Source: a virus. Taken from it: 64,000 nucleotides of DNA. The notes under the pieces were generated by a model. The model had not been told where the DNA came from. It saw only the letters and a list, made by a program, of their open reading frames with translations, and ran no database searches. Below, piece after piece: positions 1 through 64,000 of the stretch; within the stretch, counting starts at the first letter, position 1, and every line of letters begins with the position of its first letter. The position numbers and the translations under genes were made by a program. The stretch lies in IMG/VR virus record IMGVR_UViG_3300020057_001232, positions 32,001-96,000 of that record. One strand, 5' to 3'.

Positions 1-532
1 CTTTGGGATCTGTTTCGTAATTGGTAAGCAAGTAGTCGATCATGTCGAGTGCGACTTCGGTCGTCATGACTTCACGGGCATGGTGCATGGCGTCAACGAG
101 CACAACCTTCTTGGTCGAGCTTTTCATGATGACGTTTTCGGAAAGCTTCATTGCCCATATCAAGCGGTTCTCTAAAGAGCTGCCGACGATCACGGGTACG
201 GCGAGGGCGGGGTAGCGGGAGGCGTAGTCTCTTAAGATGGCAGCCACTTCATCGGGCGTCTTGTATTGACCGTCCGGTGCTGCGAGGATTTGCGTGGAGA
301 CCACGTTCGGTTCGATTTGATCTTTGAAGTATTGAGTGGCGTTGTCAGGCATCATGACCGAAACGGTCTTGTTTTCAAGGTCAACACCAACTACGTCGAA
401 GCCTTGACTACGTAGGGATGTAGCCTTTTCTCTGACGCCGCTTTCGGCTTTTACTGTGACGACTGTATCTTTGGGTTGGGAAGAACACGACGCAAGGGCT
501 AGAAACGAAGTAACCAACAGAGCTAAGCGCAT
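1..532 (-). CDS. M14 zinc carboxypeptidase lipoprotein (partial, runs off window start)
   Basis: Not in the ORF track; translated by hand from ATG at 532 (RBS GGAGG): MRLALLVTSFLALASCSSQ (lipobox LASC) ... VGSSLENRLIWAMKLS ... DAMHHAREVMT, with the M14 HxxE zinc motif. Confidence 0.85.
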   Translation of the reverse strand, partial: MRLALLVTSFLALASCSSQPKDTVVTVKAESGVREKATSLRSQGFDVVGVDLENKTVSVMMPDNATQYFKDQIEPNVVSTQILAAPDGQYKTPDEVAAILRDYASRYPALAVPVIVGSSLENRLIWAMKLSENVIMKSSTKKVVLVDAMHHAREVMTTEVALDMIDYLLTNYETDPK

Positions 533-645
533 AAGACCTCCGAAGGGGTGAATGCAACTTAATCTGGAGAGTTAGTTGGCTAGCTGGTCAAAAAGAAAAA
601 GCCTTACTGTGGAGTAAGGCTCTTACGTCGGCTATCAAGAGATAG

Positions 646-1068
646 TTACGGCTGTGTCACGGGAGAGATGGCAGGCTCAGCAGCAGTGGTCGCTTCAGCG
701 GCTTTTTTAGCTGCTTCTTCGGCTGCTTCTTTTTTGCCTTCTTCTTTTGCCTTCGCAAGAGCATCAGCGGAACATGGTTGCGGCTCCTTCGGAGCGAACT
801 TCGCAACTTTCTTCTTCGGCTTGACCTTGACCGGAGCCTTCTTGGCAACTTCAGGCTTCTTCACTTCGGCTTTTTTTGCCGGAGCTGGAGCAGGCTTCGG
901 AGCAGGCTTAACTTCTTCAGCTTGGACCGGTTCGTCGGTCTTCGCTTCATCTTGCGTACAGCCACCTAGAGAGAAAGCTAACGCCACAACAGGAACAAGA
1001 ACTGTCTTCAAGAACATAGAAATGAACTCCTTTGCAAAGTGTAAAAGAGAGGGTAACGTAGCCGTCAT
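646..1068 (-). CDS. Lys/Ala/Pro-rich lipoprotein, hypothetical
   Basis: Signal peptide with lipobox LGGC followed by low-complexity PAK-rich region; true start may be MFLKT. Confidence 0.6.
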   Translation of the reverse strand: MTATLPSLLHFAKEFISMFLKTVLVPVVALAFSLGGCTQDEAKTDEPVQAEEVKPAPKPAPAPAKKAEVKKPEVAKKAPVKVKPKKKVAKFAPKEPQPCSADALAKAKEEGKKEAAEEAAKKAAEATTAAEPAISPVTQP

Positions 1069-1103
1069 TTTCCGTCAACGTGGGAGCTGATAGGAGGTGA
1101 GAA

Positions 1104-1367
1104 TTGTATTGGAAGCTTTACGGAGAACTTAATGCACCGAAAACTTGGGAGGTTTCGGAGGTGGTGAAAAATGAGGCAGGGTCTCTCCTGGGGGAATTTG
1201 AGACCTATAGGGATTGCCGCAAGTGGGTGCTGACAGAGCTTAGATCCCAACGACGCCAACTAGGAAAGTTGATGGAGAAGTGGAGTCAAGTTCCAGAAGA
1301 GTACAAAGAGTTAAGTATCCCGAAGGTTTTTAAACCAGATGTCCTCGTAGAAGCTCAAGTCCCCTAA
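1104..1367 (+). CDS. hypothetical protein
   Basis: ORF with strong AGGAGG RBS. Confidence 0.6.
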   Translation: MYWKLYGELNAPKTWEVSEVVKNEAGSLLGEFETYRDCRKWVLTELRSQRRQLGKLMEKWSQVPEEYKELSIPKVFKPDVLVEAQVP

Positions 1368-1566
1368 GCTTTTTTCAATGACGGTCTTGTAGACGGCTTT
1401 GATTTTGGCAGCATCGACGTGCGGATAGTCTACACAGACACTCCGCACGGCATCGTCTTTAAAGTTCCTAGTCTCTTTTGCAACTAGTGTAGAAATCTTG
1501 TCAAAAAGACGATCAACACAATGTTGTAAATCATCTTCTATATTTTCCAATTCTTTTTTAGACATC
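1311..1566 (-). CDS. hypothetical protein
   Basis: ORF track 1311..1598; likely start MSKKEL. Confidence 0.5.
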
Positions 1567-1567
1567 T

Positions 1568-1714
1568 TTACTCTCTTCCTTCTTTGTAATTCAACCATTT
1601 AAAATATCGGTGTTTGCACGCAGGACACTGATGACAGAACCCTTGTAGGTCGTAGGTCCACTCCCAGCGGTGTCCACACTTCAAACATAGGTATTTGTCG
1701 GTCTTTTGCTTCAC
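1568..1714 (-). CDS. small zinc-ribbon protein (48 aa)
   Basis: Hand translation VKQKTDKYLCLKCGHRWEW...CHQCPACKHRYFKW with CxxC pairs; below the ORF-track cutoff. Confidence 0.6.
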   Translation of the reverse strand: MKQKTDKYLCLKCGHRWEWTYDLQGFCHQCPACKHRYFKWLNYKEGRE

Positions 1715-1930
1715 TGACGACCACCAAAAACCCTAGCTAGTCCAAGTATACATATTACCAGTACGATTAGGACGCAGGTCTTTAGCATCGCCACCTCCTA
1801 AACTTTGGTCATCTCACTGTTTTTTTTGAGCTTTGTAAGGGTGTAGCGTGTCTTGTGGAGCAAAGTCAAGAAGTAATCTATACTGGTGGTAAATAACTCA
1901 CAGAGTCGAGATTTAGTCGTGGAGGTGTGG

Positions 1931-2569
1931 ATGTTTGTAATTGACGGTCCTATCACAAACAAGACAGTTAGACGCCTATCACGCTATATCCGCAACCACG
2001 TAGAAGAGATCCTCCACGTTTACCTCAACACCCCAGGTGGCTGCACACGCTCGGCTCTCGCAATATTCGAGATGCTACGAACAATGTCAGAAGCACACGG
2101 TAGAACTGTTGTCGTTCAAGCAGTGGATGAAGTCTTCAGCGCCGGTCTTGTGATCTTCTTAGCGGGTGACCATCGTCTAGCTACGAACTATACAAGATTC
2201 TTGATCCATGAAGTCACGCTCGAAGAGCAACGACGCATGACGGCGAAGACCTACATGGCAACCGCAGGGGACCTCGAAAAAGAAACCGAGATCCTCTACA
2301 ACCTCATAAAGTCCCGCTGCAAGATGACGATGACGACCCTCAAGAAGAAGGTCAAAGCTGCACCTGAGAATGACTACATCTTCGATTGCGATGAAGCATT
2401 CAAGTACGGCATGGTCACACAGAAGGGGTTCGTCTACTTGCCTTCACCTGAAGCGCAAGAGATAGAAATCGAAATGGTCGAAGAACCGGCGTCAACGGCA
2501 GCAGTGACAGAAGTGCCTAAGGCTCCTAAAGAGAAGCCAGCGAAGGCAGCACGGAAGCGCAAGGCTTAA
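1931..2569 (+). CDS. clpP: ClpP-family serine protease
   Basis: LNTPGG, VFSAG (catalytic Ser), FLIHE (His), NDYIFDCDEAFKYG; RBS GGAGG before ATG 1931. Confidence 0.85.
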   Translation: MFVIDGPITNKTVRRLSRYIRNHVEEILHVYLNTPGGCTRSALAIFEMLRTMSEAHGRTVVVQAVDEVFSAGLVIFLAGDHRLATNYTRFLIHEVTLEEQRRMTAKTYMATAGDLEKETEILYNLIKSRCKMTMTTLKKKVKAAPENDYIFDCDEAFKYGMVTQKGFVYLPSPEAQEIEIEMVEEPASTAAVTEVPKAPKEKPAKAARKRKA

Positions 2570-4164
2570 TAGCTGTTGTTGCTCATGAACGATTCCCAAG
2601 CCGATTCCTCATCGTAATCGTTGAGGTCGTTTGGTCCGCTGTAGAGAAACGAGTTTCTTACGCTTGAGAAGTAGTACGAGTTAAGATCATTGTCTTCTTC
2701 TGTCATCTCGCCACTTGCGTAAGCTTTCAAGAAGTCCTTTTCAGAAATTGTCACGTAGATTGTTGCGTCGAAAAGGTGTTCGGCGTCATCCCAATTTACA
2801 TCTAGAACGTCATCGTGTTCCTCAAACGTAGGGTGAGTCATCTCTTTCTGAATGTGCTTATAGAGAGCGCTTTGAGCGCCGGACTCGCAACCGGAGGCTA
2901 CGGCACTATTGAGGTCGCCTTTCAAGTCATCAAGATTGCCGTCTTCAAGCTGTTCAGAGATTGCCGATAGCATACCTTTGACGTTGCTTTTCTCGATGGC
3001 GTCTACGAGCGCTTCAGCATCTTCAAGGTCAGCCGAAACTTTCTTTGCGAACTCTTTAAAGGCTCCTGGGTTCTTTTTAGAAAAAAAGTCTAGAATGTCC
3101 CAACGCTCGCTGTCGCCGAAAGACCCATAATCGACGTGGATCAAGTCGTGCTCGTCAAGGCGTTCGATATCGCTCACCAAGTCTGGAGACAATTCTTTGC
3201 CGAACTCGATGAGGTTCTTCCATTCATCAATAATGATCGAACCGTTCGGGCGGGTACCTTTTGCACCGCACTCTTTCAATACCTTCTCTTTGTTGTTACG
3301 GTAGTAGGTAACAAGATCAAGCTCGGGTTTCTTCTCGTAGAGATCTGCACGGTCTTCGTCGGTGAGGTCGCTTAAGGCAAAGTTCTTCTTCGCCTCGTAG
3401 CCGCCACCTTTGATGCCTTCTATATCGTCCTGCAATAAGAGTTCTTTAATGTAGGGATGAAGCTTCTTGTCGGGCTTTTCGTTTGCAAAGCCCTTCATCT
3501 CGCCGAGGCGACCCTCGTTTAGAATAAAGGTTGCGTGTGGCTTCCAAAGAGTTTCTTTGCCCTTTTTGACAGGCTCTCTCAAGGATAAGATTTCGTCCCC
3601 AGGCTTAACGGACGGTACGTTTCCGCAGTGACGCATCGACGCACCTTCTTTACTGCATGATCCGGCAGGAAGGAGTTGCCACTCCCAACCGTCCGGGAAC
3701 TTCACGAAGGTCTTGACGCCTTCTTCCTTTTCAAGGAGACGCTTTTCTTCTTTCTTTTTTTCTACGCTTGTTTGTTCAAAGTGCCTAAGCTTGGCGATGA
3801 GATCTTCATGCGAGATGTCAGAAGGGAACTTGAAGTTTAGTACGTCAGTGAAATTGTTAGTTTCGGCATTGCTGACGAAGTGAGCAAGCTCCCTGCGGAG
3901 GTGTACCGTTTGACTCTCTGTTTTTTTACGGCTTTTGGTTTCAAGGAGATATTTCTTAAACTGGCGTAAGAACCACATCACGCGGTCTTCCCGCTTCAGC
4001 ACGTCGGATGCCCATTTGACGACGACCTTGCAGGAATCCAAAAGGCTTTGATCGGCAGTGAAGTCTTGGACGACGCCTTGCTTGTCTAAGTTTTTAAACA
4101 TCTCTAAGTAACGACCGGTTCTACTAGCCGTTACGATGGTGTATTTACTTTTTACTACCCGCAT
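2566..4164 (-). CDS. PcfJ-like domain protein, paralog of 48989..50053
   Basis: EGASMRHCGN...SLRE...EMKGFANEKP resembles the PcfJ-type EG..M.HC / Q..G..N motif; long blocks shared with 48989..50053. Confidence 0.55.
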   Translation of the reverse strand: MRVVKSKYTIVTASRTGRYLEMFKNLDKQGVVQDFTADQSLLDSCKVVVKWASDVLKREDRVMWFLRQFKKYLLETKSRKKTESQTVHLRRELAHFVSNAETNNFTDVLNFKFPSDISHEDLIAKLRHFEQTSVEKKKEEKRLLEKEEGVKTFVKFPDGWEWQLLPAGSCSKEGASMRHCGNVPSVKPGDEILSLREPVKKGKETLWKPHATFILNEGRLGEMKGFANEKPDKKLHPYIKELLLQDDIEGIKGGGYEAKKNFALSDLTDEDRADLYEKKPELDLVTYYRNNKEKVLKECGAKGTRPNGSIIIDEWKNLIEFGKELSPDLVSDIERLDEHDLIHVDYGSFGDSERWDILDFFSKKNPGAFKEFAKKVSADLEDAEALVDAIEKSNVKGMLSAISEQLEDGNLDDLKGDLNSAVASGCESGAQSALYKHIQKEMTHPTFEEHDDVLDVNWDDAEHLFDATIYVTISEKDFLKAYASGEMTEEDNDLNSYYFSSVRNSFLYSGPNDLNDYDEESAWESFMSNNSY

Positions 4165-4504
4165 TACCTATCCTTAAAAGCCTAAGACCCATTTTAGAAA
4201 GGACTTCAAAGTGAAGGCGACAAGTGCTTCGACAAACATCTGAACAAAAAACATACATCTTCCCCCTACGTCTTATAAGGTTGATTTCTTTTGAAAGAAA
4301 CACCTAATGTTTCCCCTAACAAATCTTGCACGCACTACGTCTCCACGTTTAACTGCTAAGGCAAGTAGCGATCCAAGTACAATGGCAGGGTTGTACAAGA
4401 AATATCGGTGTCATTATCGCAAGATTAAACTCAGCGAAAGACTTTTTACGACATTAAATACCCACTCTATCTTGTGGGGAGCTGCGGACAGATTCGGAGG
4501 TTTG

Positions 4505-4732
4505 ATGAAATTTTCAGCGAAAGTTACTCAAGTGCGTGGGGAGAGTAAGCAACTGACGCAACTTCTGGACGCCATTGATACTAAATACGCAGCCAGTTAT
4601 ATTAGCGAGAAAATGGCGGACCTGTTTGATGATTTCGCCTCTGAACACCAAGACATTTGGGATGCTCTCACCGAAGATGAGCAGCAGAAAGTTCGGGAGG
4701 AGTACAACAACGACCTCAAGGACAGGTTGTAA
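4505..4732 (+). CDS. hypothetical protein
   Basis: GGAGG RBS before MKFSAKVTQ inside ORF 4307..4732. Confidence 0.5.
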   Translation: MKFSAKVTQVRGESKQLTQLLDAIDTKYAASYISEKMADLFDDFASEHQDIWDALTEDEQQKVREEYNNDLKDRL

Positions 4733-4771
4733 AGCAGCCTGAGGGGACTCCTTAATAACAGATTAGATGGC

Positions 4772-5422
4772 ATGTCCGTCCTTCGAAAGATCAAAAAGAA
4801 ATACGTCATCGCCTCCGTGAGATCACTTCTCGCTTGGAGGTTCGACCCTGACCTTTTCGTCGCTTGCCGAGATGCAGCAGTTGGCATCTTAAAGCGTGAA
4901 GGTATTAAGTACGACTTTCTCGGTGACCGTCATACCCCCGCAGGGCAAGAGCCAGGGGCAAAGATTCCCGGCGAAGGGTACAACTTGCACTCTCAGATCA
5001 AAGGCAACGATGACTGCCACGTCTCCTTTGCTACGGTCTCGGATCTTACTGAAGAAGACGAAGCCTTCATAAAAGAACACGAAGCACGGCTAAAGCCGAC
5101 GCTAAGAATTTCAGGTGTAAACTTTCTACCAACCCGAACGATCCCTTACCTTGTTCTTGATTTTACCTTCGATCCGAAGGTGGGAGAGCTAGCGGACTTG
5201 CTTTTGGAAAGGCTAGACAGTCGCTACAGCGATTGGCGGCATACGATGTACAAGACGCCGAGGCTTCACTGTTCACTCTTAGGCGTCAGTGTTGCCGACA
5301 AAGAAAAATTGGCAAAGCTGCTTCCCGAAATCAGGAAGCACTGCCACGTCGGCGAATCGACAAAGATGGGTCAGCTCTTTGTGTGGGACGACTTCCACAT
5401 CACGGAGAAGCAGCCGTTCTAA
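4772..5422 (+). CDS. 2H phosphoesterase superfamily protein
   Basis: Two HxS/T motifs (CHVSF, LHCSL) about 80 aa apart. Confidence 0.6.
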   Translation: MSVLRKIKKKYVIASVRSLLAWRFDPDLFVACRDAAVGILKREGIKYDFLGDRHTPAGQEPGAKIPGEGYNLHSQIKGNDDCHVSFATVSDLTEEDEAFIKEHEARLKPTLRISGVNFLPTRTIPYLVLDFTFDPKVGELADLLLERLDSRYSDWRHTMYKTPRLHCSLLGVSVADKEKLAKLLPEIRKHCHVGESTKMGQLFVWDDFHITEKQPF

Positions 5423-5642
5423 ACTTGCTCGTGTTGTCGTAAAAGACAGTACCGGCAATCATGACCTTCGTCGGTGTCGTCTCAGACGGCAAATCACTCC
5501 ACACCATAGGATCGTCTAGGCATTCATGGTATGTACCGTCCGCCTTCGGCAATATGGTATGGACGTGGACGCTTAATGTGCCTTCTTTGACAATTTCGAG
5601 AGCTACCTCGATTTTGTGCTCAGAGCTGAATTTTGGCTGCAT
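5400..5642 (-). CDS. hypothetical protein
   Basis: AAGGAGG RBS; sits behind a sigma-28-type promoter. Confidence 0.6.
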   Translation of the reverse strand: MQPKFSSEHKIEVALEIVKEGTLSVHVHTILPKADGTYHECLDDPMVWSDLPSETTPTKVMIAGTVFYDNTSKFRTAASP

Positions 5643-5663
5643 AAGATTTCCTCCTTCCTTTGC

Positions 5664-5690
5664 TTATCGGCATCTTCTCGTTTTCCTTTA
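5664..5690 (-). promoter_or_regulatory. sigma-28 (FliA)-type promoter
   Basis: Minus strand reads TAAA-N15-GCCGATAA, an exact match to the consensus. Confidence 0.7.
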
Positions 5691-5787
5691 GTTATTTCTA
5701 TAGCCAATTGTGTAACCCCTTGAACACAATAGAAAAGAAAAGAGCCACCAGTTACGGCGGCTCTAAGTGTCTAATTGTTAGACAGAC

Positions 5788-6422
5788 TTACTTGCTGTGC
5801 TTGTGCTCGCTTACGGCGGTGATTAGAACGTCCGTTAGGTTGCGGTCGCCCATCGCCGAGATCGGAATGGTGTCTACGATGTCGTACTTAGCTCCGAGCT
5901 TTTCGAGGTCATCGTCGAGCTTGGCGAGGAACGCCGTAGCCTTTGGATCTTGACCGACTTGGACGAAGGTCAGCGTCAGCTCGTTTGCTGACGTAACTTT
6001 CTTCGTAGCAGCGACGATGACACGAGCGACGGCTTCTTGATCGTCTGGCTCGCCGTCTGTCACCACCATGAGGTACTCACCGTTAGGTTGTGATTTGCCT
6101 TTAGCACGACGGTTGAAATAGTTGTCGAAGGCGTCTTGCAAAACACCTGCGAGGTTGGTGGAACCGCTTGGCTCCGTGCGGTTGAGAAGAGCCGTTGCCT
6201 TCTCGGCTGTGATATTGTCGTAGCGTTGTGGGTTATTGCTGAAGGTGTAAAGCGTCATTCCATCAGGGTCGATCTCGTGGAACTTCGCCGCCACTTGGAC
6301 GACGGTCTCTTGCGAGTAAGCCCAACGGGACTTGCCGCTTGGGGTGTCGTTGTAGGAGCCCATCGAACCACTACGGTCGAGGATCAAGGTGTAATCACGT
6401 TAGCTAAGACTGCATTCAACAT
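5788..6422 (-). CDS. vWA domain protein with an apparent 1-nt frameshift near the start
   Basis: MIDAS DRSGS, GSTNL, VTDGEP. The RBS-linked ATG (MLNAVLA) is out of frame with RDYTLILDRSGSM. Confidence 0.8.
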
Positions 6423-6451
6423 TTTCAAATCTCCAAAAAGTTAAGGGACAC

Positions 6452-7390
6452 TTAAGCACTGACTTCAGCAGTTACCTTGGGTGGAAAAGCAACCGATGCA
6501 ACTACCGAAAGAGCTAAGAGACCTCCGACGACCGCTAGCGACCACATCGTAGGTACATGATAGAAATCGACAACAAGCATCTTGATCCCGATGAAGCCCA
6601 AGACTAACACGAGAGCGTGCTTTAAGTAATGGAACATCGGCATAAGACCAGCTAATGCGAAGTAGAGTGACCGCAGCCCCAAGATCGCAAAGATGTTCGA
6701 CGTGAAAACGATGAAGGGATCTCTAGAAATTGCAATGACTGCCGGGATCGAGTCTACGGCAAACATCAAGTCTGACATCTCGATTACGATCAAACAGGCA
6801 AGAAGCGGTGTGCCGACCCTCTTAGCGTTTTCAATCGTGAACAGCTTGGCTCCGTCGTACTTATCCGTAAAGGGTAAGTAGCGTTTGAAGAATTTCAAAG
6901 CCACGTTGTCTTCTGGGTTGACTTCTTCGTCTTCACCTGACCTAGCCAATTTGTAGGCGGTGTAAACGAGAATAGCGCCGAAGACGTACATCAACCAATG
7001 GAAGTAGTCGAGCAGCGTCACGCCTACGGTGATGAAGAAAGCTCTTGCTACGAGGGCTCCTAAGATGCCCCAAAACAGAACTTTGTGCCGCAGCTTGTCT
7101 TCCACTTTGAAGAAGCTAAACACGACGAGGAAAACGAAAAGGTTGTCAACCGACAACGACTTTTCGAGAATGTAAGCGGTAAGAAATTCACTTGCTGGCT
7201 TAGAGCCTTCTAAGTTGTAGACGAGACCAGCAAAGCCTAAAGCTAAAGCAACCCAAAAGGCGGTCCAGCCTAATGACTCTTTAAACCCTATTTTGTGGTC
7301 CTTCTTGTTGAAGAGACCGAGGTCCAAAAGAAGCATACCCAACACGAAACCTAAAAAGCCTACCCACGCCCACCACGGATGCGATTCCAT
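6452..7390 (-). CDS. terC: TerC/Alx family integral membrane protein
   Basis: LEKSLSVDNLFVF, LFWGILGALVAR, DLMFAVDSIPAV, FTSNIFAILGLRSLYF; start MESHPW with AGGAGG RBS. Confidence 0.92.
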   Translation of the reverse strand: MESHPWWAWVGFLGFVLGMLLLDLGLFNKKDHKIGFKESLGWTAFWVALALGFAGLVYNLEGSKPASEFLTAYILEKSLSVDNLFVFLVVFSFFKVEDKLRHKVLFWGILGALVARAFFITVGVTLLDYFHWLMYVFGAILVYTAYKLARSGEDEEVNPEDNVALKFFKRYLPFTDKYDGAKLFTIENAKRVGTPLLACLIVIEMSDLMFAVDSIPAVIAISRDPFIVFTSNIFAILGLRSLYFALAGLMPMFHYLKHALVLVLGFIGIKMLVVDFYHVPTMWSLAVVGGLLALSVVASVAFPPKVTAEVSA

Positions 7391-7483
7391 ACTTGTCCTC
7401 CTGAAAGTTTGTAGGCATACTGACAGGTAGAAAACCCAGTGGCAACACTTTTCGCACCCAGCACTTTCAAAGCGGGACTTGTT

Positions 7484-8044
7484 ATGTATTGGACAGAATT
7501 TAACTACCGATCTGGACCACAACCTGACTTGACCAAGATTGGTACAAACACGGTTACGGTTCTTAAAAATGTTCTTGATCCTAGTATCCACAAAGCCCTC
7601 AAGCGTTACGTCAACGCCTTGAAAGCTGAGAAAGATACGGCGATGTATTTCGACGAGCAGTGGCAAGGGCGTTGGACAAAGAACAACGATCCCATCATGT
7701 GTTGGGCACATGACCTCCTTACGCCAGTGATCTACTCACGTCTGAAGGTTTCCGTGAAACCGTCTTATAACTTTCTGTCCTGCTACGGCGTCGGCGGCAA
7801 TGTGCCGAAGCACAAAGATAGACCTCAGTGCAAATACACACTCGACTACATGGTGGATCAAAGCGAAGGCTTGAAGTGGGAGCTGTTTGTAGAAGGCAAT
7901 CCCGTTCTTCTTGAGGAGAACGACTGCGTTATCTACTCAGGCACCGACATGTTGCATTGGCGCAATCCTTTGCCTGATGGGCACCACGCTAGTCTTATCT
8001 TCTTCCACTACGTCGATTCGACATTCCGAACGGGACTTGAATGA
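7484..8044 (+). CDS. 2OG-Fe(II) oxygenase-like protein
   Basis: HKDR (HxD), distal HWR, FFHYV; typical phage oxygenase. Confidence 0.75.
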   Translation: MYWTEFNYRSGPQPDLTKIGTNTVTVLKNVLDPSIHKALKRYVNALKAEKDTAMYFDEQWQGRWTKNNDPIMCWAHDLLTPVIYSRLKVSVKPSYNFLSCYGVGGNVPKHKDRPQCKYTLDYMVDQSEGLKWELFVEGNPVLLEENDCVIYSGTDMLHWRNPLPDGHHASLIFFHYVDSTFRTGLE

Positions 8045-8316
8045 AGACATATAAAATCAAATGGTGGCGTGAACCTGAAGGCGTGCTCCACGAAGAAGTG
8101 GTCGTCGATCACGGCTACTACGCACAGAGCGACCGGTTTTTCTTTGAGTACGAAGATGGGGGGATGAAAGAGGTAGCTCTTTGGTCGCATTGTTCCCTCG
8201 AACTCGGAGCTGACTGGAGAGAACTTCAGCGGGAACGAGCAAGCTTTGCACCTCACACCTTAGGCAATGAAGTCTTTGAAGACAGAGAGCCTGTCAAACT
8301 CGTGGTGGAGGACTAA
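8041..8316 (+). CDS. hypothetical protein, paralog of 8876..9112
   Basis: Shared pattern Y.I.W.R...H.Y....D...DG..E...C.L.LG.DW. Confidence 0.65.
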   Translation: MKTYKIKWWREPEGVLHEEVVVDHGYYAQSDRFFFEYEDGGMKEVALWSHCSLELGADWRELQRERASFAPHTLGNEVFEDREPVKLVVED

Positions 8317-8318
8317 GT

Positions 8319-8879
8319 GTGGAGGTAACTAGACACATCGCCACCTTTCGCAGTGCGCTTTCGAAGGAAGAGTGCAGCGCCGTCGCTAATGCCTTAGAGG
8401 CGTCAGGACGGTGGGAGAAAAGCCGAACGGGGAACAACCTCGACACTAACTACCGTTCCAACAAGCAAGTACACCTCACGCAGTTAGCTAATTATGATCC
8501 AGCTACGTACAAAGTGTTTGATGATATGATCTTCCACGCACTTACCAAAGCCGTAACTGAGTACCAAAGAGCTTACGCCAGCCACAGCTTCGTCCTCAGC
8601 GACGAAGGCTACAGCGTTCTTCGCTACGAAGAAGCGGAAGAGTATAAAGTCCATTCCGACAGTGGACCGGAGAACAAAAGACTTGTGTCGGCTTTACTCT
8701 ACTTAAACGACTCTTTCACTGGAGGCGAAACAAATTTCCCTCTGCAAAACTTCAAGGTCAAACCTGAGACTGGTATGATCTGTTTATTTCCTAGTATTTT
8801 CACCCATCCTCACGCCTCTCTGCCCGTCGAGTCAGGAGTCAAGTATGTGGTCGTCACTTGGTATAGGGGATTTCCATGA
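8319..8879 (+). CDS. prolyl-4-hydroxylase-like 2OG-Fe(II) oxygenase
   Basis: HSD, LYLND..GGET.F, FPS...HPH..PV.SG.KY. Confidence 0.9.
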   Translation: MEVTRHIATFRSALSKEECSAVANALEASGRWEKSRTGNNLDTNYRSNKQVHLTQLANYDPATYKVFDDMIFHALTKAVTEYQRAYASHSFVLSDEGYSVLRYEEAEEYKVHSDSGPENKRLVSALLYLNDSFTGGETNFPLQNFKVKPETGMICLFPSIFTHPHASLPVESGVKYVVVTWYRGFP

Positions 8880-9112
8880 ACGGTTACGTACTACGCTGGA
8901 AACGCTTCCTTTTTTGGCAAAAGAAAAAGGTTTGCGGACACGCCTACGACAAAGATACGGACAAGATGGTCCTCTATCTAATGGATGGGTCGATCAGAGA
9001 GATTAAGAAGTTCCATAATTGCGAACTAGCCCTTGGAATTGATTGGGTTCTTGTCACAAAGCAAGACATGGAGAAGGCAAGTGGTCAGTCTATCCCTGTT
9101 AGACCAGAGTGA
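8876..9112 (+). CDS. hypothetical protein, paralog of 8041..8316
   Basis: See paralog; overlapping start/stop codons. Confidence 0.65.
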   Translation: MNGYVLRWKRFLFWQKKKVCGHAYDKDTDKMVLYLMDGSIREIKKFHNCELALGIDWVLVTKQDMEKASGQSIPVRPE

Positions 9113-9145
9113 GATTTACTGTTTTAGCTACCGCTTCGAGGGATT

Positions 9146-11260
9146 ATGACGACCTCTTATATTTCTCCAAACACTCTTAAGCCTGCACGGTTCGGTGAGA
9201 TTTACACCGACCGCAACATTAAGCTTGTCGGGCGAGCACGTTGGAATACGGGTACGAATCAGGTGCAAACCGATTCGCTTAGTATCCACACCACACCTAT
9301 CAACGGCGGCTCGGCAGCGGTTTCGGATATCCCCAACGGGACTTACAACCTATCTGCCATCGGCTCGTCCCTTTGGGCAAAGTTCAGGCGTACCTCAGGC
9401 TCGACGACGGTCGCTCTAATCGACATCGTAGAGTTCACCGTAGGTACGCAGCCGACGCCTAGAGAAGATTGGGTTCAAATTTTCTATCGCAGTGCGACGA
9501 CCACAATCGTCAGCATGTACGGTCACGTCATCGCTCCTGGTCCTGCTTACACCCGTATCGGTGTGCAGATGGGTAACGGCATCTATGACTTCATCGTTGG
9601 ACCCTCTGGCAGTCCTTATGCGACTCACAACGACATCCAAGCCGCTATCACTGATGCCGTAGACGGCAACCGGATCTTGATTCTCGAAGGTACCTACTCT
9701 GTAGCTACCGCTCAGAACCCTGCCGTAGATGCTACGGCAGCTATCTCATGGTCAGGCAAAAGCTTGACTTTGGAAGGTGAAGGCTTCAACACAGTGTTGG
9801 TCAACGGCGGTGCGATGACTCGTGCCTTCGCCGTGCAAAGCACTTCGGCGACACTGACAGCCGCACTTGGTAACGGTAGTCGCATCATCAATCTTACAGT
9901 CTCGGGTTTCACTCAAGGCGTAGCCTTTTTAGCTCAGACCTTCGGTATCCGCTATTGTAACGTAGATGTTTGGCAGATCAACAACGCCACCTACACTGAT
10001 CCAGTGGTTACTGGAACGGGCACTTCGGAGAACAACAAAGTACGGTTGCGGGTTCAAAGCGCTGCTCTCTCGCCGACGATCCTGACTCAAGAGTACAACC
10101 TTTCAAACTCTAGAGTTCGTGGGAACACCGACTACGACTTTCAAGCGAAGGTCAGAGTTGGCATTGCAAACAGCATCGGCAGGATTAAGCTCCCGGTCTA
10201 CACGACGACGACTCGAACGGCAGCGACGGGTCTTGAGGAAGGTGAAGTCTTTTGGGATACGACATCGAAAACGTTGGAAGTCAGAGATACGTCAACCTTT
10301 GTCAGCTTAGCTCCATTACCTATCGGAAGTATTATTTCCATGGGTGGCGTCTTTACCGCCGTCAACAACGGTGGTTCTTACGCTGAAGCGACGACATTTG
10401 TCGGCGTAACAATTCCGGCTAACTACAAGCTTTGTGATGGAACTCTCATCAACGAAACACGGTCACCTCTGAACACACGGTACATGCCGCTGCTTACAGA
10501 TGACAGGTTTTTGCAGGGTAACAGTGCTGGCGGTCTTTTCGCACCGACGAGTCCGACGTTTAACTTGTCGGATTTGAGCCACACTCACCCTCATCCACAC
10601 AGTCACCCTTTGGCGAGCCACACTCACCCTCATCCACACACGCACAACATGCCGCACGTCCACCCCGTCACAGGAACGTCGGGACCAACGAACTTGACCA
10701 TTACGGCAACGGCTGGACCTGCGGGAACACACAGTCACTCGTTCCCCCACAATCACCCCATTCCGTCTCACAGGCACCGTTGGATGTACCGAGTTTTCCG
10801 TGGTGACGGACACATCCAGTTCAACACTTGGAGTCCTTCAGGTGGTATCGGTGTTGTTGCCGGGAGTACCCCCTTTGCTGCCGATACCCCAACTGAAGGC
10901 TTAGCGGTCGCACCTAACCGAGGTAACCTCTTTGTTCACGATTTAGGAGCCAACACGGAAAGTGCAGGCAGTGGAAGTACAGGAAACCCAAGTAACCCCG
11001 CTACGATGGCTACGATGCCTGCTGGAGCACACACTCACACCGTCACCGTAACAGACACGCCGCACACCCACTCCGTTGGCTCTTACATAACAAACGCCTC
11101 GCCGACGACTGTTACTGCCGACGTAAACACGGCTGCAACTGGTGCGGCTCCTGGCTCAACGGGCACCGAGTCAGCTCCCCTCACAGGACCGTCTTTGCCG
11201 ACCACCTTCGACCGGCGTCCGCGCTACTTAGGTGTCCGCTACTACATGCGTATCTTTTAA
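9146..11260 (+). CDS. tail fibre protein (beta-helix-like region, collar domain, HxH-rich tip)
   Basis: IQAAITDA..G.RILILEGTY; collar-like LPIGSII...YKLCDG...MPLLTDDRFLQG; many HTH/HSH motifs; C-terminal RPRYLGVRYYMRIF. Confidence 0.85.
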   Translation: MTTSYISPNTLKPARFGEIYTDRNIKLVGRARWNTGTNQVQTDSLSIHTTPINGGSAAVSDIPNGTYNLSAIGSSLWAKFRRTSGSTTVALIDIVEFTVGTQPTPREDWVQIFYRSATTTIVSMYGHVIAPGPAYTRIGVQMGNGIYDFIVGPSGSPYATHNDIQAAITDAVDGNRILILEGTYSVATAQNPAVDATAAISWSGKSLTLEGEGFNTVLVNGGAMTRAFAVQSTSATLTAALGNGSRIINLTVSGFTQGVAFLAQTFGIRYCNVDVWQINNATYTDPVVTGTGTSENNKVRLRVQSAALSPTILTQEYNLSNSRVRGNTDYDFQAKVRVGIANSIGRIKLPVYTTTTRTAATGLEEGEVFWDTTSKTLEVRDTSTFVSLAPLPIGSIISMGGVFTAVNNGGSYAEATTFVGVTIPANYKLCDGTLINETRSPLNTRYMPLLTDDRFLQGNSAGGLFAPTSPTFNLSDLSHTHPHPHSHPLASHTHPHPHTHNMPHVHPVTGTSGPTNLTITATAGPAGTHSHSFPHNHPIPSHRHRWMYRVFRGDGHIQFNTWSPSGGIGVVAGSTPFAADTPTEGLAVAPNRGNLFVHDLGANTESAGSGSTGNPSNPATMATMPAGAHTHTVTVTDTPHTHSVGSYITNASPTTVTADVNTAATGAAPGSTGTESAPLTGPSLPTTFDRRPRYLGVRYYMRIF

Positions 11261-11283
11261 TACTATAGACGTATCTTCTAAAA

Positions 11284-11310
11284 GAAAAAGGCTCCTCTCG
11301 GAGCCTTTTC
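11284..11310 (+). terminator. intrinsic terminator
   Basis: AAAAGGCTCC-TCTC-GGAGCCTTTT hairpin after the tail fibre gene. Confidence 0.7.
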
Positions 11311-11453
11311 TGCCACTTCTTTTTTAGCTTAAAGCATTGGAAGCGTCTCAGTCGTGAAGCCACGGCACCTACCCCTTTGTCAAGACAGGGGTTGACAGGA
11401 TTTGCGAGATGATAGAAGATATTGGTCTCTCTATGAATGGTAAGGAGCTGCTG

Positions 11454-11696
11454 ATGACTACGGAAATCCAAGATAAAATTATCGTCTGCGTATCTGGTGA
11501 AGATATGCACATCGACTATAATGATTTCGGCTTGTCTTTTGACTCGACTGATGGTCAAGTATTGGAAGCAATTGCCCCACTAGTACAAGAGCGTTTCAGT
11601 GTTGATCTCGGACATCCTGGTTCATGGCTCTATAAAACACGTAAGGCAACGAACAGCCGAAATATTTACGTGATTCCGAACTCCACAGCGGGTTAA
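11454..11696 (+). CDS. small candidate ubiquitin-like protein ending in Gly
   Basis: 80 aa, AAGGAG RBS, beta-beta-alpha-beta pattern, C-terminus NIYVIPNSTAG*. Confidence 0.55.
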   Translation: MTTEIQDKIIVCVSGEDMHIDYNDFGLSFDSTDGQVLEAIAPLVQERFSVDLGHPGSWLYKTRKATNSRNIYVIPNSTAG

Positions 11697-11719
11697 ACCC
11701 CGACCGACTCCATCTTGGA

Positions 11720-11751
11720 GCCCCGCTGTCACCAAGACAGCGGGGTTTTTG
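11720..11751 (+). terminator. intrinsic terminator/attenuator between Ubl and TROVE-like genes
   Basis: CCCCGCTGTC-ACCAA-GACAGCGGGG followed by a T-tract. Confidence 0.7.
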
Positions 11752-11783
11752 TTATTAACGTTTGTTATCGGAGGTATACAGCC

Positions 11784-13415
11784 ATGACAGAACATAAGCT
11801 CGGCTACTTGAACGATCAAGACCGCCTAAAAATCTACAACACGCTTATCAGTGGTTGTATGCACCTTTGGAGTAAGAACAAACTTCAAGATGGTTCTACC
11901 ATTGATGTAAAAGGCAAAGACGGTAAGACGGTTAAGCAAAAGCTAGAAGACCGCCTTACACCTGTGCTCGAAAGCTTCTCGAAGCTTGCCGAGAGCGACC
12001 CTTTGTTTCTTGCCCACTTCACTAGCTATGCCGTGAAGAAGCTAGATGCGAAGGACTTACGTGTAGTTGCGACATTTGCTTCGACTCTTTCGGACGCAGA
12101 TGGGACGCCCTTTTCCCCTGGAAGCGAATTTAAGAAGCCCAACTGGCGTCTTATCGGGCAAGCAGCTTTCCAGACATTGGACCCTAAGCTTGCTCTACGT
12201 GTTGTGCAACTCGCAAACAGAAAAATGAAGTTCGGTATCAAAGCTGAAGCAACGCACTATTCTAAGTCGCTACGATCAGCAGTGAGGAAATACCTTCGTT
12301 ACCGTGAAGCAAACCCAAAGATGATCGAAGGAATTGTTCGGACAGGTCTCACGAAAACGTACCGTAACCTTTACCGTTGGGCTCGTATTCAGCCTTCGGC
12401 TGAAGCGGCTACGTTTCTTGCTTGGGAGCAGAAAGACGGCTCTGTGAAAGAGGCGGACTTTAAGCAGAACAAGCTTACGTTCGCAGGTTTGTCGGAAGTT
12501 GAAATTGCAGAGAAGATCCGTGCGGAGCGTTTGACGCCGCAGCGTGCTCTCGGTGCGCTCGGGGACAAGATCTCACCCGTTATCGCAGCAGCCGTTCTTG
12601 AGCAGGCTTCGGGCGACCAAGCCGTTATTTTGACAAACTTGTTTGAGGAGCAAGGTCTTCTTAAGAATGTGGAAGTGAAGAAGGTCTACGAAGAGAAGAT
12701 CAAGACGGCAAAAAACGCTTTGGACCGTGTGGATAGAATCAAAGCGGAGCTGTCTGAAGAAACTAAGACGGCGTTGAAGGACAGTAGAAGTGAGACAAGA
12801 AAGGCAAACATTGAAGACTTCGGTCGTGTGTTCGTCCACGTCGATACGTCGCCGTCGATGGCTAACGCTCTCGAAATTGCGAAAGAGTACGGAGCTACCA
12901 TTTCCGAGTTCGTTAAGAACCCAGAGCAGAACTTCTTTTGGGGCTCGTTTGACTCTGCGGGGAAGGTCTTCCCTAACCCACAAAAGTTTACGAAGGACGG
13001 CTTTAAGTTAGCTCTCTACGGGCAGAAAATTGGTGGCTACGGGACGGATTGTCTAGCTCTCTACAAGACAGCTCGTCAGAAAGGTTGTTCAGTTGACATC
13101 TACATCACGGACCAAGATCACAACGGCAAGCTTATCGGTATGACAATTGATGAATGCCGCAGAGAAGGTTTGACTGATCCGCAAGTCGCAGTGATCGTGG
13201 ACGTTCATGGTCGTCAAGACGGGATTCTAAAGCGTGAGCTAGAGAAGGCTGGTATTCCTGTTACCGTGCTTACGGCGAAAGAGCTTGGCGAAAGTGCGCT
13301 CGTAACGCAGGCGGTGAACGTAGCGATGAAGGGGCAGATCGCCGTCCTTGAAGAGATCCTCTCTACAGGGCTACTCGACTTGCCGAAGTGGTGGTACGCC
13401 GTTAAGAGTGCCTAA
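11784..13415 (+). CDS. Ro60/TROVE-like helical protein with C-terminal vWA domain
   Basis: N-terminal helical region (LAESDPLFLAHF) plus vWA MIDAS HVDTSPSM, GTD, ITDQD; about 540 aa, like Ro60/Rsr; GGAGG RBS. Confidence 0.65.
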   Translation: MTEHKLGYLNDQDRLKIYNTLISGCMHLWSKNKLQDGSTIDVKGKDGKTVKQKLEDRLTPVLESFSKLAESDPLFLAHFTSYAVKKLDAKDLRVVATFASTLSDADGTPFSPGSEFKKPNWRLIGQAAFQTLDPKLALRVVQLANRKMKFGIKAEATHYSKSLRSAVRKYLRYREANPKMIEGIVRTGLTKTYRNLYRWARIQPSAEAATFLAWEQKDGSVKEADFKQNKLTFAGLSEVEIAEKIRAERLTPQRALGALGDKISPVIAAAVLEQASGDQAVILTNLFEEQGLLKNVEVKKVYEEKIKTAKNALDRVDRIKAELSEETKTALKDSRSETRKANIEDFGRVFVHVDTSPSMANALEIAKEYGATISEFVKNPEQNFFWGSFDSAGKVFPNPQKFTKDGFKLALYGQKIGGYGTDCLALYKTARQKGCSVDIYITDQDHNGKLIGMTIDECRREGLTDPQVAVIVDVHGRQDGILKRELEKAGIPVTVLTAKELGESALVTQAVNVAMKGQIAVLEEILSTGLLDLPKWWYAVKSA

Positions 13416-13421
13416 GAACTG

Positions 13422-13454
13422 AGAAGGCTGTGTCATTGCACAGCCTTCTTTTTC
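13422..13454. terminator. bidirectional terminator
   Basis: AGAAGGCTGTG-TCATTG-CACAGCCTTCT plus T-tract between convergent genes. Confidence 0.7.
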
Positions 13455-13469
13455 AATTGTAGTTGCATA

Positions 13470-14027
13470 TCACTCTTCGTGCGGTAAAAATGGGGATTCG
13501 TTTTTAAACCATTCTAAGGTTTCGCCATCTTCTTCATCTGACTCTTCTAGGGTGAATGCTTGAGAAAAGTCGATGCTCTCGTGCTCGGATAGTGAAGTCC
13601 ACCCATGCCCATCCCACACTTCTAAATTCCTCGCTGGAATACCCTTAGTGAGAAACCAAGCTTTACTGCCGCCTGCGTCTTTCGTTCCTAGCTCGTCCTC
13701 TTTTAGATCTTCTTTTTTAACTTTGGACGTACTCACGACAACGGGTACGTACAGATCTGTTAGGGGGTGGTCTGAGTTGTGGTTAGCGAAGTCTTCAGCT
13801 TTAGACATCCAAAAACGAACGCCATCAAAGTCTGTTAAAAACACTTTGCCTTTGGCGTGGAAGTCATAGCTAGGACTACCGATGGATCGGGTAGAGTTAG
13901 GCTTTAAGCCGTGCTGAGCAATGCTTTCAAGCCGGTTGGCGTAGGTGACGTGATACACCAAGATCTCGTCTTTTAGATCAGAAAGAACTTTGTACTTTCG
14001 GTAAACGTCTTTTGCTAAATTTCTCAT
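13470..14027 (-). CDS. ADP-ribosyltransferase fold protein (KptA/Tpt1 NAD-binding domain-like)
   Basis: YHVT....LESIAQHGLKP, VFLT, WFLTKGIP. Confidence 0.65.
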   Translation of the reverse strand: MRNLAKDVYRKYKVLSDLKDEILVYHVTYANRLESIAQHGLKPNSTRSIGSPSYDFHAKGKVFLTDFDGVRFWMSKAEDFANHNSDHPLTDLYVPVVVSTSKVKKEDLKEDELGTKDAGGSKAWFLTKGIPARNLEVWDGHGWTSLSEHESIDFSQAFTLEESDEEDGETLEWFKNESPFLPHEE

Positions 14028-14047
14028 GCAGAGAATCTTTTCTGACC

Positions 14048-14878
14048 TTAGCTCTTATCGTCAACCATGCGGACTTTATGGACAGTAGGTTTGTCTTTCG
14101 GACCTTTTGTGTGGTCCATAACCCACGTCCAGTTGGTGATGCAGTAAGTTCCTTCCCGGTCTTTGCCTAGCTTGTCGGTACCGATAGACCGCCAATGACC
14201 TCTGACCGAGAAGCGGTGGCTGAAGTCGATGGTGCGTCCTAAAGCTTCGTACTCTCGCACTTCGGACTTTGGGCAGACGTGGATAATGCGACGGACTGTG
14301 TGAAAGCGCTTGCCTTGACCAGTACCAATTTTGATCTTTTCCCTGACCTTCTCGACGCCATCACGTTCCCGCTCAAGACGCTTGAAGATGTTTTGAGTCA
14401 GAAGTCCGAACGTGTTCGTATTGATGACCATGATGGTCGGAGCGGAGTTCTCATGCACGATCTCCATTAAAGCATAGTAACAATACTTCTTCGGCTCGAT
14501 CTCCCATACCATCACACAGAGCGTGTTAGCGGGCGTTTCTCCAGGTCTAGCTACAGTGATTTTTCCGCCGAGAATTTCGTAAGAGAAGACGGGGAAAGGT
14601 GCGTCTATCTCAGGGTAAATCAAAGTGTTGCACTGCTCGCAGGTTGTACTTCCGTCTGCGTTGATGGTGGCAGTATGGGACTTGTGCGCTTCAGCCGTTT
14701 CTGGTAGCCATCGCGGCTCGTCGTGCTTAGGCGTAAAGACAAAAACTTCGCACCGCTCGACTTGTTTCCAGAAGTGCTCTTCTAATGTGTTCTGTCCTAA
14801 AGGCTTAGACTTCTCGCTGTCTACGTAGCGAACGCCTTGCTTCTTTACGACTTCGATCATTTGTTTGAAATATTTCAT
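14048..14878 (-). CDS. hypothetical phage protein (C-terminal VRGHWR motif)
   Basis: HRFSVRGHWR...WV..HTKG. Confidence 0.6.
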   Translation of the reverse strand: MKYFKQMIEVVKKQGVRYVDSEKSKPLGQNTLEEHFWKQVERCEVFVFTPKHDEPRWLPETAEAHKSHTATINADGSTTCEQCNTLIYPEIDAPFPVFSYEILGGKITVARPGETPANTLCVMVWEIEPKKYCYYALMEIVHENSAPTIMVINTNTFGLLTQNIFKRLERERDGVEKVREKIKIGTGQGKRFHTVRRIIHVCPKSEVREYEALGRTIDFSHRFSVRGHWRSIGTDKLGKDREGTYCITNWTWVMDHTKGPKDKPTVHKVRMVDDKS

Positions 14879-14886
14879 AGCACTCC

Positions 14887-15339
14887 TCAGTCTTCGTAAT
14901 CGTCAAGGTTCCAATTCTGAGGCGGCGTCCAGCCATGCTCTTGCGCCGTTTTTGCCCACTGAGGGTAGACGGGCTTCTTGCCGAGAACGTGACGGATGCG
15001 GTTTTTAGAGTCTTCTGTTTCAGCCACCTCAACCAAATTCAGCTCGTTGATGAGGATCATGATGCTGTTGTGGGAATTACTCATGTAGCACCGACCGAGG
15101 GCGTCGATGGCGTACACTGTGGGAAGTTCCCACCCTATGTGTTTGAGTTCTCCGTGTGTACGTAAAGGCAACACAGGAACTTCGCTATCGTCGTTGACGG
15201 CAAATTCTAGGTCGGAGTCGTTTTGTACCGAAAACCTAAACTGGTTGCGAACGATGTCACCTTCAAGGTTTTCCGCCGTGTACCGGCGCATTGCCTTGAA
15301 TCCTTCTGGTGCTTTGTAGTGGGGGTCAAAAACAATCAT
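14887..15339 (-). CDS. hypothetical protein
   Basis: ORF with AGGAGG RBS in a co-oriented block. Confidence 0.55.
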   Translation of the reverse strand: MIVFDPHYKAPEGFKAMRRYTAENLEGDIVRNQFRFSVQNDSDLEFAVNDDSEVPVLPLRTHGELKHIGWELPTVYAIDALGRCYMSNSHNSIMILINELNLVEVAETEDSKNRIRHVLGKKPVYPQWAKTAQEHGWTPPQNWNLDDYED

Positions 15340-15340
15340 G

Positions 15341-15544
15341 TCAAACCTCCTTCACACTGTAAGCTTTGCACTTTTTGCACCGTATTGATTTCACTGTGGC
15401 GTCAGCCCTCAGACAACCCCACCAGCCGGAAGGTGTGCAGACAGGACGAAGTGCGCCGTCATGAAAAGTCAGCACATGCATCCGGTTAGTACGGATTGCC
15501 GTCCCTGCCGAGTCTTTGTGCTTACTGCCTAATACGAGCTTCAT
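15341..15544 (-). CDS. small Cys-containing hypothetical protein
   Basis: H...C...CKKC. Confidence 0.5.
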   Translation of the reverse strand: MKLVLGSKHKDSAGTAIRTNRMHVLTFHDGALRPVCTPSGWWGCLRADATVKSIRCKKCKAYSVKEV

Positions 15545-15561
15545 ATTGTCCCCTGTATCAA

Positions 15562-15590
15562 GCGAGACGAAGCAGGGCTTCGTCTCGCCG
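15562..15590 (-). terminator. hairpin / probable terminator
   Basis: GCGAGACGAAG-CAGGG-CTTCGTCTCGC inverted repeat. Confidence 0.55.
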
Positions 15591-15598
15591 TCTGCTTC

Positions 15599-16552
15599 TT
15601 AGAGATTGTTGAAGGCATCGGTCAAGTTAAAGGTCGCCTTCTTGCCTGCCGTCACCAATGCTTTTTCCATAGCATTGAGGCGGTCTTCGAGTTCTGCCGT
15701 GCGACCGGACAAGTCCGCTTGATAAGCACGAACACGGGCACGGAGGTTTTTGGCTTCGACTTCACGGTTGTCGATTTTGGCTTTGCTGTCTTCGTTGTCG
15801 TGAAATTTTTTACGAGCACCTTTGTCCATTTTGATGACTTCTTGACGGAAGGTTTCGAGACGGCTGTTCATCTCTTCATAGACGGCATCTTGAACCGCTT
15901 CGTTCGTTGACGGTTCGTTGTAAGCGGGCACGGCATAGACTCGGCAAGTGTCGCCAGGCAAGATGTTGGCGATAGCTTCAAGCTTCTTAATTTGGTCCGT
16001 GTGGTGGTCAGGCACGTAATAGATACCGCTACCACTCTTGTAGGGAACGCCGAAGCATTCGGTGTCGATGACAGCCCGCAGCAGCGCTCCGATTTCGGCA
16101 CTGTCGGAGGTCTTCTGCATACGGCGGTAAGTGTCCAAGATGGAAGCGTTGAACGGTGATTCTGCGCCGAAGGTCACAACGCCGGAGCCTTTTTGCAGGG
16201 TGACGATCACTTCTTTGGTGATGTCATAGTCAGGCACGCCGTCCTGCTTTTCGTACACAGGAAGGATGACGGCGACGACCATGCGCTCTTTCACATCTTC
16301 GAGGCGGCGATAGAAACGCTCGCCTTCGTCTTTCTTAAGAACCTTACGGAGAGCCCGCAGCAAGCTTGCTTTGTAGTCGTTGCGCTTCATGAGGTCAACG
16401 AACGTGCGGGGCGTCTTCGAGTTCGTCTTCTGACCGGGTGCTTGGGCTTGTGCGAGTTTGCCGAGAGCTGCGAGGTGCTTCTCGACGGTGGCACGATCAA
16501 GCTCGGTGTTGCTTTTGATGGTCCAGTGGACGAGTTTGCCTTTGAGTTGCAT
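15599..16552 (-). CDS. hypothetical protein co-transcribed with the MoxR-type AAA ATPase
   Basis: GKLVHWTI...GSGIYYVP, coiled-coil C-terminus; GAGGAG RBS. Confidence 0.6.
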   Translation of the reverse strand: MQLKGKLVHWTIKSNTELDRATVEKHLAALGKLAQAQAPGQKTNSKTPRTFVDLMKRNDYKASLLRALRKVLKKDEGERFYRRLEDVKERMVVAVILPVYEKQDGVPDYDITKEVIVTLQKGSGVVTFGAESPFNASILDTYRRMQKTSDSAEIGALLRAVIDTECFGVPYKSGSGIYYVPDHHTDQIKKLEAIANILPGDTCRVYAVPAYNEPSTNEAVQDAVYEEMNSRLETFRQEVIKMDKGARKKFHDNEDSKAKIDNREVEAKNLRARVRAYQADLSGRTAELEDRLNAMEKALVTAGKKATFNLTDAFNNL

Positions 16553-16576
16553 GATAGTCTCCTCAGTGTTTATAAA

Positions 16577-17611
16577 TTAAAATTCGATTTTTTCTTCTTC
16601 TTTGGTTTTGCCGAGCAGTACCCGCTCCAAGATGCCTTTGACGACGGCTTGGCTTTCTTCGTCGATCCGGCTCAGGAGAATGGAGTCAGCACTCGTCAGA
16701 AGGATGTCGTTGGTATCTTTCGCCGTCAAAGTGCCCTTCTTACGTTTGCTCCTATCGACGTGGCGAAGTAGCATTTGAACCCAATCCTCAAGCTGACGAA
16801 GACCCATTGGTTCAGGCAACTCTTGGCGGAAGAAGCCTTGACGGATGAGGTTTGCGACTTTGACCATCTCCTCTGCGAGCTGCGGCGTGGCTTTCATCCG
16901 TGGGTAACGCTCTGTCAACACGTTTTGCTCGGTGAGCGACGGCAAGTAATCGACGATGTAGATCCGAGCCCGTGTAAGCGTTGCGTAGTTCATCAACTGA
17001 GCACCGGGGTACAGGTGGCGGAAGCTGCTCATTGCACCGACCGTGTTGGCAGTGGCGATGATGCGGAAGTTTTCGTGGGCGACAAGATACTCGTGCCCTT
17101 TCTCTTTCAGCATGAGCTTACGGCGTGGCGAATGCGACTGAACAGGCTCCAAAACATCGTTGAAGGCTGCGAGGATACCGGGATTCACCATGTCGATTTC
17201 GTCGATGATGAGCCACCACCCCTCCCGCATAGCTTTAGGGAGAATGCCGTCCGTCCAAACGGTAGAGCCGTTCATGACAGTGTAACAACCAACAAGCTCG
17301 CTTACGGTCAACGTCTCACCGGCAGGGGCAGCGATGCAGGGTTGGTTGATCCTAGCAGCGATCTGCTTAGCGATGGAGGTCTTGCCCGTACCGGCGTGAC
17401 CGGAAAGGATAACGAAGCGGTCTTCTTTGATGTCAGAAGCAATGTCGAACGTCTTCGGGTGCCATTGGTAAGCAGGGTTGATAGAGGGGACGTTCAAAAG
17501 AGAGTCTCCCGTAGGAGCCCTAACCTCAAACGATACCTCTTCGATCTCGACGTGCATAGCCGGTGCCTGGGTCTCTGTCTTGCGTTGTACGTTGACTTTA
17601 CTTTGTGCCAT
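16577..17611 (-). CDS. MoxR/CbbQ/CobS-type AAA+ ATPase
   Basis: Walker A GHAGTGKT, WTDGILPKAM, Walker B IIDEID, FRIIATANT. Confidence 0.9.
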   Translation of the reverse strand: MAQSKVNVQRKTETQAPAMHVEIEEVSFEVRAPTGDSLLNVPSINPAYQWHPKTFDIASDIKEDRFVILSGHAGTGKTSIAKQIAARINQPCIAAPAGETLTVSELVGCYTVMNGSTVWTDGILPKAMREGWWLIIDEIDMVNPGILAAFNDVLEPVQSHSPRRKLMLKEKGHEYLVAHENFRIIATANTVGAMSSFRHLYPGAQLMNYATLTRARIYIVDYLPSLTEQNVLTERYPRMKATPQLAEEMVKVANLIRQGFFRQELPEPMGLRQLEDWVQMLLRHVDRSKRKKGTLTAKDTNDILLTSADSILLSRIDEESQAVVKGILERVLLGKTKEEEKIEF

Positions 17612-17637
17612 GTCGTTTCGCCCCCCTGTTACTCTTC

Positions 17638-17664
17638 TCTTCGGCATCCGGTGGCAAACCTTTA
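17638..17664 (-). promoter_or_regulatory. sigma-28-type promoter for the AAA operon
   Basis: Minus strand TAAAGGTT-N11-GCCGAAGA (TAAA-N15-GCCGA). Confidence 0.6.
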
Positions 17665-17710
17665 GGAGGAAAATGCAAAGTACACAAGTGTTTTTATTTA
17701 AGTCCTTGAA

Positions 17711-17723
17711 AATCAAAGGGTTA
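17711..17723 (+). promoter_or_regulatory. IHF-like binding site in the divergent promoter region
   Basis: AATCAAAGGGTTA fits WATCAANNNNTTR; an inverted near-copy lies just upstream. Confidence 0.5.
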
Positions 17724-17792
17724 TAAGAAATAACTTTATTTATTTAAATATCTAGCCGATAAGACCCCTAGTCAGCAAGAAGGAGTCATTGA

Positions 17793-19688
17793 ATGCGTTT
17801 CTTCGAATCCAGCCTTGAGCGAATCGCCCGGATCATTACCCAACAGTACGGGGTTCAAATCCTGTTTGAGGGTTCGCAGGCGTATACGAACGGCAAGAAG
17901 ATCGTTTTGCCTGCCCTTCCTAAGGAAGGTGTTGACGCTGAGTTCGCCTCTGACATCCAAGGCTACCTCGATCACGAAGCTGCCCATTGCATCTTCAGTG
18001 ACTTCACGGTCATGCACAAAATCAAGTCGCAGTATCACCACTACCTCTCCAACCACTGCGAAGACGCCCGCATCGAAGTCCTCATGGTGAAGAAGTATTC
18101 CGGTTGCTCTTTGCACCTCGATCCCCTCAACGACAAGTGGAACAAAATCACTATCGCTAAGTGGGATACCTTAGACCGTCTAACCCGTGCCGCTCTCACC
18201 GTCCGTGCGATCATGGAAGGTCACTCGCCTACCATCGACGCCGACCTCTTGCCGCTTTTCACTTCCAAAGTCATGGTGCTCTCGAAGCTCTTGCGTAAGG
18301 CTGCCACTACGCTTCAAGTCATTAAGATCTGCGGTGCCATCATCAAAGAGTTCGACTCGCAAGTTGGTGAGCAAGAGAAGCAAAAGCAGGAAAAGAAAGA
18401 AGAGAAAAAGAAGCAAAAGCAGAAGCAAGAAGAAGGCAAAGGCGAAAAAAGCGAAAGCGGTAAAGGCAAATCCGAAGATCAAGACGGCAAAGCCGGTGAA
18501 GGTCAAGGCGAGAAAGACGACGGCGAAGGTAAAGACGACGACAAAAAAGACGGCGAAGCCGGTGGCGAAGGTAAACCTGAAGGTGAGTCGAAGGACGGCA
18601 AGGGTGAACAAGGCAAAGCTAGCGGAGTGTCTGCCGCAGAAGAGAAAGAGCTTCTCAACGAGTCCCCCGCACCTGCCAACAATGGTCAAGTGCAGTCCCG
18701 TGAAATGAATAAGTTCGAACCGTCGTCGGAAGCTACCGATATCCATTCGTTCATGGACAAAGAGATCAAAGAAAAAATCGAGGAGCAGAAACCAGCCGCT
18801 ACTCGTAGCTACGATTTTGAAAACGTGGCGCACGTACCAGCGTCTACGGCAGAAGATGTTTTGTACGACCGCACCAAAGACGGTCCAAAAGTTCGCCCAG
18901 AGTACCAAGCTCTTAAGCGTGAAATTAACAGCTCGATTACCAAAACCGTAATTGAGCTAGAGCGCATGTTGAAGGTCAAAGAGAACGCACGGACTGTGTT
19001 CGATCAAGAACGTGGGGCTTTAAATCGTGCTCGTCTCCATTCGCTTATTACTGACCCCAACTTCAGAAGACCGTTCACAGCGAAGACACGAGTCGAAACG
19101 ACCAACGTCTCCATCATGTTCCTTTGCGACGTTTCCGGCTCTATGCGTGAGGGGGATAAAATGGAAAGGTTGCGTGAGACCGTTGCCATTCTCGGCGAGT
19201 CCCTTAAGCAGCTCCGCATTGAATTTGAAGTCATCGGCTTCACCACCGGCACGACAACGAAGTTCCCGAGCTACGACGCTCGCTTAACTCGCCACGAGAG
19301 TCTTCAGCACTATCTCTACAAGTCGTTCGAGAGCGAAGATATGGCTCCGATCATCAACATGACGCCGATGGGTTGTAACTGCGACGGTGAAAGCCTGCGT
19401 TTCGCTGCCCGCCGTCTCTCGGAACGTCGGACTAAGCGTAAGATCATGTTTGTGCTCTCGGACGGGTTCCCTAATCCGTCATGCGGCGGTACCCGCATCA
19501 GAGCCGTTTGGAATGCCGACTTGAAAAAAGCCGTCGCTGAAGTCTCGAAGTTCGGAATAGAAGTGGTGGGCTTCGGCATCCTCACAGACGCCGTAAAGAA
19601 CTTTTACAAAGACTACGTGGTCATCCAAGATGTAACTTCGCTGCTTACCGCAGTGCGGACTAAACTTCGCAAAATCCTCACCGCCTAG
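17793..19688 (+). CDS. CobT-like protein: N-terminal metallopeptidase-like HExxH, acidic linker, C-terminal vWA
   Basis: GYLDHEAAH, EDARIE, MIDAS DVSGSM, LSDGFP. Confidence 0.88.
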   Translation: MRFFESSLERIARIITQQYGVQILFEGSQAYTNGKKIVLPALPKEGVDAEFASDIQGYLDHEAAHCIFSDFTVMHKIKSQYHHYLSNHCEDARIEVLMVKKYSGCSLHLDPLNDKWNKITIAKWDTLDRLTRAALTVRAIMEGHSPTIDADLLPLFTSKVMVLSKLLRKAATTLQVIKICGAIIKEFDSQVGEQEKQKQEKKEEKKKQKQKQEEGKGEKSESGKGKSEDQDGKAGEGQGEKDDGEGKDDDKKDGEAGGEGKPEGESKDGKGEQGKASGVSAAEEKELLNESPAPANNGQVQSREMNKFEPSSEATDIHSFMDKEIKEKIEEQKPAATRSYDFENVAHVPASTAEDVLYDRTKDGPKVRPEYQALKREINSSITKTVIELERMLKVKENARTVFDQERGALNRARLHSLITDPNFRRPFTAKTRVETTNVSIMFLCDVSGSMREGDKMERLRETVAILGESLKQLRIEFEVIGFTTGTTTKFPSYDARLTRHESLQHYLYKSFESEDMAPIINMTPMGCNCDGESLRFAARRLSERRTKRKIMFVLSDGFPNPSCGGTRIRAVWNADLKKAVAEVSKFGIEVVGFGILTDAVKNFYKDYVVIQDVTSLLTAVRTKLRKILTA

Positions 19689-19692
19689 GAGC

Positions 19693-19959
19693 TTGCGAAT
19701 GCGCCGATACCAAATTCAAATCGAGATCCACGATGAAAATGGGGATCTCGTCCGCATCGAGTATTCCAACTACTCGTCGAGCGACATTCTAACCGAGGAA
19801 GAAATCCTATCGCTGCACATTCCGATGGTCAAAGAAACCGTCGAGGTGCCAAAAAATGGTTACTTCCAGCTTGCGTTCGTCGAAGTCAAAGAAGTCTTCC
19901 GTGTTTACAAAGTTGGCAGAGATGGCTTTGAGGTTCATCCGGCTGAGGAATTTTCTTGA
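19693..19959 (+). CDS. hypothetical protein
   Basis: ORF directly after the CobT-like gene with AGGAG RBS. Confidence 0.55.
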   Translation: MRMRRYQIQIEIHDENGDLVRIEYSNYSSSDILTEEEILSLHIPMVKETVEVPKNGYFQLAFVEVKEVFRVYKVGRDGFEVHPAEEFS

Positions 19960-20281
19960 GCTTGCCTGCTTGCTTCGGCTTCATCGTACCGTGTCCGTCG
20001 ATCTCAGCCCAATCTCCGGTCTCATCGTTCACGACGAAGCCAGGGATTCTCATTTGTTCCATGTCATGCCAAATATGAGCACTATCTCGAAACGGCAGCT
20101 CTAGCTCGTTACGATTACGTTTGCCGTTGACCCTCGTCGATGACATAGGGACAAACTCAATATGTCCTAGAAAGTGCGTGTAGACGATCCCCATGTCGGC
20201 TACCATGTTGTAGTCACCCATTCCCCGCCAACGAATTTCCAGACGGGGCAAAGGAAGTCCGAGGTTCTCTTTCACGGTCAA
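19886..20281 (-). CDS. hypothetical protein
   Basis: ORF only. Confidence 0.45.
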   Translation of the reverse strand: MTVKENLGLPLPRLEIRWRGMGDYNMVADMGIVYTHFLGHIEFVPMSSTRVNGKRNRNELELPFRDSAHIWHDMEQMRIPGFVVNDETGDWAEIDGHGTMKPKQAGKLKKIPQPDEPQSHLCQLCKHGRLL

Positions 20282-20442
20282 TGTGCGGAGGTGACGCCAC
20301 CTCTATTCGTCTCTGTAAGCGGCGTTTTCTTTTTCCGCTGCGAGTCGTGCGACTTCGTTTTCTAGCTCGTTGATTTTGTCGTTGAGCCGCTCTGTAACGG
20401 ATGCCATAAGCACCTCCTTTTGTTGGAGGTACAAAGCTACCA

Positions 20443-21189
20443 TCAACCACCAGTGCGGTCAAAGACTGGATAGTTGCCGATGTCGTCGCCGAAGAAAGCT
20501 TGCGGCTGCGACGGGGTTTGACTAAGCCGTCCCTCTTTATCTTCTATGCACGTCTTAACGGAAGCGTAAACATCCCGCCAAGTCGCCACAGGCGTAGCTA
20601 AGGTCTCCACCAAACACGTATCCCAATAGGTGTAGACTTCTTCCGAGCCGCACCCAAAGGATGTTCTGTCTTTCGAGGCAGCAGTCAAAATTATTCTGTT
20701 TGGTTTACGCATGAGCGGTTCAGAGAAAATTCCCGAGTAGCAAGCTGAAATAAGAACGACGGTGGGTCTAGTGCCGCACGTTGCGTCAAGAATGGATGCA
20801 TAGGTCGAAGGGTTCAAACCCGTCTGACCTCTGATGTAGAACTCGCTGCGAGAGCCGTGGGAAGTAATGAAAGCAAAACAGGCGTCCCACGCTCCTAAGT
20901 TGAGATCGGTGAATGCCTGCCTGAAGTTTGCGACAGAGGTTGCCCGCACACCGTTGGTCTGTTGGCTGCTCGACCTCGAAAGCTGCAAGACGTTTTCAGG
21001 TGCAAGACCATCTGCACCCAACAACTCGGCGACTTTCTTTCTTGCATTGTCGAAAGCATTAATGGAGTCGTCGCCTGTCATAAGGACGGCTTTCCAGTTA
21101 AAAAAGCCTCGACTCTCTTGTAAATTGCTAGGATCTGATTGTGCTCCACAGCCTGTCAAAAATAGTAACGCAACGAGCACAACTTTCAT
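20443..21189 (-). CDS. C13 (legumain-like, caspase-hemoglobinase fold) peptidase lipoprotein
   Basis: Lipobox LTGC; ITSHGS, ISACYSG, TAASKDRTSFGC. Confidence 0.85.
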   Translation of the reverse strand: MKVVLVALLFLTGCGAQSDPSNLQESRGFFNWKAVLMTGDDSINAFDNARKKVAELLGADGLAPENVLQLSRSSSQQTNGVRATSVANFRQAFTDLNLGAWDACFAFITSHGSRSEFYIRGQTGLNPSTYASILDATCGTRPTVVLISACYSGIFSEPLMRKPNRIILTAASKDRTSFGCGSEEVYTYWDTCLVETLATPVATWRDVYASVKTCIEDKEGRLSQTPSQPQAFFGDDIGNYPVFDRTGG

Positions 21190-21191
21190 AA

Positions 21192-21878
21192 CTACTCCCT
21201 ATAAGGGTTCTGTGGGCAGATAGTGATAAGAAGATCTGAACTAAGGATACCATGTTCTTTGTTGCCGACGAAGTAACAGGGGACATCTAGTTTAAAACCC
21301 TTACCAGTGAACATAAGAACTAGACGGTTGATAAATGCGAAGAGTGTGTAGCGCCATCCAGGTATAATATTCTTAAGCAGAGACGGCTCGATGATGGTGA
21401 TGCCGCATTCTTTATAGACCTGCATCGTGGACTCGGTGCAGTAGAGCCGACTAGGGTCTGAGTAGTTGAAGTCGTAGTCTTCATCCAACTCTAAATACTC
21501 TTCGATTTTGTTATGGAGCTTTGTTTCGATCTCAGGCGTGAGATCTTTGTAGCGGAGAACCATGAACTTTTCGTACTGACAAAAGTCTAACCAGTCGATC
21601 ATACGATAAAGAAGCGAACCACGATCATTGATTTCAAAGACGAAGATCTCGTCGCCTTTCATGATTACCATGGCGGCGTGTGAGTATTCACTTTTGCTAA
21701 GTCTAGATACAATCGTACTGAACGGGATGCCGAAGGGACCGTCTGTGTAGCTCTCCCGGACGAGGATGTCCCCTGACTTAAGTCCTAGTTCTTTTAGAAA
21801 GGAAACGATCTTTTTTCTGTTTTTTACTTCCCAAGTTCTTACGGCACTCATATAGCGAAACCCTCGTTTGTTTCTCAT
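21192..21878 (-). CDS. permuted papain-like amidase (YiiX/YaeF, C92)
   Basis: LKSGDIL, YSHAAM, YDFNY...LYCTE. Confidence 0.85.
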   Translation of the reverse strand: MRNKRGFRYMSAVRTWEVKNRKKIVSFLKELGLKSGDILVRESYTDGPFGIPFSTIVSRLSKSEYSHAAMVIMKGDEIFVFEINDRGSLLYRMIDWLDFCQYEKFMVLRYKDLTPEIETKLHNKIEEYLELDEDYDFNYSDPSRLYCTESTMQVYKECGITIIEPSLLKNIIPGWRYTLFAFINRLVLMFTGKGFKLDVPCYFVGNKEHGILSSDLLITICPQNPYRE

Positions 21879-22119
21879 TGAAACTAAAGCGAGGGTTTTT
21901 GCAGGGAGTGGGACTAAATCACCGCTGCGGCTTTAACGAGCTGGCTAAGAAGCTTGCCGTCTTCGGTCTTCATAAACCCACCTCCCCAACTGGCGGAATG
22001 ACCGACGCAGATAATGCGGTAGGTCTTTCGATTGCCGTTCCAATCACTTACAGGAGTTTTTTCCGCTGAGGAAGACAATTCGGCTTGACGTAGGCTTCTT
22101 TTTTTGGTCTCATAGACGT

Positions 22120-22255
22120 GAGGTGGTCCCCTCAGCTTACGTTTACAAGCAAAAGTAGCTCACTTGGTAGAGCAAGACTCGTTCAAAGTTTAGGTAATCG
22201 GTTCAACTCCGATCTATTGCAACAATATAAAACGTAGACAACTTGGACCACCTAC
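22120..22255 (+). ncRNA. structured ncRNA: tRNA-like cloverleaf inside a long closing stem (Y-RNA-like)
   Basis: Cloverleaf 22149-22221 (D arm GCTC-ACTTGGTA-GAGC, T arm ATCGG-TTCAACT-CCGAT). AGGTGGTCC (22121-29) pairs with GGACCACCT (22245-53), and TACGTTT (22138-44) with AAACGTA (22230-36). TTGACG upstream, terminator downstream. Confidence 0.75.
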
Positions 22256-22261
22256 TCTCAT

Positions 22262-22287
22262 AACCCGCACGAGCGGGTTTTTCTTTT
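22262..22287 (+). terminator. intrinsic terminator after the ncRNA
   Basis: AACCCGC-ACGA-GCGGGTT plus TTTCTTTT. Confidence 0.75.
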
Positions 22288-22296
22288 GGTGAAAGC

Positions 22297-23157
22297 ATGT
22301 TGAATTTTACAGCACTAGCCAAACCCGTAAGAGTCGTTGTCCCGATTCTCAACCGCTCTTTTACTTACAACAAGAAGCTTTACAAAATAGGTGTAGACGA
22401 TGGCTGGTGGCAGGTGGAGCTTCAAGGCAATAAAGCGACGGCTATTGAAACACATCTATGGACCGACCCCCCTCGGAATGCTTTACGGGGGGTTAGTTAC
22501 GGCACGAGAGTTGTTTTTTCACATTTTGAAGTGGCTCGCCGCAAATATTCGCTGGACGTTATAGCCCCTCTTGAATTTCCTAATGTTGAAACTTTCGCAA
22601 GTATTTTCGTCATGGTGTGGGAAGATAACCGCACCTACTACGTGATGCCTTGCTACGCAGACTTCAAGACGGTCTACATCAAAGATCTCCTTGACGACAA
22701 TTTAACCCTTGAAAACGTGAAAGAGATAACTCCCGAGCTGCGGACAGTGTTTCTTTTTCATGCACTTGAACGCATCGAGATTCGCAAAAAGCTCGAAGAG
22801 CTTGAGAAGATCAAACATGAAGAGGAAATGAAACAGACCGTAGAAGGTCGCCTTCGGTTTGCCTTTGATCGCTCTGGAGCTACGATCACTGAGTATCACG
22901 TAGGCAATGGTCGCATTGAGGTGACATGGAGCGTTCCGGGAGCAGGCAGTTTCAACTCTGTCCTCGATGACAAAACCTTTATGGTCCTCGAAGCGGGCTA
23001 CTGTATGTCAGGAGATGACCGTCGTCACAACGTCACAAGTATGGTAAAGACGGCGGAAGACTACCACGCACGCCGTCTCGTCCATAGAACTCGTGGTCGC
23101 ACGTTCGACCGCACCTTAGACCCTCACGAGGAACGTGATTATGACTACGACGATTAA
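22297..23157 (+). CDS. hypothetical protein, candidate E2-like/Cys-carrier component
   Basis: C-terminal domain with EAGYCMSGDDRRHNVTSMV; first gene of an operon with JAB and E1. Confidence 0.5.
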   Translation: MLNFTALAKPVRVVVPILNRSFTYNKKLYKIGVDDGWWQVELQGNKATAIETHLWTDPPRNALRGVSYGTRVVFSHFEVARRKYSLDVIAPLEFPNVETFASIFVMVWEDNRTYYVMPCYADFKTVYIKDLLDDNLTLENVKEITPELRTVFLFHALERIEIRKKLEELEKIKHEEEMKQTVEGRLRFAFDRSGATITEYHVGNGRIEVTWSVPGAGSFNSVLDDKTFMVLEAGYCMSGDDRRHNVTSMVKTAEDYHARRLVHRTRGRTFDRTLDPHEERDYDYDD

Positions 23158-23632
23158 TGATATGCCGACTTTTCACCGAGAGAGCAGCCTCGTCACGTAC
23201 TCTTCTCTGCCGCAAATTCTGCGGAAGAAGGTGTCGCTAAGCTTAGGCACGCCGGGAACCGTAGAGTTCGACTTCTTAGAAGTGTGGGAGTTCTTCAAAA
23301 AAGTGAAGACGCACGACGACTACGAGTTCTCCAATTGGCAGTTTTTCCACGTCCACCCTCCCGGACTTAACTGTGCGTCGGGGCTTGATATCGAATGTGC
23401 TAAGGGTCTAGCTTTAGCTTTCGGTCACCCGCTCTACTTCAGCATTGTGACCTTTGGAGCCAACGCCGAAGAACGCACGGTAACAAGCTTCGTCGCTTCG
23501 CCAAGCGGGCTAGAGCAGCTCTCTCCTACGAGTAACATCAATTACTTGAAGGCTTCTTATTTAAGCAAGTCAGAAGCCGAAGATCTATATTGGATGAGTT
23601 ACACAAGCGGGGAAGATTTGTGTCAGAAATAA
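23141..23632 (+). CDS. JAB/JAMM (MPN+) metallopeptidase
   Basis: FFHVHPPGLNCASGLD matches HxH-x7-S-x2-D. Confidence 0.8.
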   Translation: MTTTINDMPTFHRESSLVTYSSLPQILRKKVSLSLGTPGTVEFDFLEVWEFFKKVKTHDDYEFSNWQFFHVHPPGLNCASGLDIECAKGLALAFGHPLYFSIVTFGANAEERTVTSFVASPSGLEQLSPTSNINYLKASYLSKSEAEDLYWMSYTSGEDLCQK

Positions 23633-24207
23633 ACAAAGTTACAGTGCTTGGTCTAGGAGCAATCGGTAGCAATCTTCTTCTACAGTTAGCTAAAACACTT
23701 CCAGATTTGCAGTATGTCGGCATCGACTACGACAAAGTGGAAGTGCGTAACATTGGTCCGCAAGCTTACATGACGGAACACGTAAATGCACCTAAGGCAA
23801 AAGCTTTAGCAGCAGTTATTGCAAGATATGCAAGACGTGCTCGCTACCAAGCTGTAGATAAGAAACTTACTGAAGTCTACAAGCCGGAACCGAACGAACT
23901 CGTCCTTGATTGCTTTGACAACACAGCTTCTAGAAAGCTGACAACCGTCGAAGGTCATGTGCTCCATGTCGGCTTTTCCCCTTTCTATTCGGCGGAAGCT
24001 ATATGGTCGCCGCACTTTGAGCCAGCGGGGGATGTTCCCGCTGATGCTCCCGACATCTGTACGATGGCTGGTGCTACACCCTTCATCCACTTCGTTGTAA
24101 ACGCGGCAGCTTTACTTGTCGTAAATTTTGTCTTGAACGGAATCAAGAGAGACCTTATAGTGATCGGATCAATCCAAAACGGTTTTAACTTGAGGTATCT
24201 ATCTTGA
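23620..24207 (+). CDS. ThiF/E1-like adenylyltransferase
   Basis: VLGLGAIGS, IDYDKVEVRNIGPQ, KAKAL, LDCFDN; candidate thioester Cys in PDICT. Confidence 0.88.
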   Translation: MSEINKVTVLGLGAIGSNLLLQLAKTLPDLQYVGIDYDKVEVRNIGPQAYMTEHVNAPKAKALAAVIARYARRARYQAVDKKLTEVYKPEPNELVLDCFDNTASRKLTTVEGHVLHVGFSPFYSAEAIWSPHFEPAGDVPADAPDICTMAGATPFIHFVVNAAALLVVNFVLNGIKRDLIVIGSIQNGFNLRYLS

Positions 24208-24608
24208 CGACATATTGGTCGGATGTTGACAGGTTCAACGAAATTTACAAGCTACCTAGACCTGTCAAACCGACTAATCCAGCGAACGACCGTTTGGACT
24301 TCTTTAAGCAAATTCTTTTAGAAGAAGTCGAAGAAGTTGAAGCGATCAAGGCTAAAACCGATCCTCTTGAGCGGTTGACAGATCTTGGCGATTGGCTTGC
24401 GGACATCATCGTCTACTGCTCAACGGAGGCTCGCCGCCATGGTCTCCCCATTGAAAAGATCCTCGATGTAATAATGCAGTCGAATTTTTCCAAGCTCGGT
24501 GCAGATGGGAAAACGATCTACGACGAGCGAGGTAAGGTTCTCAAGGGACCTAACTACTGGAAACCAGAACCGTCTATCCAAAAACTTATAGAGAAGGAGT
24601 TGGCATGA
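24204..24608 (+). CDS. MazG-like NTP pyrophosphohydrolase
   Basis: EEVEE, DWLADIIVY, SNFSKLG.DGK.IY.E.GKVLKGPNY. Confidence 0.85.
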   Translation: MTTYWSDVDRFNEIYKLPRPVKPTNPANDRLDFFKQILLEEVEEVEAIKAKTDPLERLTDLGDWLADIIVYCSTEARRHGLPIEKILDVIMQSNFSKLGADGKTIYDERGKVLKGPNYWKPEPSIQKLIEKELA

Positions 24609-24964
24609 AGTTCAAGTTGATTTTAGCATTTATGGTTCTTGTGGTCGGCGTTGGCGTCTGTGGATACTTCTACAGCTACGTCTTTGCCCGCACCGTCGTC
24701 GGTGAGATCGTAGACGTAAAACATGCAGGTGCCACAGGCTTTGCGGTGAATCGTGAAATCGCTTTTTCCATGGCAGTAGCCGTTAAAGACGGAACATCCG
24801 GCGAGATCGTTACCGCAAGCACGGAAGACCGCCAATGGGCGGTTGCTAAAGCAGGCATGTGCGCTGAAGCTAAATTCTTCCCGTATCCGCCGTGGGATCT
24901 TGAGAAGTCTGGAACGTATTATAATGCTCGACTGGTAAAGTTGAGTGAGTGTCCGGCGAAGTGA
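24605..24964 (+). CDS. membrane-anchored hypothetical protein
   Basis: N-terminal TM helix; DRQWAV...YPPW...GTYYNARL. Confidence 0.6.
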   Translation: MKFKLILAFMVLVVGVGVCGYFYSYVFARTVVGEIVDVKHAGATGFAVNREIAFSMAVAVKDGTSGEIVTASTEDRQWAVAKAGMCAEAKFFPYPPWDLEKSGTYYNARLVKLSECPAK

Positions 24965-25967
24965 CCGCAGCGGCAACGTCAGGACTTTGCCACTTCTTGA
25001 CGCTGCCTTTGACCCAAACAAGTCGCAGCTCTTTTCGCCCCTCGCCACAATACCGCCAACCTAAATGGGCAGCGGAAGACCAACTATCGTCTTGATAGTT
25101 TTTGTCTTTTAGCCAGTTGTAACCGATGAGCATGATCTTAGCTTGGCTGAGGTCTTTGTCTGCTCGTAGGATTTCCTTGCCGCTAGCAGATTTCAATCGA
25201 ACTTCGTTTACGAACTCTCTGATATCAGGTTTGCCGCTGTGGAGATAAGCGACGGTGTTGAGCATGATAGGTACGTGGTAGACGTAGAAGTCTTGTCCTA
25301 CGATTGTCTTCTCTTCGGGGTGGTCAACCAAGAACTCCATCTTCTTGTAGCCTTTGCCTTTGAAGGCGTCCGACAAACGGATCTCTTTGTCTTTAGGCAC
25401 CGTTTTAAACGTGTAACAGCGGTTGTAGTTTTTGTCGATCCAAGCAAAGAAGATTACGCTGTCGTCGGGTGTGGCGTTAGGGTAGCCGCCTTTGACACGG
25501 TGATGAGCAGGGATCTTGTTGAAAGGTCCGATGTAATACCAAAAGCTGTTTAACTCGTCTCCGTCATCGTCTTTGATGTAGGAAGGCAATTGCACGAAGC
25601 CGCTCGCGAACTCCGGCATGTCGGCAAAGCGTAGCTTGTCGAGGCACACCTTCTTGAACTTCTCAAAGAAGCGGTCTTCGAAGAGGTGAACTTTTTCGTC
25701 GCCGTAAGCATCGTAGCAACAAAGCACGTTGGCGAAGAAAATGCCTACGTCAGTGAAGAAAAGTTTCCCAAACAACATCTCGATCATCATGACGAGCTGC
25801 GGTCTCTTCTCTTCCACCTCGTACTTGCCCGTTCTTACGTGATCTACAAGCTTCTTCGTCAAGTAGTTGACACACCCTTTTGACGGGACCAGATCCCGCA
25901 TTAGCGATTTCCAGTCAGGCTCCCGCTGCTCTTTCAAGATCTCAGGCAAAAACTTAGTAACCCGCAA
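24870..25967 (-). CDS. hypothetical phage protein
   Basis: 365-aa ORF with GGAGG RBS; C-terminal H..WR..G.G....LVWV motif resembling that of 14048..14878. Confidence 0.6.
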   Translation of the reverse strand: MRVTKFLPEILKEQREPDWKSLMRDLVPSKGCVNYLTKKLVDHVRTGKYEVEEKRPQLVMMIEMLFGKLFFTDVGIFFANVLCCYDAYGDEKVHLFEDRFFEKFKKVCLDKLRFADMPEFASGFVQLPSYIKDDDGDELNSFWYYIGPFNKIPAHHRVKGGYPNATPDDSVIFFAWIDKNYNRCYTFKTVPKDKEIRLSDAFKGKGYKKMEFLVDHPEEKTIVGQDFYVYHVPIMLNTVAYLHSGKPDIREFVNEVRLKSASGKEILRADKDLSQAKIMLIGYNWLKDKNYQDDSWSSAAHLGWRYCGEGRKELRLVWVKGSVKKWQSPDVAAAVTSPDTHSTLPVEHYNTFQTSQDPTADTGRI

Positions 25968-26045
25968 GACGTAACCTCCAAAGCTTGTTGGCTTCTTCTA
26001 ACATACCTAGCCTGCCTAAGCCCTTAAAAAATAACACCTCTTATA

Positions 26046-26097
26046 AATCAGGTGGTTAAGTTATTTACTCTAAAGCTTACAATAAAGATGCCGATAC
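26046..26097 (+). promoter_or_regulatory. IHF-like site plus sigma-28-type promoter
   Basis: AATCAGGTGGTTA (26046-58), then TAAAGCTT-N11-GCCGATAC (26071-97). Confidence 0.65.
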
Positions 26098-26134
26098 AAT
26101 AATAGGCATTTACAATATTATTAAAGGGGTTCTT

Positions 26135-26198
26135 ATAATCCATTTACCGAAATTCGGCGTAAAGCCCCTAGCTTTAGCTATGGGGATATAAGCCGTCC
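26135..26198. mobile_element. probable IS200/IS605-family end remnant
   Basis: Imperfect hairpin CGGCGTAAAGCCCCTAGCTTTAGCTATGGGGATATAAGCCG resembling IS200/IS605 subterminal palindromes; no transposase nearby. Confidence 0.45.
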
Positions 26199-26209
26199 TA
26201 GTTCACAAC

Positions 26210-26785
26210 TTGCTCTTTTTCTACACACAGCCCCCGATGTTTGATCGAAAGCAAACTTGGGACTACATCAAAAACCAGTGTACAGGCGAGCGGACCTTCA
26301 GCTTGAAGGGTCGCACGCCGGAGTCGCTTTTGCGGCTTGTAACAGCTTGGCATCGAGATCTAGCACACGACAGGCAGTTAAAGTCATTAGGCATTAGAAA
26401 AGATGCGAAATGGGAACCTTCCGGCATAGGAGCGTTCGAGAAACAAACGGGCTCCATTGAAGAGAACAATTATAAGCTGATCCAGATAAAGGAAATCACC
26501 TCTTATAAAGGGCTTGCAGAAGAAGGCAGACGCATGAAGCACTGCGTCAGAAGCTACGCCCAATCATGTATCGACGGCAGACGAGCCATATTTTCTTTCG
26601 TCCGAGCCGACCTCTGGAATGCAGCAGAGGGGAAAAACAGCTTGACGTTAGAGGTAGACCTCAATGTCCGCAGCATCTGTCAGATCCGTGGCTTTGAAAA
26701 CCGCAAGCCGCTAAGTAGCGAAATGAAGTTCATTCAGGAATGGGCTCAAGTAGAACGCTTAACTGTATCGAGATATCTTTCATGA
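26210..26785 (+). CDS. PcfJ-domain protein, probably 5'-truncated
   Basis: FSLKGRT..SLLRL...WH, LAEEGRRMKHCV.SY, QIRGFENR; TTG start without RBS right after the IS-like hairpin. Confidence 0.7.
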   Translation: MLFFYTQPPMFDRKQTWDYIKNQCTGERTFSLKGRTPESLLRLVTAWHRDLAHDRQLKSLGIRKDAKWEPSGIGAFEKQTGSIEENNYKLIQIKEITSYKGLAEEGRRMKHCVRSYAQSCIDGRRAIFSFVRADLWNAAEGKNSLTLEVDLNVRSICQIRGFENRKPLSSEMKFIQEWAQVERLTVSRYLS

Positions 26786-26921
26786 GAAAGAAGATCTTCT
26801 TTTGACATTAAAGGACACGGTTTATTCATATAGCGGTTCATAAACCGTGGGTTTGACTATCTAAAAAAGTATAAAATATAGGGGCAACTTATATTTTCAT
26901 ATGTTTTGATAGGAGGCTCTA

Positions 26922-28259
26922 ATGAAGTTCTATTCCCTTTTATTTGCGGTCTTGATGACCGCCTCAGGATGTGTAACTACACCCGACGAAAAGCCCACGA
27001 CGGCGAGCAACCGCCCTCGACACCGACCTGGAAAACCTTCCGTCTCGGCTGCGGCAACTACGACGAAACTAGTGGCTGCATCTTTAGTAATGAACAAGGG
27101 TTCGAAAAGCTCGCAGCCGCTTTCCGTGCTCTCGGTTCAAGATCAGTCCGGGACGGTGGACGGCTGGAGCAAGTACATCGAGTTCACGCCGGTCTCGACA
27201 GGCTTAACGGCGAACTTTATCTTCAATGTCCCCGCAGGTGTTACGCCTACGGCGTTGACAGTTAAAACAAACTACAAAGGACGCCGAAAAGGATCTCAAC
27301 TGTGGGGTTGGAAACTTTATAATTTTACAACTGGAACTTGGGTAACTGTAGGTGACAACACGCCTGCCGCATCTTGGACGTGGACACCGATGTCCTTTCC
27401 TGTACCGGCTCCGCTTAGCCGCTTTATGAATGCCTCACGGCAGATAAAACTACGCTTCGACACCTTTTCAGGCGTAGACCTTTGCGACATTGATTACCTC
27501 GTAATTGAAGCGACAACGGATGTTGTGCCACCGCCTCCACCTCCACCCTCAGGTACTTGGTGGAAACCAACACCTGGGATCAAGTGGCAGATGCAATATA
27601 CGGGCACCATTGACATCAACGTAAATGCGCCCGTTTACTTCCTAGATACGTTCTTCTCGTCTAAGACCTTGATCGACCAAGTTAAGGCTAAAGGACGCAA
27701 AGTCATTTGCTACATCAATGGCGGCAGTTGGGAAAGCTACGCCCCTGACGCTGCCAGTTTCCCGGCTTCTGTGATCGGTAAGGGAGTCAGCGGGTGGGCG
27801 GACGAGAAGTTTATCGACATTAGGCAGGTCGATATTCTTTGGGCGATTATGCTTAAGAGAATCGACATGGCGCAGCAGAAAGGCTGCGACGGCTTCTACC
27901 ACGATTGGGCTCACATCTTCACCGAGGACACGGGCTTTCCGATCACGGCAGCGGACCAAATCAAGTGGAACACGCTTTTCGCCACCGAAGGTCACAAGCG
28001 AAACATGAGTGTGGGGCTTATCAATGATCTTTTACAAGTAAAAGAGCTTGTAAACTTGTACGATTGGGGCATGATTGAGTCTTGCAATGTATACAACGAG
28101 TGTGCTTACGAGAACCCCTTCATCGCCCAAAACAAAGCGGTCTTCGCCCTTGAGTATCAAGGCGATCCCGCCGCCGTCTGTCCGAAGCTGAACGCTTTGA
28201 ACTTTGACGGGCAGTACAAGCACCTACTTTTAGACGCCTGGAAACAAGACTGTAGATAA
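26922..28259 (+). CDS. lipoprotein with GH114 endo-alpha-1,4-polygalactosaminidase-like domain
   Basis: Lipobox ASGC, beta-sandwich-like region, poly-Pro linker, WKPTPGIKWQMQY, RKVICYINGGSWE, KGCDG, NKAVFALEY. Confidence 0.8.
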   Translation: MKFYSLLFAVLMTASGCVTTPDEKPTTASNRPRHRPGKPSVSAAATTTKLVAASLVMNKGSKSSQPLSVLSVQDQSGTVDGWSKYIEFTPVSTGLTANFIFNVPAGVTPTALTVKTNYKGRRKGSQLWGWKLYNFTTGTWVTVGDNTPAASWTWTPMSFPVPAPLSRFMNASRQIKLRFDTFSGVDLCDIDYLVIEATTDVVPPPPPPPSGTWWKPTPGIKWQMQYTGTIDINVNAPVYFLDTFFSSKTLIDQVKAKGRKVICYINGGSWESYAPDAASFPASVIGKGVSGWADEKFIDIRQVDILWAIMLKRIDMAQQKGCDGFYHDWAHIFTEDTGFPITAADQIKWNTLFATEGHKRNMSVGLINDLLQVKELVNLYDWGMIESCNVYNECAYENPFIAQNKAVFALEYQGDPAAVCPKLNALNFDGQYKHLLLDAWKQDCR

Positions 28260-28377
28260 GTATTGATCTTTTAGACGCCGCATTGACCCTAGATCAATGC
28301 GGCGTTTAACTTTAATCCTCTTTGAGGTAAGCTGTCCCCTTCAGAAACCCAGCGAAGCGGTAAAAAAGGTTCAAGAC

Positions 28378-29373
28378 ATGAGAGAAAAGATCTTTCAAGC
28401 CGTCATCGGCTCACATCTTTATGGAACAAGCCGTCCGCAGAGTGACGAAGACTTTTTAGGAGTTTACTTGCCTACGGCGGAAGATCTTTGTTCGATGCAG
28501 AGCCCTCCCGGTGAAATCAGCGAGAACGTCAAACTGACCGAAGGGCGACGTAATTCTGCGGGTGATGTTGACAGCAAATTCTTCAGTGTCAAACGCTTCT
28601 TCGAGCTAGCTCTGCAAGGTCAAACAACTGCTATCGAGCTGTTCTTTGTCCCTGACGAATTAGTAACGATCAAGACACCTCTTTGGGACGAGATCAAAGC
28701 GCACCGCAGTCTCTTCTTGTCGAAACAAAGCGTAGCTCCGTTTGTGGGCTTTTGCCGTTCGCAAGCGGGCAAAGCTACGCTTAAAGGTCAGAACTTAAAG
28801 CAGCTCCAAAAGCTGATAAAGGCTCTTGAAGCGTTGACCGAGAACGACAAGAAAAGAAAGATCATGAGCTTTGTCGATATGGACGACGTTTCGGCGGCAG
28901 AAGCACTAGGGGAGGGAGCCATGCTTTTTGGTATGGAGTTCCCGGTCTTCTTAGATCAGAACGGCATCTTCCATTTGGTCGTCTGCAACAACCGTAAACT
29001 CACCATAAACAACACGGCGGAATCGTGGCTGACGACAGCTCGTATTCTAGAAGAACGCTACGGCACAAGGGTTCGGACGGCGGCTGACACCCACTACGAT
29101 TACAAGTCGCTTTACCATGCGTTTAGAATCGCTGGCGAAGCTGAAGAGCTTTTGGTCGAGGGGCGCTTGAGCTTGCCGAGACCACAGCAGGAGTTGGAGT
29201 TTTTAATGGCGCTACGTGCGGAGACTTTTGCCCCCGACTACATGGAGCAGTTAGAAGCCTGTATTGCCAAAGTCGAAGCACTCAAAAGCAAAAGCTCTTT
29301 GCCTGATAAGCCTGACTACGACGCCGTTGGAAAACTCTGCATTGACTTACACCGTAAACTTTTTAACGCTTGA
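28378..29373 (+). CDS. DNA pol-beta superfamily nucleotidyltransferase (RlaP-like)
   Basis: GSHLYGTSRPQSDEDFLGVY; KSLYHAFRI; SSLPDKPD. Confidence 0.85.
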   Translation: MREKIFQAVIGSHLYGTSRPQSDEDFLGVYLPTAEDLCSMQSPPGEISENVKLTEGRRNSAGDVDSKFFSVKRFFELALQGQTTAIELFFVPDELVTIKTPLWDEIKAHRSLFLSKQSVAPFVGFCRSQAGKATLKGQNLKQLQKLIKALEALTENDKKRKIMSFVDMDDVSAAEALGEGAMLFGMEFPVFLDQNGIFHLVVCNNRKLTINNTAESWLTTARILEERYGTRVRTAADTHYDYKSLYHAFRIAGEAEELLVEGRLSLPRPQQELEFLMALRAETFAPDYMEQLEACIAKVEALKSKSSLPDKPDYDAVGKLCIDLHRKLFNA

Positions 29374-29382
29374 GGATTTACA

Positions 29383-29961
29383 ATGACTATAGCCGATGCT
29401 GTGTTTGACCCAAACGTAAGACCTAAGCTCCGCTGTGAAGAGACTTGGAAACATGTAGCTAAGATCCTAGCTCCTAAAGTTTCGGAGTGGGCAGGTGAAG
29501 AAGTTCTAGAAGGTGAAAGCTTCGAAGACGAAATATTTCAAATTTTAGACGACGCCTTCAGCTTAGATGGTTTCAAGCTTGCCAAAGAGTTCGATGACCT
29601 CGGCTATGAAGCCGACTTAGATCTTGTAGAAATTTTAAACGAAGTAGAATACCTCGCCATGAATTTTAAGGCGAAGCAGGAACAGGCGTGGGTAGTTCAC
29701 TTCGGAGCCAAAGCCAAACTGCTAGTCGGAGCCGTTGTCAAAGTTAAGCATAGACACGACGACCAAGTGGGCACCATCGTTGAGATCGACAAAAAGCGGG
29801 GATACTACACCGTACAAATAGACGCTTTAGGGCACGGTGTTCAAAAAGTAGGCAGCCGAACGGTTGGCTGCAATTACGCTTTTGAAGAAGTGGAGAAGTG
29901 GAATGCAGAGCTACAAAATGGAGATACCGTTTCTAGCACAAAGCCCGGAGCAAGCCCATGA
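29383..29961 (+). CDS. hypothetical protein (SH3/KOW-like C-terminus)
   Basis: VGAVVKV...GTIVEID. Confidence 0.55.
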   Translation: MTIADAVFDPNVRPKLRCEETWKHVAKILAPKVSEWAGEEVLEGESFEDEIFQILDDAFSLDGFKLAKEFDDLGYEADLDLVEILNEVEYLAMNFKAKQEQAWVVHFGAKAKLLVGAVVKVKHRHDDQVGTIVEIDKKRGYYTVQIDALGHGVQKVGSRTVGCNYAFEEVEKWNAELQNGDTVSSTKPGASP

Positions 29962-30082
29962 AGCTCATGGAGAAGCTGGCGATACTCTGCCGGAGTTCGC
30001 TCTCGGAAGCGTCAACACCTGACCGTTTCGTCGTCAGCGACTACGACGGCAACCTCATAAATCCTGAGTTCCACGAAGAGTT

Positions 30083-30376
30083 TTAGTTGCGTAGAGAGCG
30101 CTCGACAATCTTATAGCTCTCCGCTAACTCAAGCGACTCTTCGGTGACATCAGGATAAGTCCAAAGCTTCTGCTTCTCAAGATATGTGAAGTAGGGGTGC
30201 TCGTCTTCGATATATTTTTTAGCATCGTCGTAATCAATGAAAACTTCTTCTACGTCGGAAAAGCCGTAGGGGAGGTCTTTTACTACGATGTAAACTGTGT
30301 CGATTCTCAAGTTGTCTTTAGTGTATTCTTTAGCTGCACTTCCCAATCTACCACCCAATCCTTTCGTAACAGACAA
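30083..30376 (-). CDS. hypothetical protein
   Basis: VYIV...EEVF.D.DDAKKY. Confidence 0.5.
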   Translation of the reverse strand: MSVTKGLGGRLGSAAKEYTKDNLRIDTVYIVVKDLPYGFSDVEEVFIDYDDAKKYIEDEHPYFTYLEKQKLWTYPDVTEESLELAESYKIVERSLRN

Positions 30377-30830
30377 CTCGGTAATCTAGACCGGCGTCTT
30401 CCCCTTGTTCAATTACTGTCTGGTGCCATTTCTTTTCATCTACCACAGGAAAGAATGTATCACCAGCAAAGCTTTGCTCGACATGCGTCAAAGTCATAGA
30501 ACCGGCGACATCTAAAGCTTCCTTGTAGAGACCTTCGCCACCAATTACGAAACAGTCGAAGGCACATAACTTCAAGGCGTCGTAGAAGCTAGAAGCTGTC
30601 TCGACGCCATCAACTAAACCTTGCTTAGACGTAACTACAATATTTCTACGATTGGGTAGTGGTCTGCCGATAGACTCGAAAGTCATACGACCCATGACAA
30701 CGGTGGAACCCTTAGTCAGCTCTTTAAAGCGTTTGAGGTCTTTAGGCATGTACCATGGAAGCTTTCCAGCAATGCCGATGGCACGGTTGCTGGCAACCGC
30801 AGCTACAATTTTAATTGGGAGGTGAAGCAT
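30348..30830 (-). CDS. folA: dihydrofolate reductase
   Basis: AIG..GKLPW, DLKRFKELT, VMGRMTFESIGRPLPNRRNIV, VIGG, GDTFFP. Confidence 0.95.
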   Translation of the reverse strand: MLHLPIKIVAAVASNRAIGIAGKLPWYMPKDLKRFKELTKGSTVVMGRMTFESIGRPLPNRRNIVVTSKQGLVDGVETASSFYDALKLCAFDCFVIGGEGLYKEALDVAGSMTLTHVEQSFAGDTFFPVVDEKKWHQTVIEQGEDAGLDYRVVCYERIGW

Positions 30831-30845
30831 ACTGTCAGGTTACGA

Positions 30846-31190
30846 TCAGCGGCTTTTTTTCGCAAGATGTTTAACGAGGTTTTTGATCTTGATACGTGGA
30901 CGCTTTTCTAGTGCCACTACAATTTCAATCTCTTCTCCGGACGTGCTTGAATAAACACGGTGGACTACGGAATGATCGACGACCGACACTCGCCACTGGT
31001 CCACTTCTTCGAGTTTCTTTTTTCCAACGACAAGGTTGCGAGTTGTCCCTTCGCTGATCGACGCTTCGATGCCTTTAACGGCAAGGGCTCTTACAAGGAT
31101 TCTGTCGATGAGGGCAGTAACGTCCTTTTCGTATTCACGTCTTTCGTCCGTGCTTGGGAAACGGTACTTACTGAGAACTTTGTGCATCAT
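30846..31190 (-). CDS. hypothetical protein
   Basis: ORF overlapping the upstream stop. Confidence 0.5.
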   Translation of the reverse strand: MMHKVLSKYRFPSTDERREYEKDVTALIDRILVRALAVKGIEASISEGTTRNLVVGKKKLEEVDQWRVSVVDHSVVHRVYSSTSGEEIEIVVALEKRPRIKIKNLVKHLAKKSR

Positions 31191-31999
31191 TGGTCAACTC
31201 GGTACATAAAAAAGTAATCGTCCATCACTTCCGCTGCGGGATATCCCCGCCACATCGGCGTGTGACCATATTCGTCATCCGTCAATTGGCTGACTTCGGT
31301 GGCGAGATCCCTGAATGTAGCTAGGGGCTTTTCAGTGGTGAATTTTTCTACAGTCTGCCTAAACGTGTACGTAAACGACCCACCCCGAGCACTACCTAAA
31401 TCTTGGGAGTTTTCATTTTGCTTAGACGCAGAGAAGATGAAAGCTTGCTTGTAGAGAGTGTTCGCTTGCTCTTGTAGCGGCTCTTCGATGGTTTCTGCTA
31501 TGAGAGGGTGCGAACCCGTTTCGGAGTCGGGCTCAGTGACAATTGCGTCACCGTTGCCGTCAACGAAAGAGCCGGACAGGCAGGAGTCGAGCATGACGAT
31601 CAAGCGGTCGAAAGGCTCGGTGCGGACTTCAGCGATGGCAGCGATGACTTCCCTGAAGGTAAACGAGCGGTCGTCCGCCAAAAGGATACCTCTGTTGCCG
31701 TGCCCGCTGAAGTAGAAGAGAAAGCTGTCAGCTTCTCTAGCTTCTTGTTTTACAAGATCGAAGATTTCGCTTGTTGATGCGTTGGCGTCGATGGCGACGT
31801 TGAAGTGGTATTCCGGCTTTGAGAAGAGCGTATTCAGCTCTCTGATGTCGGTAGGTACCCCGGCTAAGCCGTTGGGGGCACCTATGAGGACAGCACGGTT
31901 GTTACCACCGCCGTCGTACCCTAAGCCGTTTAAGGACGACGTTGAAGGTGGTTGTCCGCAGCCTGCTAGAACAAGAACGCTGAGAATAAGCTTTTTCAT
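31187..31999 (-). CDS. caspase-family (C14) peptidase lipoprotein
   Basis: Lipobox LAGC; FYFSGHG, LDSCLSG, GGSFT. Confidence 0.85.
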   Translation of the reverse strand: MKKLILSVLVLAGCGQPPSTSSLNGLGYDGGGNNRAVLIGAPNGLAGVPTDIRELNTLFSKPEYHFNVAIDANASTSEIFDLVKQEAREADSFLFYFSGHGNRGILLADDRSFTFREVIAAIAEVRTEPFDRLIVMLDSCLSGSFVDGNGDAIVTEPDSETGSHPLIAETIEEPLQEQANTLYKQAFIFSASKQNENSQDLGSARGGSFTYTFRQTVEKFTTEKPLATFRDLATEVSQLTDDEYGHTPMWRGYPAAEVMDDYFFMYRVDQ

Positions 32000-32004
32000 A
32001 CAGC

Positions 32005-32682
32005 TTAATCTTGGACAAGAGACCCTCCAGGGAAGCACCGCGATTCAGGAAGCATCCACTCATCAGCGTAGTCCTTGACGGTGCCTGCCTTGATTCGGGC
32101 GTCCAACTCGTACCAATATATTGCCTTCTTCTCACCTACGAAGCACTTGGAAAACGGCTCTTGCACAAGCCAAGGGATCACCGCTGTCGCATCGACGATA
32201 GCCATTATCACTACGTATTCATGGAACTTTTCAGGGGTAAGTGTGAAGGCTATCTTGCCGCGAGGATCGACAAGAATGGGATCTATTTGTCGCCTAGCGG
32301 TCTCTAGTTGAAAGAACCAGCTTGGACCGCCGAACTTTTTACTTTGTGACGTGATTTGTGCTTTTACAGCTAACTCTTCCTTAAGGGGACCATAGAGAAG
32401 GTCTGCCTTGTACGACTTGTAGGCAGGTGGGTAGTAAGTAAAATCAGGCTTACTGCACTTCGCACCGAGGCTTTTCGAAACACCTTCTTCCCCACGCCCG
32501 CCGATATAGCAGTCGTTACCGACCTGTACGGCATCATCTTGTTTGGAGTCGTCGTAGAGATCGCCATTGCCCACACGTTCGTTTCCGAAGTTCCGTGCTG
32601 CTACGACGCTCTCCGGCGACAGCCGGACGATCCTATCGCTTCTATATATGACCTCGAACTCGCGCATTTGCCGTGCCGCCAT
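32005..32682 (-). CDS. hypothetical protein (possible PD-(D/E)xK-like)
   Basis: GGRGEE, ADL...LAVK. Confidence 0.45.
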   Translation of the reverse strand: MAARQMREFEVIYRSDRIVRLSPESVVAARNFGNERVGNGDLYDDSKQDDAVQVGNDCYIGGRGEEGVSKSLGAKCSKPDFTYYPPAYKSYKADLLYGPLKEELAVKAQITSQSKKFGGPSWFFQLETARRQIDPILVDPRGKIAFTLTPEKFHEYVVIMAIVDATAVIPWLVQEPFSKCFVGEKKAIYWYELDARIKAGTVKDYADEWMLPESRCFPGGSLVQD

Positions 32683-32740
32683 TTGACCGTCTCCAAATAA
32701 AAGAAGGATTTCTTGAAGAAGATATGCCAGCATCTAAGTT

Positions 32741-33052
32741 TTGTTCAAGGAGAATTTTGCCGTGGCGGTTCTGGCGTTTAAGCATAAAAAGAAAATGGAG
32801 ACCTTCGAGATAGACGACGAAGAGCTAGAGAGCCGGTGGGAGGAGTGGGTTGCCAACGGCACGAACCCCCACATGAAGGGAATGACGTTTGCCGAATACA
32901 ACCGTCCGCTCAGAACGAACTTCAAGATTGTAGAGACGATCAAAGATCATTTCATCTACAGCGACATCGAGTGTCTTTTGCAAAGCGACGACTGTCCCGT
33001 GTGGGTCTATGACTACAAAGAAAAAGAAGTCGAAGTGCGGTGGATACCCTGA
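32741..33052 (+). CDS. hypothetical protein
   Basis: ORF only; likely start METFE. Confidence 0.45.
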   Translation: MFKENFAVAVLAFKHKKKMETFEIDDEELESRWEEWVANGTNPHMKGMTFAEYNRPLRTNFKIVETIKDHFIYSDIECLLQSDDCPVWVYDYKEKEVEVRWIP

Positions 33053-33053
33053 C

Positions 33054-36000
33054 TTACTTTCTTCCGCCCCTAGGTACGAACACGCCTAACACTCTGTTAT
33101 TGGTCATTACGACATTGTGGGTAGATGAGTTACCTCCAGTGTACTGCCCACCTGAGCGAGATCCACCAGCTAAAACCAAGCCTTTTCGTTGTTGCACACG
33201 GCGAATTTGAACTCCACCTTTGTACTCGAAGTTGGCTTTATATTTTTCATTCCAAAGGAAGGTAGCACCAAGAACCATGGCTCTGAAAAGGTCGTCGTGC
33301 CCATCCCCTTTTGTAATTTTAGTGCCGACTTCAGATACGGAAAGCATCTGCCAAAGAAGGTGCATGTAAGGTCTTTTGTAAAGCAACTCTTCGATGGGCT
33401 CCGGTCTGTCGTCTACTTCGTCGAGTGGGATCTCCGGGGCTACGGTCTCGAACAAGCCTTGATAAAGCTGCGCCCTGAAAGCAATGAAGTCTCTATAGGT
33501 AAGACTGTACTGCTGTGCGTCGATACCGAGCTTTCTGATGGCGTCGATCTGCGACTGACTCTGCCATTGGTCGTAGAGAACCAAGCGGACGTTGACCTTC
33601 TCGCAGATCGTAGCGACCATCTTTTGATACATACCGTCGAAGTCAACGACCTCGCCGTGGGTACGGTCGGGATAAAGAGCCCAAGCACCTGCCACTTGCA
33701 CAACTTTGAAGTCGTCTTCTTTTAGTTTAAGAAGCGTCAAGGCGTAGCCGCAGTCCGACTTACCCATATCAATAGATAGGCAGTAAGGGATCGACTTATC
33801 TCTATCAAGCTGTGAGGCATCAAAGAAAGGACCGATGATGCTCTTGTCGATCTTTACGTTCCAGTAAGGCTCCTCAAGCTTTGCCGACTTGAGAACCAAG
33901 TCTTCACTGTCAATAAAAGGATCGTCCGCAAACGGTGGGATAGAGCCATAGTCACGAGCGAACGCTTTCGGATCTTTTCTCTTTTCGTTGTCTAAGAAGA
34001 CGGGATCAATGTCAGGGTTGACCTCCCAACTTGCTTTGTGTGAAGTGACCTTCTTTGGGTCCGTCTTGCCGGTCTTGATAAGACGCATGATGTAGTCAGA
34101 CTTCGACATCGTAGACGAAACTGCACAGAGGTAGCCCGTAGGCACGTTGTAGTCACCTTTCACAAAGAGCTTGGCTGCTTTGTTACGGATGGTAGCAGCA
34201 GACTTTTCGTAGGCGATGTAGGTTTCTTTGGCGTTAGCTCTTTTGGCATCTTCACCACCGCCGAACCAACCGATTTCGTCGATACAAGAAAAGATACCTG
34301 TACGACCACGGGACGTATCTAGGGCAGCTCCTTGGACGTAACCGGAGATGCCTTTGTGAAAGTAGGAGAACTCCTCCGTCAACCACTTGTAGACCTCAAC
34401 GCCCTTTTTCTTAGCGTAGAAGTCGAGCAAATCGTGGTACTGCGAAAACCAGTTGGAAGTCTCTATAGCACGGCAGAACTGCATCCAATTTGATTCTTTA
34501 GCCTGCTTCAAAGTGATAGCAATGAAACGCATGTAGAGCTGCTGACCTCGAAGCTGCTCGAAGTAGCCTGCGGGGTCAGGAAGCTTGAGGTAACGGTGAA
34601 GAACGTAGGAGCCAATCATGCCTCCTGCTACAGCCGACTTACCAGAGTTATGGTGTAGGAAACCGTCCCCCGTGTAAACGTTCGTGCCTGGAACGTGGAT
34701 GTCCATCATCTCTTCAATGGGACCGTCCTTGATGACCTTTATCTTTACGGGGAAGTAACCTTCGTCTATCAACTTCTTCAGCTTTTCAGGGGCGTTTTTG
34801 TAGGTGGTCGTCTGAGTCCCCGCAACGGCACCTAACGGAAGTGAGAAGTAGGGACGCCCCTTTATTCCTTTAGCTTTATCAAGTGTCTTTTTTTTCTGCT
34901 CGGAAGCTAAATGTACGTTCTCTTGGAAAATTCGAACAGAATTTGAATTTTTAGTTGAGATGTTGAAGGCAACGCCTTTTTCATCGGGATCGTAATTTTT
35001 TAAGTAAGTATTAGCTTTTGCAAAACCGTTTAGTCTCATCGTACTACATCTAGTAACGATACCTAAATTTAAAAGTAAAATACGAACTTGCTCAGCGAGT
35101 GTTTTGGAAACTGTAGTGTAGTAGACCTTTACCTTTTGACGCCCGTTGGGCATCGTCTCAGCATGGACTCCTCCATCGCCGTCGAAGAGACCTGCAAGAA
35201 ACTCGCAGACGATTTCTTTAGGGGAGCGAAGGATGAAGTCTGGAACAATCTTGTCGTGGGAAGTCTCAGGTTTTAGTCCAATCCAATTTAGCCACTCCAT
35301 TACGGCAACACCATTCAATGTCCAACATTTATAAAATGGGACCGTCGCACATTCCCTGTACTCCTCAAGCTTAGGCTCCTCACCGAACACTGCCAGGCAG
35401 CACCTTTTGATATCTGCATCAATATCAGGATTGCTAGACACAATCCGTAAGTTGTACTTTCTGGTGTACTGACCATCAGAGACTAGATATCCAACCAGTC
35501 TTGCCAGCTCGGGCGTTACCTCCGTTGGGAAGCAGAAGTCTTTTGCTTGCTGTCCGTGTTCTAATTTATCTCGGCGAAAAGCCCCCAACTGGAAGCGGCT
35601 CTCTGCCCACATGTTTGCGGAATACAGAAGTACAACGTCGCCGACCTTGCAATCTTTCATGAGCTTGTGCTCAATCTCACAGTCTGTATTAAGTGTCGGC
35701 ACGATATGGCTTTGCTTGGCACCCGACATGATCCAGTTGTAGTCTGTGGTAAAGCGGAGCGATTCCTTCTTGCCGACATATATTTTCTCAGCAACAGTTC
35801 CATGTGTTAATTCATCGCCGACCTCTACCTTGTTAAATTCAATAATTCCCCTATTTTTCGTATATATTCTAGTATGTTGGGAAACACACCTCATCCCCCA
35901 CAGAAGATCCACTTCGTCCGGCATATACCAAAAATTGTCGTTGTAGTGATCTAAGCGTGTCGTTTTGCACTTTGGGCAGCGACCGTCATCGAGAAGCTGA

Positions 36001-36281
36001 ATGCGGCTTAAAATTTCATCCGACTTTAGATCGGCAGTGAAGTCTTTACTGTAAAATTCCCAATCTGAGCAGTGCGGGCAAACGTCTCCGAAGAGACGAA
36101 GCATACTCTGAAGCTGAATTGGGTATACCGTTTTGGTATCTAGGAAGTCAGAGTCCATACACCAACTGACGATATTCTTAGCCCAAGGCAGGTCTCTGTC
36201 GTCAAATTCAGTAACGGCACCAGGATCGAAGCCAGCCTTGATGGCGTCTTCGATCATTTTCGAGGGATTAAAGTCGGTCAT
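33054..36281 (-). CDS. terL: terminase large subunit containing an intein
   Basis: Walker A WGMR|SGKS after intein removal, Walker B CIDEIG, RNase-H-like nuclease SIDMG...YDQWQS...HDDL. Confidence 0.88.
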   Translation of the reverse strand: MTDFNPSKMIEDAIKAGFDPGAVTEFDDRDLPWAKNIVSWCMDSDFLDTKTVYPIQLQSMLRLFGDVCPHCSDWEFYSKDFTADLKSDEILSRIQLLDDGRCPKCKTTRLDHYNDNFWYMPDEVDLLWGMRCVSQHTRIYTKNRGIIEFNKVEVGDELTHGTVAEKIYVGKKESLRFTTDYNWIMSGAKQSHIVPTLNTDCEIEHKLMKDCKVGDVVLLYSANMWAESRFQLGAFRRDKLEHGQQAKDFCFPTEVTPELARLVGYLVSDGQYTRKYNLRIVSSNPDIDADIKRCCLAVFGEEPKLEEYRECATVPFYKCWTLNGVAVMEWLNWIGLKPETSHDKIVPDFILRSPKEIVCEFLAGLFDGDGGVHAETMPNGRQKVKVYYTTVSKTLAEQVRILLLNLGIVTRCSTMRLNGFAKANTYLKNYDPDEKGVAFNISTKNSNSVRIFQENVHLASEQKKKTLDKAKGIKGRPYFSLPLGAVAGTQTTTYKNAPEKLKKLIDEGYFPVKIKVIKDGPIEEMMDIHVPGTNVYTGDGFLHHNSGKSAVAGGMIGSYVLHRYLKLPDPAGYFEQLRGQQLYMRFIAITLKQAKESNWMQFCRAIETSNWFSQYHDLLDFYAKKKGVEVYKWLTEEFSYFHKGISGYVQGAALDTSRGRTGIFSCIDEIGWFGGGEDAKRANAKETYIAYEKSAATIRNKAAKLFVKGDYNVPTGYLCAVSSTMSKSDYIMRLIKTGKTDPKKVTSHKASWEVNPDIDPVFLDNEKRKDPKAFARDYGSIPPFADDPFIDSEDLVLKSAKLEEPYWNVKIDKSIIGPFFDASQLDRDKSIPYCLSIDMGKSDCGYALTLLKLKEDDFKVVQVAGAWALYPDRTHGEVVDFDGMYQKMVATICEKVNVRLVLYDQWQSQSQIDAIRKLGIDAQQYSLTYRDFIAFRAQLYQGLFETVAPEIPLDEVDDRPEPIEELLYKRPYMHLLWQMLSVSEVGTKITKGDGHDDLFRAMVLGATFLWNEKYKANFEYKGGVQIRRVQQRKGLVLAGGSRSGGQYTGGNSSTHNVVMTNNRVLGVFVPRGGRK
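34647..35888 (-). mobile_element. intein with LAGLIDADG homing endonuclease (414 aa)
   Basis: Starts CVSQHT, ends GFLHHN followed by Ser; LVGYLVSDG and FLAGLFDGDG blocks; visibly more AT-rich than the flanks. Confidence 0.92.
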
Positions 36282-36493
36282 TTTTTGTCCTTACGACCTA
36301 GCCCCATCCTTATTAAGCGTTTTTCTCGTGATTTTTCGAGATCTATGGAGCGCAGACGCCTTTCTAAATCTTCGATACGTTCTTTAAGCACTTGGATCTC
36401 CGCAGAGTGGTCGCAGAGAGGTTCCGCCTTTTCTTCTTGGGTAAGCTCTTTCGAGCCAACCAACGTCTTTACGAGACGGTCAAAGGTGCTCAC
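36278..36493 (-). CDS. small coiled-coil protein upstream of terL
   Basis: Translationally coupled to its neighbours. Confidence 0.5.
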   Translation of the reverse strand: MSTFDRLVKTLVGSKELTQEEKAEPLCDHSAEIQVLKERIEDLERRLRSIDLEKSREKRLIRMGLGRKDKK

Positions 36494-37170
36494 GTAAAAG
36501 TTTTCTGTCCTTTCTTGTATAAGGACATCAGGTGTGATTGTGCTTTGGGGTCTCTAGGAATTGCAAATTGTGGAATAGGAGTGAAGGCTGGACCCTTAAG
36601 AAACCTGCCGTCCGAAGTCTTTATTACCCTAGCTTGATTACTTTTGAGTAATGCCTCTAGCGCATCCTTTTGCTCGGTGTCAGGGCGTACCATCGTAGCG
36701 TAGCCTATTTTACCTTTGTTGTTATAGAGGATGGCGTAGAACTCTTTGTCGGTGGAGTTCTCGACATAGCTAAAGTCAGACTTTTTCGTTACCCAATTAG
36801 AGCCCATCTTCATATTGATACGGCGAGCTTCACGCATGAAGTCTTCATCGTGGGGGTTTTTGTGCTCGTTCTTTTGCGACGGGTCCAAAGGAACACGTAA
36901 GAACTCTTTGTGGTGGATAAGCTCGTGGTCGATGATGCGGGTAAGGGTGTCTACGTCGTTGATGATCCTTTTTTGGATCTCAATGACGGACGTGCCTGGC
37001 TCTCTCGAACGGTACGTGGTTCGACCTAGCCACTTCGACGAAGGATTGTTGACAATCTTGATACGTGGAACGGCAAGGTGGTCTTTTGCAAAGTTCAAAC
37101 GAAGGCGTTCTTTAACTAGGCGTTCCACTTCAGCCATGTTAGCGGCTTCGACTCTGTAGGCAAAACGCAT
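36490..37170 (-). CDS. SprT-like zinc metalloprotease
   Basis: WLGRT, IDHELIH, distal PHDEDF. Confidence 0.75.
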   Translation of the reverse strand: MRFAYRVEAANMAEVERLVKERLRLNFAKDHLAVPRIKIVNNPSSKWLGRTTYRSREPGTSVIEIQKRIINDVDTLTRIIDHELIHHKEFLRVPLDPSQKNEHKNPHDEDFMREARRINMKMGSNWVTKKSDFSYVENSTDKEFYAILYNNKGKIGYATMVRPDTEQKDALEALLKSNQARVIKTSDGRFLKGPAFTPIPQFAIPRDPKAQSHLMSLYKKGQKTFT

Positions 37171-37273
37171 TCGACGCTCTCCAGATAAAATTAAGGTATT
37201 TCCAATAGATAATCTTCCGCTTCTTGGGTTTTTTAGTTATGCTCATGGAGACTCTTACCAACCGGAGACCAGC

Positions 37274-37975
37274 ATGAAAATAATGATAGGCACACCTGCC
37301 TACGGCGGACAGATATTTGCTAGATATGTTAATAGCTTAGTTCGCTCTATCCCCATTCTTGCAGCTCATAAAATAGAGATTGCTGTGATGACTTTGGAGA
37401 ACGAAAGCCTGATTACTAGAGGTCGAAACGCTGTAGCTTACGAAGCGATGCAGCGCTCTGACATCGACAAGTTGCTTTTCATCGACGCTGACGTAAGCTG
37501 GCTAGCTACCGACATTCTGCGGATTGTACAAAGCGACAAGCTCATCATTGGTGGAACTTATCCTTTGAAGGCTCTTCCGATCTCAATGAATTTCAACCCT
37601 AAGGACGTGGACTCTAGTTTCTTCGATGTGCATAAGAAGACGCCGGAGCTAGTGGCAGAGTTTGGGGTAAAGCACGGTATTGACGGTGTGGTTGAAGTTC
37701 GCCATGTACCAACTGGTTTTATGTGTATTGATACCAGCGTCTTTCACTACTTGAAGACCAAAGTGCGCTCCTACAAGACGTGGAACGACGACAAGACTGG
37801 TCAGATAGACATCCCTGACTTCTTTCAGACCGACGTAAAGCCTGGGGGAAGTTACGAGTCTGAAGATTGGTTCTTTTGTTCGTTGGCGACCGAAAACGGC
37901 ATTCCTGTCTACCTCGACACTAAGGTCATGGTGAATCACACTGGTACCTACACCTTCCAGGTTAAGGAGATTTGA
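37274..37975 (+). CDS. GT-A-like glycosyltransferase
   Basis: IGTPAYGG, ESLITRGRN, FIDAD, TGFMCI, SEDWFFC. Confidence 0.8.
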   Translation: MKIMIGTPAYGGQIFARYVNSLVRSIPILAAHKIEIAVMTLENESLITRGRNAVAYEAMQRSDIDKLLFIDADVSWLATDILRIVQSDKLIIGGTYPLKALPISMNFNPKDVDSSFFDVHKKTPELVAEFGVKHGIDGVVEVRHVPTGFMCIDTSVFHYLKTKVRSYKTWNDDKTGQIDIPDFFQTDVKPGGSYESEDWFFCSLATENGIPVYLDTKVMVNHTGTYTFQVKEI

Positions 37976-37976
37976 A

Positions 37977-38588
37977 ATGAAGTTGATTGCCCCACCCTCC
38001 ATGGATATCCATGTTAAAAAAGTCCTCGACGGTGAATATGAGGTTCCCTACGAGTTTAATCCACAAGTTATTGTAGACTGCGGCGCTAACGTCGGAGCCT
38101 TCGTCTGCTGGGCAAAGTTCACGTACCCTTCTGCTACCATTCATGCCTATGAGCCGATGCCTGACAACTTCAAGCTACTTGTCAAAAACTGCGCTCGTCT
38201 TAAAGATGTTCACCTCTACAACAAAGCGGTTACTCTTTCTGAGATGACCGAGATGTTTGTAGGCAAACACAACTGCGGCGAAGCTAGCTTTCATGACATA
38301 GGGGGGCAAACCCTTGAGAAGGTCAAAGTCACTACGGTCTCTCCTGTAGAGTTGCCTCTTTGTAACTTCTTGAAGGTAGATACTGAAGGTTGCGAGATAG
38401 AGATCTTGACAAGCTACTTAGCTATTCATAAGCCAGCGGTTGTTGCCTTTGAGTTTCATTCAGCACAAGACCGCAAAGACTTAGATGCTCTTCTTGATGA
38501 GCGTTACACACTCTTCGGTGGTGAGATCTACGGCATCGACAGGGGTACTCTGAAGTATGTTCGCTCTGACACTTTGACTATCGCTTAA
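37977..38588 (+). CDS. FkbM-family methyltransferase
   Basis: VDCGANVG, AYEP, LKVDTEGCE. Confidence 0.9.
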   Translation: MKLIAPPSMDIHVKKVLDGEYEVPYEFNPQVIVDCGANVGAFVCWAKFTYPSATIHAYEPMPDNFKLLVKNCARLKDVHLYNKAVTLSEMTEMFVGKHNCGEASFHDIGGQTLEKVKVTTVSPVELPLCNFLKVDTEGCEIEILTSYLAIHKPAVVAFEFHSAQDRKDLDALLDERYTLFGGEIYGIDRGTLKYVRSDTLTIA

Positions 38589-38590
38589 GC

Positions 38591-38626
38591 AAAAAAAGGA
38601 GAGGACTGAGCCTCTCCTTTTCTTTT
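38591..38626. terminator. bidirectional terminator
   Basis: AAAAGGAGAGG-ACTGAG-CCTCTCCTTTT between convergent genes. Confidence 0.7.
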
Positions 38627-38641
38627 GTTCCTAAGTAGGAC

Positions 38642-40987
38642 TTAGTATTCCAGGAGGAATTCTGGGTCGTAAACCATGACGCCAGTGCTGATCGCGCGAC
38701 CAACAGTGTAGACGATGTAGCCAGCCGCGAAGCCAGTGATGTCGTCTGTGAGAGCGCCTGCCGTGATGGCACTGACGTACTGCAACTTGCCTGAAGTCAT
38801 CGTGAGACCGCTGACTTCTGCACCTTGGAGGGTGAAGACCTTACCCGTAGCTGCGTCAGCAACGGAGGCATCCGAAACCACGGCTACTTGACGATCCGCA
38901 AGAGTCGAGACTTGTGCGTTCGCAAGAGCGATGATGTGGGTAGCGTTGACCGTTACGATCTGACCTGCGGTGACTGTTCCGCCAGATCCGTTCGTGAGCG
39001 TAGACGTAAAGTCGATCTTGCCTTTGGTGACCGAAAGGGCAGCAAGCTTCGCCGTCGTGACGTTGCCGTCAGCAATTGCTGCTGTGACAACCGCACTTGT
39101 TGCGAGCTTGGCTGCGATGACCGCACCGTCAGCGATGGCTGCCGACGTTACTGCACTTGTTGCAAGCTTCGCCGCTGTGACGTTGGCATCAGCAATTGCT
39201 GCTGTGACAACCGCACTCGTTCCAAGCTTCGACGCAGTGACGTTGCCGTCAGCAATTGCTGCTGTGACAACCGCACTCGTTGCAAGCTTGACCGCAGTAA
39301 CGTTGCCGTCAGCAATCTTAGCCGAGGTGACCGAAGAAGTCGTAAGCTTAGCCGCCGTAACGTTGTCGTCTGCAATCTTAACCGTTGTGACCGCAGAATC
39401 AGCGAGCTTAAGTGTGCCGACAGCGCCGTCATCGATCTTAGCTGAGGTAACGTTACCGTCTGCAATCTTAGCCGCAGTTACCGAAGAAGTCGCAAGCTTA
39501 GCCGCAGTGACGTTGTCGTCAGCAATCTTAGCCGAGGTTACGGCAGAGTCAGCAAGCTTGACCGTCGTAACGTTGCCGTCAGCAATCTTAGCCGCAGTTA
39601 CCGAAGAGGTCGCAAGCTTAGCCGCAGTGACGTTGTCGTCAGCAATCTTAACCGAGGTGACCGACGAAGAAGCAAGCTTGACCGCAGTCACGTCGCCATC
39701 GTTGATCTTAGCCGAGGTTACGGCAGAGTCTGCAAGCTTCACCGTCGTAACCGACGAGTCCGCAAGCTTAGCCGTAGTGACGTTGTCGTCAGCAATCTTA
39801 GCCGAGGTAACCGCCGAAGTTGCAAGCTTGACCGCAGTCACGTCGCCATCGTTGATCTTAGCTGAGGTTACGGCAGAGTCTGCAAGCTTCACCGTAGTGA
39901 CGTTGTCGTCAGCAATCTTAGCCGAGGTAACCGCCGAAGTTGCAAGCTTGATCGCAGTAACGTTGTCGTCAGCAATCTTAGCCGAAGTAACCGAAGAGGT
40001 CGCAAGCTTGACCGCAGTGACGTTGTCGTCAGCAATCTTAACCGAGGTTACGGCAGAGTCAGCAAGCTTGACCGTCGTAACGTTGCCGTCAGCAATCTTA
40101 GCCGAGGTAACGCCGCTGGCTTTGATAGCAACGTTTCCGCTGCCGTCGATCGTGATACCGACTTCGTCAGTACGAACAGCAACACCACCGCTGCGGCGTT
40201 CAGCACCACCGAGGGGTGCTACTGCAACGCGGAGCTTGCCGCCGTCGCCAGTTGTGTCAAATTCAAGACCAGAGCTACCACCCGAAGAACCTGCTGCGGT
40301 AAGACCTGCACCTGTGTCGAGTTCGACAGAGAAGGTGCCAGTCGAGTCAAGAAGACCTGCGCCTGCCGTAAGAGTACCAGCACCCGAGAACTGAGCGAAG
40401 GCAAGCGCCGTCGTGTCTACGGTGATGGGATCATTAGAGGTCAGAACCCAGCCGGAGTCAGCATAGGTACCTTCTTCAACGAAGGTGAAGAGACCCGCAG
40501 AGACTTCGGCAGCAGGAGTGCCGTCGCAGTCTGGGGCACGCTTAAGGATCGCAGGCGTACCCGCCGAGCCTTTGTCTTGAACGTAATAGATACCGTTGTC
40601 AGACGCCGTGCCTTGATCTTTCAAGAGAACGCGGGCAGCGCGTGTCGTAAGCGCGTAGGGGTCCGTGCTGCCTGCGTCAGCAACAACATCTGTCCAAGCC
40701 GAGACACCACCGAGAGCAAGAACGCCGTTAGCGGTTGCCGTCAAGGTTTTGGTTACGCCTGAGCCCGCCGAAGTAGAGGTGAAGGCAGCGCCGGAAGCCG
40801 CTTTCACGCTTTGCTTAGGGTCAAGACCTTGAGCTACGGAGTCAACGTACTCCTTCGTCGCGGCATGGTTTGGTGCCGTAGGGGTTTGAAGGATTGTGAC
40901 TACGTTGAAGTCAACAGCCATCGTGTTAGACGGCTGACGCTTTGTCCTGCCGCTTGTATCAAGCGTCAGTAAATTGAAGTTCGCCAT
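38642..40987 (-). CDS. tail fibre/virion protein with long 10-aa repeat shaft
   Basis: AATKEYVDSVAQGL, RVLLKDQ...NGIY, FTFVEEGT; repeats VTSAKIADDN/VTAVKLATSS. Confidence 0.85.
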   Translation of the reverse strand: MANFNLLTLDTSGRTKRQPSNTMAVDFNVVTILQTPTAPNHAATKEYVDSVAQGLDPKQSVKAASGAAFTSTSAGSGVTKTLTATANGVLALGGVSAWTDVVADAGSTDPYALTTRAARVLLKDQGTASDNGIYYVQDKGSAGTPAILKRAPDCDGTPAAEVSAGLFTFVEEGTYADSGWVLTSNDPITVDTTALAFAQFSGAGTLTAGAGLLDSTGTFSVELDTGAGLTAAGSSGGSSGLEFDTTGDGGKLRVAVAPLGGAERRSGGVAVRTDEVGITIDGSGNVAIKASGVTSAKIADGNVTTVKLADSAVTSVKIADDNVTAVKLATSSVTSAKIADDNVTAIKLATSAVTSAKIADDNVTTVKLADSAVTSAKINDGDVTAVKLATSAVTSAKIADDNVTTAKLADSSVTTVKLADSAVTSAKINDGDVTAVKLASSSVTSVKIADDNVTAAKLATSSVTAAKIADGNVTTVKLADSAVTSAKIADDNVTAAKLATSSVTAAKIADGNVTSAKIDDGAVGTLKLADSAVTTVKIADDNVTAAKLTTSSVTSAKIADGNVTAVKLATSAVVTAAIADGNVTASKLGTSAVVTAAIADANVTAAKLATSAVTSAAIADGAVIAAKLATSAVVTAAIADGNVTTAKLAALSVTKGKIDFTSTLTNGSGGTVTAGQIVTVNATHIIALANAQVSTLADRQVAVVSDASVADAATGKVFTLQGAEVSGLTMTSGKLQYVSAITAGALTDDITGFAAGYIVYTVGRAISTGVMVYDPEFLLEY
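39030..40115 (-). repeat. coding tandem repeat (30-nt unit, 60-nt higher-order unit)
   Basis: Recurrent cgttgtcgtcagcaatcttagccgagg/gcaagctt at 60-nt spacing. Confidence 0.9.
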
Positions 40988-41022
40988 TATAGCTCCTAGT
41001 TAGAAAAGTTTGATACGTAATC

Positions 41023-42384
41023 TCAGGTCAATGCGTCGTAAATGCGGTAATGTACTTTAATCTTCAAAGTCGAGTCACCAGAAGTGAAAGCGTTTGCAGA
41101 GATGAGCTTAATCGCTTCGTTAATTCCAAGCTCCACAGTGTCAGGTACTGGATTTGAAGGTTTTTCAAATCTACGGCTGTTTGCTAAAGCCTTAACCACG
41201 CCAGCATCAACACTCAAATTCTGATTCTGCGATGTTTCAAAGTCGATAAGGAGGTCGCTACCTGCAATGTAGGGAATGCTGTTAAAAGAGAGAAAGCATT
41301 CGACGGCATCTACATCAATGAACTTGCCTGCTCCGGGTGCCGGGACAAGGGTTATCGCAGTAGTGTGTAGGTTAAGAATCTCAGCGGAGGACACCGTAGT
41401 TGTAGCTTCGAGGGAGTTAAGCACTCCAACGACGGCTACTTGGATATTACTGCCTGTCTGCGTCAGGCTGATGTTTGTGCCTTCAGATAAGGTCACCGAA
41501 CCGTTGATCGCAGAATCACCAAACTTGGCTACTGACAAGACACCTTTATGGGTGTGGTCAGCACGAGCATAGAGAGCCGAGACGCCGACCGACCCTGAGG
41601 CATTAATGTCAGATCCGGCAGTGATGGAAGGGTTTCCACCGGACGCCGAGATTGTTAAATCATTCCCTACTTGAGCGATGGAGACGTTGGAGCCTTCGGT
41701 GAAGGTAACGTCGCCGAAGAGCTGCGGACTGCCGGTCTTCTTTACGGAATGGATACCTTCGTGAGCGTGATCGGCTCTAGCTACATAGGTGGAGACGCCA
41801 ACTGCGGCTGTTCCTACGGCGGCAGGAGTTGCACTCGCCAAAGGTAAAGTGACACCGATTTTGATGTCATTCGTTAAGTTCGTTACGGTGACGAGGTTTC
41901 CGGCAAGGATTCTCTTAAAGATAAGAGTGTCAATGGCGATCTCTTTGAACACAAGACCTGTGCCCGTACCCGCAGCGTTGTCAGCGTTGGTGACAGTCCC
42001 GCCACCGCCTCCACCAGTCGAACTGATTACAATTGTGTCATCTACGGTGGTGATAATTGTGTTCGCTCCGGCTTTTAGGGTGCGGAACTCTAAAGTGCTA
42101 TTGTCTTTGACCTTGAAGACTTGACCCGTACCGTCGCCACGGTTGGCACCGTCCAAAACCTTGATCGTGTTAGCAGCAGGTGGCGGAGGTGGACCAATGT
42201 CGTCATCTGGAGTGTTGTCGATTTCCCAAACACCTTCGACGAGAGGTGGGGAAATAGAAACAAACTCTTCGTCCGTTAAGTTGAGGTACTCAAGGGAGAA
42301 TACAGTGCGTTCATATGTGATATTTGGTCTGACGACCGTAACCGTCTGACGCTGGAGACTTATATTTCGTAGGCGAACCGACAT
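41023..42384 (-). CDS. virion structural/fibre protein
   Basis: LEFRTLKAG, two ARADHxH repeats, G/T/S-rich. Confidence 0.7.
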   Translation of the reverse strand: MSVRLRNISLQRQTVTVVRPNITYERTVFSLEYLNLTDEEFVSISPPLVEGVWEIDNTPDDDIGPPPPPAANTIKVLDGANRGDGTGQVFKVKDNSTLEFRTLKAGANTIITTVDDTIVISSTGGGGGGTVTNADNAAGTGTGLVFKEIAIDTLIFKRILAGNLVTVTNLTNDIKIGVTLPLASATPAAVGTAAVGVSTYVARADHAHEGIHSVKKTGSPQLFGDVTFTEGSNVSIAQVGNDLTISASGGNPSITAGSDINASGSVGVSALYARADHTHKGVLSVAKFGDSAINGSVTLSEGTNISLTQTGSNIQVAVVGVLNSLEATTTVSSAEILNLHTTAITLVPAPGAGKFIDVDAVECFLSFNSIPYIAGSDLLIDFETSQNQNLSVDAGVVKALANSRRFEKPSNPVPDTVELGINEAIKLISANAFTSGDSTLKIKVHYRIYDALT

Positions 42385-42488
42385 CGCATTACTCCCATGG
42401 AAAAGGACGCAGTTTTTACAGACTATTTCTAATCTGTAGAGCTGTTGGCGGTTGCGTTAATAGGAGTAAGCGGTTTGAATTTAATCTC

Positions 42489-42989
42489 TCAGTCCCAACC
42501 GCCGCCGTCGTCGGAATTACTTTCCCCGTCGTCCTCTTCTGGCTCACTGTAGGTGGGAGCTATTCCGATGCTGACGGTGCCTGTAAACTGCTCCCCGAGC
42601 TGATTCTTGTCGGGGTACACGTCGATAACAGCCCCGTCCAAGGCGGTAGCTATATGGTTCTCAATGACCAAAGCGAGCAAGTTGAAGGGTGCCGTGTCGC
42701 TAAACTTCAAAGTCAGGGTTGCCTTGCGGGAGGCGTCGAGCCGGACAGTCTTCAGTTTTATGAGACGCCCTAAGTCTTCCCTTTGGAAAAATTCCACGAG
42801 GGCTCCTGACGAAAAACCAGAGGTCTCTAACGTTACTTCGCAGGGCGTCCCTATGAAGCCTCGTCCACAAGTCAGAAGCCTGGCTTCTTTCTCCGAGGTA
42901 GACGCGGGCATAATACTGCTTAGGGGACTCGCAGCGTAAACGGACGTTGATAACAGCACCGCAAAAAGGGGTAACAGACGCACAGACAC
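42489..42989 (-). CDS. secreted hypothetical protein
   Basis: Signal peptide ...SVYAA. Confidence 0.55.
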   Translation of the reverse strand: MSVRLLPLFAVLLSTSVYAASPLSSIMPASTSEKEARLLTCGRGFIGTPCEVTLETSGFSSGALVEFFQREDLGRLIKLKTVRLDASRKATLTLKFSDTAPFNLLALVIENHIATALDGAVIDVYPDKNQLGEQFTGTVSIGIAPTYSEPEEDDGESNSDDGGGWD

Positions 42990-43000
42990 CTCTCTTTCAT

Positions 43001-43333
43001 TTACAACCGCAAATTCATAATAGAAAACAAGCTACCGAGCTTTGTGTAGTACGGAGGAAGAAGAGTAGGAGGATTGAAGGAATTGCAAAAACGGCTTACA
43101 AGCTCTACACGGATAATGTCAAGATCTTGAAATGCCGCCTTATCCCAAGGAGGCTGGCAGTGGAACTCTTGGTACTCACGCTCGATTTTCAGAGTGAGGT
43201 CTAAGATGTCGTGAGCATGAAGAAGCCGCTTGATGGCGGCAACGGCGGTGGTGTGGTGAATAAGAGTAAGAGTGTCACCTAAAAGGTTTGTCATCAGAAC
43301 AACTTCGTTGTGCAGGGTGACAATTTCTCCCAT
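43001..43333 (-). CDS. hypothetical protein
   Basis: GGAGG RBS, coupled to the upstream gene. Confidence 0.45.
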   Translation of the reverse strand: MGEIVTLHNEVVLMTNLLGDTLTLIHHTTAVAAIKRLLHAHDILDLTLKIEREYQEFHCQPPWDKAAFQDLDIIRVELVSRFCNSFNPPTLLPPYYTKLGSLFSIMNLRL

Positions 43334-44005
43334 TTACCCCTCCTCCGATTCTCCCAACTCTTCGCTCATGTAATAGGTAATGGTCAGCGGTATAGCTTTC
43401 TTGCCGATGGCGAGCTGGACGTAAGAACTGTCCGGGAACTCCATCTCCGCTACCTCAGACCCGTCAAGCTCGTCGCTCTGCCACTTCAAGCTTGGCAGTC
43501 TTACCTGTAATGAATCTTTGATTTTCTGAATGTCTAACTTCTTTTCTTCTTCGTCGTCTTCGCCGGGGGTACCCTCAGACCAAGTGTAGGTGGGGGGTTT
43601 CGGAAGGGTCATTTTCATCGTGGGGAAGATTGCCTTCACGATCTTCAAGAAGTCGTCGAAGAAGACTCGTTCGGAGGCAGCTTGAACTTTGGCGGCGTAT
43701 GCGTAAACGTTGGTGTCTTTCATAATATCTTTCAAGTTAAGTGGAACTCGCATGACGGGCTCCCCAGAAAATGGGAAGCCTTGGTCGTCGAACATAGGTC
43801 CCTCGATCAAACCTTTGTAGGGTTTACCCCTGCGGTTGGAGTAATCCGGCAGCTCGACATCGTTCGCAGGTTCGTCTACGAGCTTGTACTTCCTTTTCAG
43901 GAGGCGGAGCTTCTCTTGGTTGATCGGCAAGCCAACACGGTCGAACTCGACATCCATCGAAATCGGTTTAAGAGTTGGGGGTCCTTCTGCTTTTATCTTA
44001 CGCAT
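43334..44005 (-). CDS. hypothetical protein
   Basis: ORF in a co-oriented block. Confidence 0.55.
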   Translation of the reverse strand: MRKIKAEGPPTLKPISMDVEFDRVGLPINQEKLRLLKRKYKLVDEPANDVELPDYSNRRGKPYKGLIEGPMFDDQGFPFSGEPVMRVPLNLKDIMKDTNVYAYAAKVQAASERVFFDDFLKIVKAIFPTMKMTLPKPPTYTWSEGTPGEDDEEEKKLDIQKIKDSLQVRLPSLKWQSDELDGSEVAEMEFPDSSYVQLAIGKKAIPLTITYYMSEELGESEEG

Positions 44006-44309
44006 CCTCTAATATCCTTATGAGGTATAATAGGTCTGGTCCTGTAATTTTTCTGCCGTAAGCGGAGGCTTCTCGCATCTCGTGGAGCTTATGCAGTACG
44101 TCTGTAACTTTGTCGTCGATGACTTTAAATCCTAAGCTTTCGATTTCTCCCCTAGTGATCTCGCCGTCGAACCACTGAAGCTTTTGCTGAGTTGTATATG
44201 TTGTCCTAATCGTGACGCCATTTTTACTAAGCAGCAATACAGCTCCCTTCATAGGGGAATCCTCGACCAGCTTTCGTCTTCTAGAACTTTTCTCATGGTG
44301 ATGTCCCAC
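43998..44309 (-). CDS. hypothetical protein
   Basis: ORF; likely start MKGAV. Confidence 0.45.
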   Translation of the reverse strand: MGHHHEKSSRRRKLVEDSPMKGAVLLLSKNGVTIRTTYTTQQKLQWFDGEITRGEIESLGFKVIDDKVTDVLHKLHEMREASAYGRKITGPDLLYLIRILEDA

Positions 44310-45238
44310 GAAGTTAGAATATTCTGCGGGTCGTTCTTGCTGACTTCAATGATCTTCCAACGGGTCATATCCCACAGCCGAACTACGACATCTTCAAGCG
44401 ACACCTTCTTCACCTCGTCGGAGAAGACCATGTTGATCTGCTGAAACACTTCGATAGCACCGTAGTCAGTCAGTACGTCGGACTCCGCACGGCGAGGTAC
44501 GTCCACTATAAGGATAGGAGGATCTGGCGACACTACTAAGGGACGGAACATAAAATATTGAAACATCGGCGAAGGATCGGAGGCTACCGCACGCTTTAAG
44601 GTCACTCGAAAGCGAAGCCTGCCTCCTTGTGCAACCAAAAGACGCTGCTTAAGAGCAGCTTCCGAGAAGGGGATAAAGTCGGGATCTGAGTCGTCGAGCA
44701 TGAATTTGAAATCGACGGTGCCCCCACTTCGACGATACTCGAACTTGGAGATGTCGAGACCGTAGTAGGTCCCCTGCTCCATGTTTTCAGTCCATTCGAC
44801 GTAGCCAGAGATGTGGTTTTCTTCGAGGGTAAACCACGGAGGGACGCCGACTAAGTGATTGATGAGAGTGTTGACGCCGTACCACTGCCGGGAAGGGTCA
44901 AACATGTAGAGGTCCGTGCCCCACTTGAGGTAGCCACCGGCAAAGCCTGTCATAAAACAGATAGGGCAGCCATTGTGTGGTGTCGAGTTGACACCTTTCC
45001 AGCAAGTGCAGCGGCGTCCTGATCGAAGCCTTTGGTAAAAGAAGACCTGCCTGCCGTCTACGCTGATGGCGTTCCGGGTGCGGTTGGCGATTTGAGGGAT
45101 GAGCTGCTCTTTGGCAACTTGCTTATAAACGTCAACAGCAACGTCCGTTGGATCACCATGACTGCGGCTTCCGCTTGGGTCCGGGTTACGGGCGTGGTTG
45201 TACATTGTGCTTTTTGTTCTAGGATCACGCAGCGACAT
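44249..45238 (-). CDS. putative virion head-completion/neck protein with Zn-binding motif
   Basis: GRRCTCW...CPICFMTGFAGGY; C-terminal DVVV...TRWKI. Confidence 0.55.
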   Translation of the reverse strand: MSLRDPRTKSTMYNHARNPDPSGSRSHGDPTDVAVDVYKQVAKEQLIPQIANRTRNAISVDGRQVFFYQRLRSGRRCTCWKGVNSTPHNGCPICFMTGFAGGYLKWGTDLYMFDPSRQWYGVNTLINHLVGVPPWFTLEENHISGYVEWTENMEQGTYYGLDISKFEYRRSGGTVDFKFMLDDSDPDFIPFSEAALKQRLLVAQGGRLRFRVTLKRAVASDPSPMFQYFMFRPLVVSPDPPILIVDVPRRAESDVLTDYGAIEVFQQINMVFSDEVKKVSLEDVVVRLWDMTRWKIIEVSKNDPQNILTSWDITMRKVLEDESWSRIPL

Positions 45239-45299
45239 TGTATTCCCACACAAGATTCAATTGTTGAACGTCCCTCAAATAATCTAGGGGAAGCTGCTG

Positions 45300-45677
45300 A
45301 TGATCCGCATCTCTATAAATTTGACCTATCCTTCTTTTGCAGCCCTCTCGGGGGATGACCAAAAGCACATCGCCGTGTCGTTAAGCACGCACCTTATCAA
45401 TTCGTTGCGTTTGAATTACCAATCGTACCCGTTGAATACGGCAACCGTTGGCGACTTCGCAGTCAACCAGCGTGACTACATCGTTTCAATGAGGCGACCG
45501 CTTCTCTTCTCCCGCACTGCCTTCACAATGTTCGGCAACATCAATGAAGACTCCTACCTAGCCGCACACATGGGGCACCACGTAGCAGCTCTTGTTGAGC
45601 AAGGTGTTATCGTTGTCACCGACACTGATACGATGATGGATTTGACTCCAGCCGATATCCTTACTTTCACTCCTTAA
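45300..45677 (+). CDS. hypothetical protein
   Basis: ORF. Confidence 0.5.
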   Translation: MIRISINLTYPSFAALSGDDQKHIAVSLSTHLINSLRLNYQSYPLNTATVGDFAVNQRDYIVSMRRPLLFSRTAFTMFGNINEDSYLAAHMGHHVAALVEQGVIVVTDTDTMMDLTPADILTFTP

Positions 45678-45699
45678 TATCTTCTGGTATTGTTTCAAC

Positions 45700-46242
45700 A
45701 TGACAATACCAGAATACGTCCTTTCCTTTGATCCAGGTCAAAAAGACACTACTTGGGCATATTGCCTATCGACAGTTAAAGACGGTGAGTTTACGCCCGT
45801 AGAAGCTGGCTTCTCTCCCGTTTTTGAAGAACTAGGTACTTTAGACTTCAGCAAGCATTTACAATTTAAAGAACGCTTGGTAACTTCATACGGTACAAGT
45901 ATTGATCTTGTTGCTGAAAGGTTTATAGCTAGAGGCTTTGCGGCGAAGATCGGCGAGTACATCCCATTCACTTTGGGTTTTTGGTCACATGCTTGGCAGG
46001 TAGGAAACGTGAAGCTTTTAATGGCTTCACAGTGGAAGATCCCCTTCAAGCGGTTCAACTCCAAATACAAGTTCGAGGATAAGCGGTTAGAAAACTGGTG
46101 GGAAGACAGGTTCGCCTATCTGACCACCGAAGAAAACCGAAAGAAGAAAATCGTCCATATACAAGATGCTACCGCTATAGGTTTGTTTTATTACCGAAAG
46201 ATATTGGGTGTAGATTGCAAGCTTCAAGGTCTTCCGTTTTAG
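45700..46242 (+). CDS. RuvC-like Holliday junction resolvase
   Basis: LSFDPG, LVAERF, SQWK, HIQDATAIG. Confidence 0.7.
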   Translation: MTIPEYVLSFDPGQKDTTWAYCLSTVKDGEFTPVEAGFSPVFEELGTLDFSKHLQFKERLVTSYGTSIDLVAERFIARGFAAKIGEYIPFTLGFWSHAWQVGNVKLLMASQWKIPFKRFNSKYKFEDKRLENWWEDRFAYLTTEENRKKKIVHIQDATAIGLFYYRKILGVDCKLQGLPF

Positions 46243-46259
46243 GCGAGAACGTTTATTTA

Positions 46260-46868
46260 ATGAAACACGACTTTAAATGTCCCTACGCAGAAGCCGAGCT
46301 GAGACGCCCGTGCGAAGTGGGTAGCTGCAACTTCAACCTTGCGGACAGTCATATTAGTCGAACCTATAAACGGTGCTTCCTCAACTATCAAGAGTCGCTC
46401 CGCTACAACCCTTTCGCCCTCGAAAAAGACAAGAGCTTCGACTACAACGCCCTCCCTTTGAAGCAGAAGCACCAACTTGTAGCCTCCTTTTTCAACACTA
46501 ACTCTCTAGAGGTGGATAGGGTCCACGGCGAATTTTACGCAAGCATCTTCGCCGTTATGGTGGAAGATACGGTCGTCGGTCTGAAAAGACAGCGGCTTTC
46601 CCCCGTGCCTTTTAAACAATGTGCCGTCTGCGGTAACGAGTGCGATCACCTCTACTACCCCAAGTCAAATGCCTTGCCGGAAGGCTACGGCTACTGTGCC
46701 TATACCTGTTTTCAGCTAAAACCACCGCCAGTGCTCGTCGTAGAGAAAAACCTCGAAGTCGATTTCTTTGATCTTCTTAAAGCCTTAGCTGCTGAGACAA
46801 CCCAAGACCGTCCCCGCTTCGTGCGTCAGATTGTGGACTGGATCTTGAGCCGCACGCCTCTTGTTTGA
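46260..46868 (+). CDS. Cys-rich hypothetical protein
   Basis: CPY...C...C and CAVC...C...C clusters. Confidence 0.55.
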   Translation: MKHDFKCPYAEAELRRPCEVGSCNFNLADSHISRTYKRCFLNYQESLRYNPFALEKDKSFDYNALPLKQKHQLVASFFNTNSLEVDRVHGEFYASIFAVMVEDTVVGLKRQRLSPVPFKQCAVCGNECDHLYYPKSNALPEGYGYCAYTCFQLKPPPVLVVEKNLEVDFFDLLKALAAETTQDRPRFVRQIVDWILSRTPLV

Positions 46869-46958
46869 CTAAAAGATTTGGTTGGTTAGCAAAGAAGAAA
46901 GATTCTATGCAAATGGAATCATTAGCGAGCATTACAGTAAAACCCTGAGGACAAAAAA

Positions 46959-47777
46959 ATGAATAGAATCAACGACAAGATCCTAGACAAGCTTCGTGCG
47001 AAGCTTGCAAAGGAAACCCCCTACCGTAGTGACTTCGTACTGGCAGACTTTCAAGTTCTAGACGCAGACCGTGGTACTGCCACAGTCCTCGTTCATTATG
47101 ACGAGAGAGCATTTGGTGTTCCAAGCAAAGAAACCGTAGCCGAGTCCCTTCTTCATCTTTACCGTGCCCAAGACGGTCGTCCTCGTTTGCTAGCAGACGC
47201 CGCTACTGTTAAGCATTACCCCAAACACCAAGCCGTATCGTGTACGGTTCGCCTTCCAACGATCCGTCGTCCAATCGAAGACGTGAAGCGTTTCAACTTG
47301 AAGCCAATCGTTGCCGGTACCGTTTTCCTCGGCGAAAACATGGAAGACACTTGGAAAGTTGGCAAGTCGGCTGAAGGTTCGATCTTTATTGAGCGCCTCG
47401 AAGACGACGATATCGACACCATCCTTCGTGAACGCAGCAAGAGCAAAGCATTCCGCACCCACGCCACCACGTCCCTTACCCTTAACCGCATCGCAGCGTC
47501 GGCTTCCGAGATCAACTACTCGGTCGGTGACAAAGTGAACTGCGCTTACAAAGGCAAAATGCGTGCAGGCGAGATCGTCGGTCTTTCGGCTCTCGGCGCT
47601 CAAGTTCGCTTCGGCGACGGCGAGCAAGCAACTCTAACGACGGCAGCTCTTCACGGTCTTGTGAAAGCGGCAGCGAAGAGTAACCAAGTCAACAAGCAAG
47701 CGTTGAAGGAATACTACCGCAAAGCTTACGGCTTTGGCGAAGCAGAACTAGACAAGCTTGTCAGCACAATCGACTAA
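46959..47777 (+). CDS. hypothetical protein, possibly virion-associated
   Basis: GAGG RBS; SH3-like C-terminus; codon usage like highly expressed genes. Confidence 0.55.
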   Translation: MNRINDKILDKLRAKLAKETPYRSDFVLADFQVLDADRGTATVLVHYDERAFGVPSKETVAESLLHLYRAQDGRPRLLADAATVKHYPKHQAVSCTVRLPTIRRPIEDVKRFNLKPIVAGTVFLGENMEDTWKVGKSAEGSIFIERLEDDDIDTILRERSKSKAFRTHATTSLTLNRIAASASEINYSVGDKVNCAYKGKMRAGEIVGLSALGAQVRFGDGEQATLTTAALHGLVKAAAKSNQVNKQALKEYYRKAYGFGEAELDKLVSTID

Positions 47778-47787
47778 GTTAGGAGTT

Positions 47788-48303
47788 GTGGTGGAAGGCT
47801 TTAAGCTCAAGTCGCAACCTAAAACGGTTGCTCAGGCAGTTATATTTGCTGAAGCTCACATTCGGGCTTTGGGGCTGCCTGAGCTTTCGCCTCTTTCGTT
47901 CGTTCAAAAAATCAACGCCAACGAAGTAGTGGCAGGGATCTTTCCGCTGACCAAGCTGCGAGAGAAGGAAGTTGTTCCGGGGCTTAAGCTTCAGAACGGC
48001 TCGTCCGTAATCGAAGTGGTGCGGATGATCCCTACCAACCGTGAGGTGGTTTACAAGAACAACAGAGGGGGGCTCTTTCGAATCCCCGCCGAAAAGTTCG
48101 TCAAATTAGCTATCCAGCAAGGATACCGCAAAGTCTGGAACATTAGAAACTTCCTTATCACACTGAAGACACTTCTTAAGCCCGTGCTTGATGCCATACC
48201 TCTTATGTGGGTATTGAAATGGGTTCTCGGTGCGATACGTAAGCGTCCAGGTGCGTCCTTTCAGGATAAGCTTCCGAAGCAAACTGATAGGATTGAAAAG
48301 TGA
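47788..48303 (+). CDS. hypothetical protein
   Basis: AGGAG RBS before GTG. Confidence 0.5.
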   Translation: MVEGFKLKSQPKTVAQAVIFAEAHIRALGLPELSPLSFVQKINANEVVAGIFPLTKLREKEVVPGLKLQNGSSVIEVVRMIPTNREVVYKNNRGGLFRIPAEKFVKLAIQQGYRKVWNIRNFLITLKTLLKPVLDAIPLMWVLKWVLGAIRKRPGASFQDKLPKQTDRIEK

Positions 48304-48992
48304 ATGATGACGACTTTACACTTGAGCTGACCAAGCTCGTACAGGAAGCCTCAGACAAGAAGATCATAAAGCGTGAGCCGAAGATCATTAAGTCTGCGGA
48401 TATCTCTCGTCTGCCTGAGACCAAAGCCAAAATTGCCAAAATGCAAAAGGACGGCTTTACGCCGGAGCAGATCGCTCAAGCTATGGGCTTTCCCCAAGAG
48501 CAGATCGCCCAATTTTTAGATGACGACGTAGAAGTAGGCACGCCGGAGCAAATTCTTCAAGAAAGCTTGAAGACATTGTTATCGCTAGTGCCTATTGCGG
48601 ACTCTGTTTACCGTAACATGCCTACGTTTCAAAACTCGTTGGCGGTTACGGGTCTTATCGACTCGTCGAAGTCTTTACTGCAAGAGTTGTCACATCTACA
48701 GAATAAAGAAGAGACCTACAGGCTTATCTTAGCAAAAGTCGTACAGCCGATTATCCGAACGATGATTAGCGACATGATGACTGAGCTTAGGGTGGTCTTT
48801 AAGTCCATTGACAGTAATCCTTCTAAAGAACACCTAGAAACTGATCTACAGACTGCTGCCGTCAACATAGGTAAAAAGTTCGACGACGCCTACAGGAGAT
48901 CGAATGAATCCCTTGCTGTTGCTCTCGGCTTAAACCCAGATGCCAAAGCGAGGGTTCTCGCAGGGATGGCATTAGCAGAGGAAAAGTCATGA
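48300..48992 (+). CDS. helical protein with HTH-like segment
   Basis: GFTPEQIAQAMGFPQEQI. Confidence 0.5.
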   Translation: MNDDDFTLELTKLVQEASDKKIIKREPKIIKSADISRLPETKAKIAKMQKDGFTPEQIAQAMGFPQEQIAQFLDDDVEVGTPEQILQESLKTLLSLVPIADSVYRNMPTFQNSLAVTGLIDSSKSLLQELSHLQNKEETYRLILAKVVQPIIRTMISDMMTELRVVFKSIDSNPSKEHLETDLQTAAVNIGKKFDDAYRRSNESLAVALGLNPDAKARVLAGMALAEEKS

Positions 48993-50053
48993 AATATAAG
49001 GTAAGTGCAAAATACAAGCTCGTTGTGGCAAACCGTAAGCAGCGCTATTTCGAAATTCTTCGTGACGTTCCTTATCCTGACGCACACAAACAGCAAGTTG
49101 TAGACCACATCATGAAGCTCTTCGACAGAGAAGACCGCATTATGTGGTACCTGCGTAGGGCTCGTGCGGCTGACCTTGCTGAAATTTCCTTGAAAGAGCC
49201 AGCACACTTCGAACAGTTTAAAGCCGCTCTCGGCGGTGACGAAGCATTACAGAAGCTTCTCGACGGCAAAGACAAAGCTAAGCAACGTCTCGCCCGTATT
49301 GTGAATGCCCCAATCGACACACCAAAATGGACGGAGCGTGTTGAAGCCCTCTACGAAGAGGGGCAAGCTCTTGCTCGCCACGTCAGCGAGCTTACTAAGA
49401 TCTTAGCCGAAGCCAAAGAGCTTCAAATGAAAACGGTTCTCGACTACAACTTCCCCGCCGAACAAAGCGCAGATGACCTCATTGCACAGCTCAAATCTCG
49501 CTATGCTGCGGAGAAAGCACAGCTACCCGACCCACGGCATCTCCGTCCTGTAGACGCCGAAAAGCCAGTCATTGAGTTCCCAAACGGCTGGGCATGGGTA
49601 CTTGTAGATAAAGAAACATGTAAACGTGAAGCGGGAGCCATGGAGCACTGCGGCAACTCTAATTACAAAGAGGGTGACCGCATTTACTCCCTTAGGGAGC
49701 CCATCGAACACGGCAAGAAAAAGGAGCGTCTTTGGAAGCCGCACCTCACCTTCATCATAAACAACGGTAACGTTACCGAGATGAAAGGTTTTAGAAATTC
49801 TAAACCTAAAAAAGAACTACACAGCTACATCTTAAAGCTTCTAGAAAGCCCTGTCGTAAAACATGTCGTCGGTGGTGGCTACAAGCCGCAGAATAACTTC
49901 TCTTTGCATGATCTTGACGACGCATTGCTAAAAGCCTTGCTTCGTAAAAAACCTGATATTGACAAAGAGAACGACCAGCACGATCATGACGAATATGAAA
50001 ACGACTTTGATGATAATGAGAACTATGACGATGAGGACGAAGACGACAGATGA
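48989..50053 (+). CDS. PcfJ-like domain protein, paralog of 2566..4164
   Basis: REDRIMWYLR, FPNGWAW, EAGAMEHCGN, SLREP, LWKPH, EMKGFRN, GGGY...NF. Confidence 0.6.
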   Translation: MKYKVSAKYKLVVANRKQRYFEILRDVPYPDAHKQQVVDHIMKLFDREDRIMWYLRRARAADLAEISLKEPAHFEQFKAALGGDEALQKLLDGKDKAKQRLARIVNAPIDTPKWTERVEALYEEGQALARHVSELTKILAEAKELQMKTVLDYNFPAEQSADDLIAQLKSRYAAEKAQLPDPRHLRPVDAEKPVIEFPNGWAWVLVDKETCKREAGAMEHCGNSNYKEGDRIYSLREPIEHGKKKERLWKPHLTFIINNGNVTEMKGFRNSKPKKELHSYILKLLESPVVKHVVGGGYKPQNNFSLHDLDDALLKALLRKKPDIDKENDQHDHDEYENDFDDNENYDDEDEDDR

Positions 50054-50098
50054 AGTTATTTCGACTGGTGCCTCGCCGAGATTTAATAAAGAGGCACC

Positions 50099-50677
50099 AT
50101 GTTACGCACCAATTTCCAAGACTATGAAATAGTCTTCCAAGAAGCACTTTCCCTTCTGACACCAGAAGCGGGTAGCGATCTTGACCTTCACGAACTAGCC
50201 CACGAAGTCACTGAGACCTTCCTCTTCAACAACCAGTGCCAATCATCGCTAAAAGTGCATGTCGCAAAAGTAGTTGAAAAAAACTCTTGCGTTCTCACTT
50301 GGGCTGAGCATATGCTGGTTGTAGAAAATACAGATAGAAAATTTGAAGCTGTGGAAGATGCCGTAGATCTGGGTAGATTATATCTACGCTCATTACCCAC
50401 ACTGAGCCTTGAAGAACGTCGGGATTTCCTGTCGATTCTCGACGGTGACGACATTGACGACGCAGCGGTCGAGGCTCTCGCTATCAAATTAAGGAAGACA
50501 CTAGATGCTCCAGCAAGTCCCAAAAAAGTCCTCTACAAATTCTTCTACAAAGAAGAGCGATGCGGGCGACAACTCTGTTACTGGCAAAGTCTCAGCGGTC
50601 AAGAAACCGGTCGCAAAAGTTCTAAAACCGATGACAAGAGATCAAATCGAGCACGTCGTATCGCCTACTGCCATTAA
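50099..50677 (+). CDS. hypothetical protein (may be frameshift-joined with 50505..51065)
   Basis: Long overlap with the next ORF; the tail reads like an out-of-frame translation. Confidence 0.45.
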   Translation: MLRTNFQDYEIVFQEALSLLTPEAGSDLDLHELAHEVTETFLFNNQCQSSLKVHVAKVVEKNSCVLTWAEHMLVVENTDRKFEAVEDAVDLGRLYLRSLPTLSLEERRDFLSILDGDDIDDAAVEALAIKLRKTLDAPASPKKVLYKFFYKEERCGRQLCYWQSLSGQETGRKSSKTDDKRSNRARRIAYCH

Positions 50678-51065
50678 ACAGCAGTTTGACAAGTACGTCG
50701 CTCGTGGCATCCTCCCTGAGTCCTCTGTCCCGGCTGAGTTCCGTACCTCTAAAGGTTACGACGAACCGCAAGCAATTGCCGCCGACGTAGTGGATGCCGT
50801 TAAGTGGCAAGACACTAAAGTCGAAGACCTCCAAGCTATGAAGGTAAAAGACGTAAAGCAGGAACATCCTTGGGTGGACGAAATCCTTGAGAACTTTGTT
50901 GCTTACGACCTATCCCCGACACACAGCAGCGACGAAGCCCGTCTCATTTTAAACGAACTAGATAAAGAACTAGAAGCACTTGAAGAGTCTGGTTACGGAC
51001 CAGACGCTCGTGACTACGTTTTCAAGCTTAAGCGTGAGCTAGAGCTTCTTATTGAAAAGATGTGA
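50505..51065 (+). CDS. hypothetical acidic protein
   Basis: ORF. Confidence 0.5.
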   Translation: MLQQVPKKSSTNSSTKKSDAGDNSVTGKVSAVKKPVAKVLKPMTRDQIEHVVSPTAIKQQFDKYVARGILPESSVPAEFRTSKGYDEPQAIAADVVDAVKWQDTKVEDLQAMKVKDVKQEHPWVDEILENFVAYDLSPTHSSDEARLILNELDKELEALEESGYGPDARDYVFKLKRELELLIEKM

Positions 51066-51108
51066 TAAGTGGCAATACCGCCGCTAATTATACAATTAGG
51101 AGTATGTT

Positions 51109-51354
51109 ATGACTCGTTATACTAATGCCCAAATCGTCGCCGAACTTCGTCGTGTCTTCAAAGCGAACGGAGAACAGCCGTTTTCCCGCCGTGAGTACCA
51201 AGACCTTGGTGAAATTTCCAAAACCACCATCGAAAACCGTTTCGGTACGTGGTCGGCAGCCCTCGACAAGGCTCGTCTCTTGAATCGCTTCGAGAGAGCT
51301 AAGACGGTGAGCAAAAAGGTTGTGCGGAAGAGAAAAGTTTCTCGCCGCAGCTAA
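51109..51354 (+). CDS. homing-endonuclease-associated repeat (HTH-like) protein
   Basis: YT..QI..ELRRV....G...SRREY...G.IS..TI..RFGTW..AL..A. Confidence 0.7.
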   Translation: MTRYTNAQIVAELRRVFKANGEQPFSRREYQDLGEISKTTIENRFGTWSAALDKARLLNRFERAKTVSKKVVRKRKVSRRS

Positions 51355-51359
51355 CCCGA

Positions 51360-51399
51360 AAAACTGGCAGGTGAAGGTCGTTCTTTACCTGCCAGTTTT
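51360..51399 (+). terminator. long hairpin/terminator
   Basis: AAAACTGGCAGGTGAAG-GTCGTT-CTTTACCTGCCAGTTTT. Confidence 0.7.
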
Positions 51400-51428
51400 C
51401 ATTTGTCCACAGTTTTAGAGGGTAATTG

Positions 51429-52871
51429 ATGCGTGCAACATACACTGATAAGGATATCATCACCGAACTGAGACGTGTGTACCAACTGTTCGGCAAGCGT
51501 TTTACTCGAAGAGAGTACCGCACCGAAGGACAGATTGCATCGTCCGTCATCGAACATCGTTTCGGTGGATGGCAACAGGCTCTTGATGCAGCGGTGTCAG
51601 AAGACAGATTCACGCCCCGTCGTGAGCCTGCCGTAGCCGCTCCGTCTCAGAAGCGATCCGAAGAGGTACGGCTCTCTAAAGAAGAAGTCCGTATTCTTAA
51701 AGAAGAAGAGAAGATCAGTAAGCACCACGAGCGTATTCGTGAGCTTGAGCAACAACGCCAAGCTTTCTCGCCTGTGAAAGAGCTAGAGCGTGAGTGGGCA
51801 GACGAACGTCGTTCCTTGGTTGAAAAGGCTGAACAGAAACAAGTTCGCTACTTCAAAGACAAAGCCCACAAAATTGACCTCCTAGGAGAGTATGTCACCG
51901 AAGCCGTCAAAGACCTCGAACCTATGACGGTTGTCTACGAGCAACGCCCCCGTCAGCTCGTTCCTACTTCTAGCAGCGAAAACTGCACGCTTTGGTTTGA
52001 GTTCTCCGATCTTCAGCTAGGGACAAAGATGACCTTAGAGGAGATGGGTGGTCTCAACGAGCACAATTGGGAAATTTGGCGTCGTAAGCTAGAAATCTGG
52101 AAGACGCAAGCTATCGAAAAAATCGCTGCCTATGACAGTCAACGACGCCTCGATGCCGTAGTCCTTGCCTGCCTTGGCGACATGGTTGAAGGTCAAGACA
52201 TCTTCGCTAGTCAGATTTGGCAAATTGACCGCCCGGTCGTAGATCAAGCCACGCAAGGTGCGGAAGATACGGCAGCAGCCTTTGCTGAGATCTGCCTGAC
52301 CTTTCCCCATATCAAATTCAAGATTTTGGAAGTGTTCGGTAACCACGGGCGTATCGGTAAAAAAGGTGAAACACCTTACGCCAACAGCATGGACAAAGTG
52401 TACCAACGCTTTCTTCAGCTACGGCTTGCCGCTATTAGAGAAATCACCAACCTGACCTATTTTGAAAATGAGTCTTGGTTCTACTTCACACAGCTTTATG
52501 GGTGGAATCACCTCTTGCTGCATGGTGACCAAGGCATGTCGTCTTTGTGGTCGAACCGTCCTACGGTGAACGGTCTTGAAAAGGGCATCACACGGTATAA
52601 CCAAATGCTCCAAGGGCAAGTTCACTTCGTCCATTGTGGTCACTTTCACAACGACTGGCAGCTTTCCATGAACATGGCACAGCTACTAATCAACGGATCT
52701 TTTATTGGAACCTCGAACTTTTCGGCGTCGAAAATGGTGGCTTCTGGACCTCCGGTCCAAGTCATGCATGTCTTTGAGCCAAGGGTTGGACTCGCTCGGA
52801 CGGAACGAATCCATTTAGTGGATGGTGACGTAAGAAATCCAATCAAACCGAAAAGCATCATTACAGATTAA
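51429..52871 (+). CDS. metallophosphoesterase with N-terminal HTH-like repeat and coiled coil
   Basis: FSDLQLG, LGDMVEG, GNHGR, LHGD, GHFH; N-terminus paralogous to 51109..51354. Confidence 0.85.
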   Translation: MRATYTDKDIITELRRVYQLFGKRFTRREYRTEGQIASSVIEHRFGGWQQALDAAVSEDRFTPRREPAVAAPSQKRSEEVRLSKEEVRILKEEEKISKHHERIRELEQQRQAFSPVKELEREWADERRSLVEKAEQKQVRYFKDKAHKIDLLGEYVTEAVKDLEPMTVVYEQRPRQLVPTSSSENCTLWFEFSDLQLGTKMTLEEMGGLNEHNWEIWRRKLEIWKTQAIEKIAAYDSQRRLDAVVLACLGDMVEGQDIFASQIWQIDRPVVDQATQGAEDTAAAFAEICLTFPHIKFKILEVFGNHGRIGKKGETPYANSMDKVYQRFLQLRLAAIREITNLTYFENESWFYFTQLYGWNHLLLHGDQGMSSLWSNRPTVNGLEKGITRYNQMLQGQVHFVHCGHFHNDWQLSMNMAQLLINGSFIGTSNFSASKMVASGPPVQVMHVFEPRVGLARTERIHLVDGDVRNPIKPKSIITD

Positions 52872-52950
52872 CTGCTACAAGATCTTAACCTTCCTTACCT
52901 ATAATCATGCATCATGATAAACTGGTACTTGAGTAGCAGGAGGAACAGCA

Positions 52951-53235
52951 ATGGAAGGTTTAGCAGCAGATAGGATTTTCGAGATCGTAGGCATGATAAG
53001 TGCCTGCTCCTTCATCATCATCGCCGTGGGTGACTTCCTGTCACGCAGCATGGACATAATCGTAACAAGAGTCTTCGCTCCTAAGGAAACGATGCTAGCT
53101 AAGCAGGTCGTTTTTACTTGGGGTCTTCTGAAGGCTCTGTACGAAGAGTTTCGTGCGTTCCTCGACAAGCTAAGTGCCTACTCCCGTCCCCGTGGAGCCA
53201 TAAATGCACCGCTGAAAGAGGAGCCAAAAAAGTGA
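52951..53235 (+). CDS. small membrane protein (holin-like?)
   Basis: One TM helix, charged C-terminus, AGGAGG RBS. Confidence 0.45.
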   Translation: MEGLAADRIFEIVGMISACSFIIIAVGDFLSRSMDIIVTRVFAPKETMLAKQVVFTWGLLKALYEEFRAFLDKLSAYSRPRGAINAPLKEEPKK

Positions 53236-53792
53236 GTAACATCCTGAGCGAGATCGAGAGTGGATATTTAAAACCGTTTCTTGATCTTCTCAGGTCGGGA
53301 GGCACGTCTGCTAAAAGACCTGCACCCGAATGGCTGTTAGGGTTCAAGACCAAAGCCTATTTCAACAGTAGCGATTTTCTGTACGCCTCCTACGCCTCTC
53401 TTCTTTCGTCCAACAAGAAACAAAAAGTAGACTTTCACAGCGAGACCGGTCTGATTCTAAAGCGGTTATATGAGTACGCCAAAGATCTACCTTCTATGAC
53501 TAGAACGTTTGATTTCTTGGAAGACTTCCGAGCCTTTATGCGGGGAGAGACCGACAAAATCCCAGCGTTTTGCGGGGGTGCTCAAGAGGCGTATGCGAAG
53601 CTGAAATACTTAGAAGGTAGTCCATACGCCTTAAGATTAATTGATGAGTACGTAGACTACAGCACCTTTTCCAAGCTTAAAACGCAGGACTTCACTGCGC
53701 TCTACAGGGTCTCAGTCTACGATTTCGCCGAAGTGATTTTGTGCTCTCTATCTGTCGATGAAGTTATAAAGTTCGTCGAGAGCAAAAGATAA
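53232..53792 (+). CDS. hypothetical protein
   Basis: GTG start overlapping the upstream stop. Confidence 0.5.
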   Translation: MSNILSEIESGYLKPFLDLLRSGGTSAKRPAPEWLLGFKTKAYFNSSDFLYASYASLLSSNKKQKVDFHSETGLILKRLYEYAKDLPSMTRTFDFLEDFRAFMRGETDKIPAFCGGAQEAYAKLKYLEGSPYALRLIDEYVDYSTFSKLKTQDFTALYRVSVYDFAEVILCSLSVDEVIKFVESKR

Positions 53793-53803
53793 AAAGGTAA
53801 TTT

Positions 53804-55021
53804 ATGACCATTCAAGGTGCAGCTTTTCAAGGAACCACTCAGGAAACATCGAGGGTCCTGAAGAGGGGTCAACTTGAATTTTTCTTTTTCAAGTTCTTCT
53901 ATGACCAAGCTGAAACGCAACCGGTCATGCCTATCGACGCCCAAACCCACCCCAACTTCCGCATCCTTTCGCCTACGGGAGACATGCTTGCTCAAGGTGT
54001 CGCCGTGCCGGGAGCTTCTCCTGGCATTTGGCGGACGGGTTGGGTTGTACCCAGAGATGCTGCCTTAACTAACGTCCACAAGCGCTACCGCCTTCAAGTG
54101 GTAATGGTGGACTCAAACCTGCGCCAGTTTGAGACAAGTTTTGAGTTCGACGTAGTAGAGACGGAAGTTCCCGCACAGACGCCCGAGCTTCAACAGCTTA
54201 TGACGTTCGTCGGCGAGCCGTTGCGTATCAGTTTTATGAATACGGTAAGACCTGAGCTTTTGCGCCTCAGGGTGTCCCCGAGAGGGTTCGACGCAACCGT
54301 TCTTCATTATGCGACTTGGACACCGAACGTAACGGGACCGAACAATCTCATCGAAGTCGAAAGAGACAACTTCTTCGTCTATTACACGGACATTCCGTCG
54401 TTTCCGACTGCTGGCGAATACTCAGCTATTTGGACGGTACGTGACTTCCCGGAGAGTCAACAAGAGCTAGAGCACCAATCCATAGAAGTCGTGACGACTA
54501 CACAGATGCACCTCATTAAGTCGCTACGGATGTTGATTGATAAACTACAGAAAAAGCTTGGAATTGTTTATGCTTACACCAACGAACAGCTCATCGAATA
54601 CATCAAAAAGGGTACAGCACTTGTCAACTCCTACTTTCCCCCGACTAACTTTACCCCTAACGATATACCTGCGTCTTTAGAGGCGTTTTCGGTACTGGCG
54701 GCGGCGTGGTGGGGTCTTAATGCACAGAGGATGCTCTATGCAGAAACTATGTTGGAATTTAGTGGGCAAACGGTCACTCTCGGGTACAACCCAGGAGCGG
54801 AGCTTGAGGGTATTGCCGCAAGCTTTAAAGAAACACTCGACTCGCAGCTTAAAGCCACAAAGAAATCACTCTTCCGTGCGGGCTCAGCCGTTGGGTTTAT
54901 TGCGACTCGTCCTCAGCGTAACCGTGGCGGCGTCGTCTTCAAAGTCAGCAATTACTCAGGCAGCAGCAACAATAATAACATCCTCGGCACCCTGGCTGCA
55001 TACGGGCTACCGCTCGATTGA
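53804..55021 (+). CDS. putative virion neck/adaptor protein
   Basis: Ig-like N-terminal part; helical C-terminal part LRMLIDK...YTNEQL...EFSGQTVTL. Confidence 0.5.
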   Translation: MTIQGAAFQGTTQETSRVLKRGQLEFFFFKFFYDQAETQPVMPIDAQTHPNFRILSPTGDMLAQGVAVPGASPGIWRTGWVVPRDAALTNVHKRYRLQVVMVDSNLRQFETSFEFDVVETEVPAQTPELQQLMTFVGEPLRISFMNTVRPELLRLRVSPRGFDATVLHYATWTPNVTGPNNLIEVERDNFFVYYTDIPSFPTAGEYSAIWTVRDFPESQQELEHQSIEVVTTTQMHLIKSLRMLIDKLQKKLGIVYAYTNEQLIEYIKKGTALVNSYFPPTNFTPNDIPASLEAFSVLAAAWWGLNAQRMLYAETMLEFSGQTVTLGYNPGAELEGIAASFKETLDSQLKATKKSLFRAGSAVGFIATRPQRNRGGVVFKVSNYSGSSNNNNILGTLAAYGLPLD

Positions 55022-55121
55022 CGGTCGGTTAGCTTCTCTTCTTCTATTTATCCCCTTACTGAAAAAGTTCTTAGGGAGGGCACATTACGTGCTCTTGTCT
55101 CCCTATTCCCTGGAGGTATCT

Positions 55122-55499
55122 ATGAGTATGGCTGATGAAAGATTCTACAAACGCAAACTCAACGAGATGGAGCAGGACATTAAACGCTTACAGCGTGAGA
55201 TCCAAAAGCTCCGTGCGATGCAAAAGAACTCCCGTCGAACTCCAGACAAGCAGCTTACGAGAACCCTTCAACGAGAAGCTGACTTGCAGGAAGTCTTCGA
55301 CCAAATGCAAGCCGCCGAGTTTCAGCCGGTACAAGTCGAAATTATAAAAGAGAGAAAGTGCGACAACCGCTGTAAACAATGCCAGTCTGACAACGTGCAT
55401 CAGATCCAAGCTGGTATGCGTACAGTAATAGTTTGCGGAGATTGCTCTTCCAGGTATACTGTTAAGACCAAAGAATACGAGGTAGCGAAACTGGCTTAA
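55122..55499 (+). CDS. coiled-coil plus zinc-ribbon protein
   Basis: GGAGG RBS before MSMADE; CKQC...CGDC. Confidence 0.6.
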   Translation: MSMADERFYKRKLNEMEQDIKRLQREIQKLRAMQKNSRRTPDKQLTRTLQREADLQEVFDQMQAAEFQPVQVEIIKERKCDNRCKQCQSDNVHQIQAGMRTVIVCGDCSSRYTVKTKEYEVAKLA

Positions 55500-55500
55500 T

Positions 55501-55908
55501 GTGGATTTTGAAATTCTACACATTATATTAAATGTTATCTCAATTACATTAGGCGTAATAACAATGGGTAAACTTTTTTTCGTCCGAAAATCACAAGAAA
55601 CTATGATGCGTGAGCAAACGGAGCTACTAGCACAGCTTTTAGCCGCTCAACAGCTTGCCAATCCTCAGCAGCAAGTCTCCACACACACCATCGTCGAGCG
55701 GGTTACGCAGGCACCTGCGGAACAAGTATCGACTCCCGCAGAGTCTATACCAGACTTTCAGTTCGATGAGCCTGACCTGCCGTTCATTCCTAGAATGGAT
55801 TTAAAGGGTAAAGCTACCTTAGACGCCGTGTCTGAGGAGACTTCGGACTTCGACGCCAAAGGCGGTGCTAAGAAGCTCCGTAAAGTGAAAGAAGGTCAGG
55901 GTTCGTGA
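55501..55908 (+). CDS. membrane-anchored hypothetical protein
   Basis: N-terminal TM helix; C-terminal AKKLRKVK. Confidence 0.55.
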   Translation: MDFEILHIILNVISITLGVITMGKLFFVRKSQETMMREQTELLAQLLAAQQLANPQQQVSTHTIVERVTQAPAEQVSTPAESIPDFQFDEPDLPFIPRMDLKGKATLDAVSEETSDFDAKGGAKKLRKVKEGQGS

Positions 55909-56252
55909 AGCAAGTCATTGTCATGCGTACAGACTTGAATATGAGAAAAGGCAAAATGATCGCCCAAGGTGCCCACGCAAGCTTAACGGCGTGCATTCGT
56001 GCTCAGGTTCTAAACGATCCCAGGTACCAACACTGGTTAGACAACGGGATGAAAAAGATCTGCGTCGGGATCGGCTCGGCAGCGGAGCTTGTAAAGCTCT
56101 ACACAGACGCAGAAAACTCTGGTATTGTTGCTTCTCTGATCTTAGACCAAGGTCTTACCGAGTTCAACGAAGAGACGTTTACAGCGGTAGCTATCGGACC
56201 TGCTGACGATGAAGCTGTAGATGAATTTACCAGACACTTGAAACTTTTATAA
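55905..56252 (+). CDS. pth2: peptidyl-tRNA hydrolase Pth2
   Basis: KQVIVMRTDLNMRKGKMIAQGAHA, DQGLTE, TAVAIGP. Confidence 0.93.
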   Translation: MKQVIVMRTDLNMRKGKMIAQGAHASLTACIRAQVLNDPRYQHWLDNGMKKICVGIGSAAELVKLYTDAENSGIVASLILDQGLTEFNEETFTAVAIGPADDEAVDEFTRHLKLL

Positions 56253-56262
56253 GGAGATCTAT

Positions 56263-57270
56263 ATGGCTCGTGGACTTGACGTTGGGACATCCAACCTCGT
56301 AGCAGCTCAGCTCAATAAAGACGGGCAGGTCGTCACGAAGCGCCTTCGAAATGCCTTCATCGAAATCGACGAGGAGCAAAAAGCTCGCCTTTCTCAAGGC
56401 GGATTGAATGCCGTCCACATCAAAGACCGCAGCTATATCGTCGGCGACGAAGCCATTTCGATTGCTCGCATTCTAAATAAAGAAGTCCGTCGTCCGATGG
56501 CTAGCGGCGTTCTTAACCCTGACGAGAAAGATGGTCGCTCAGTGATCGGTCTTCTCATCAAAGCACTTCTCGGCGAGCCGTCAGAAGACGACGAAAAGGT
56601 TTGCTTTTCGATCCCTGCCGTCGCCGTCGATGCAGTTACGAAGACAAACAACATTTGGCATACGGGATTTTTTTCGTCCCTTCTTGAAAACATGGGGTAC
56701 CAACCTGAGCCCATCAACGAAGCCTTAGCCATCGTCTACGCCGAATGTGCGGAAGATGGTCACAGCGGCATCGCCATTTCCCACGGAGCAGGGCAGGTGA
56801 ACGTCTGTGCTTCTTACAAACTTGTAGGCTCGCTTGAGTTCTCCATCGCTCGTTCGGGAGATTGGGTTGACCAAAACTCTGCTACGGCGTCCGGTGTCTC
56901 AATTGCGAGAGTCCTAAAAGTCAAAGAAGATCCAAACTTCGACCTTCTCGACTACGAAACTGTGGACGACGAGATCGGTCCAGCTCTTTTCTACCACTAC
57001 TCAGCAATGATTAAGTACGAGATCATGCACCTTGCTCGTGAATGGATGAAGATGAAGTCGCAGCTCGACTTCCCGGACTCCATCCCCATCGTCCTCAGCG
57101 GCGGTACGGCGTCGATCAAAGGCTTCAAAGAGCTTTGGGAGCTAGAGCTAAACCGCTTTCAGAAAAAGAACACGCTTCCGTTTAAAATTAAAGAAGTCCG
57201 TATGGCGAAGGACCCCTTCGGAGCGGTCGCTAAAGGTCTTCTCACTTACGCAATGTCACAGGGGAAATAA
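56263..57270 (+). CDS. actin-like ATPase (MreB/ParM/FtsA superfamily)
   Basis: GLDVGTSN, INEALA, HGAGQVN, SGDWVD, VLSGGT, AVAKG. Confidence 0.8.
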   Translation: MARGLDVGTSNLVAAQLNKDGQVVTKRLRNAFIEIDEEQKARLSQGGLNAVHIKDRSYIVGDEAISIARILNKEVRRPMASGVLNPDEKDGRSVIGLLIKALLGEPSEDDEKVCFSIPAVAVDAVTKTNNIWHTGFFSSLLENMGYQPEPINEALAIVYAECAEDGHSGIAISHGAGQVNVCASYKLVGSLEFSIARSGDWVDQNSATASGVSIARVLKVKEDPNFDLLDYETVDDEIGPALFYHYSAMIKYEIMHLAREWMKMKSQLDFPDSIPIVLSGGTASIKGFKELWELELNRFQKKNTLPFKIKEVRMAKDPFGAVAKGLLTYAMSQGK

Positions 57271-57557
57271 TGAAGGCTAGAAAGAAACCAGTCATCATTG
57301 AGTGTTTTCAATACGACCCGGCTGAGTCGTTCCCGGTTTGGGCTCAAGGCAAAGCTGTCATTGATCCTACGTCTATGCAGATTGTTATCGAGACGCTTGA
57401 GGGCACGCACCGTGCAAGTCCGGGTGACTACATTATTCAAGGCGTGAAGGGTGAAGTGTACCCCTGCCGTAAAGATATCTTTGAGGAAACTTATGACGTA
57501 CTCGTGGAGTTTACTACTCAGCCTGTTGTTGGCGTCGTTCACTCTGTCGTCGTGTGA
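57270..57557 (+). CDS. conserved small phage protein (PGDY motif)
   Basis: RKKPVIIE, TLEG, PGDYIIQGVKGEVYPCRKDIFEETY. Confidence 0.75.
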   Translation: MKARKKPVIIECFQYDPAESFPVWAQGKAVIDPTSMQIVIETLEGTHRASPGDYIIQGVKGEVYPCRKDIFEETYDVLVEFTTQPVVGVVHSVVV

Positions 57558-57684
57558 GCGAGCGGATGAAGGCATGTTAGCCTGCCAAAAAGCCTGCGGC
57601 GAGTTCGGCGTAGCTACTTACTTGCACAGCACAAGCCAACCTGTTTGCATGTGCAAAGCGGGCAAGGAATGTCCTATTAAATGA
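57492..57684 (+). CDS. small Cys-rich lipoprotein
   Basis: Lipobox LSSC; CQKAC, CMC. Confidence 0.5.
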
Positions 57685-57941
57685 GAGGAGTATTTGTGAA
57701 CATCAATGCTATCCCTGTATTCGGTTGGTTCCTATCCATAGGACTTGCAGCATCCATCTCAGTCCCGTTTTACTTTCTGTGGAATTGGCTAGGACCGATC
57801 TACTTCTCGTTCCTTCCCCCACTCTACTTACAGCTACCGTTCTGGCATTGCGTTGGCTTGTGGGTTCTTGTTCCCATGGTTAAGGCTCTGCTTTTCCCGA
57901 CGATCAGCTCAAGCTCGTCTTCGACGGCAGCTAAGACCTGA
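57681..57941 (+). CDS. small membrane protein
   Basis: Two hydrophobic segments; FLWNWL. Confidence 0.55.
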   Translation: MRGVFVNINAIPVFGWFLSIGLAASISVPFYFLWNWLGPIYFSFLPPLYLQLPFWHCVGLWVLVPMVKALLFPTISSSSSSTAAKT

Positions 57942-58062
57942 TCTTTCCCGACAAGGTTAATCCTTCAAGATTAACCTGAAGGCAGATCCAATTGCCTTGT
58001 CTCGTTGGGGAGTTCACGGTGTTTCCTTTAAAGCAAACAGCTAATCAAGAGCGAGCAGTCTG

Positions 58063-58464
58063 ATGGCAATTCGGGTCATAAGACAAATCGCAATCGCTAT
58101 GCCTACGGCGAAGAAGCCGCTGCCGTTTATCTTCTATAAGATGGAAGGTTACCCAGACGGCGGACACGTCAACGTCAAAACAAACGACTTCATCTTGAGG
58201 GCGTTTAGTGCGGGGAAAATCGTCGGCGAAATCGTCGTCATCCACTCCGGCAGGAAGATCTCTGCCTACAGCGCACACGTTGAAGAGAGCTACCGCCGAC
58301 GAGGGGTAGCGACCGCCCTCTATGACAAAGCGGAAGAAATAACAGGAAAGGAAATAGTTCCTTACCCATATTCAACAGACCATCTCAGTTTCGAAGACGA
58401 CATAACGGAGGAGGCTCAAAAGTTCTGGGTTAATCGTTGGCGGAAAAAAGGTCAGTACGGCTAA
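58063..58464 (+). CDS. GNAT acetyltransferase
   Basis: VEESYRRRGVATALY; TEEAQKFW. Confidence 0.8.
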   Translation: MAIRVIRQIAIAMPTAKKPLPFIFYKMEGYPDGGHVNVKTNDFILRAFSAGKIVGEIVVIHSGRKISAYSAHVEESYRRRGVATALYDKAEEITGKEIVPYPYSTDHLSFEDDITEEAQKFWVNRWRKKGQYG

Positions 58465-58701
58465 GCAAAATGAACCCCACTGTACTGTAAAAAACGCCTT
58501 TGAATCTCGAAATTAGAGCTTTAGAGCGGGTTCGACCTACCTACCCCTCTCTAAGTAAGATTCATTGGCATTGAATACGTAACCATTTTCGGTGGGAATC
58601 ACTTTGCCTTTTATTGGACGAAATTCTAGCACCGACAACAACAAAATCTGGCGGTTTTCGGAAGCTAGAGTTGACAGCTTTGTCGGGGGCAGGACGGTAA
58701 G

Positions 58702-59379
58702 ATGGCTCCAATAATCGACGTAACCTCCGGCATTGTCCGTAACCTTCTAAAGACTACGTACTATCTCCGCATTCCCAGAAAAGACAAAGTTGGAAAGACA
58801 GTCCCCCTGCGTCACGACCGGGACGGTCAAACTATCCCACTACCACCTAACGTCGATGTTGAACTTTTCTGGAAAGACTTCGATGCGATTGAAGAGCAGC
58901 TCATCGCTCTCAACCGCGACAACATCGTTAGGATCATCAAACGTCCTACCCACAGCTCTGGTGTTGGCACCGATAATTTAGACATTGAGAAAGATTCAGT
59001 TACGGTAGTGTCGGATGCTCTCTTTTTGAACTTCCACGGCAACGTAGATGTGACCAATGAGGGAGCAAACCGTGCGGGCGTTACAGTTAGAGCCAACAAT
59101 CAAGGCAGGGAAGTTTTCTTCACTGCTGGAGATTGGAACGAGCACACATTAGAAATTATCCCTACCGGCGTTCCGGTAATAGGTCAAATCGGACCCCATC
59201 AGTTGCCCGTATCAGGAAAACAATACGACGTAGCTCCCTTTAAGATTCTCAGCGTGGACGACAGACGACCGATTGACCTCGATACTTTTGTTAACATCTC
59301 AACTGGAGTTATCTCCCTTAAAAAAGCTCCTGCCATTCCAGATTTTGCAGGTCTCGTTATGCTTACGATGATTCTGTGA
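58702..59379 (+). CDS. virion structural protein (C-terminus paralogous to 59615..60319)
   Basis: FTAGDW...GQIGPHQL...G.ISLKKAP...FAG. Confidence 0.6.
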   Translation: MAPIIDVTSGIVRNLLKTTYYLRIPRKDKVGKTVPLRHDRDGQTIPLPPNVDVELFWKDFDAIEEQLIALNRDNIVRIIKRPTHSSGVGTDNLDIEKDSVTVVSDALFLNFHGNVDVTNEGANRAGVTVRANNQGREVFFTAGDWNEHTLEIIPTGVPVIGQIGPHQLPVSGKQYDVAPFKILSVDDRRPIDLDTFVNISTGVISLKKAPAIPDFAGLVMLTMIL

Positions 59380-59389
59380 AGGGGGTGGT

Positions 59390-59590
59390 GTGAATAACAT
59401 TCAAGCAGTCAACCGAAGAATCGACAAACTAGAGATAGCATTTGTCCTTCTTTTGAACTGTTTGCGTGCCACCAAAAAGGTGGAGGAAGACTTCGTTATA
59501 TTGAAAATCCCTGAAAAAACGCTTGATTCTCTTGAGAAGATGATTCTGGCAAGGATAGGGGATGGCAATCAATTAGGTGAGATTAAATAA
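59390..59590 (+). CDS. hypothetical protein
   Basis: ORF. Confidence 0.4.
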   Translation: MNNIQAVNRRIDKLEIAFVLLLNCLRATKKVEEDFVILKIPEKTLDSLEKMILARIGDGNQLGEIK

Positions 59591-59614
59591 CTACGAAACC
59601 ACCGAGGAGAGAAA

Positions 59615-60319
59615 ATGGCTAAGTTAATGTACGAACATGTATTCGCGGCTGGCGGCTTCTCAGGCGAGTCTTTCGACATCGCCGTGGGTCCTGCCAATAC
59701 AGGTCTAATTGATGTGTTGCTTTCTGCTGGCGACGGCGCTCTAACGGACAATGCTCCCCACGCTCTTGTATCGACAGGCGCATTGACGGCAGCAAGGGCT
59801 CTCGACATCTCCGGCATGGAGACTGAAGGAGCTGGCGGCGGTGGACAAGCACTTAACGGTCGCTTCTTCTACCTCTCGGTTCAGAACACCGACATCGAAA
59901 CTAACCCAATCACAATCAGCAGCTCGACGAGCATCAACGGCGTCGGTACCCTCGTTATCGACAACGTCGGTGACTACCTCTTCACGCACCTCTCTGGCGG
60001 TGTTTGGAGAGCCAACTTCTTGCCTAGCACTGTTCCTGACACCGCGTCCATGGTCCGTGTTACTTTCGCGGCGGCTGACTGGGTTGGCAACGCCATCACG
60101 ATCCTAAGAACCGGCACTCCAGGTGCGGGTCAAGTTGGTCCCCACGATCTCGCGGCGTACAACTCCTACTTGGTGCAGATCATCAACACGGATCAGACGC
60201 CTGACGAAATGGTCGATGTCGAGTTGCAGTTCGCTGGCTCGGGTAACATCACCATGCGTAAAGCGCCAAGAGCGGCAGCTTTCGCTGGTATCGCAGTCAT
60301 CTCCGGTACTGTTGACTAA
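59615..60319 (+). CDS. virion structural protein
   Basis: G/A/T-rich; FAAADW...GQVGPHDL...GNITMRKAP...FAG. Confidence 0.65.
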   Translation: MAKLMYEHVFAAGGFSGESFDIAVGPANTGLIDVLLSAGDGALTDNAPHALVSTGALTAARALDISGMETEGAGGGGQALNGRFFYLSVQNTDIETNPITISSSTSINGVGTLVIDNVGDYLFTHLSGGVWRANFLPSTVPDTASMVRVTFAAADWVGNAITILRTGTPGAGQVGPHDLAAYNSYLVQIINTDQTPDEMVDVELQFAGSGNITMRKAPRAAAFAGIAVISGTVD

Positions 60320-60331
60320 TAGGGGGCTACA

Positions 60332-60517
60332 ATGGATATGGAAGCTAAAACGAAGGAACTTCGTCAGGAGTTGGAAGCGATGGGTTCCGAAGAAAGCAAA
60401 CTTCGTGGACGCATCAAACAGCTCAAGGAAATGATCGAAGAGAAGAAGCGTCGTTCTGCGTCACTTGCTTCTCTGAGAAAAGAAGAAGAAGCCGTATTGC
60501 TAGAACTTCTTAAGTAA
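60332..60517 (+). CDS. small coiled-coil protein (fibre chaperone?)
   Basis: Heptad pattern. Confidence 0.45.
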   Translation: MDMEAKTKELRQELEAMGSEESKLRGRIKQLKEMIEEKKRRSASLASLRKEEEAVLLELLK

Positions 60518-60538
60518 GTCTGTCGCTGCTGAGGTAAA

Positions 60539-61798
60539 GTGAGTAATGAATTCTATAGCCTTGCGAGAACTTACGGCGGACTTTCACTTGAGTACGCAGA
60601 CGTAAAGGAATCCGATTTTGCGTCCGCAGCAGCGTCAGCTTATTCTCCCTCAGAACGTGGTGACTTTAGACGTGTAGACGGAACAAGAAAAATTCAACTA
60701 CTCATGGAGTGTCCAGGGGTAGTTGAATCTTTTCAAACTTCAGCGGGTACAATAGTTCTTCCAGCAAACGACGTATCAACAGCAACAAATGATGCTGGTG
60801 ATGGACGTCTTTTCTTCTTTAGGAACTCTGGAACAGGTGCGATAGCTATCGAAGACTACTTCGGAAGCTCCCTGCACTCAGTCCCTGCTAGTACCACAAT
60901 TATCATCATAGGTAACACCGCCAACACTTGGGACTTCATAGCTCCTAGTGTGACGACCTTCAATACTCCCTCTACTCAACTCGTAGATCAAGCTAACGCT
61001 CAAGGCGTATCGCCAGACAGCAGTCGCGCGGATCATATCCATAGTATACCGACAGCTACTCCTACAGACGTAGGCTCCGCTAACGCTCAAGGTATTGCTA
61101 CGACGACGGTCAAGTCTGACCACGTCCACAGAGGCGTGCATAGTCTCAAAGCTACAGCCACAGGCACTCAACGCTTTGGTGACATCACACTTGAAAAAGG
61201 TTCCAATATTGTCCTCTCAGACAATGGTTTGGGCTCTTTCATCATATCAACTTTAGATCTGTCTATTACAGTTACGTCAGCCTCCACTCTCACTTTGACT
61301 GCCGCATCGACGGCGCAGCAAGTGTTTACGGGAGTTACGGTAGGTCAAAATGTAGATCTTCCTGACGCGACTACCTTAGATGTTGGTCGTCTATACTTCA
61401 TCTGGAATGATTCCACCAAAAGCATCGACGTTAGAAACAGCACCAGTGCTTCGATCTTCATCGTCCCACCGCACTACCGTGGAATCGTCACCCTCACCAC
61501 CAACGCTACGGCGGCTGGCGTTTGGACCTGGATGATGATGTCGGAGTCAGAAGATTTAAGTCTTAAGTCTGGTGTTGCTAGCTCGGGTAGCTTTACTGGA
61601 AGCCCTAAAACGGCTCTAATCTCTTTCGCAACTCCATTTTTTTCCAACTTGTACGCAATTGTTATTACAGGCAGTGATAAACGTTCGTGGTCGTATGACA
61701 GCAAGACTGTCGGCGGGTTTACGATAGAAGCAAATGCAGCTACCGCGTTAACCGCAGAAGTTAGCTGGCACGCAATCTTAATCGGTGAGAATTCATAA
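60539..61798 (+). CDS. tail fibre-like structural protein (paralog family)
   Basis: SRADHIH, KSDHVH, LPDATTL; C-terminal FTGSPK...AILIGENS. Confidence 0.7.
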   Translation: MSNEFYSLARTYGGLSLEYADVKESDFASAAASAYSPSERGDFRRVDGTRKIQLLMECPGVVESFQTSAGTIVLPANDVSTATNDAGDGRLFFFRNSGTGAIAIEDYFGSSLHSVPASTTIIIIGNTANTWDFIAPSVTTFNTPSTQLVDQANAQGVSPDSSRADHIHSIPTATPTDVGSANAQGIATTTVKSDHVHRGVHSLKATATGTQRFGDITLEKGSNIVLSDNGLGSFIISTLDLSITVTSASTLTLTAASTAQQVFTGVTVGQNVDLPDATTLDVGRLYFIWNDSTKSIDVRNSTSASIFIVPPHYRGIVTLTTNATAAGVWTWMMMSESEDLSLKSGVASSGSFTGSPKTALISFATPFFSNLYAIVITGSDKRSWSYDSKTVGGFTIEANAATALTAEVSWHAILIGENS

Positions 61799-61855
61799 AA
61801 CTACTACTGCGCAAGATTAACACGGGTATAATTCATAATATTTGAGGGGGTAGAG

Positions 61856-62458
61856 ATGCCGCATATTATCGATAGTATAATCATCGAAGGAACAGGTAGG
61901 ACAAACGCCCTCAGCGTAGACGTAACAAGCACAGTAACTGCGGCAGGTTCGCAAGTTCTAACGGCGGCTTCTACCTCGCAGCAAGTGTACACAGGTACAA
62001 CTGCCGCTCAGTTGATCAGAGCACCAGACGCTACGACGCTTGCGGCGGGTCACACATACTGGCTTTGGAACCAAGCGACCGTCCCCGTGTCGTTCCAGAA
62101 CAATACACCAGCCACTCAATTTACTTTGCCAGCCGGAGCTAGAGCTAGGGTTACTGTTACCGACATTAGCTCTGCGGCAGGTGTTTGGATTTGGTCGATT
62201 GAAACTAACTTAGCCGACCTAAAAACAAAAGCGGGGACGATCTCCGCAGGTACATTTACAGGTACTCCTAGAATCGCCACTGCTACTTTCGCTACCGCCT
62301 TCACTGACGCCAACTACAGTGTGTCTATCATCGGACAAGATGGTCGTACTTGGAGATACCAAACTAAAGCGGCTGGCTCGTTTGTGATCAACACACAAGC
62401 AAACACTGCTTTAACCTCCGCAGTTGACTGGATTGCAGTGTTCCAAGGTGAAAATTAA
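61856..62458 (+). CDS. tail fibre-like structural protein (paralog family)
   Basis: MPHIID, PDATTL, FTGTPR, QGEN. Confidence 0.7.
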   Translation: MPHIIDSIIIEGTGRTNALSVDVTSTVTAAGSQVLTAASTSQQVYTGTTAAQLIRAPDATTLAAGHTYWLWNQATVPVSFQNNTPATQFTLPAGARARVTVTDISSAAGVWIWSIETNLADLKTKAGTISAGTFTGTPRIATATFATAFTDANYSVSIIGQDGRTWRYQTKAAGSFVINTQANTALTSAVDWIAVFQGEN

Positions 62459-62494
62459 CAGCTAAATTTTTGAGGAAATAGAGGGGATTTCAAG

Positions 62495-63409
62495 ATGCCG
62501 CATATTATTGATACAATGATCTCTGAAGGGCTACTAGATACTAGAAGTTTTAGGACTCAAGCGGTTGTAGCGGCTACGGCTGCTGCGACTACAACCTTAA
62601 CGGTTTCCTCTGAACTAGCTCACCTCTACACAGGAACTACTGCTGGACAGATTATTCGTCTTGGCGATGCAACGACTTACACAGTCGGTCATCAGTACGA
62701 GATCCACAACAGCTCTACCCAGAGTATTGCTCTTCAGGATAACGGCGCAGGAGTTCTAGCTACACTTGGAGCTGGGCAACGTGCTTCCGTAATTCTCCAG
62801 AACATTGGAACTGCGGCGGGTGTTTGGGCAGTCGTAGTTGGTCAAATCATTACCACTGCTGCTGCCTCAACGCAAAACCTTGAGCAGACGAACGCAGAAG
62901 GTACTTCGACTTCCCTAGCTAGAGCCGACCACGTTCACAACATTCCTACTGCTGCCCCGGTTGCAATTGGTACAGCTAACGCGGCAGGTGCCGCAGTTAC
63001 TGCTGCAAGATCCGACCACGTTCACCGTGGTATCTCAAGCATCGACGCCAACGCAGGCACTGACCGCTACGGCGATATCACACTACAGCAGGGTACAAAC
63101 TTAACTGTTGTAGACAACGGTTCTGGTACGTTGACGTTCAACGCTACTGCCCAAGTTGGTACTGGCTTAGTCATCAAAGCAGGTACGGTAGCTGCCGCTA
63201 CGTTTGCGGGAAGCCCTAAAAAAGCCACGGTTACTTTCGGCGCTGCGTTTGCGGCTGCTACTTATTCAATCAACGTAACTGGTGGTGACGGACGCACTTG
63301 GACCTTGGAGAGTATTGCAGTTGGATCTTTCGTGATTAATGCTAACGCCAACGCAGCACTTACTCAACCAGTACGTTGGGAAGCGATTGCCGCAGGCGAA
63401 TCTAACTAA
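62495..63409 (+). CDS. tail fibre-like structural protein (paralog family)
   Basis: MPHIID, ARADHVH, RSDHVH, FAGSPK, AGESN. Confidence 0.7.
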   Translation: MPHIIDTMISEGLLDTRSFRTQAVVAATAAATTTLTVSSELAHLYTGTTAGQIIRLGDATTYTVGHQYEIHNSSTQSIALQDNGAGVLATLGAGQRASVILQNIGTAAGVWAVVVGQIITTAAASTQNLEQTNAEGTSTSLARADHVHNIPTAAPVAIGTANAAGAAVTAARSDHVHRGISSIDANAGTDRYGDITLQQGTNLTVVDNGSGTLTFNATAQVGTGLVIKAGTVAAATFAGSPKKATVTFGAAFAAATYSINVTGGDGRTWTLESIAVGSFVINANANAALTQPVRWEAIAAGESN

Positions 63410-63487
63410 TTTTGAGAGTGTATTTGGTTGAGTTCTAAATTAGAATCAACCAAATAACCTATAATTATAGTTAAGGACATTTTTTAA

Positions 63488-64000
63488 ATGCCTAATATTG
63501 TAGATATTCAAACGGTTGAGGGTCTTACAGACACTCGGAGTTTTAGGACCCAAGCCCTTGTACAAGCAACTGCTGCGGTAACCACTAGCCTAACGGTTGC
63601 CTCAGAAGCTTCCATTATGTTCACCGGTACAGTGGTGGGACAGATTGTTGCCTTAGGCAATGCAACTACTTACACGGTGGGTCACCGGTACGAAATCCAC
63701 AACAACTCTACCCAAAACGTTGTACTACACAATAACCCAGGTACAACTTTAGCTACAATTGGTGCGGGGCAGCGAGCCTCAGTTATCCTTCAAAATAACA
63801 CAACTGCTGCTGGTATTTGGGCTATAGTTCTTGGTGGAGCTAGTGTAGTTACAACTAACCTCGGTGTAGTTCAAAAGCGAAGAACCACTACTTATACGAT
63901 GACCGGCTCTTTCGCTAGTATCACATTTAACACACTAGATATCGAATCAAACTCTGCGGTAGTAGACGCAGACCCTGTTAATACAGACCGTATTAGGATA
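63488..64000 (+). CDS. tail fibre-like paralog (partial, runs off window end)
   Basis: Hand translation MPNIVDIQTVEGLTDTRSFRTQA...LGNATTYTVGHRYEIHN, closely matching 62495..63409. Confidence 0.75.
   Translation, partial: MPNIVDIQTVEGLTDTRSFRTQALVQATAAVTTSLTVASEASIMFTGTVVGQIVALGNATTYTVGHRYEIHNNSTQNVVLHNNPGTTLATIGAGQRASVILQNNTTAAGIWAIVLGGASVVTTNLGVVQKRRTTTYTMTGSFASITFNTLDIESNSAVVDADPVNTDRIRI

What the first reader, a model, noticed from the sequence alone, without database searches (positions are those of the whole stretch)
22120..22255. Y-RNA-like ncRNA: degenerate tRNA cloverleaf on a long closing stem
Seen: a 73-nt cloverleaf with intact D and T loops but an A-A mismatch in the acceptor stem, G at position 33 (loop CGTTCAA, nominal TTC anticodon) and no CCA. 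Its flanks pair as a perfect 9-bp helix (AGGTGGTCC/GGACCACCT) and a 7-bp helix (TACGTTT/AAACGTA) around an internal loop, and it has its own terminator. Established: Ro60 binds a 5'/3' terminal helix containing GGUC in Y RNAs, and bacterial YrlA RNAs have tRNA-like domains. Inference: a different architecture, with an unpermuted tRNA attached through its acceptor stem, acting as Ro-like ligand or anticodon-nuclease decoy.
Basis: partly seen in the sequence, partly recalled or inferred. Interest (0 to 1): 0.8.

Follow-up and report, generated by a model that had tools for sequence, protein, structure and literature searches.

The report
Phage Y RNA with tRNA head
A small RNA gene of a large uncultured phage looks like a relative of the Y RNAs that partner the Ro60 protein: a complete tRNA look-alike mounted on a conserved double stem, encoded together with a very divergent Ro60 gene and a ubiquitin-type enzyme operon.

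Summary
Observation confirmed. Window 22121-22253 (+) holds a 73-nt cloverleaf (ARAGORN Glu-UUC; Rfam tRNA 51.4 bits) with G33 and an A·A acceptor mismatch. A perfect 9-bp helix (P1) and an 11-position helix (P2) enclose it, and an intrinsic terminator follows.

It belongs to a conserved RNA family. I found 25 distinct full-length matches in related uncultured-phage contigs. All share P1, a 4x4 internal loop (C[C/A]YN opposite ACUU), P2 and ACAAGC. Compensatory changes occur at 9 of 9 P1 pairs and 10 of 11 P2 pairs.

The head between the stems varies:
- a whole unpermuted cloverleaf, as here;
- a circularly permuted tRNA-like domain, which gives sub-threshold Rfam YrlA hits;
- a stub.

Window ORF 11784-13415 is a divergent Ro60. 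Pfam TROVE misses it, but the top Foldseek hits (ranks 1-13) are all Ro60. In relatives the gene order is conserved: Ro60-like, these RNAs, a 286-aa OB-fold protein, JAB, E1.

Best reading: a phage Y RNA that is the ligand of the phage Ro60, with a tRNA-shaped effector head. Binding is inferred, not shown. It is a new variant of a known kind. The link to an E1/JAB operon is not in the papers I searched.

The parts
22121..22129 (+). P1, 5' strand (AGGTGGTCC) of the closing helix. The loop-proximal GUYC/GRAC pairs are conserved in the family.
   Evidence: Family: 169 of 171 cells paired in 19 RNAs. 9 of 9 pairs have changes on both sides.
22130..22133 (+). 5' side of the 4x4 internal loop (CCTC). 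Family pattern is C[C/A]YN.
   Evidence: the first base is C in 18 of 19 as printed. The L030 row uses an outer register; it is 19 of 19 with the manual inner register.
22134..22144 (+). P2, 5' strand (AGCTTACGTTT).
   Evidence: Family: 10 of 11 pairs have changes on both sides and 80.5% of cells are paired.
22145..22150 (+). Conserved ACAAGC box. Its last two bases are positions 1-2 of the acceptor stem.
   Evidence: ACAAGC in 18 of 19 RNAs, ACATGC in 1.
22149..22221 (+). tRNA-like head: an unpermuted cloverleaf with G33, an A·A at 5:68, nominal anticodon UUC and no encoded CCA.
22222..22229 (+). Unpaired 3' linker between the acceptor stem and P2.
22230..22240 (+). P2, 3' strand (AAACGTAGACA).
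22241..22244 (+). 3' side of the internal loop, ACTT. With the next G it reads ACUUG, as in the Rfam YrlA consensus just before its closing helix.
   Evidence: ACTT in 16 of 19 as printed (17 with the manual register for L030). YrlA consensus is printed.
22245..22253 (+). P1, 3' strand (GGACCACCT).
22262..22289 (+). Intrinsic terminator: a 7-bp GC-rich hairpin plus a T tract.
11784..13415 (+). Divergent Ro60-like protein (helical ring plus vWA domain with DxSxS). It is the proposed protein partner.
22297..23157 (+). 286-aa protein with N-terminal OB-like barrels, a long helix and a C-terminal alpha/beta domain carrying an invariant Cys. It is the first gene of the operon that follows the RNA in relatives.
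23135..23632 (+). JAB/JAMM-type protein (HxHx7SxxD motif).
   Evidence: motif read from the alignment; weak Prok-JAB hit of the L006 orthologue.
23590..24207 (+). ThiF/E1-type adenylating enzyme.
   Evidence: PADLOC CBASS E1-E2 models, best E = 4.1e-10.

Best explanation
The element is a phage-encoded Y RNA, from a family related to bacterial YrlA but not captured by its Rfam model.

Proposed anatomy and action:
- The transcript runs from about 22120 to the terminator at about 22285.
- Its two ends pair as P1, a 4x4 internal loop and P2.
- This conserved basal module, whose 3' strand reads ACUUG as in the YrlA consensus, is the proposed docking site for the phage's own divergent Ro60 ring (ORF 11784-13415).
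- The variable head, here a complete tRNA look-alike joined through its acceptor stem, is the effector module. It presents a tRNA shape to tRNA-binding or OB/S1-type proteins. Candidates are host PNPase as in known Ro60/Y RNA complexes, tRNA-processing enzymes, or the OB-fold protein encoded next to it. In that way it would gate or tether Ro60 during infection.

Shown here: the structure, its conservation and covariation, the Ro60 homology, and the synteny.
Inferred: Ro60 binding, the role of the head, and that the RNA is not used as a decoding tRNA.
For: Conserved family:
- 19 RNAs from the window and 9 loci share P1 / C[C/A]YN / P2 / ACAAGC ... P2' / ACUU / P1'.
- P1 is paired in 169 of 171 cells, with 3-5 pair types at positions 5-9. 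After shuffling the 3' strands among sequences the mean is 104, sd 6.2, and the maximum of 1000 shuffles is 127.
- On the model-fitted alignment of 36 distinct rows, P1 has 9 of 9 and P2 10 of 11 pairs with changes on both sides. 0 of 500 shuffles reach the observed values. Cells paired are 90.3%, against 34-43% when partners are slid by 1-3 columns.

Link to YrlA:
- Four permuted family members hit Rfam YrlA RF02553 below threshold: L020 33.9 bits, L037 32.2 bits over model 1-114, L035 26.9 bits and L041 29.1 bits.
- The YrlA consensus carries AcUuG immediately 5' of its closing-helix 3' strand.

Ro60 partner:
- The profile of the window protein and 40 homologues has one PDB hit, RO60 9nen, at E = 1.4e-5. 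The alignment includes the vWA DxSxS.
- The AF2 model has pLDDT 84.7.
- The top Foldseek hits (ranks 1-13) are all Ro60/TROVE, including the Ro60 of Thermus phage phiLo. E runs from 1.1e-10 to 2.6e-6 over 519-619 alignment columns.
- A 49%-identical homologue hits Pfam vWA_Ro60 at 25.5 bits, just under the cut-off of 27.7.

Synteny:
- A Ro60-like gene lies upstream of the 286-aa gene in 13 distinct loci.
- The RNAs lie between them or just upstream of Ro60 in L002, L006, L008, L015, L025, L035, L041 and L043.
- Among loci with at least 2.4 kb upstream of the 286-aa gene, 8 of 9 with a Ro60-like gene hold a family RNA. Only 1 of 5 without one does.

Not a decoder:
- Orthologous heads carry different nominal anticodons: ttc, cag, tag, acg, and a 6-nt loop.
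- The window has G33 and an acceptor mismatch.
- The phage's real tRNAs (Met, Ile, Val) match the model only over its tRNA part and lack P1/P2.

Precedent: Y RNA-like RNAs next to Ro60 in bacteria and phages (Chen 2014, passages), and phage Ro60 binding phage Yrl RNAs and host PNPase (NAR 2025, passages).
Against: - The window RNA gives no Y RNA or YrlA hit at E <= 10. Locus L048, which holds the phage's other two copies, gives none at E <= 1. No family member reaches the YrlA gathering score of 69.
- The 5'-strand motif that Chen 2014 and the phiLo paper use to define the Ro60 site (GNCGAAN0-1G / CGAA) is absent from the window RNA (read).
- In the window the Ro60-like gene is 8.7 kb from the RNA. 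The nearest genes are the E1/JAB operon and two peptidase genes.
- Pfam TROVE does not detect the protein in G000, G001 or G002.
- No RNA-level data exist, so ends, abundance and processing are unknown.
- Some loci with a Ro60-like gene show no RNA within the fetched flanks (L050, L034).
Confidence: 0.7

Rival explanations
1. It is a working phage tRNA. P1/P2 would be a processing stalk (RNase III or RNase P/Z substrate) that is removed to give a CCA-tailed, aminoacylated tRNA of about 76 nt with an unusual anticodon loop, perhaps one resistant to host anticodon nucleases.
For: - Rfam tRNA scores 51.4 bits, and 52-63 bits for the heads in L006, L015 and L008.
- The D and T loops are intact (alignment).
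- M. smegmatis YrlA is cleaved by RNase P and receives CCA in vivo (Chen 2014, passage), so release of the head is conceivable.
- L027a encodes CCA after the discriminator (read).
Against: - G33 in place of the near-universal U33, and an A·A in the acceptor stem.
- Orthologous heads have unrelated anticodons: ttc, cag, tag, acg, and one 6-nt loop.
- The two 'Leu' heads have a 5-nt variable loop. Bacterial tRNA-Leu has a long variable arm (established knowledge, recalled).
- In paralogues the same stalk carries permuted or stub heads that cannot be tRNAs.
- The real tRNAs of the same phage have no such stalk.
- The stalk carries conserved unpaired motifs, which a mere processing helix does not need.
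Confidence: 0.08
2. It is a Ro60-independent tRNA decoy. The cloverleaf would soak up a host tRNA-targeting defence nuclease or another tRNA-binding defence protein, and the stems would only stabilise it.
For: - The shape is tRNA-like while the anticodon loop is aberrant.
- Phage context.
- RNA-repair-associated genes lie nearby: RlaP at 28297-29373 and PcfJ at 26210-26785.
Against: - The conserved part of the family is the stalk, not the head or its anticodon loop.
- Heads can be reduced to a stub (L002c, L027c).
- The RNA tracks the Ro60-like gene: 8 of 9 loci with it against 1 of 5 without.
Confidence: 0.1
3. It is a cis-acting leader (attenuator) of the downstream 286-aa/JAB/E1 operon. The structured RNA plus terminator just before the ATG at 22297 would control read-through.
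For: - The terminator ends about 8 nt before the start codon.
- The RNA lies directly upstream of the orthologous gene in L004, L006, L007, L015 and L023.
Against: - Family members also occur in tandem arrays of 2-4, upstream of Ro60 (L025, L041), and on the opposite strand downstream of the operon (L027).
- Two further copies lie 57 kb away in the same phage.
- Operons of the L010/L014/L019 type have no such RNA upstream.
Confidence: 0.05

Closest known systems
YrlA (Y RNA-like A; Rfam RF02553) of Salmonella, Mycobacterium and mycobacteriophages (Chen et al. 2014, PMC4201824; passages read)
   Same: - A small RNA encoded near a Ro60 gene, often in tandem.
- The 5' and 3' ends form a basal stem, with ACUUG just before the 3' strand (consensus).
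- The effector module is a tRNA-like domain with T and D arms.
- Permuted members of this family give partial to full-length sub-threshold YrlA matches.
   Different: - No member reaches the gathering score. The window RNA has no hit at all.
- There is no CGAA-type 5'-strand motif.
- An extra 11-bp P2 and an ACAAGC box are present.
- In the window the tRNA-like head is unpermuted, has a full anticodon arm and is attached by its acceptor stem.
- The partner Ro60 is too divergent for Pfam TROVE.
Deinococcus radiodurans Yrn1 (as described in Chen et al. 2014; passages)
   Same: The order of the D-like and T arms relative to the 5' end is the tRNA order. A possible anticodon arm lies between them, and the Ro60-binding stem is formed by the two ends.
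   Different: As described, Yrn1 lacks a full D arm and a variable region and has a 6-nt 'anticodon' loop. The window RNA is a complete cloverleaf that tRNA finders call a tRNA. I made no sequence comparison, because no Yrn1 sequence was available from a tool.
Yrl1/Yrl2 of Thermus phage phiLo with phage Ro60 (NAR 2025, PMC12135203; abstract and passages; PDB 9kop, 9l5y)
   Same: A phage-encoded Ro60 plus phage-encoded Y RNA-like RNAs next to it. The phiLo Ro60 is among the best structural matches of the window protein (ranks 1-3).
   Different: - The phiLo RNAs are described as stem-bulge-stem RNAs with a CGAA motif. The term 'tRNA-like' does not occur in that paper's text.
- No operon or neighbouring genes are discussed there; 'operon' and 'neighbor' have 0 occurrences.
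- Structure-based sequence identity to the window protein is 15-16%.
Functional phage tRNA genes
   Same: Cloverleaf with conserved D and T loops. It is called tRNA-Glu by ARAGORN and scores above the Rfam tRNA threshold.
   Different: G33, an acceptor mismatch, an anticodon that is not conserved among orthologues, and a conserved long closing stalk with sequence motifs.

Membership tests
YrlA / bacterial-phage Y RNA (Rfam RF02553) | Reaches the Rfam gathering score (69 bits) | tested here: not met
   Window 22050-22320 has no YrlA hit at E <= 10. The best family members score 33.9, 32.2, 29.1 and 26.9 bits.
YrlA / bacterial-phage Y RNA (Rfam RF02553) | Encoded near a Ro60 (TROVE + vWA) gene | tested here: met
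   The Ro60-like ORF 11784-13415 is in the same window, 8.7 kb upstream. In L002, L006, L008, L025, L041, L043 and L044 the RNA lies within 2 kb of the Ro60-like gene.
YrlA / bacterial-phage Y RNA (Rfam RF02553) | The 5' and 3' ends pair into a conserved basal stem | tested here: met
   P1 has 9 of 9 pairs with compensatory changes.
YrlA / bacterial-phage Y RNA (Rfam RF02553) | Ro60-binding 5'-strand motif GNCGAAN0-1G (CGAA), as given by Chen 2014 and the phiLo paper | tested here: not met
   There is no CGAA in the 5' strand or loop of the window RNA (read). The family 5' loop is C[C/A]YN. The 3'-strand ACUUG is shared with the YrlA consensus.
YrlA / bacterial-phage Y RNA (Rfam RF02553) | tRNA-like domain with T arm and D arm | tested here: met
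   Rfam tRNA 51.4 bits with D and T arms intact.
YrlA / bacterial-phage Y RNA (Rfam RF02553) | Order T arm, closed acceptor-like stem, D arm (permuted relative to tRNA) | tested here: not met
   The window RNA has tRNA order and an open acceptor stem. The permuted order is present in paralogues, including two in the same phage.
YrlA / bacterial-phage Y RNA (Rfam RF02553) | Binds Ro60 in vivo or in vitro | not testable with these tools
   Needs EMSA or co-immunoprecipitation.
Functional (decoding) tRNA | Cloverleaf above the tRNA model threshold | tested here: met
   51.4 bits against a gathering score of 29. ARAGORN calls Glu-ttc.
Functional (decoding) tRNA | 7-nt anticodon loop with U33 | tested here: not met
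   The loop is CGTTCAA, with G at position 33. The orthologue L027a has a 6-nt loop.
Functional (decoding) tRNA | Anticodon and identity conserved among orthologues | tested here: not met
   ttc, cag, tag, acg and undetermined occur in heads on the same stalk.
Functional (decoding) tRNA | Processed to about 76 nt, CCA-tailed and aminoacylated | not testable with these tools
   No RNA-level data were available.
Ro60 / TROVE protein (for ORF 11784-13415) | Pfam TROVE (PF05731) match | tested here: not met
   No hit in the protein or in six-frame searches of G000, G001 and G002 at E <= 1, with the controls positive.
Ro60 / TROVE protein (for ORF 11784-13415) | Helical-repeat ring plus C-terminal vWA fold shared with solved Ro60 structures | tested here: met
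   The top Foldseek hits (ranks 1-13) are all Ro60/TROVE, probability 1.00, TM by query 0.44-0.56. The profile hits RO60 9nen at E = 1.4e-5.
Ro60 / TROVE protein (for ORF 11784-13415) | vWA MIDAS motif DxSxS | tested here: met
   D354, S356 and S358 are invariant in 41 sequences and align with the Ro60 motif.

The most novel reading that the evidence does not exclude
The RNA is the physical link between a Ro60 ring and a ubiquitin-type conjugation machine. The basal stem would dock on the phage Ro60. The tRNA-shaped head would be held by the OB barrels of the neighbouring 286-aa protein, whose C-terminal Cys-bearing domain would act with the E1 and JAB enzymes. The phage would then run an RNA-scaffolded, or RNA-damage-triggered, protein-tagging system. 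Swapping heads between the unpermuted, permuted and stub forms would retarget it.
Probability: 0.15. Interest if true: 0.85.

Novelty: new variant of a known kind. Interest (0 to 1): 0.6.

Why it matters
- Standard models miss this clade. There are at least 182 protein clusters at E <= 0.001 in metagenomes. Pfam TROVE does not see the protein and Rfam YrlA does not see the RNA. tRNA finders instead annotate the RNA as tRNA-Glu, Leu or Arg, which inflates phage tRNA counts.
- One conserved Ro60-type stalk carries tRNA-like heads in three topologies. That is a natural experiment on which parts of a Y RNA are needed for what, and on how tRNA mimics evolve from tRNAs.
- The repeated gene order Ro60-like, Y RNAs, OB protein, JAB, E1 suggests a functional tie between Ro60 RNPs and ubiquitin-like conjugation. 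I did not find this tie in four literature searches. It gives a concrete, testable handle on the still unclear role of the Y RNA effector module and of the Ro60 vWA domain.

Tried and rejected
- BLAST of the 201-nt region against the plasmid and phage collections found no match.
- Close-relative scans of viral contigs with the two flanking proteins found nothing.
- Rfam at gathering and at E <= 10 gave only tRNA for the window RNA.
- Pfam, NCBIfam, PHROGs and PADLOC gave nothing for the 286-aa protein. Its PDB profile search gave only a chance hit at E = 0.87.
- Foldseek gave no match at E <= 0.001 for the 286-aa protein.
- VIA-align gave only middling matches for it: OB folds of Mpa/PAN, eIF1A and RNase R at Z 5.8-6.6, and the FANCL central domain at Z 5.9 for residues 181-261. 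These are below the level the tool calls reliable, so 'OB-fold' and especially 'E2-like' are leads, not findings.
- The protein atlas gave no usable hit.
- Complex prediction of the Ro60-like and 286-aa proteins gave no verdict: score 0.28, mark 0.32.
- The look-up of sequencing runs listed no RNA holder. All 7 runs were DNA, microbial mat. I therefore did not use read laying.
- The sigma-70 promoter scan found none upstream of the RNA.
- MAFFT alignments A3 and A4 put the window's 3' strand one column out of register. I therefore counted pairs with anchored registers and on the model-fitted alignment.
- The first three motif scans were very noisy and served only to spot candidates.
- An attachment-site or integration-target reading of the tRNA-like gene was considered and dropped. 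The element lies between phage genes and is conserved with its stalk in unrelated contexts.
- The paper PMC10870794 (Annual Review on bacterial Ro60) is not held. Supplements of Chen 2014, which list YrlA in phages, could not be seen and may already include relatives of this clade.

Full report
WHAT IS THERE

The window is bases 32001-96000 of a 118-kb IMG/VR record classed as a provirus and estimated 49% complete. The whole window holds one tRNA-like gene, at 22149-22221 on the + strand. ARAGORN calls it tRNA-Glu (ttc). Rfam tRNA scores 51.4 bits against a gathering score of 29.

Read directly from the sequence:
- The acceptor stem has an A·A at 5:68.
- The anticodon loop is CGTTCAA, so position 33 is G.
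- ACA, not CCA, follows the discriminator.
- AGGTGGTCC (22121-22129) pairs perfectly with GGACCACCT (22245-22253). This is P1.
- AGCTTACGTTT (22134-22144) pairs with AAACGTAGACA (22230-22240) at 9 of 11 positions. This is P2.
- Between P1 and P2 lies a 4x4 internal loop, CCTC opposite ACTT.
- A terminator hairpin (22262-22279) and a T tract follow.

RNAfold finds both helices, with z = -2.47; 4 of 200 shuffles fold as well. On the single sequence alone, though, it would only be suggestive.

IT IS ONE MEMBER OF A CONSERVED RNA FAMILY

The downstream 286-aa protein (22297-23157) has 25 homologues at 36-46% identity, all from metagenomes and all unnamed. With their alignment I fetched 2 viral and 37 metagenome loci.

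Upstream of the homologous gene, ARAGORN found 'tRNAs' with different anticodons: Leu-cag in L006, Leu-tag in L015 and Arg-acg in L008/L009. L027/L028/L037 carry an undetermined one 3.4 kb downstream on the opposite strand.

Reading the flanks showed one architecture in 19 distinct RNAs from the window and 9 loci:
- P1 of at least 9 bp;
- a 4-nt 5' loop C[C/A]YN;
- P2 of 10-12 positions ending in CUU;
- the box ACAAGC (18 of 19);
- a variable head;
- the P2 3' strand;
- ACUU (16 of 19 as printed, 17 with a manual register for L030);
- the P1 3' strand starting G[G/A]AC.

With registers anchored on the motifs:
- P1 is paired in 169 of 171 cells, with 3-5 pair types at positions 5-9. After shuffling 3' strands among sequences the mean is 104, sd 6.2, and the maximum of 1000 shuffles is 127.
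- P2 is paired in 129 of 171 cells. Shuffled, the mean is 86.3, sd 5.8, maximum 108.

I built a covariance model from the 7 unpermuted members (R1). It found 41 matches at E <= 1 in 36 sources totalling 211,862 bases:
- 25 are distinct full-length family members. Rows from L042 and L038 duplicate L002 and L027.
- One match is cut at its 5' end (L007).
- The rest are ordinary tRNAs matched only over the tRNA part, plus two short fragments.

On the resulting alignment of 36 distinct rows:
- P1 has 9 of 9 and P2 10 of 11 pairs with changes on both sides.
- 0 of 500 shuffles reach the observed values.
- 90.3% of cells pair, against 34-43% when partners are slid by 1-3 columns.

That alignment is fitted to the model and so leans towards it. 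One search does not have this bias.

THE HEAD IS MODULAR

Three forms sit on the same stalk:
- A whole unpermuted cloverleaf joined by its acceptor stem: window, L006, L015a/b, L008, L027a and L044. L030 lacks the D arm.
- A circularly permuted tRNA-like domain in the order T arm, closed acceptor-like hairpin, D arm, with or without a closed anticodon arm: L002b, L020a/b, L023b, L025a-c, L027b, L041b.
- Stubs: L002c, L027c.

Arrays of 2-4 copies are common.

The window's own phage has two more copies, both permuted. They lie outside the window at G000:C1:111033-111176 and 111602-111744 on the minus strand. The phage's genuine tRNAs (Met, Ile, Val) match R1 only over its tRNA part.

RELATION TO Y RNAs

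The window RNA hits no Y RNA model at E <= 10. Four permuted relatives hit Rfam YrlA below its gathering score of 69: 33.9, 32.2 (model 1-114), 26.9 and 29.1 bits. The YrlA consensus printed has AcUuG directly before the 3' strand of its closing helix, as this family does. The CGAA-type 5'-strand motif that the literature uses for the Ro60 site is absent.

THE PROTEIN PARTNER

ORF 11715-13415 (ATG at 11784, 543 aa) has no Pfam family. Six-frame TROVE searches of G000, G001 and G002 are blank, although the controls ring. It is nonetheless a Ro60:
- A profile of 41 sequences has a single PDB hit, RO60 (9nen), at E = 1.4e-5. The alignment runs through the vWA DxSxS motif.
- The AF2 model has pLDDT 84.7.
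- The top Foldseek hits (ranks 1-13) are all Ro60/TROVE structures: Thermus phage phiLo, Xenopus, human and Deinococcus. E runs from 1.1e-10 to 2.6e-6.
- A 49%-identical homologue hits Pfam vWA_Ro60 just under its cut-off.

The clade is large, with 182 clusters at E <= 0.001.

SYNTENY

tblastn of the window proteins against all loci shows:
- A Ro60-like gene lies upstream of the 286-aa gene in 13 distinct loci.
- The JAB-like and E1 genes follow the 286-aa gene in 14 loci, and precede it in L027/L028/L037.
- The RNAs lie between Ro60 and the 286-aa gene (L002, L006, L008, L015, L035), just upstream of Ro60 (L025, L041, L043), or further downstream (L044).
- Among loci with at least 2.4 kb upstream of the 286-aa gene, 8 of 9 with a Ro60-like gene have a family RNA, against 1 of 5 without. 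The numbers are small and the loci are related.
- A distant Ro60-like gene (28% identity) in a MAG contig also has a family RNA nearby (L053, 19.6 bits). L050 does not.

The other operon proteins:
- The 165-aa protein carries the JAMM motif HxHx7SxxD.
- The 205-aa protein is ThiF/E1 and matches the E1 part of CBASS E1-E2 models.
- The 286-aa protein folds confidently (pLDDT 87.2) into two N-terminal beta-barrels, a long helix and a C-terminal alpha/beta domain with invariant Cys236 and His244. Its structural matches are only middling, with OB folds at Z about 6 and the FANCL central domain at Z 5.9. 'OB/E2-like' is therefore a lead only.

HOW IT MOST LIKELY WORKS

By analogy with established Ro60/Y RNA biology, and with the phage phiLo Ro60, which binds phage Yrl RNAs and host PNPase (passages), the stalk is the Ro60 docking module and the tRNA-shaped head is the effector module.

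- Shown: structure, covariation, Ro60 homology, co-location.
- Inferred: binding, the head's partner, and that the head does not decode.

The last point rests on G33, the acceptor mismatch, unrelated anticodons on orthologous heads, and class-I bodies carrying Leu anticodons. The fact that bacterial tRNA-Leu has a long variable arm is recalled knowledge.

Release of the head by RNase P, as shown for M. smegmatis YrlA, cannot be excluded. It would leave a two-piece stalk.

COMPARISON AND NOVELTY

Y RNA-like RNAs next to Ro60 in bacteria and phages are known (Chen 2014). So are tRNA-like heads, an Yrn1 with the opposite arm order, and TROVE proteins in some jumbo phages (Iyer 2021, passage). What is new here:
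- a divergent Ro60 clade and RNA family that the standard models miss;
- a distinct basal module;
- heads in three topologies, including a full cloverleaf that is annotated as a tRNA;
- a conserved link to an E1/JAB operon.

Four full-text searches found no paper that links Ro60/TROVE with E1 or JAB genes. Supplements and the Annual Review on bacterial Ro60 could not be read.

Earlier notes of this scan report YrlA-type RNAs beside Ro60, and Ro60 loci with PcfJ or RlaP, in other genomes. The window also has PcfJ-like and RlaP genes 4-6 kb downstream of the RNA.

VERDICT

It is a new variant of a known kind. Confidence is 0.7 that it is a Ro60-partner Y RNA.

Noticed in passing
G000:C1:111033-111176 (-) and 111602-111744 (-), outside the window (loci L049, L048): Two more RNAs of the same family in the same phage. 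Both have permuted tRNA-like heads in the order T arm, closed acceptor hairpin, D arm, anticodon arm. ARAGORN miscalls one region as a 99-nt 'tRNA-Met'.
   Followed up: partly
L002 2134-2707; L025 190-693; L027 5827-6729 (-): Tandem arrays of 3-4 family RNAs with different head types side by side in single phage contigs.
   Followed up: partly
window 26210-26785 and 28297-29373: A PcfJ-like protein and an RlaP (RNA repair pathway pol-beta nucleotidyltransferase) protein lie 4-6 kb downstream of the RNA. Earlier notes of this scan report both gene types beside bacterial Ro60/Y RNA loci.
   Followed up: no
window 16577-17716 (-) and 17793-19688 (+): A divergently transcribed MoxR-type AAA_5 ATPase and a CobT-like vWA protein (PHROG 1576) lie between the Ro60-like gene and the RNA.
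   Followed up: no
window 20443-21189 (-), 21192-21878 (-), 31187-32038 (-): Two caspase/legumain-like peptidases (C13, C14) and a permuted papain-like C92 amidase are encoded in the phage. Two of them lie directly upstream of the RNA on the other strand.
   Followed up: no
window 33054-36281 (-): A 1075-aa ORF with an internal LAGLIDADG domain, probably an intein-bearing gene. The host protein was not identified.
   Followed up: no
window 5788-7711 (-): TerC-family membrane protein and a vWA (TerF-like) protein, side by side.
   Followed up: no
L027a (L027 6425-6559, -) and L015b (L015 2302-2438): After the discriminator base, L027a encodes CCA and L015b CCC, while the window and L006 have ACA. 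This may bear on whether heads are released and CCA-tailed.
   Followed up: no
L044 7307-7437: The RNA next to the most distant viral Ro60-like gene (38% identity) has ATTC instead of ACTT before P1 and a CCGAA in its 5' strand. This is closer to the published CGAA motif.
   Followed up: no
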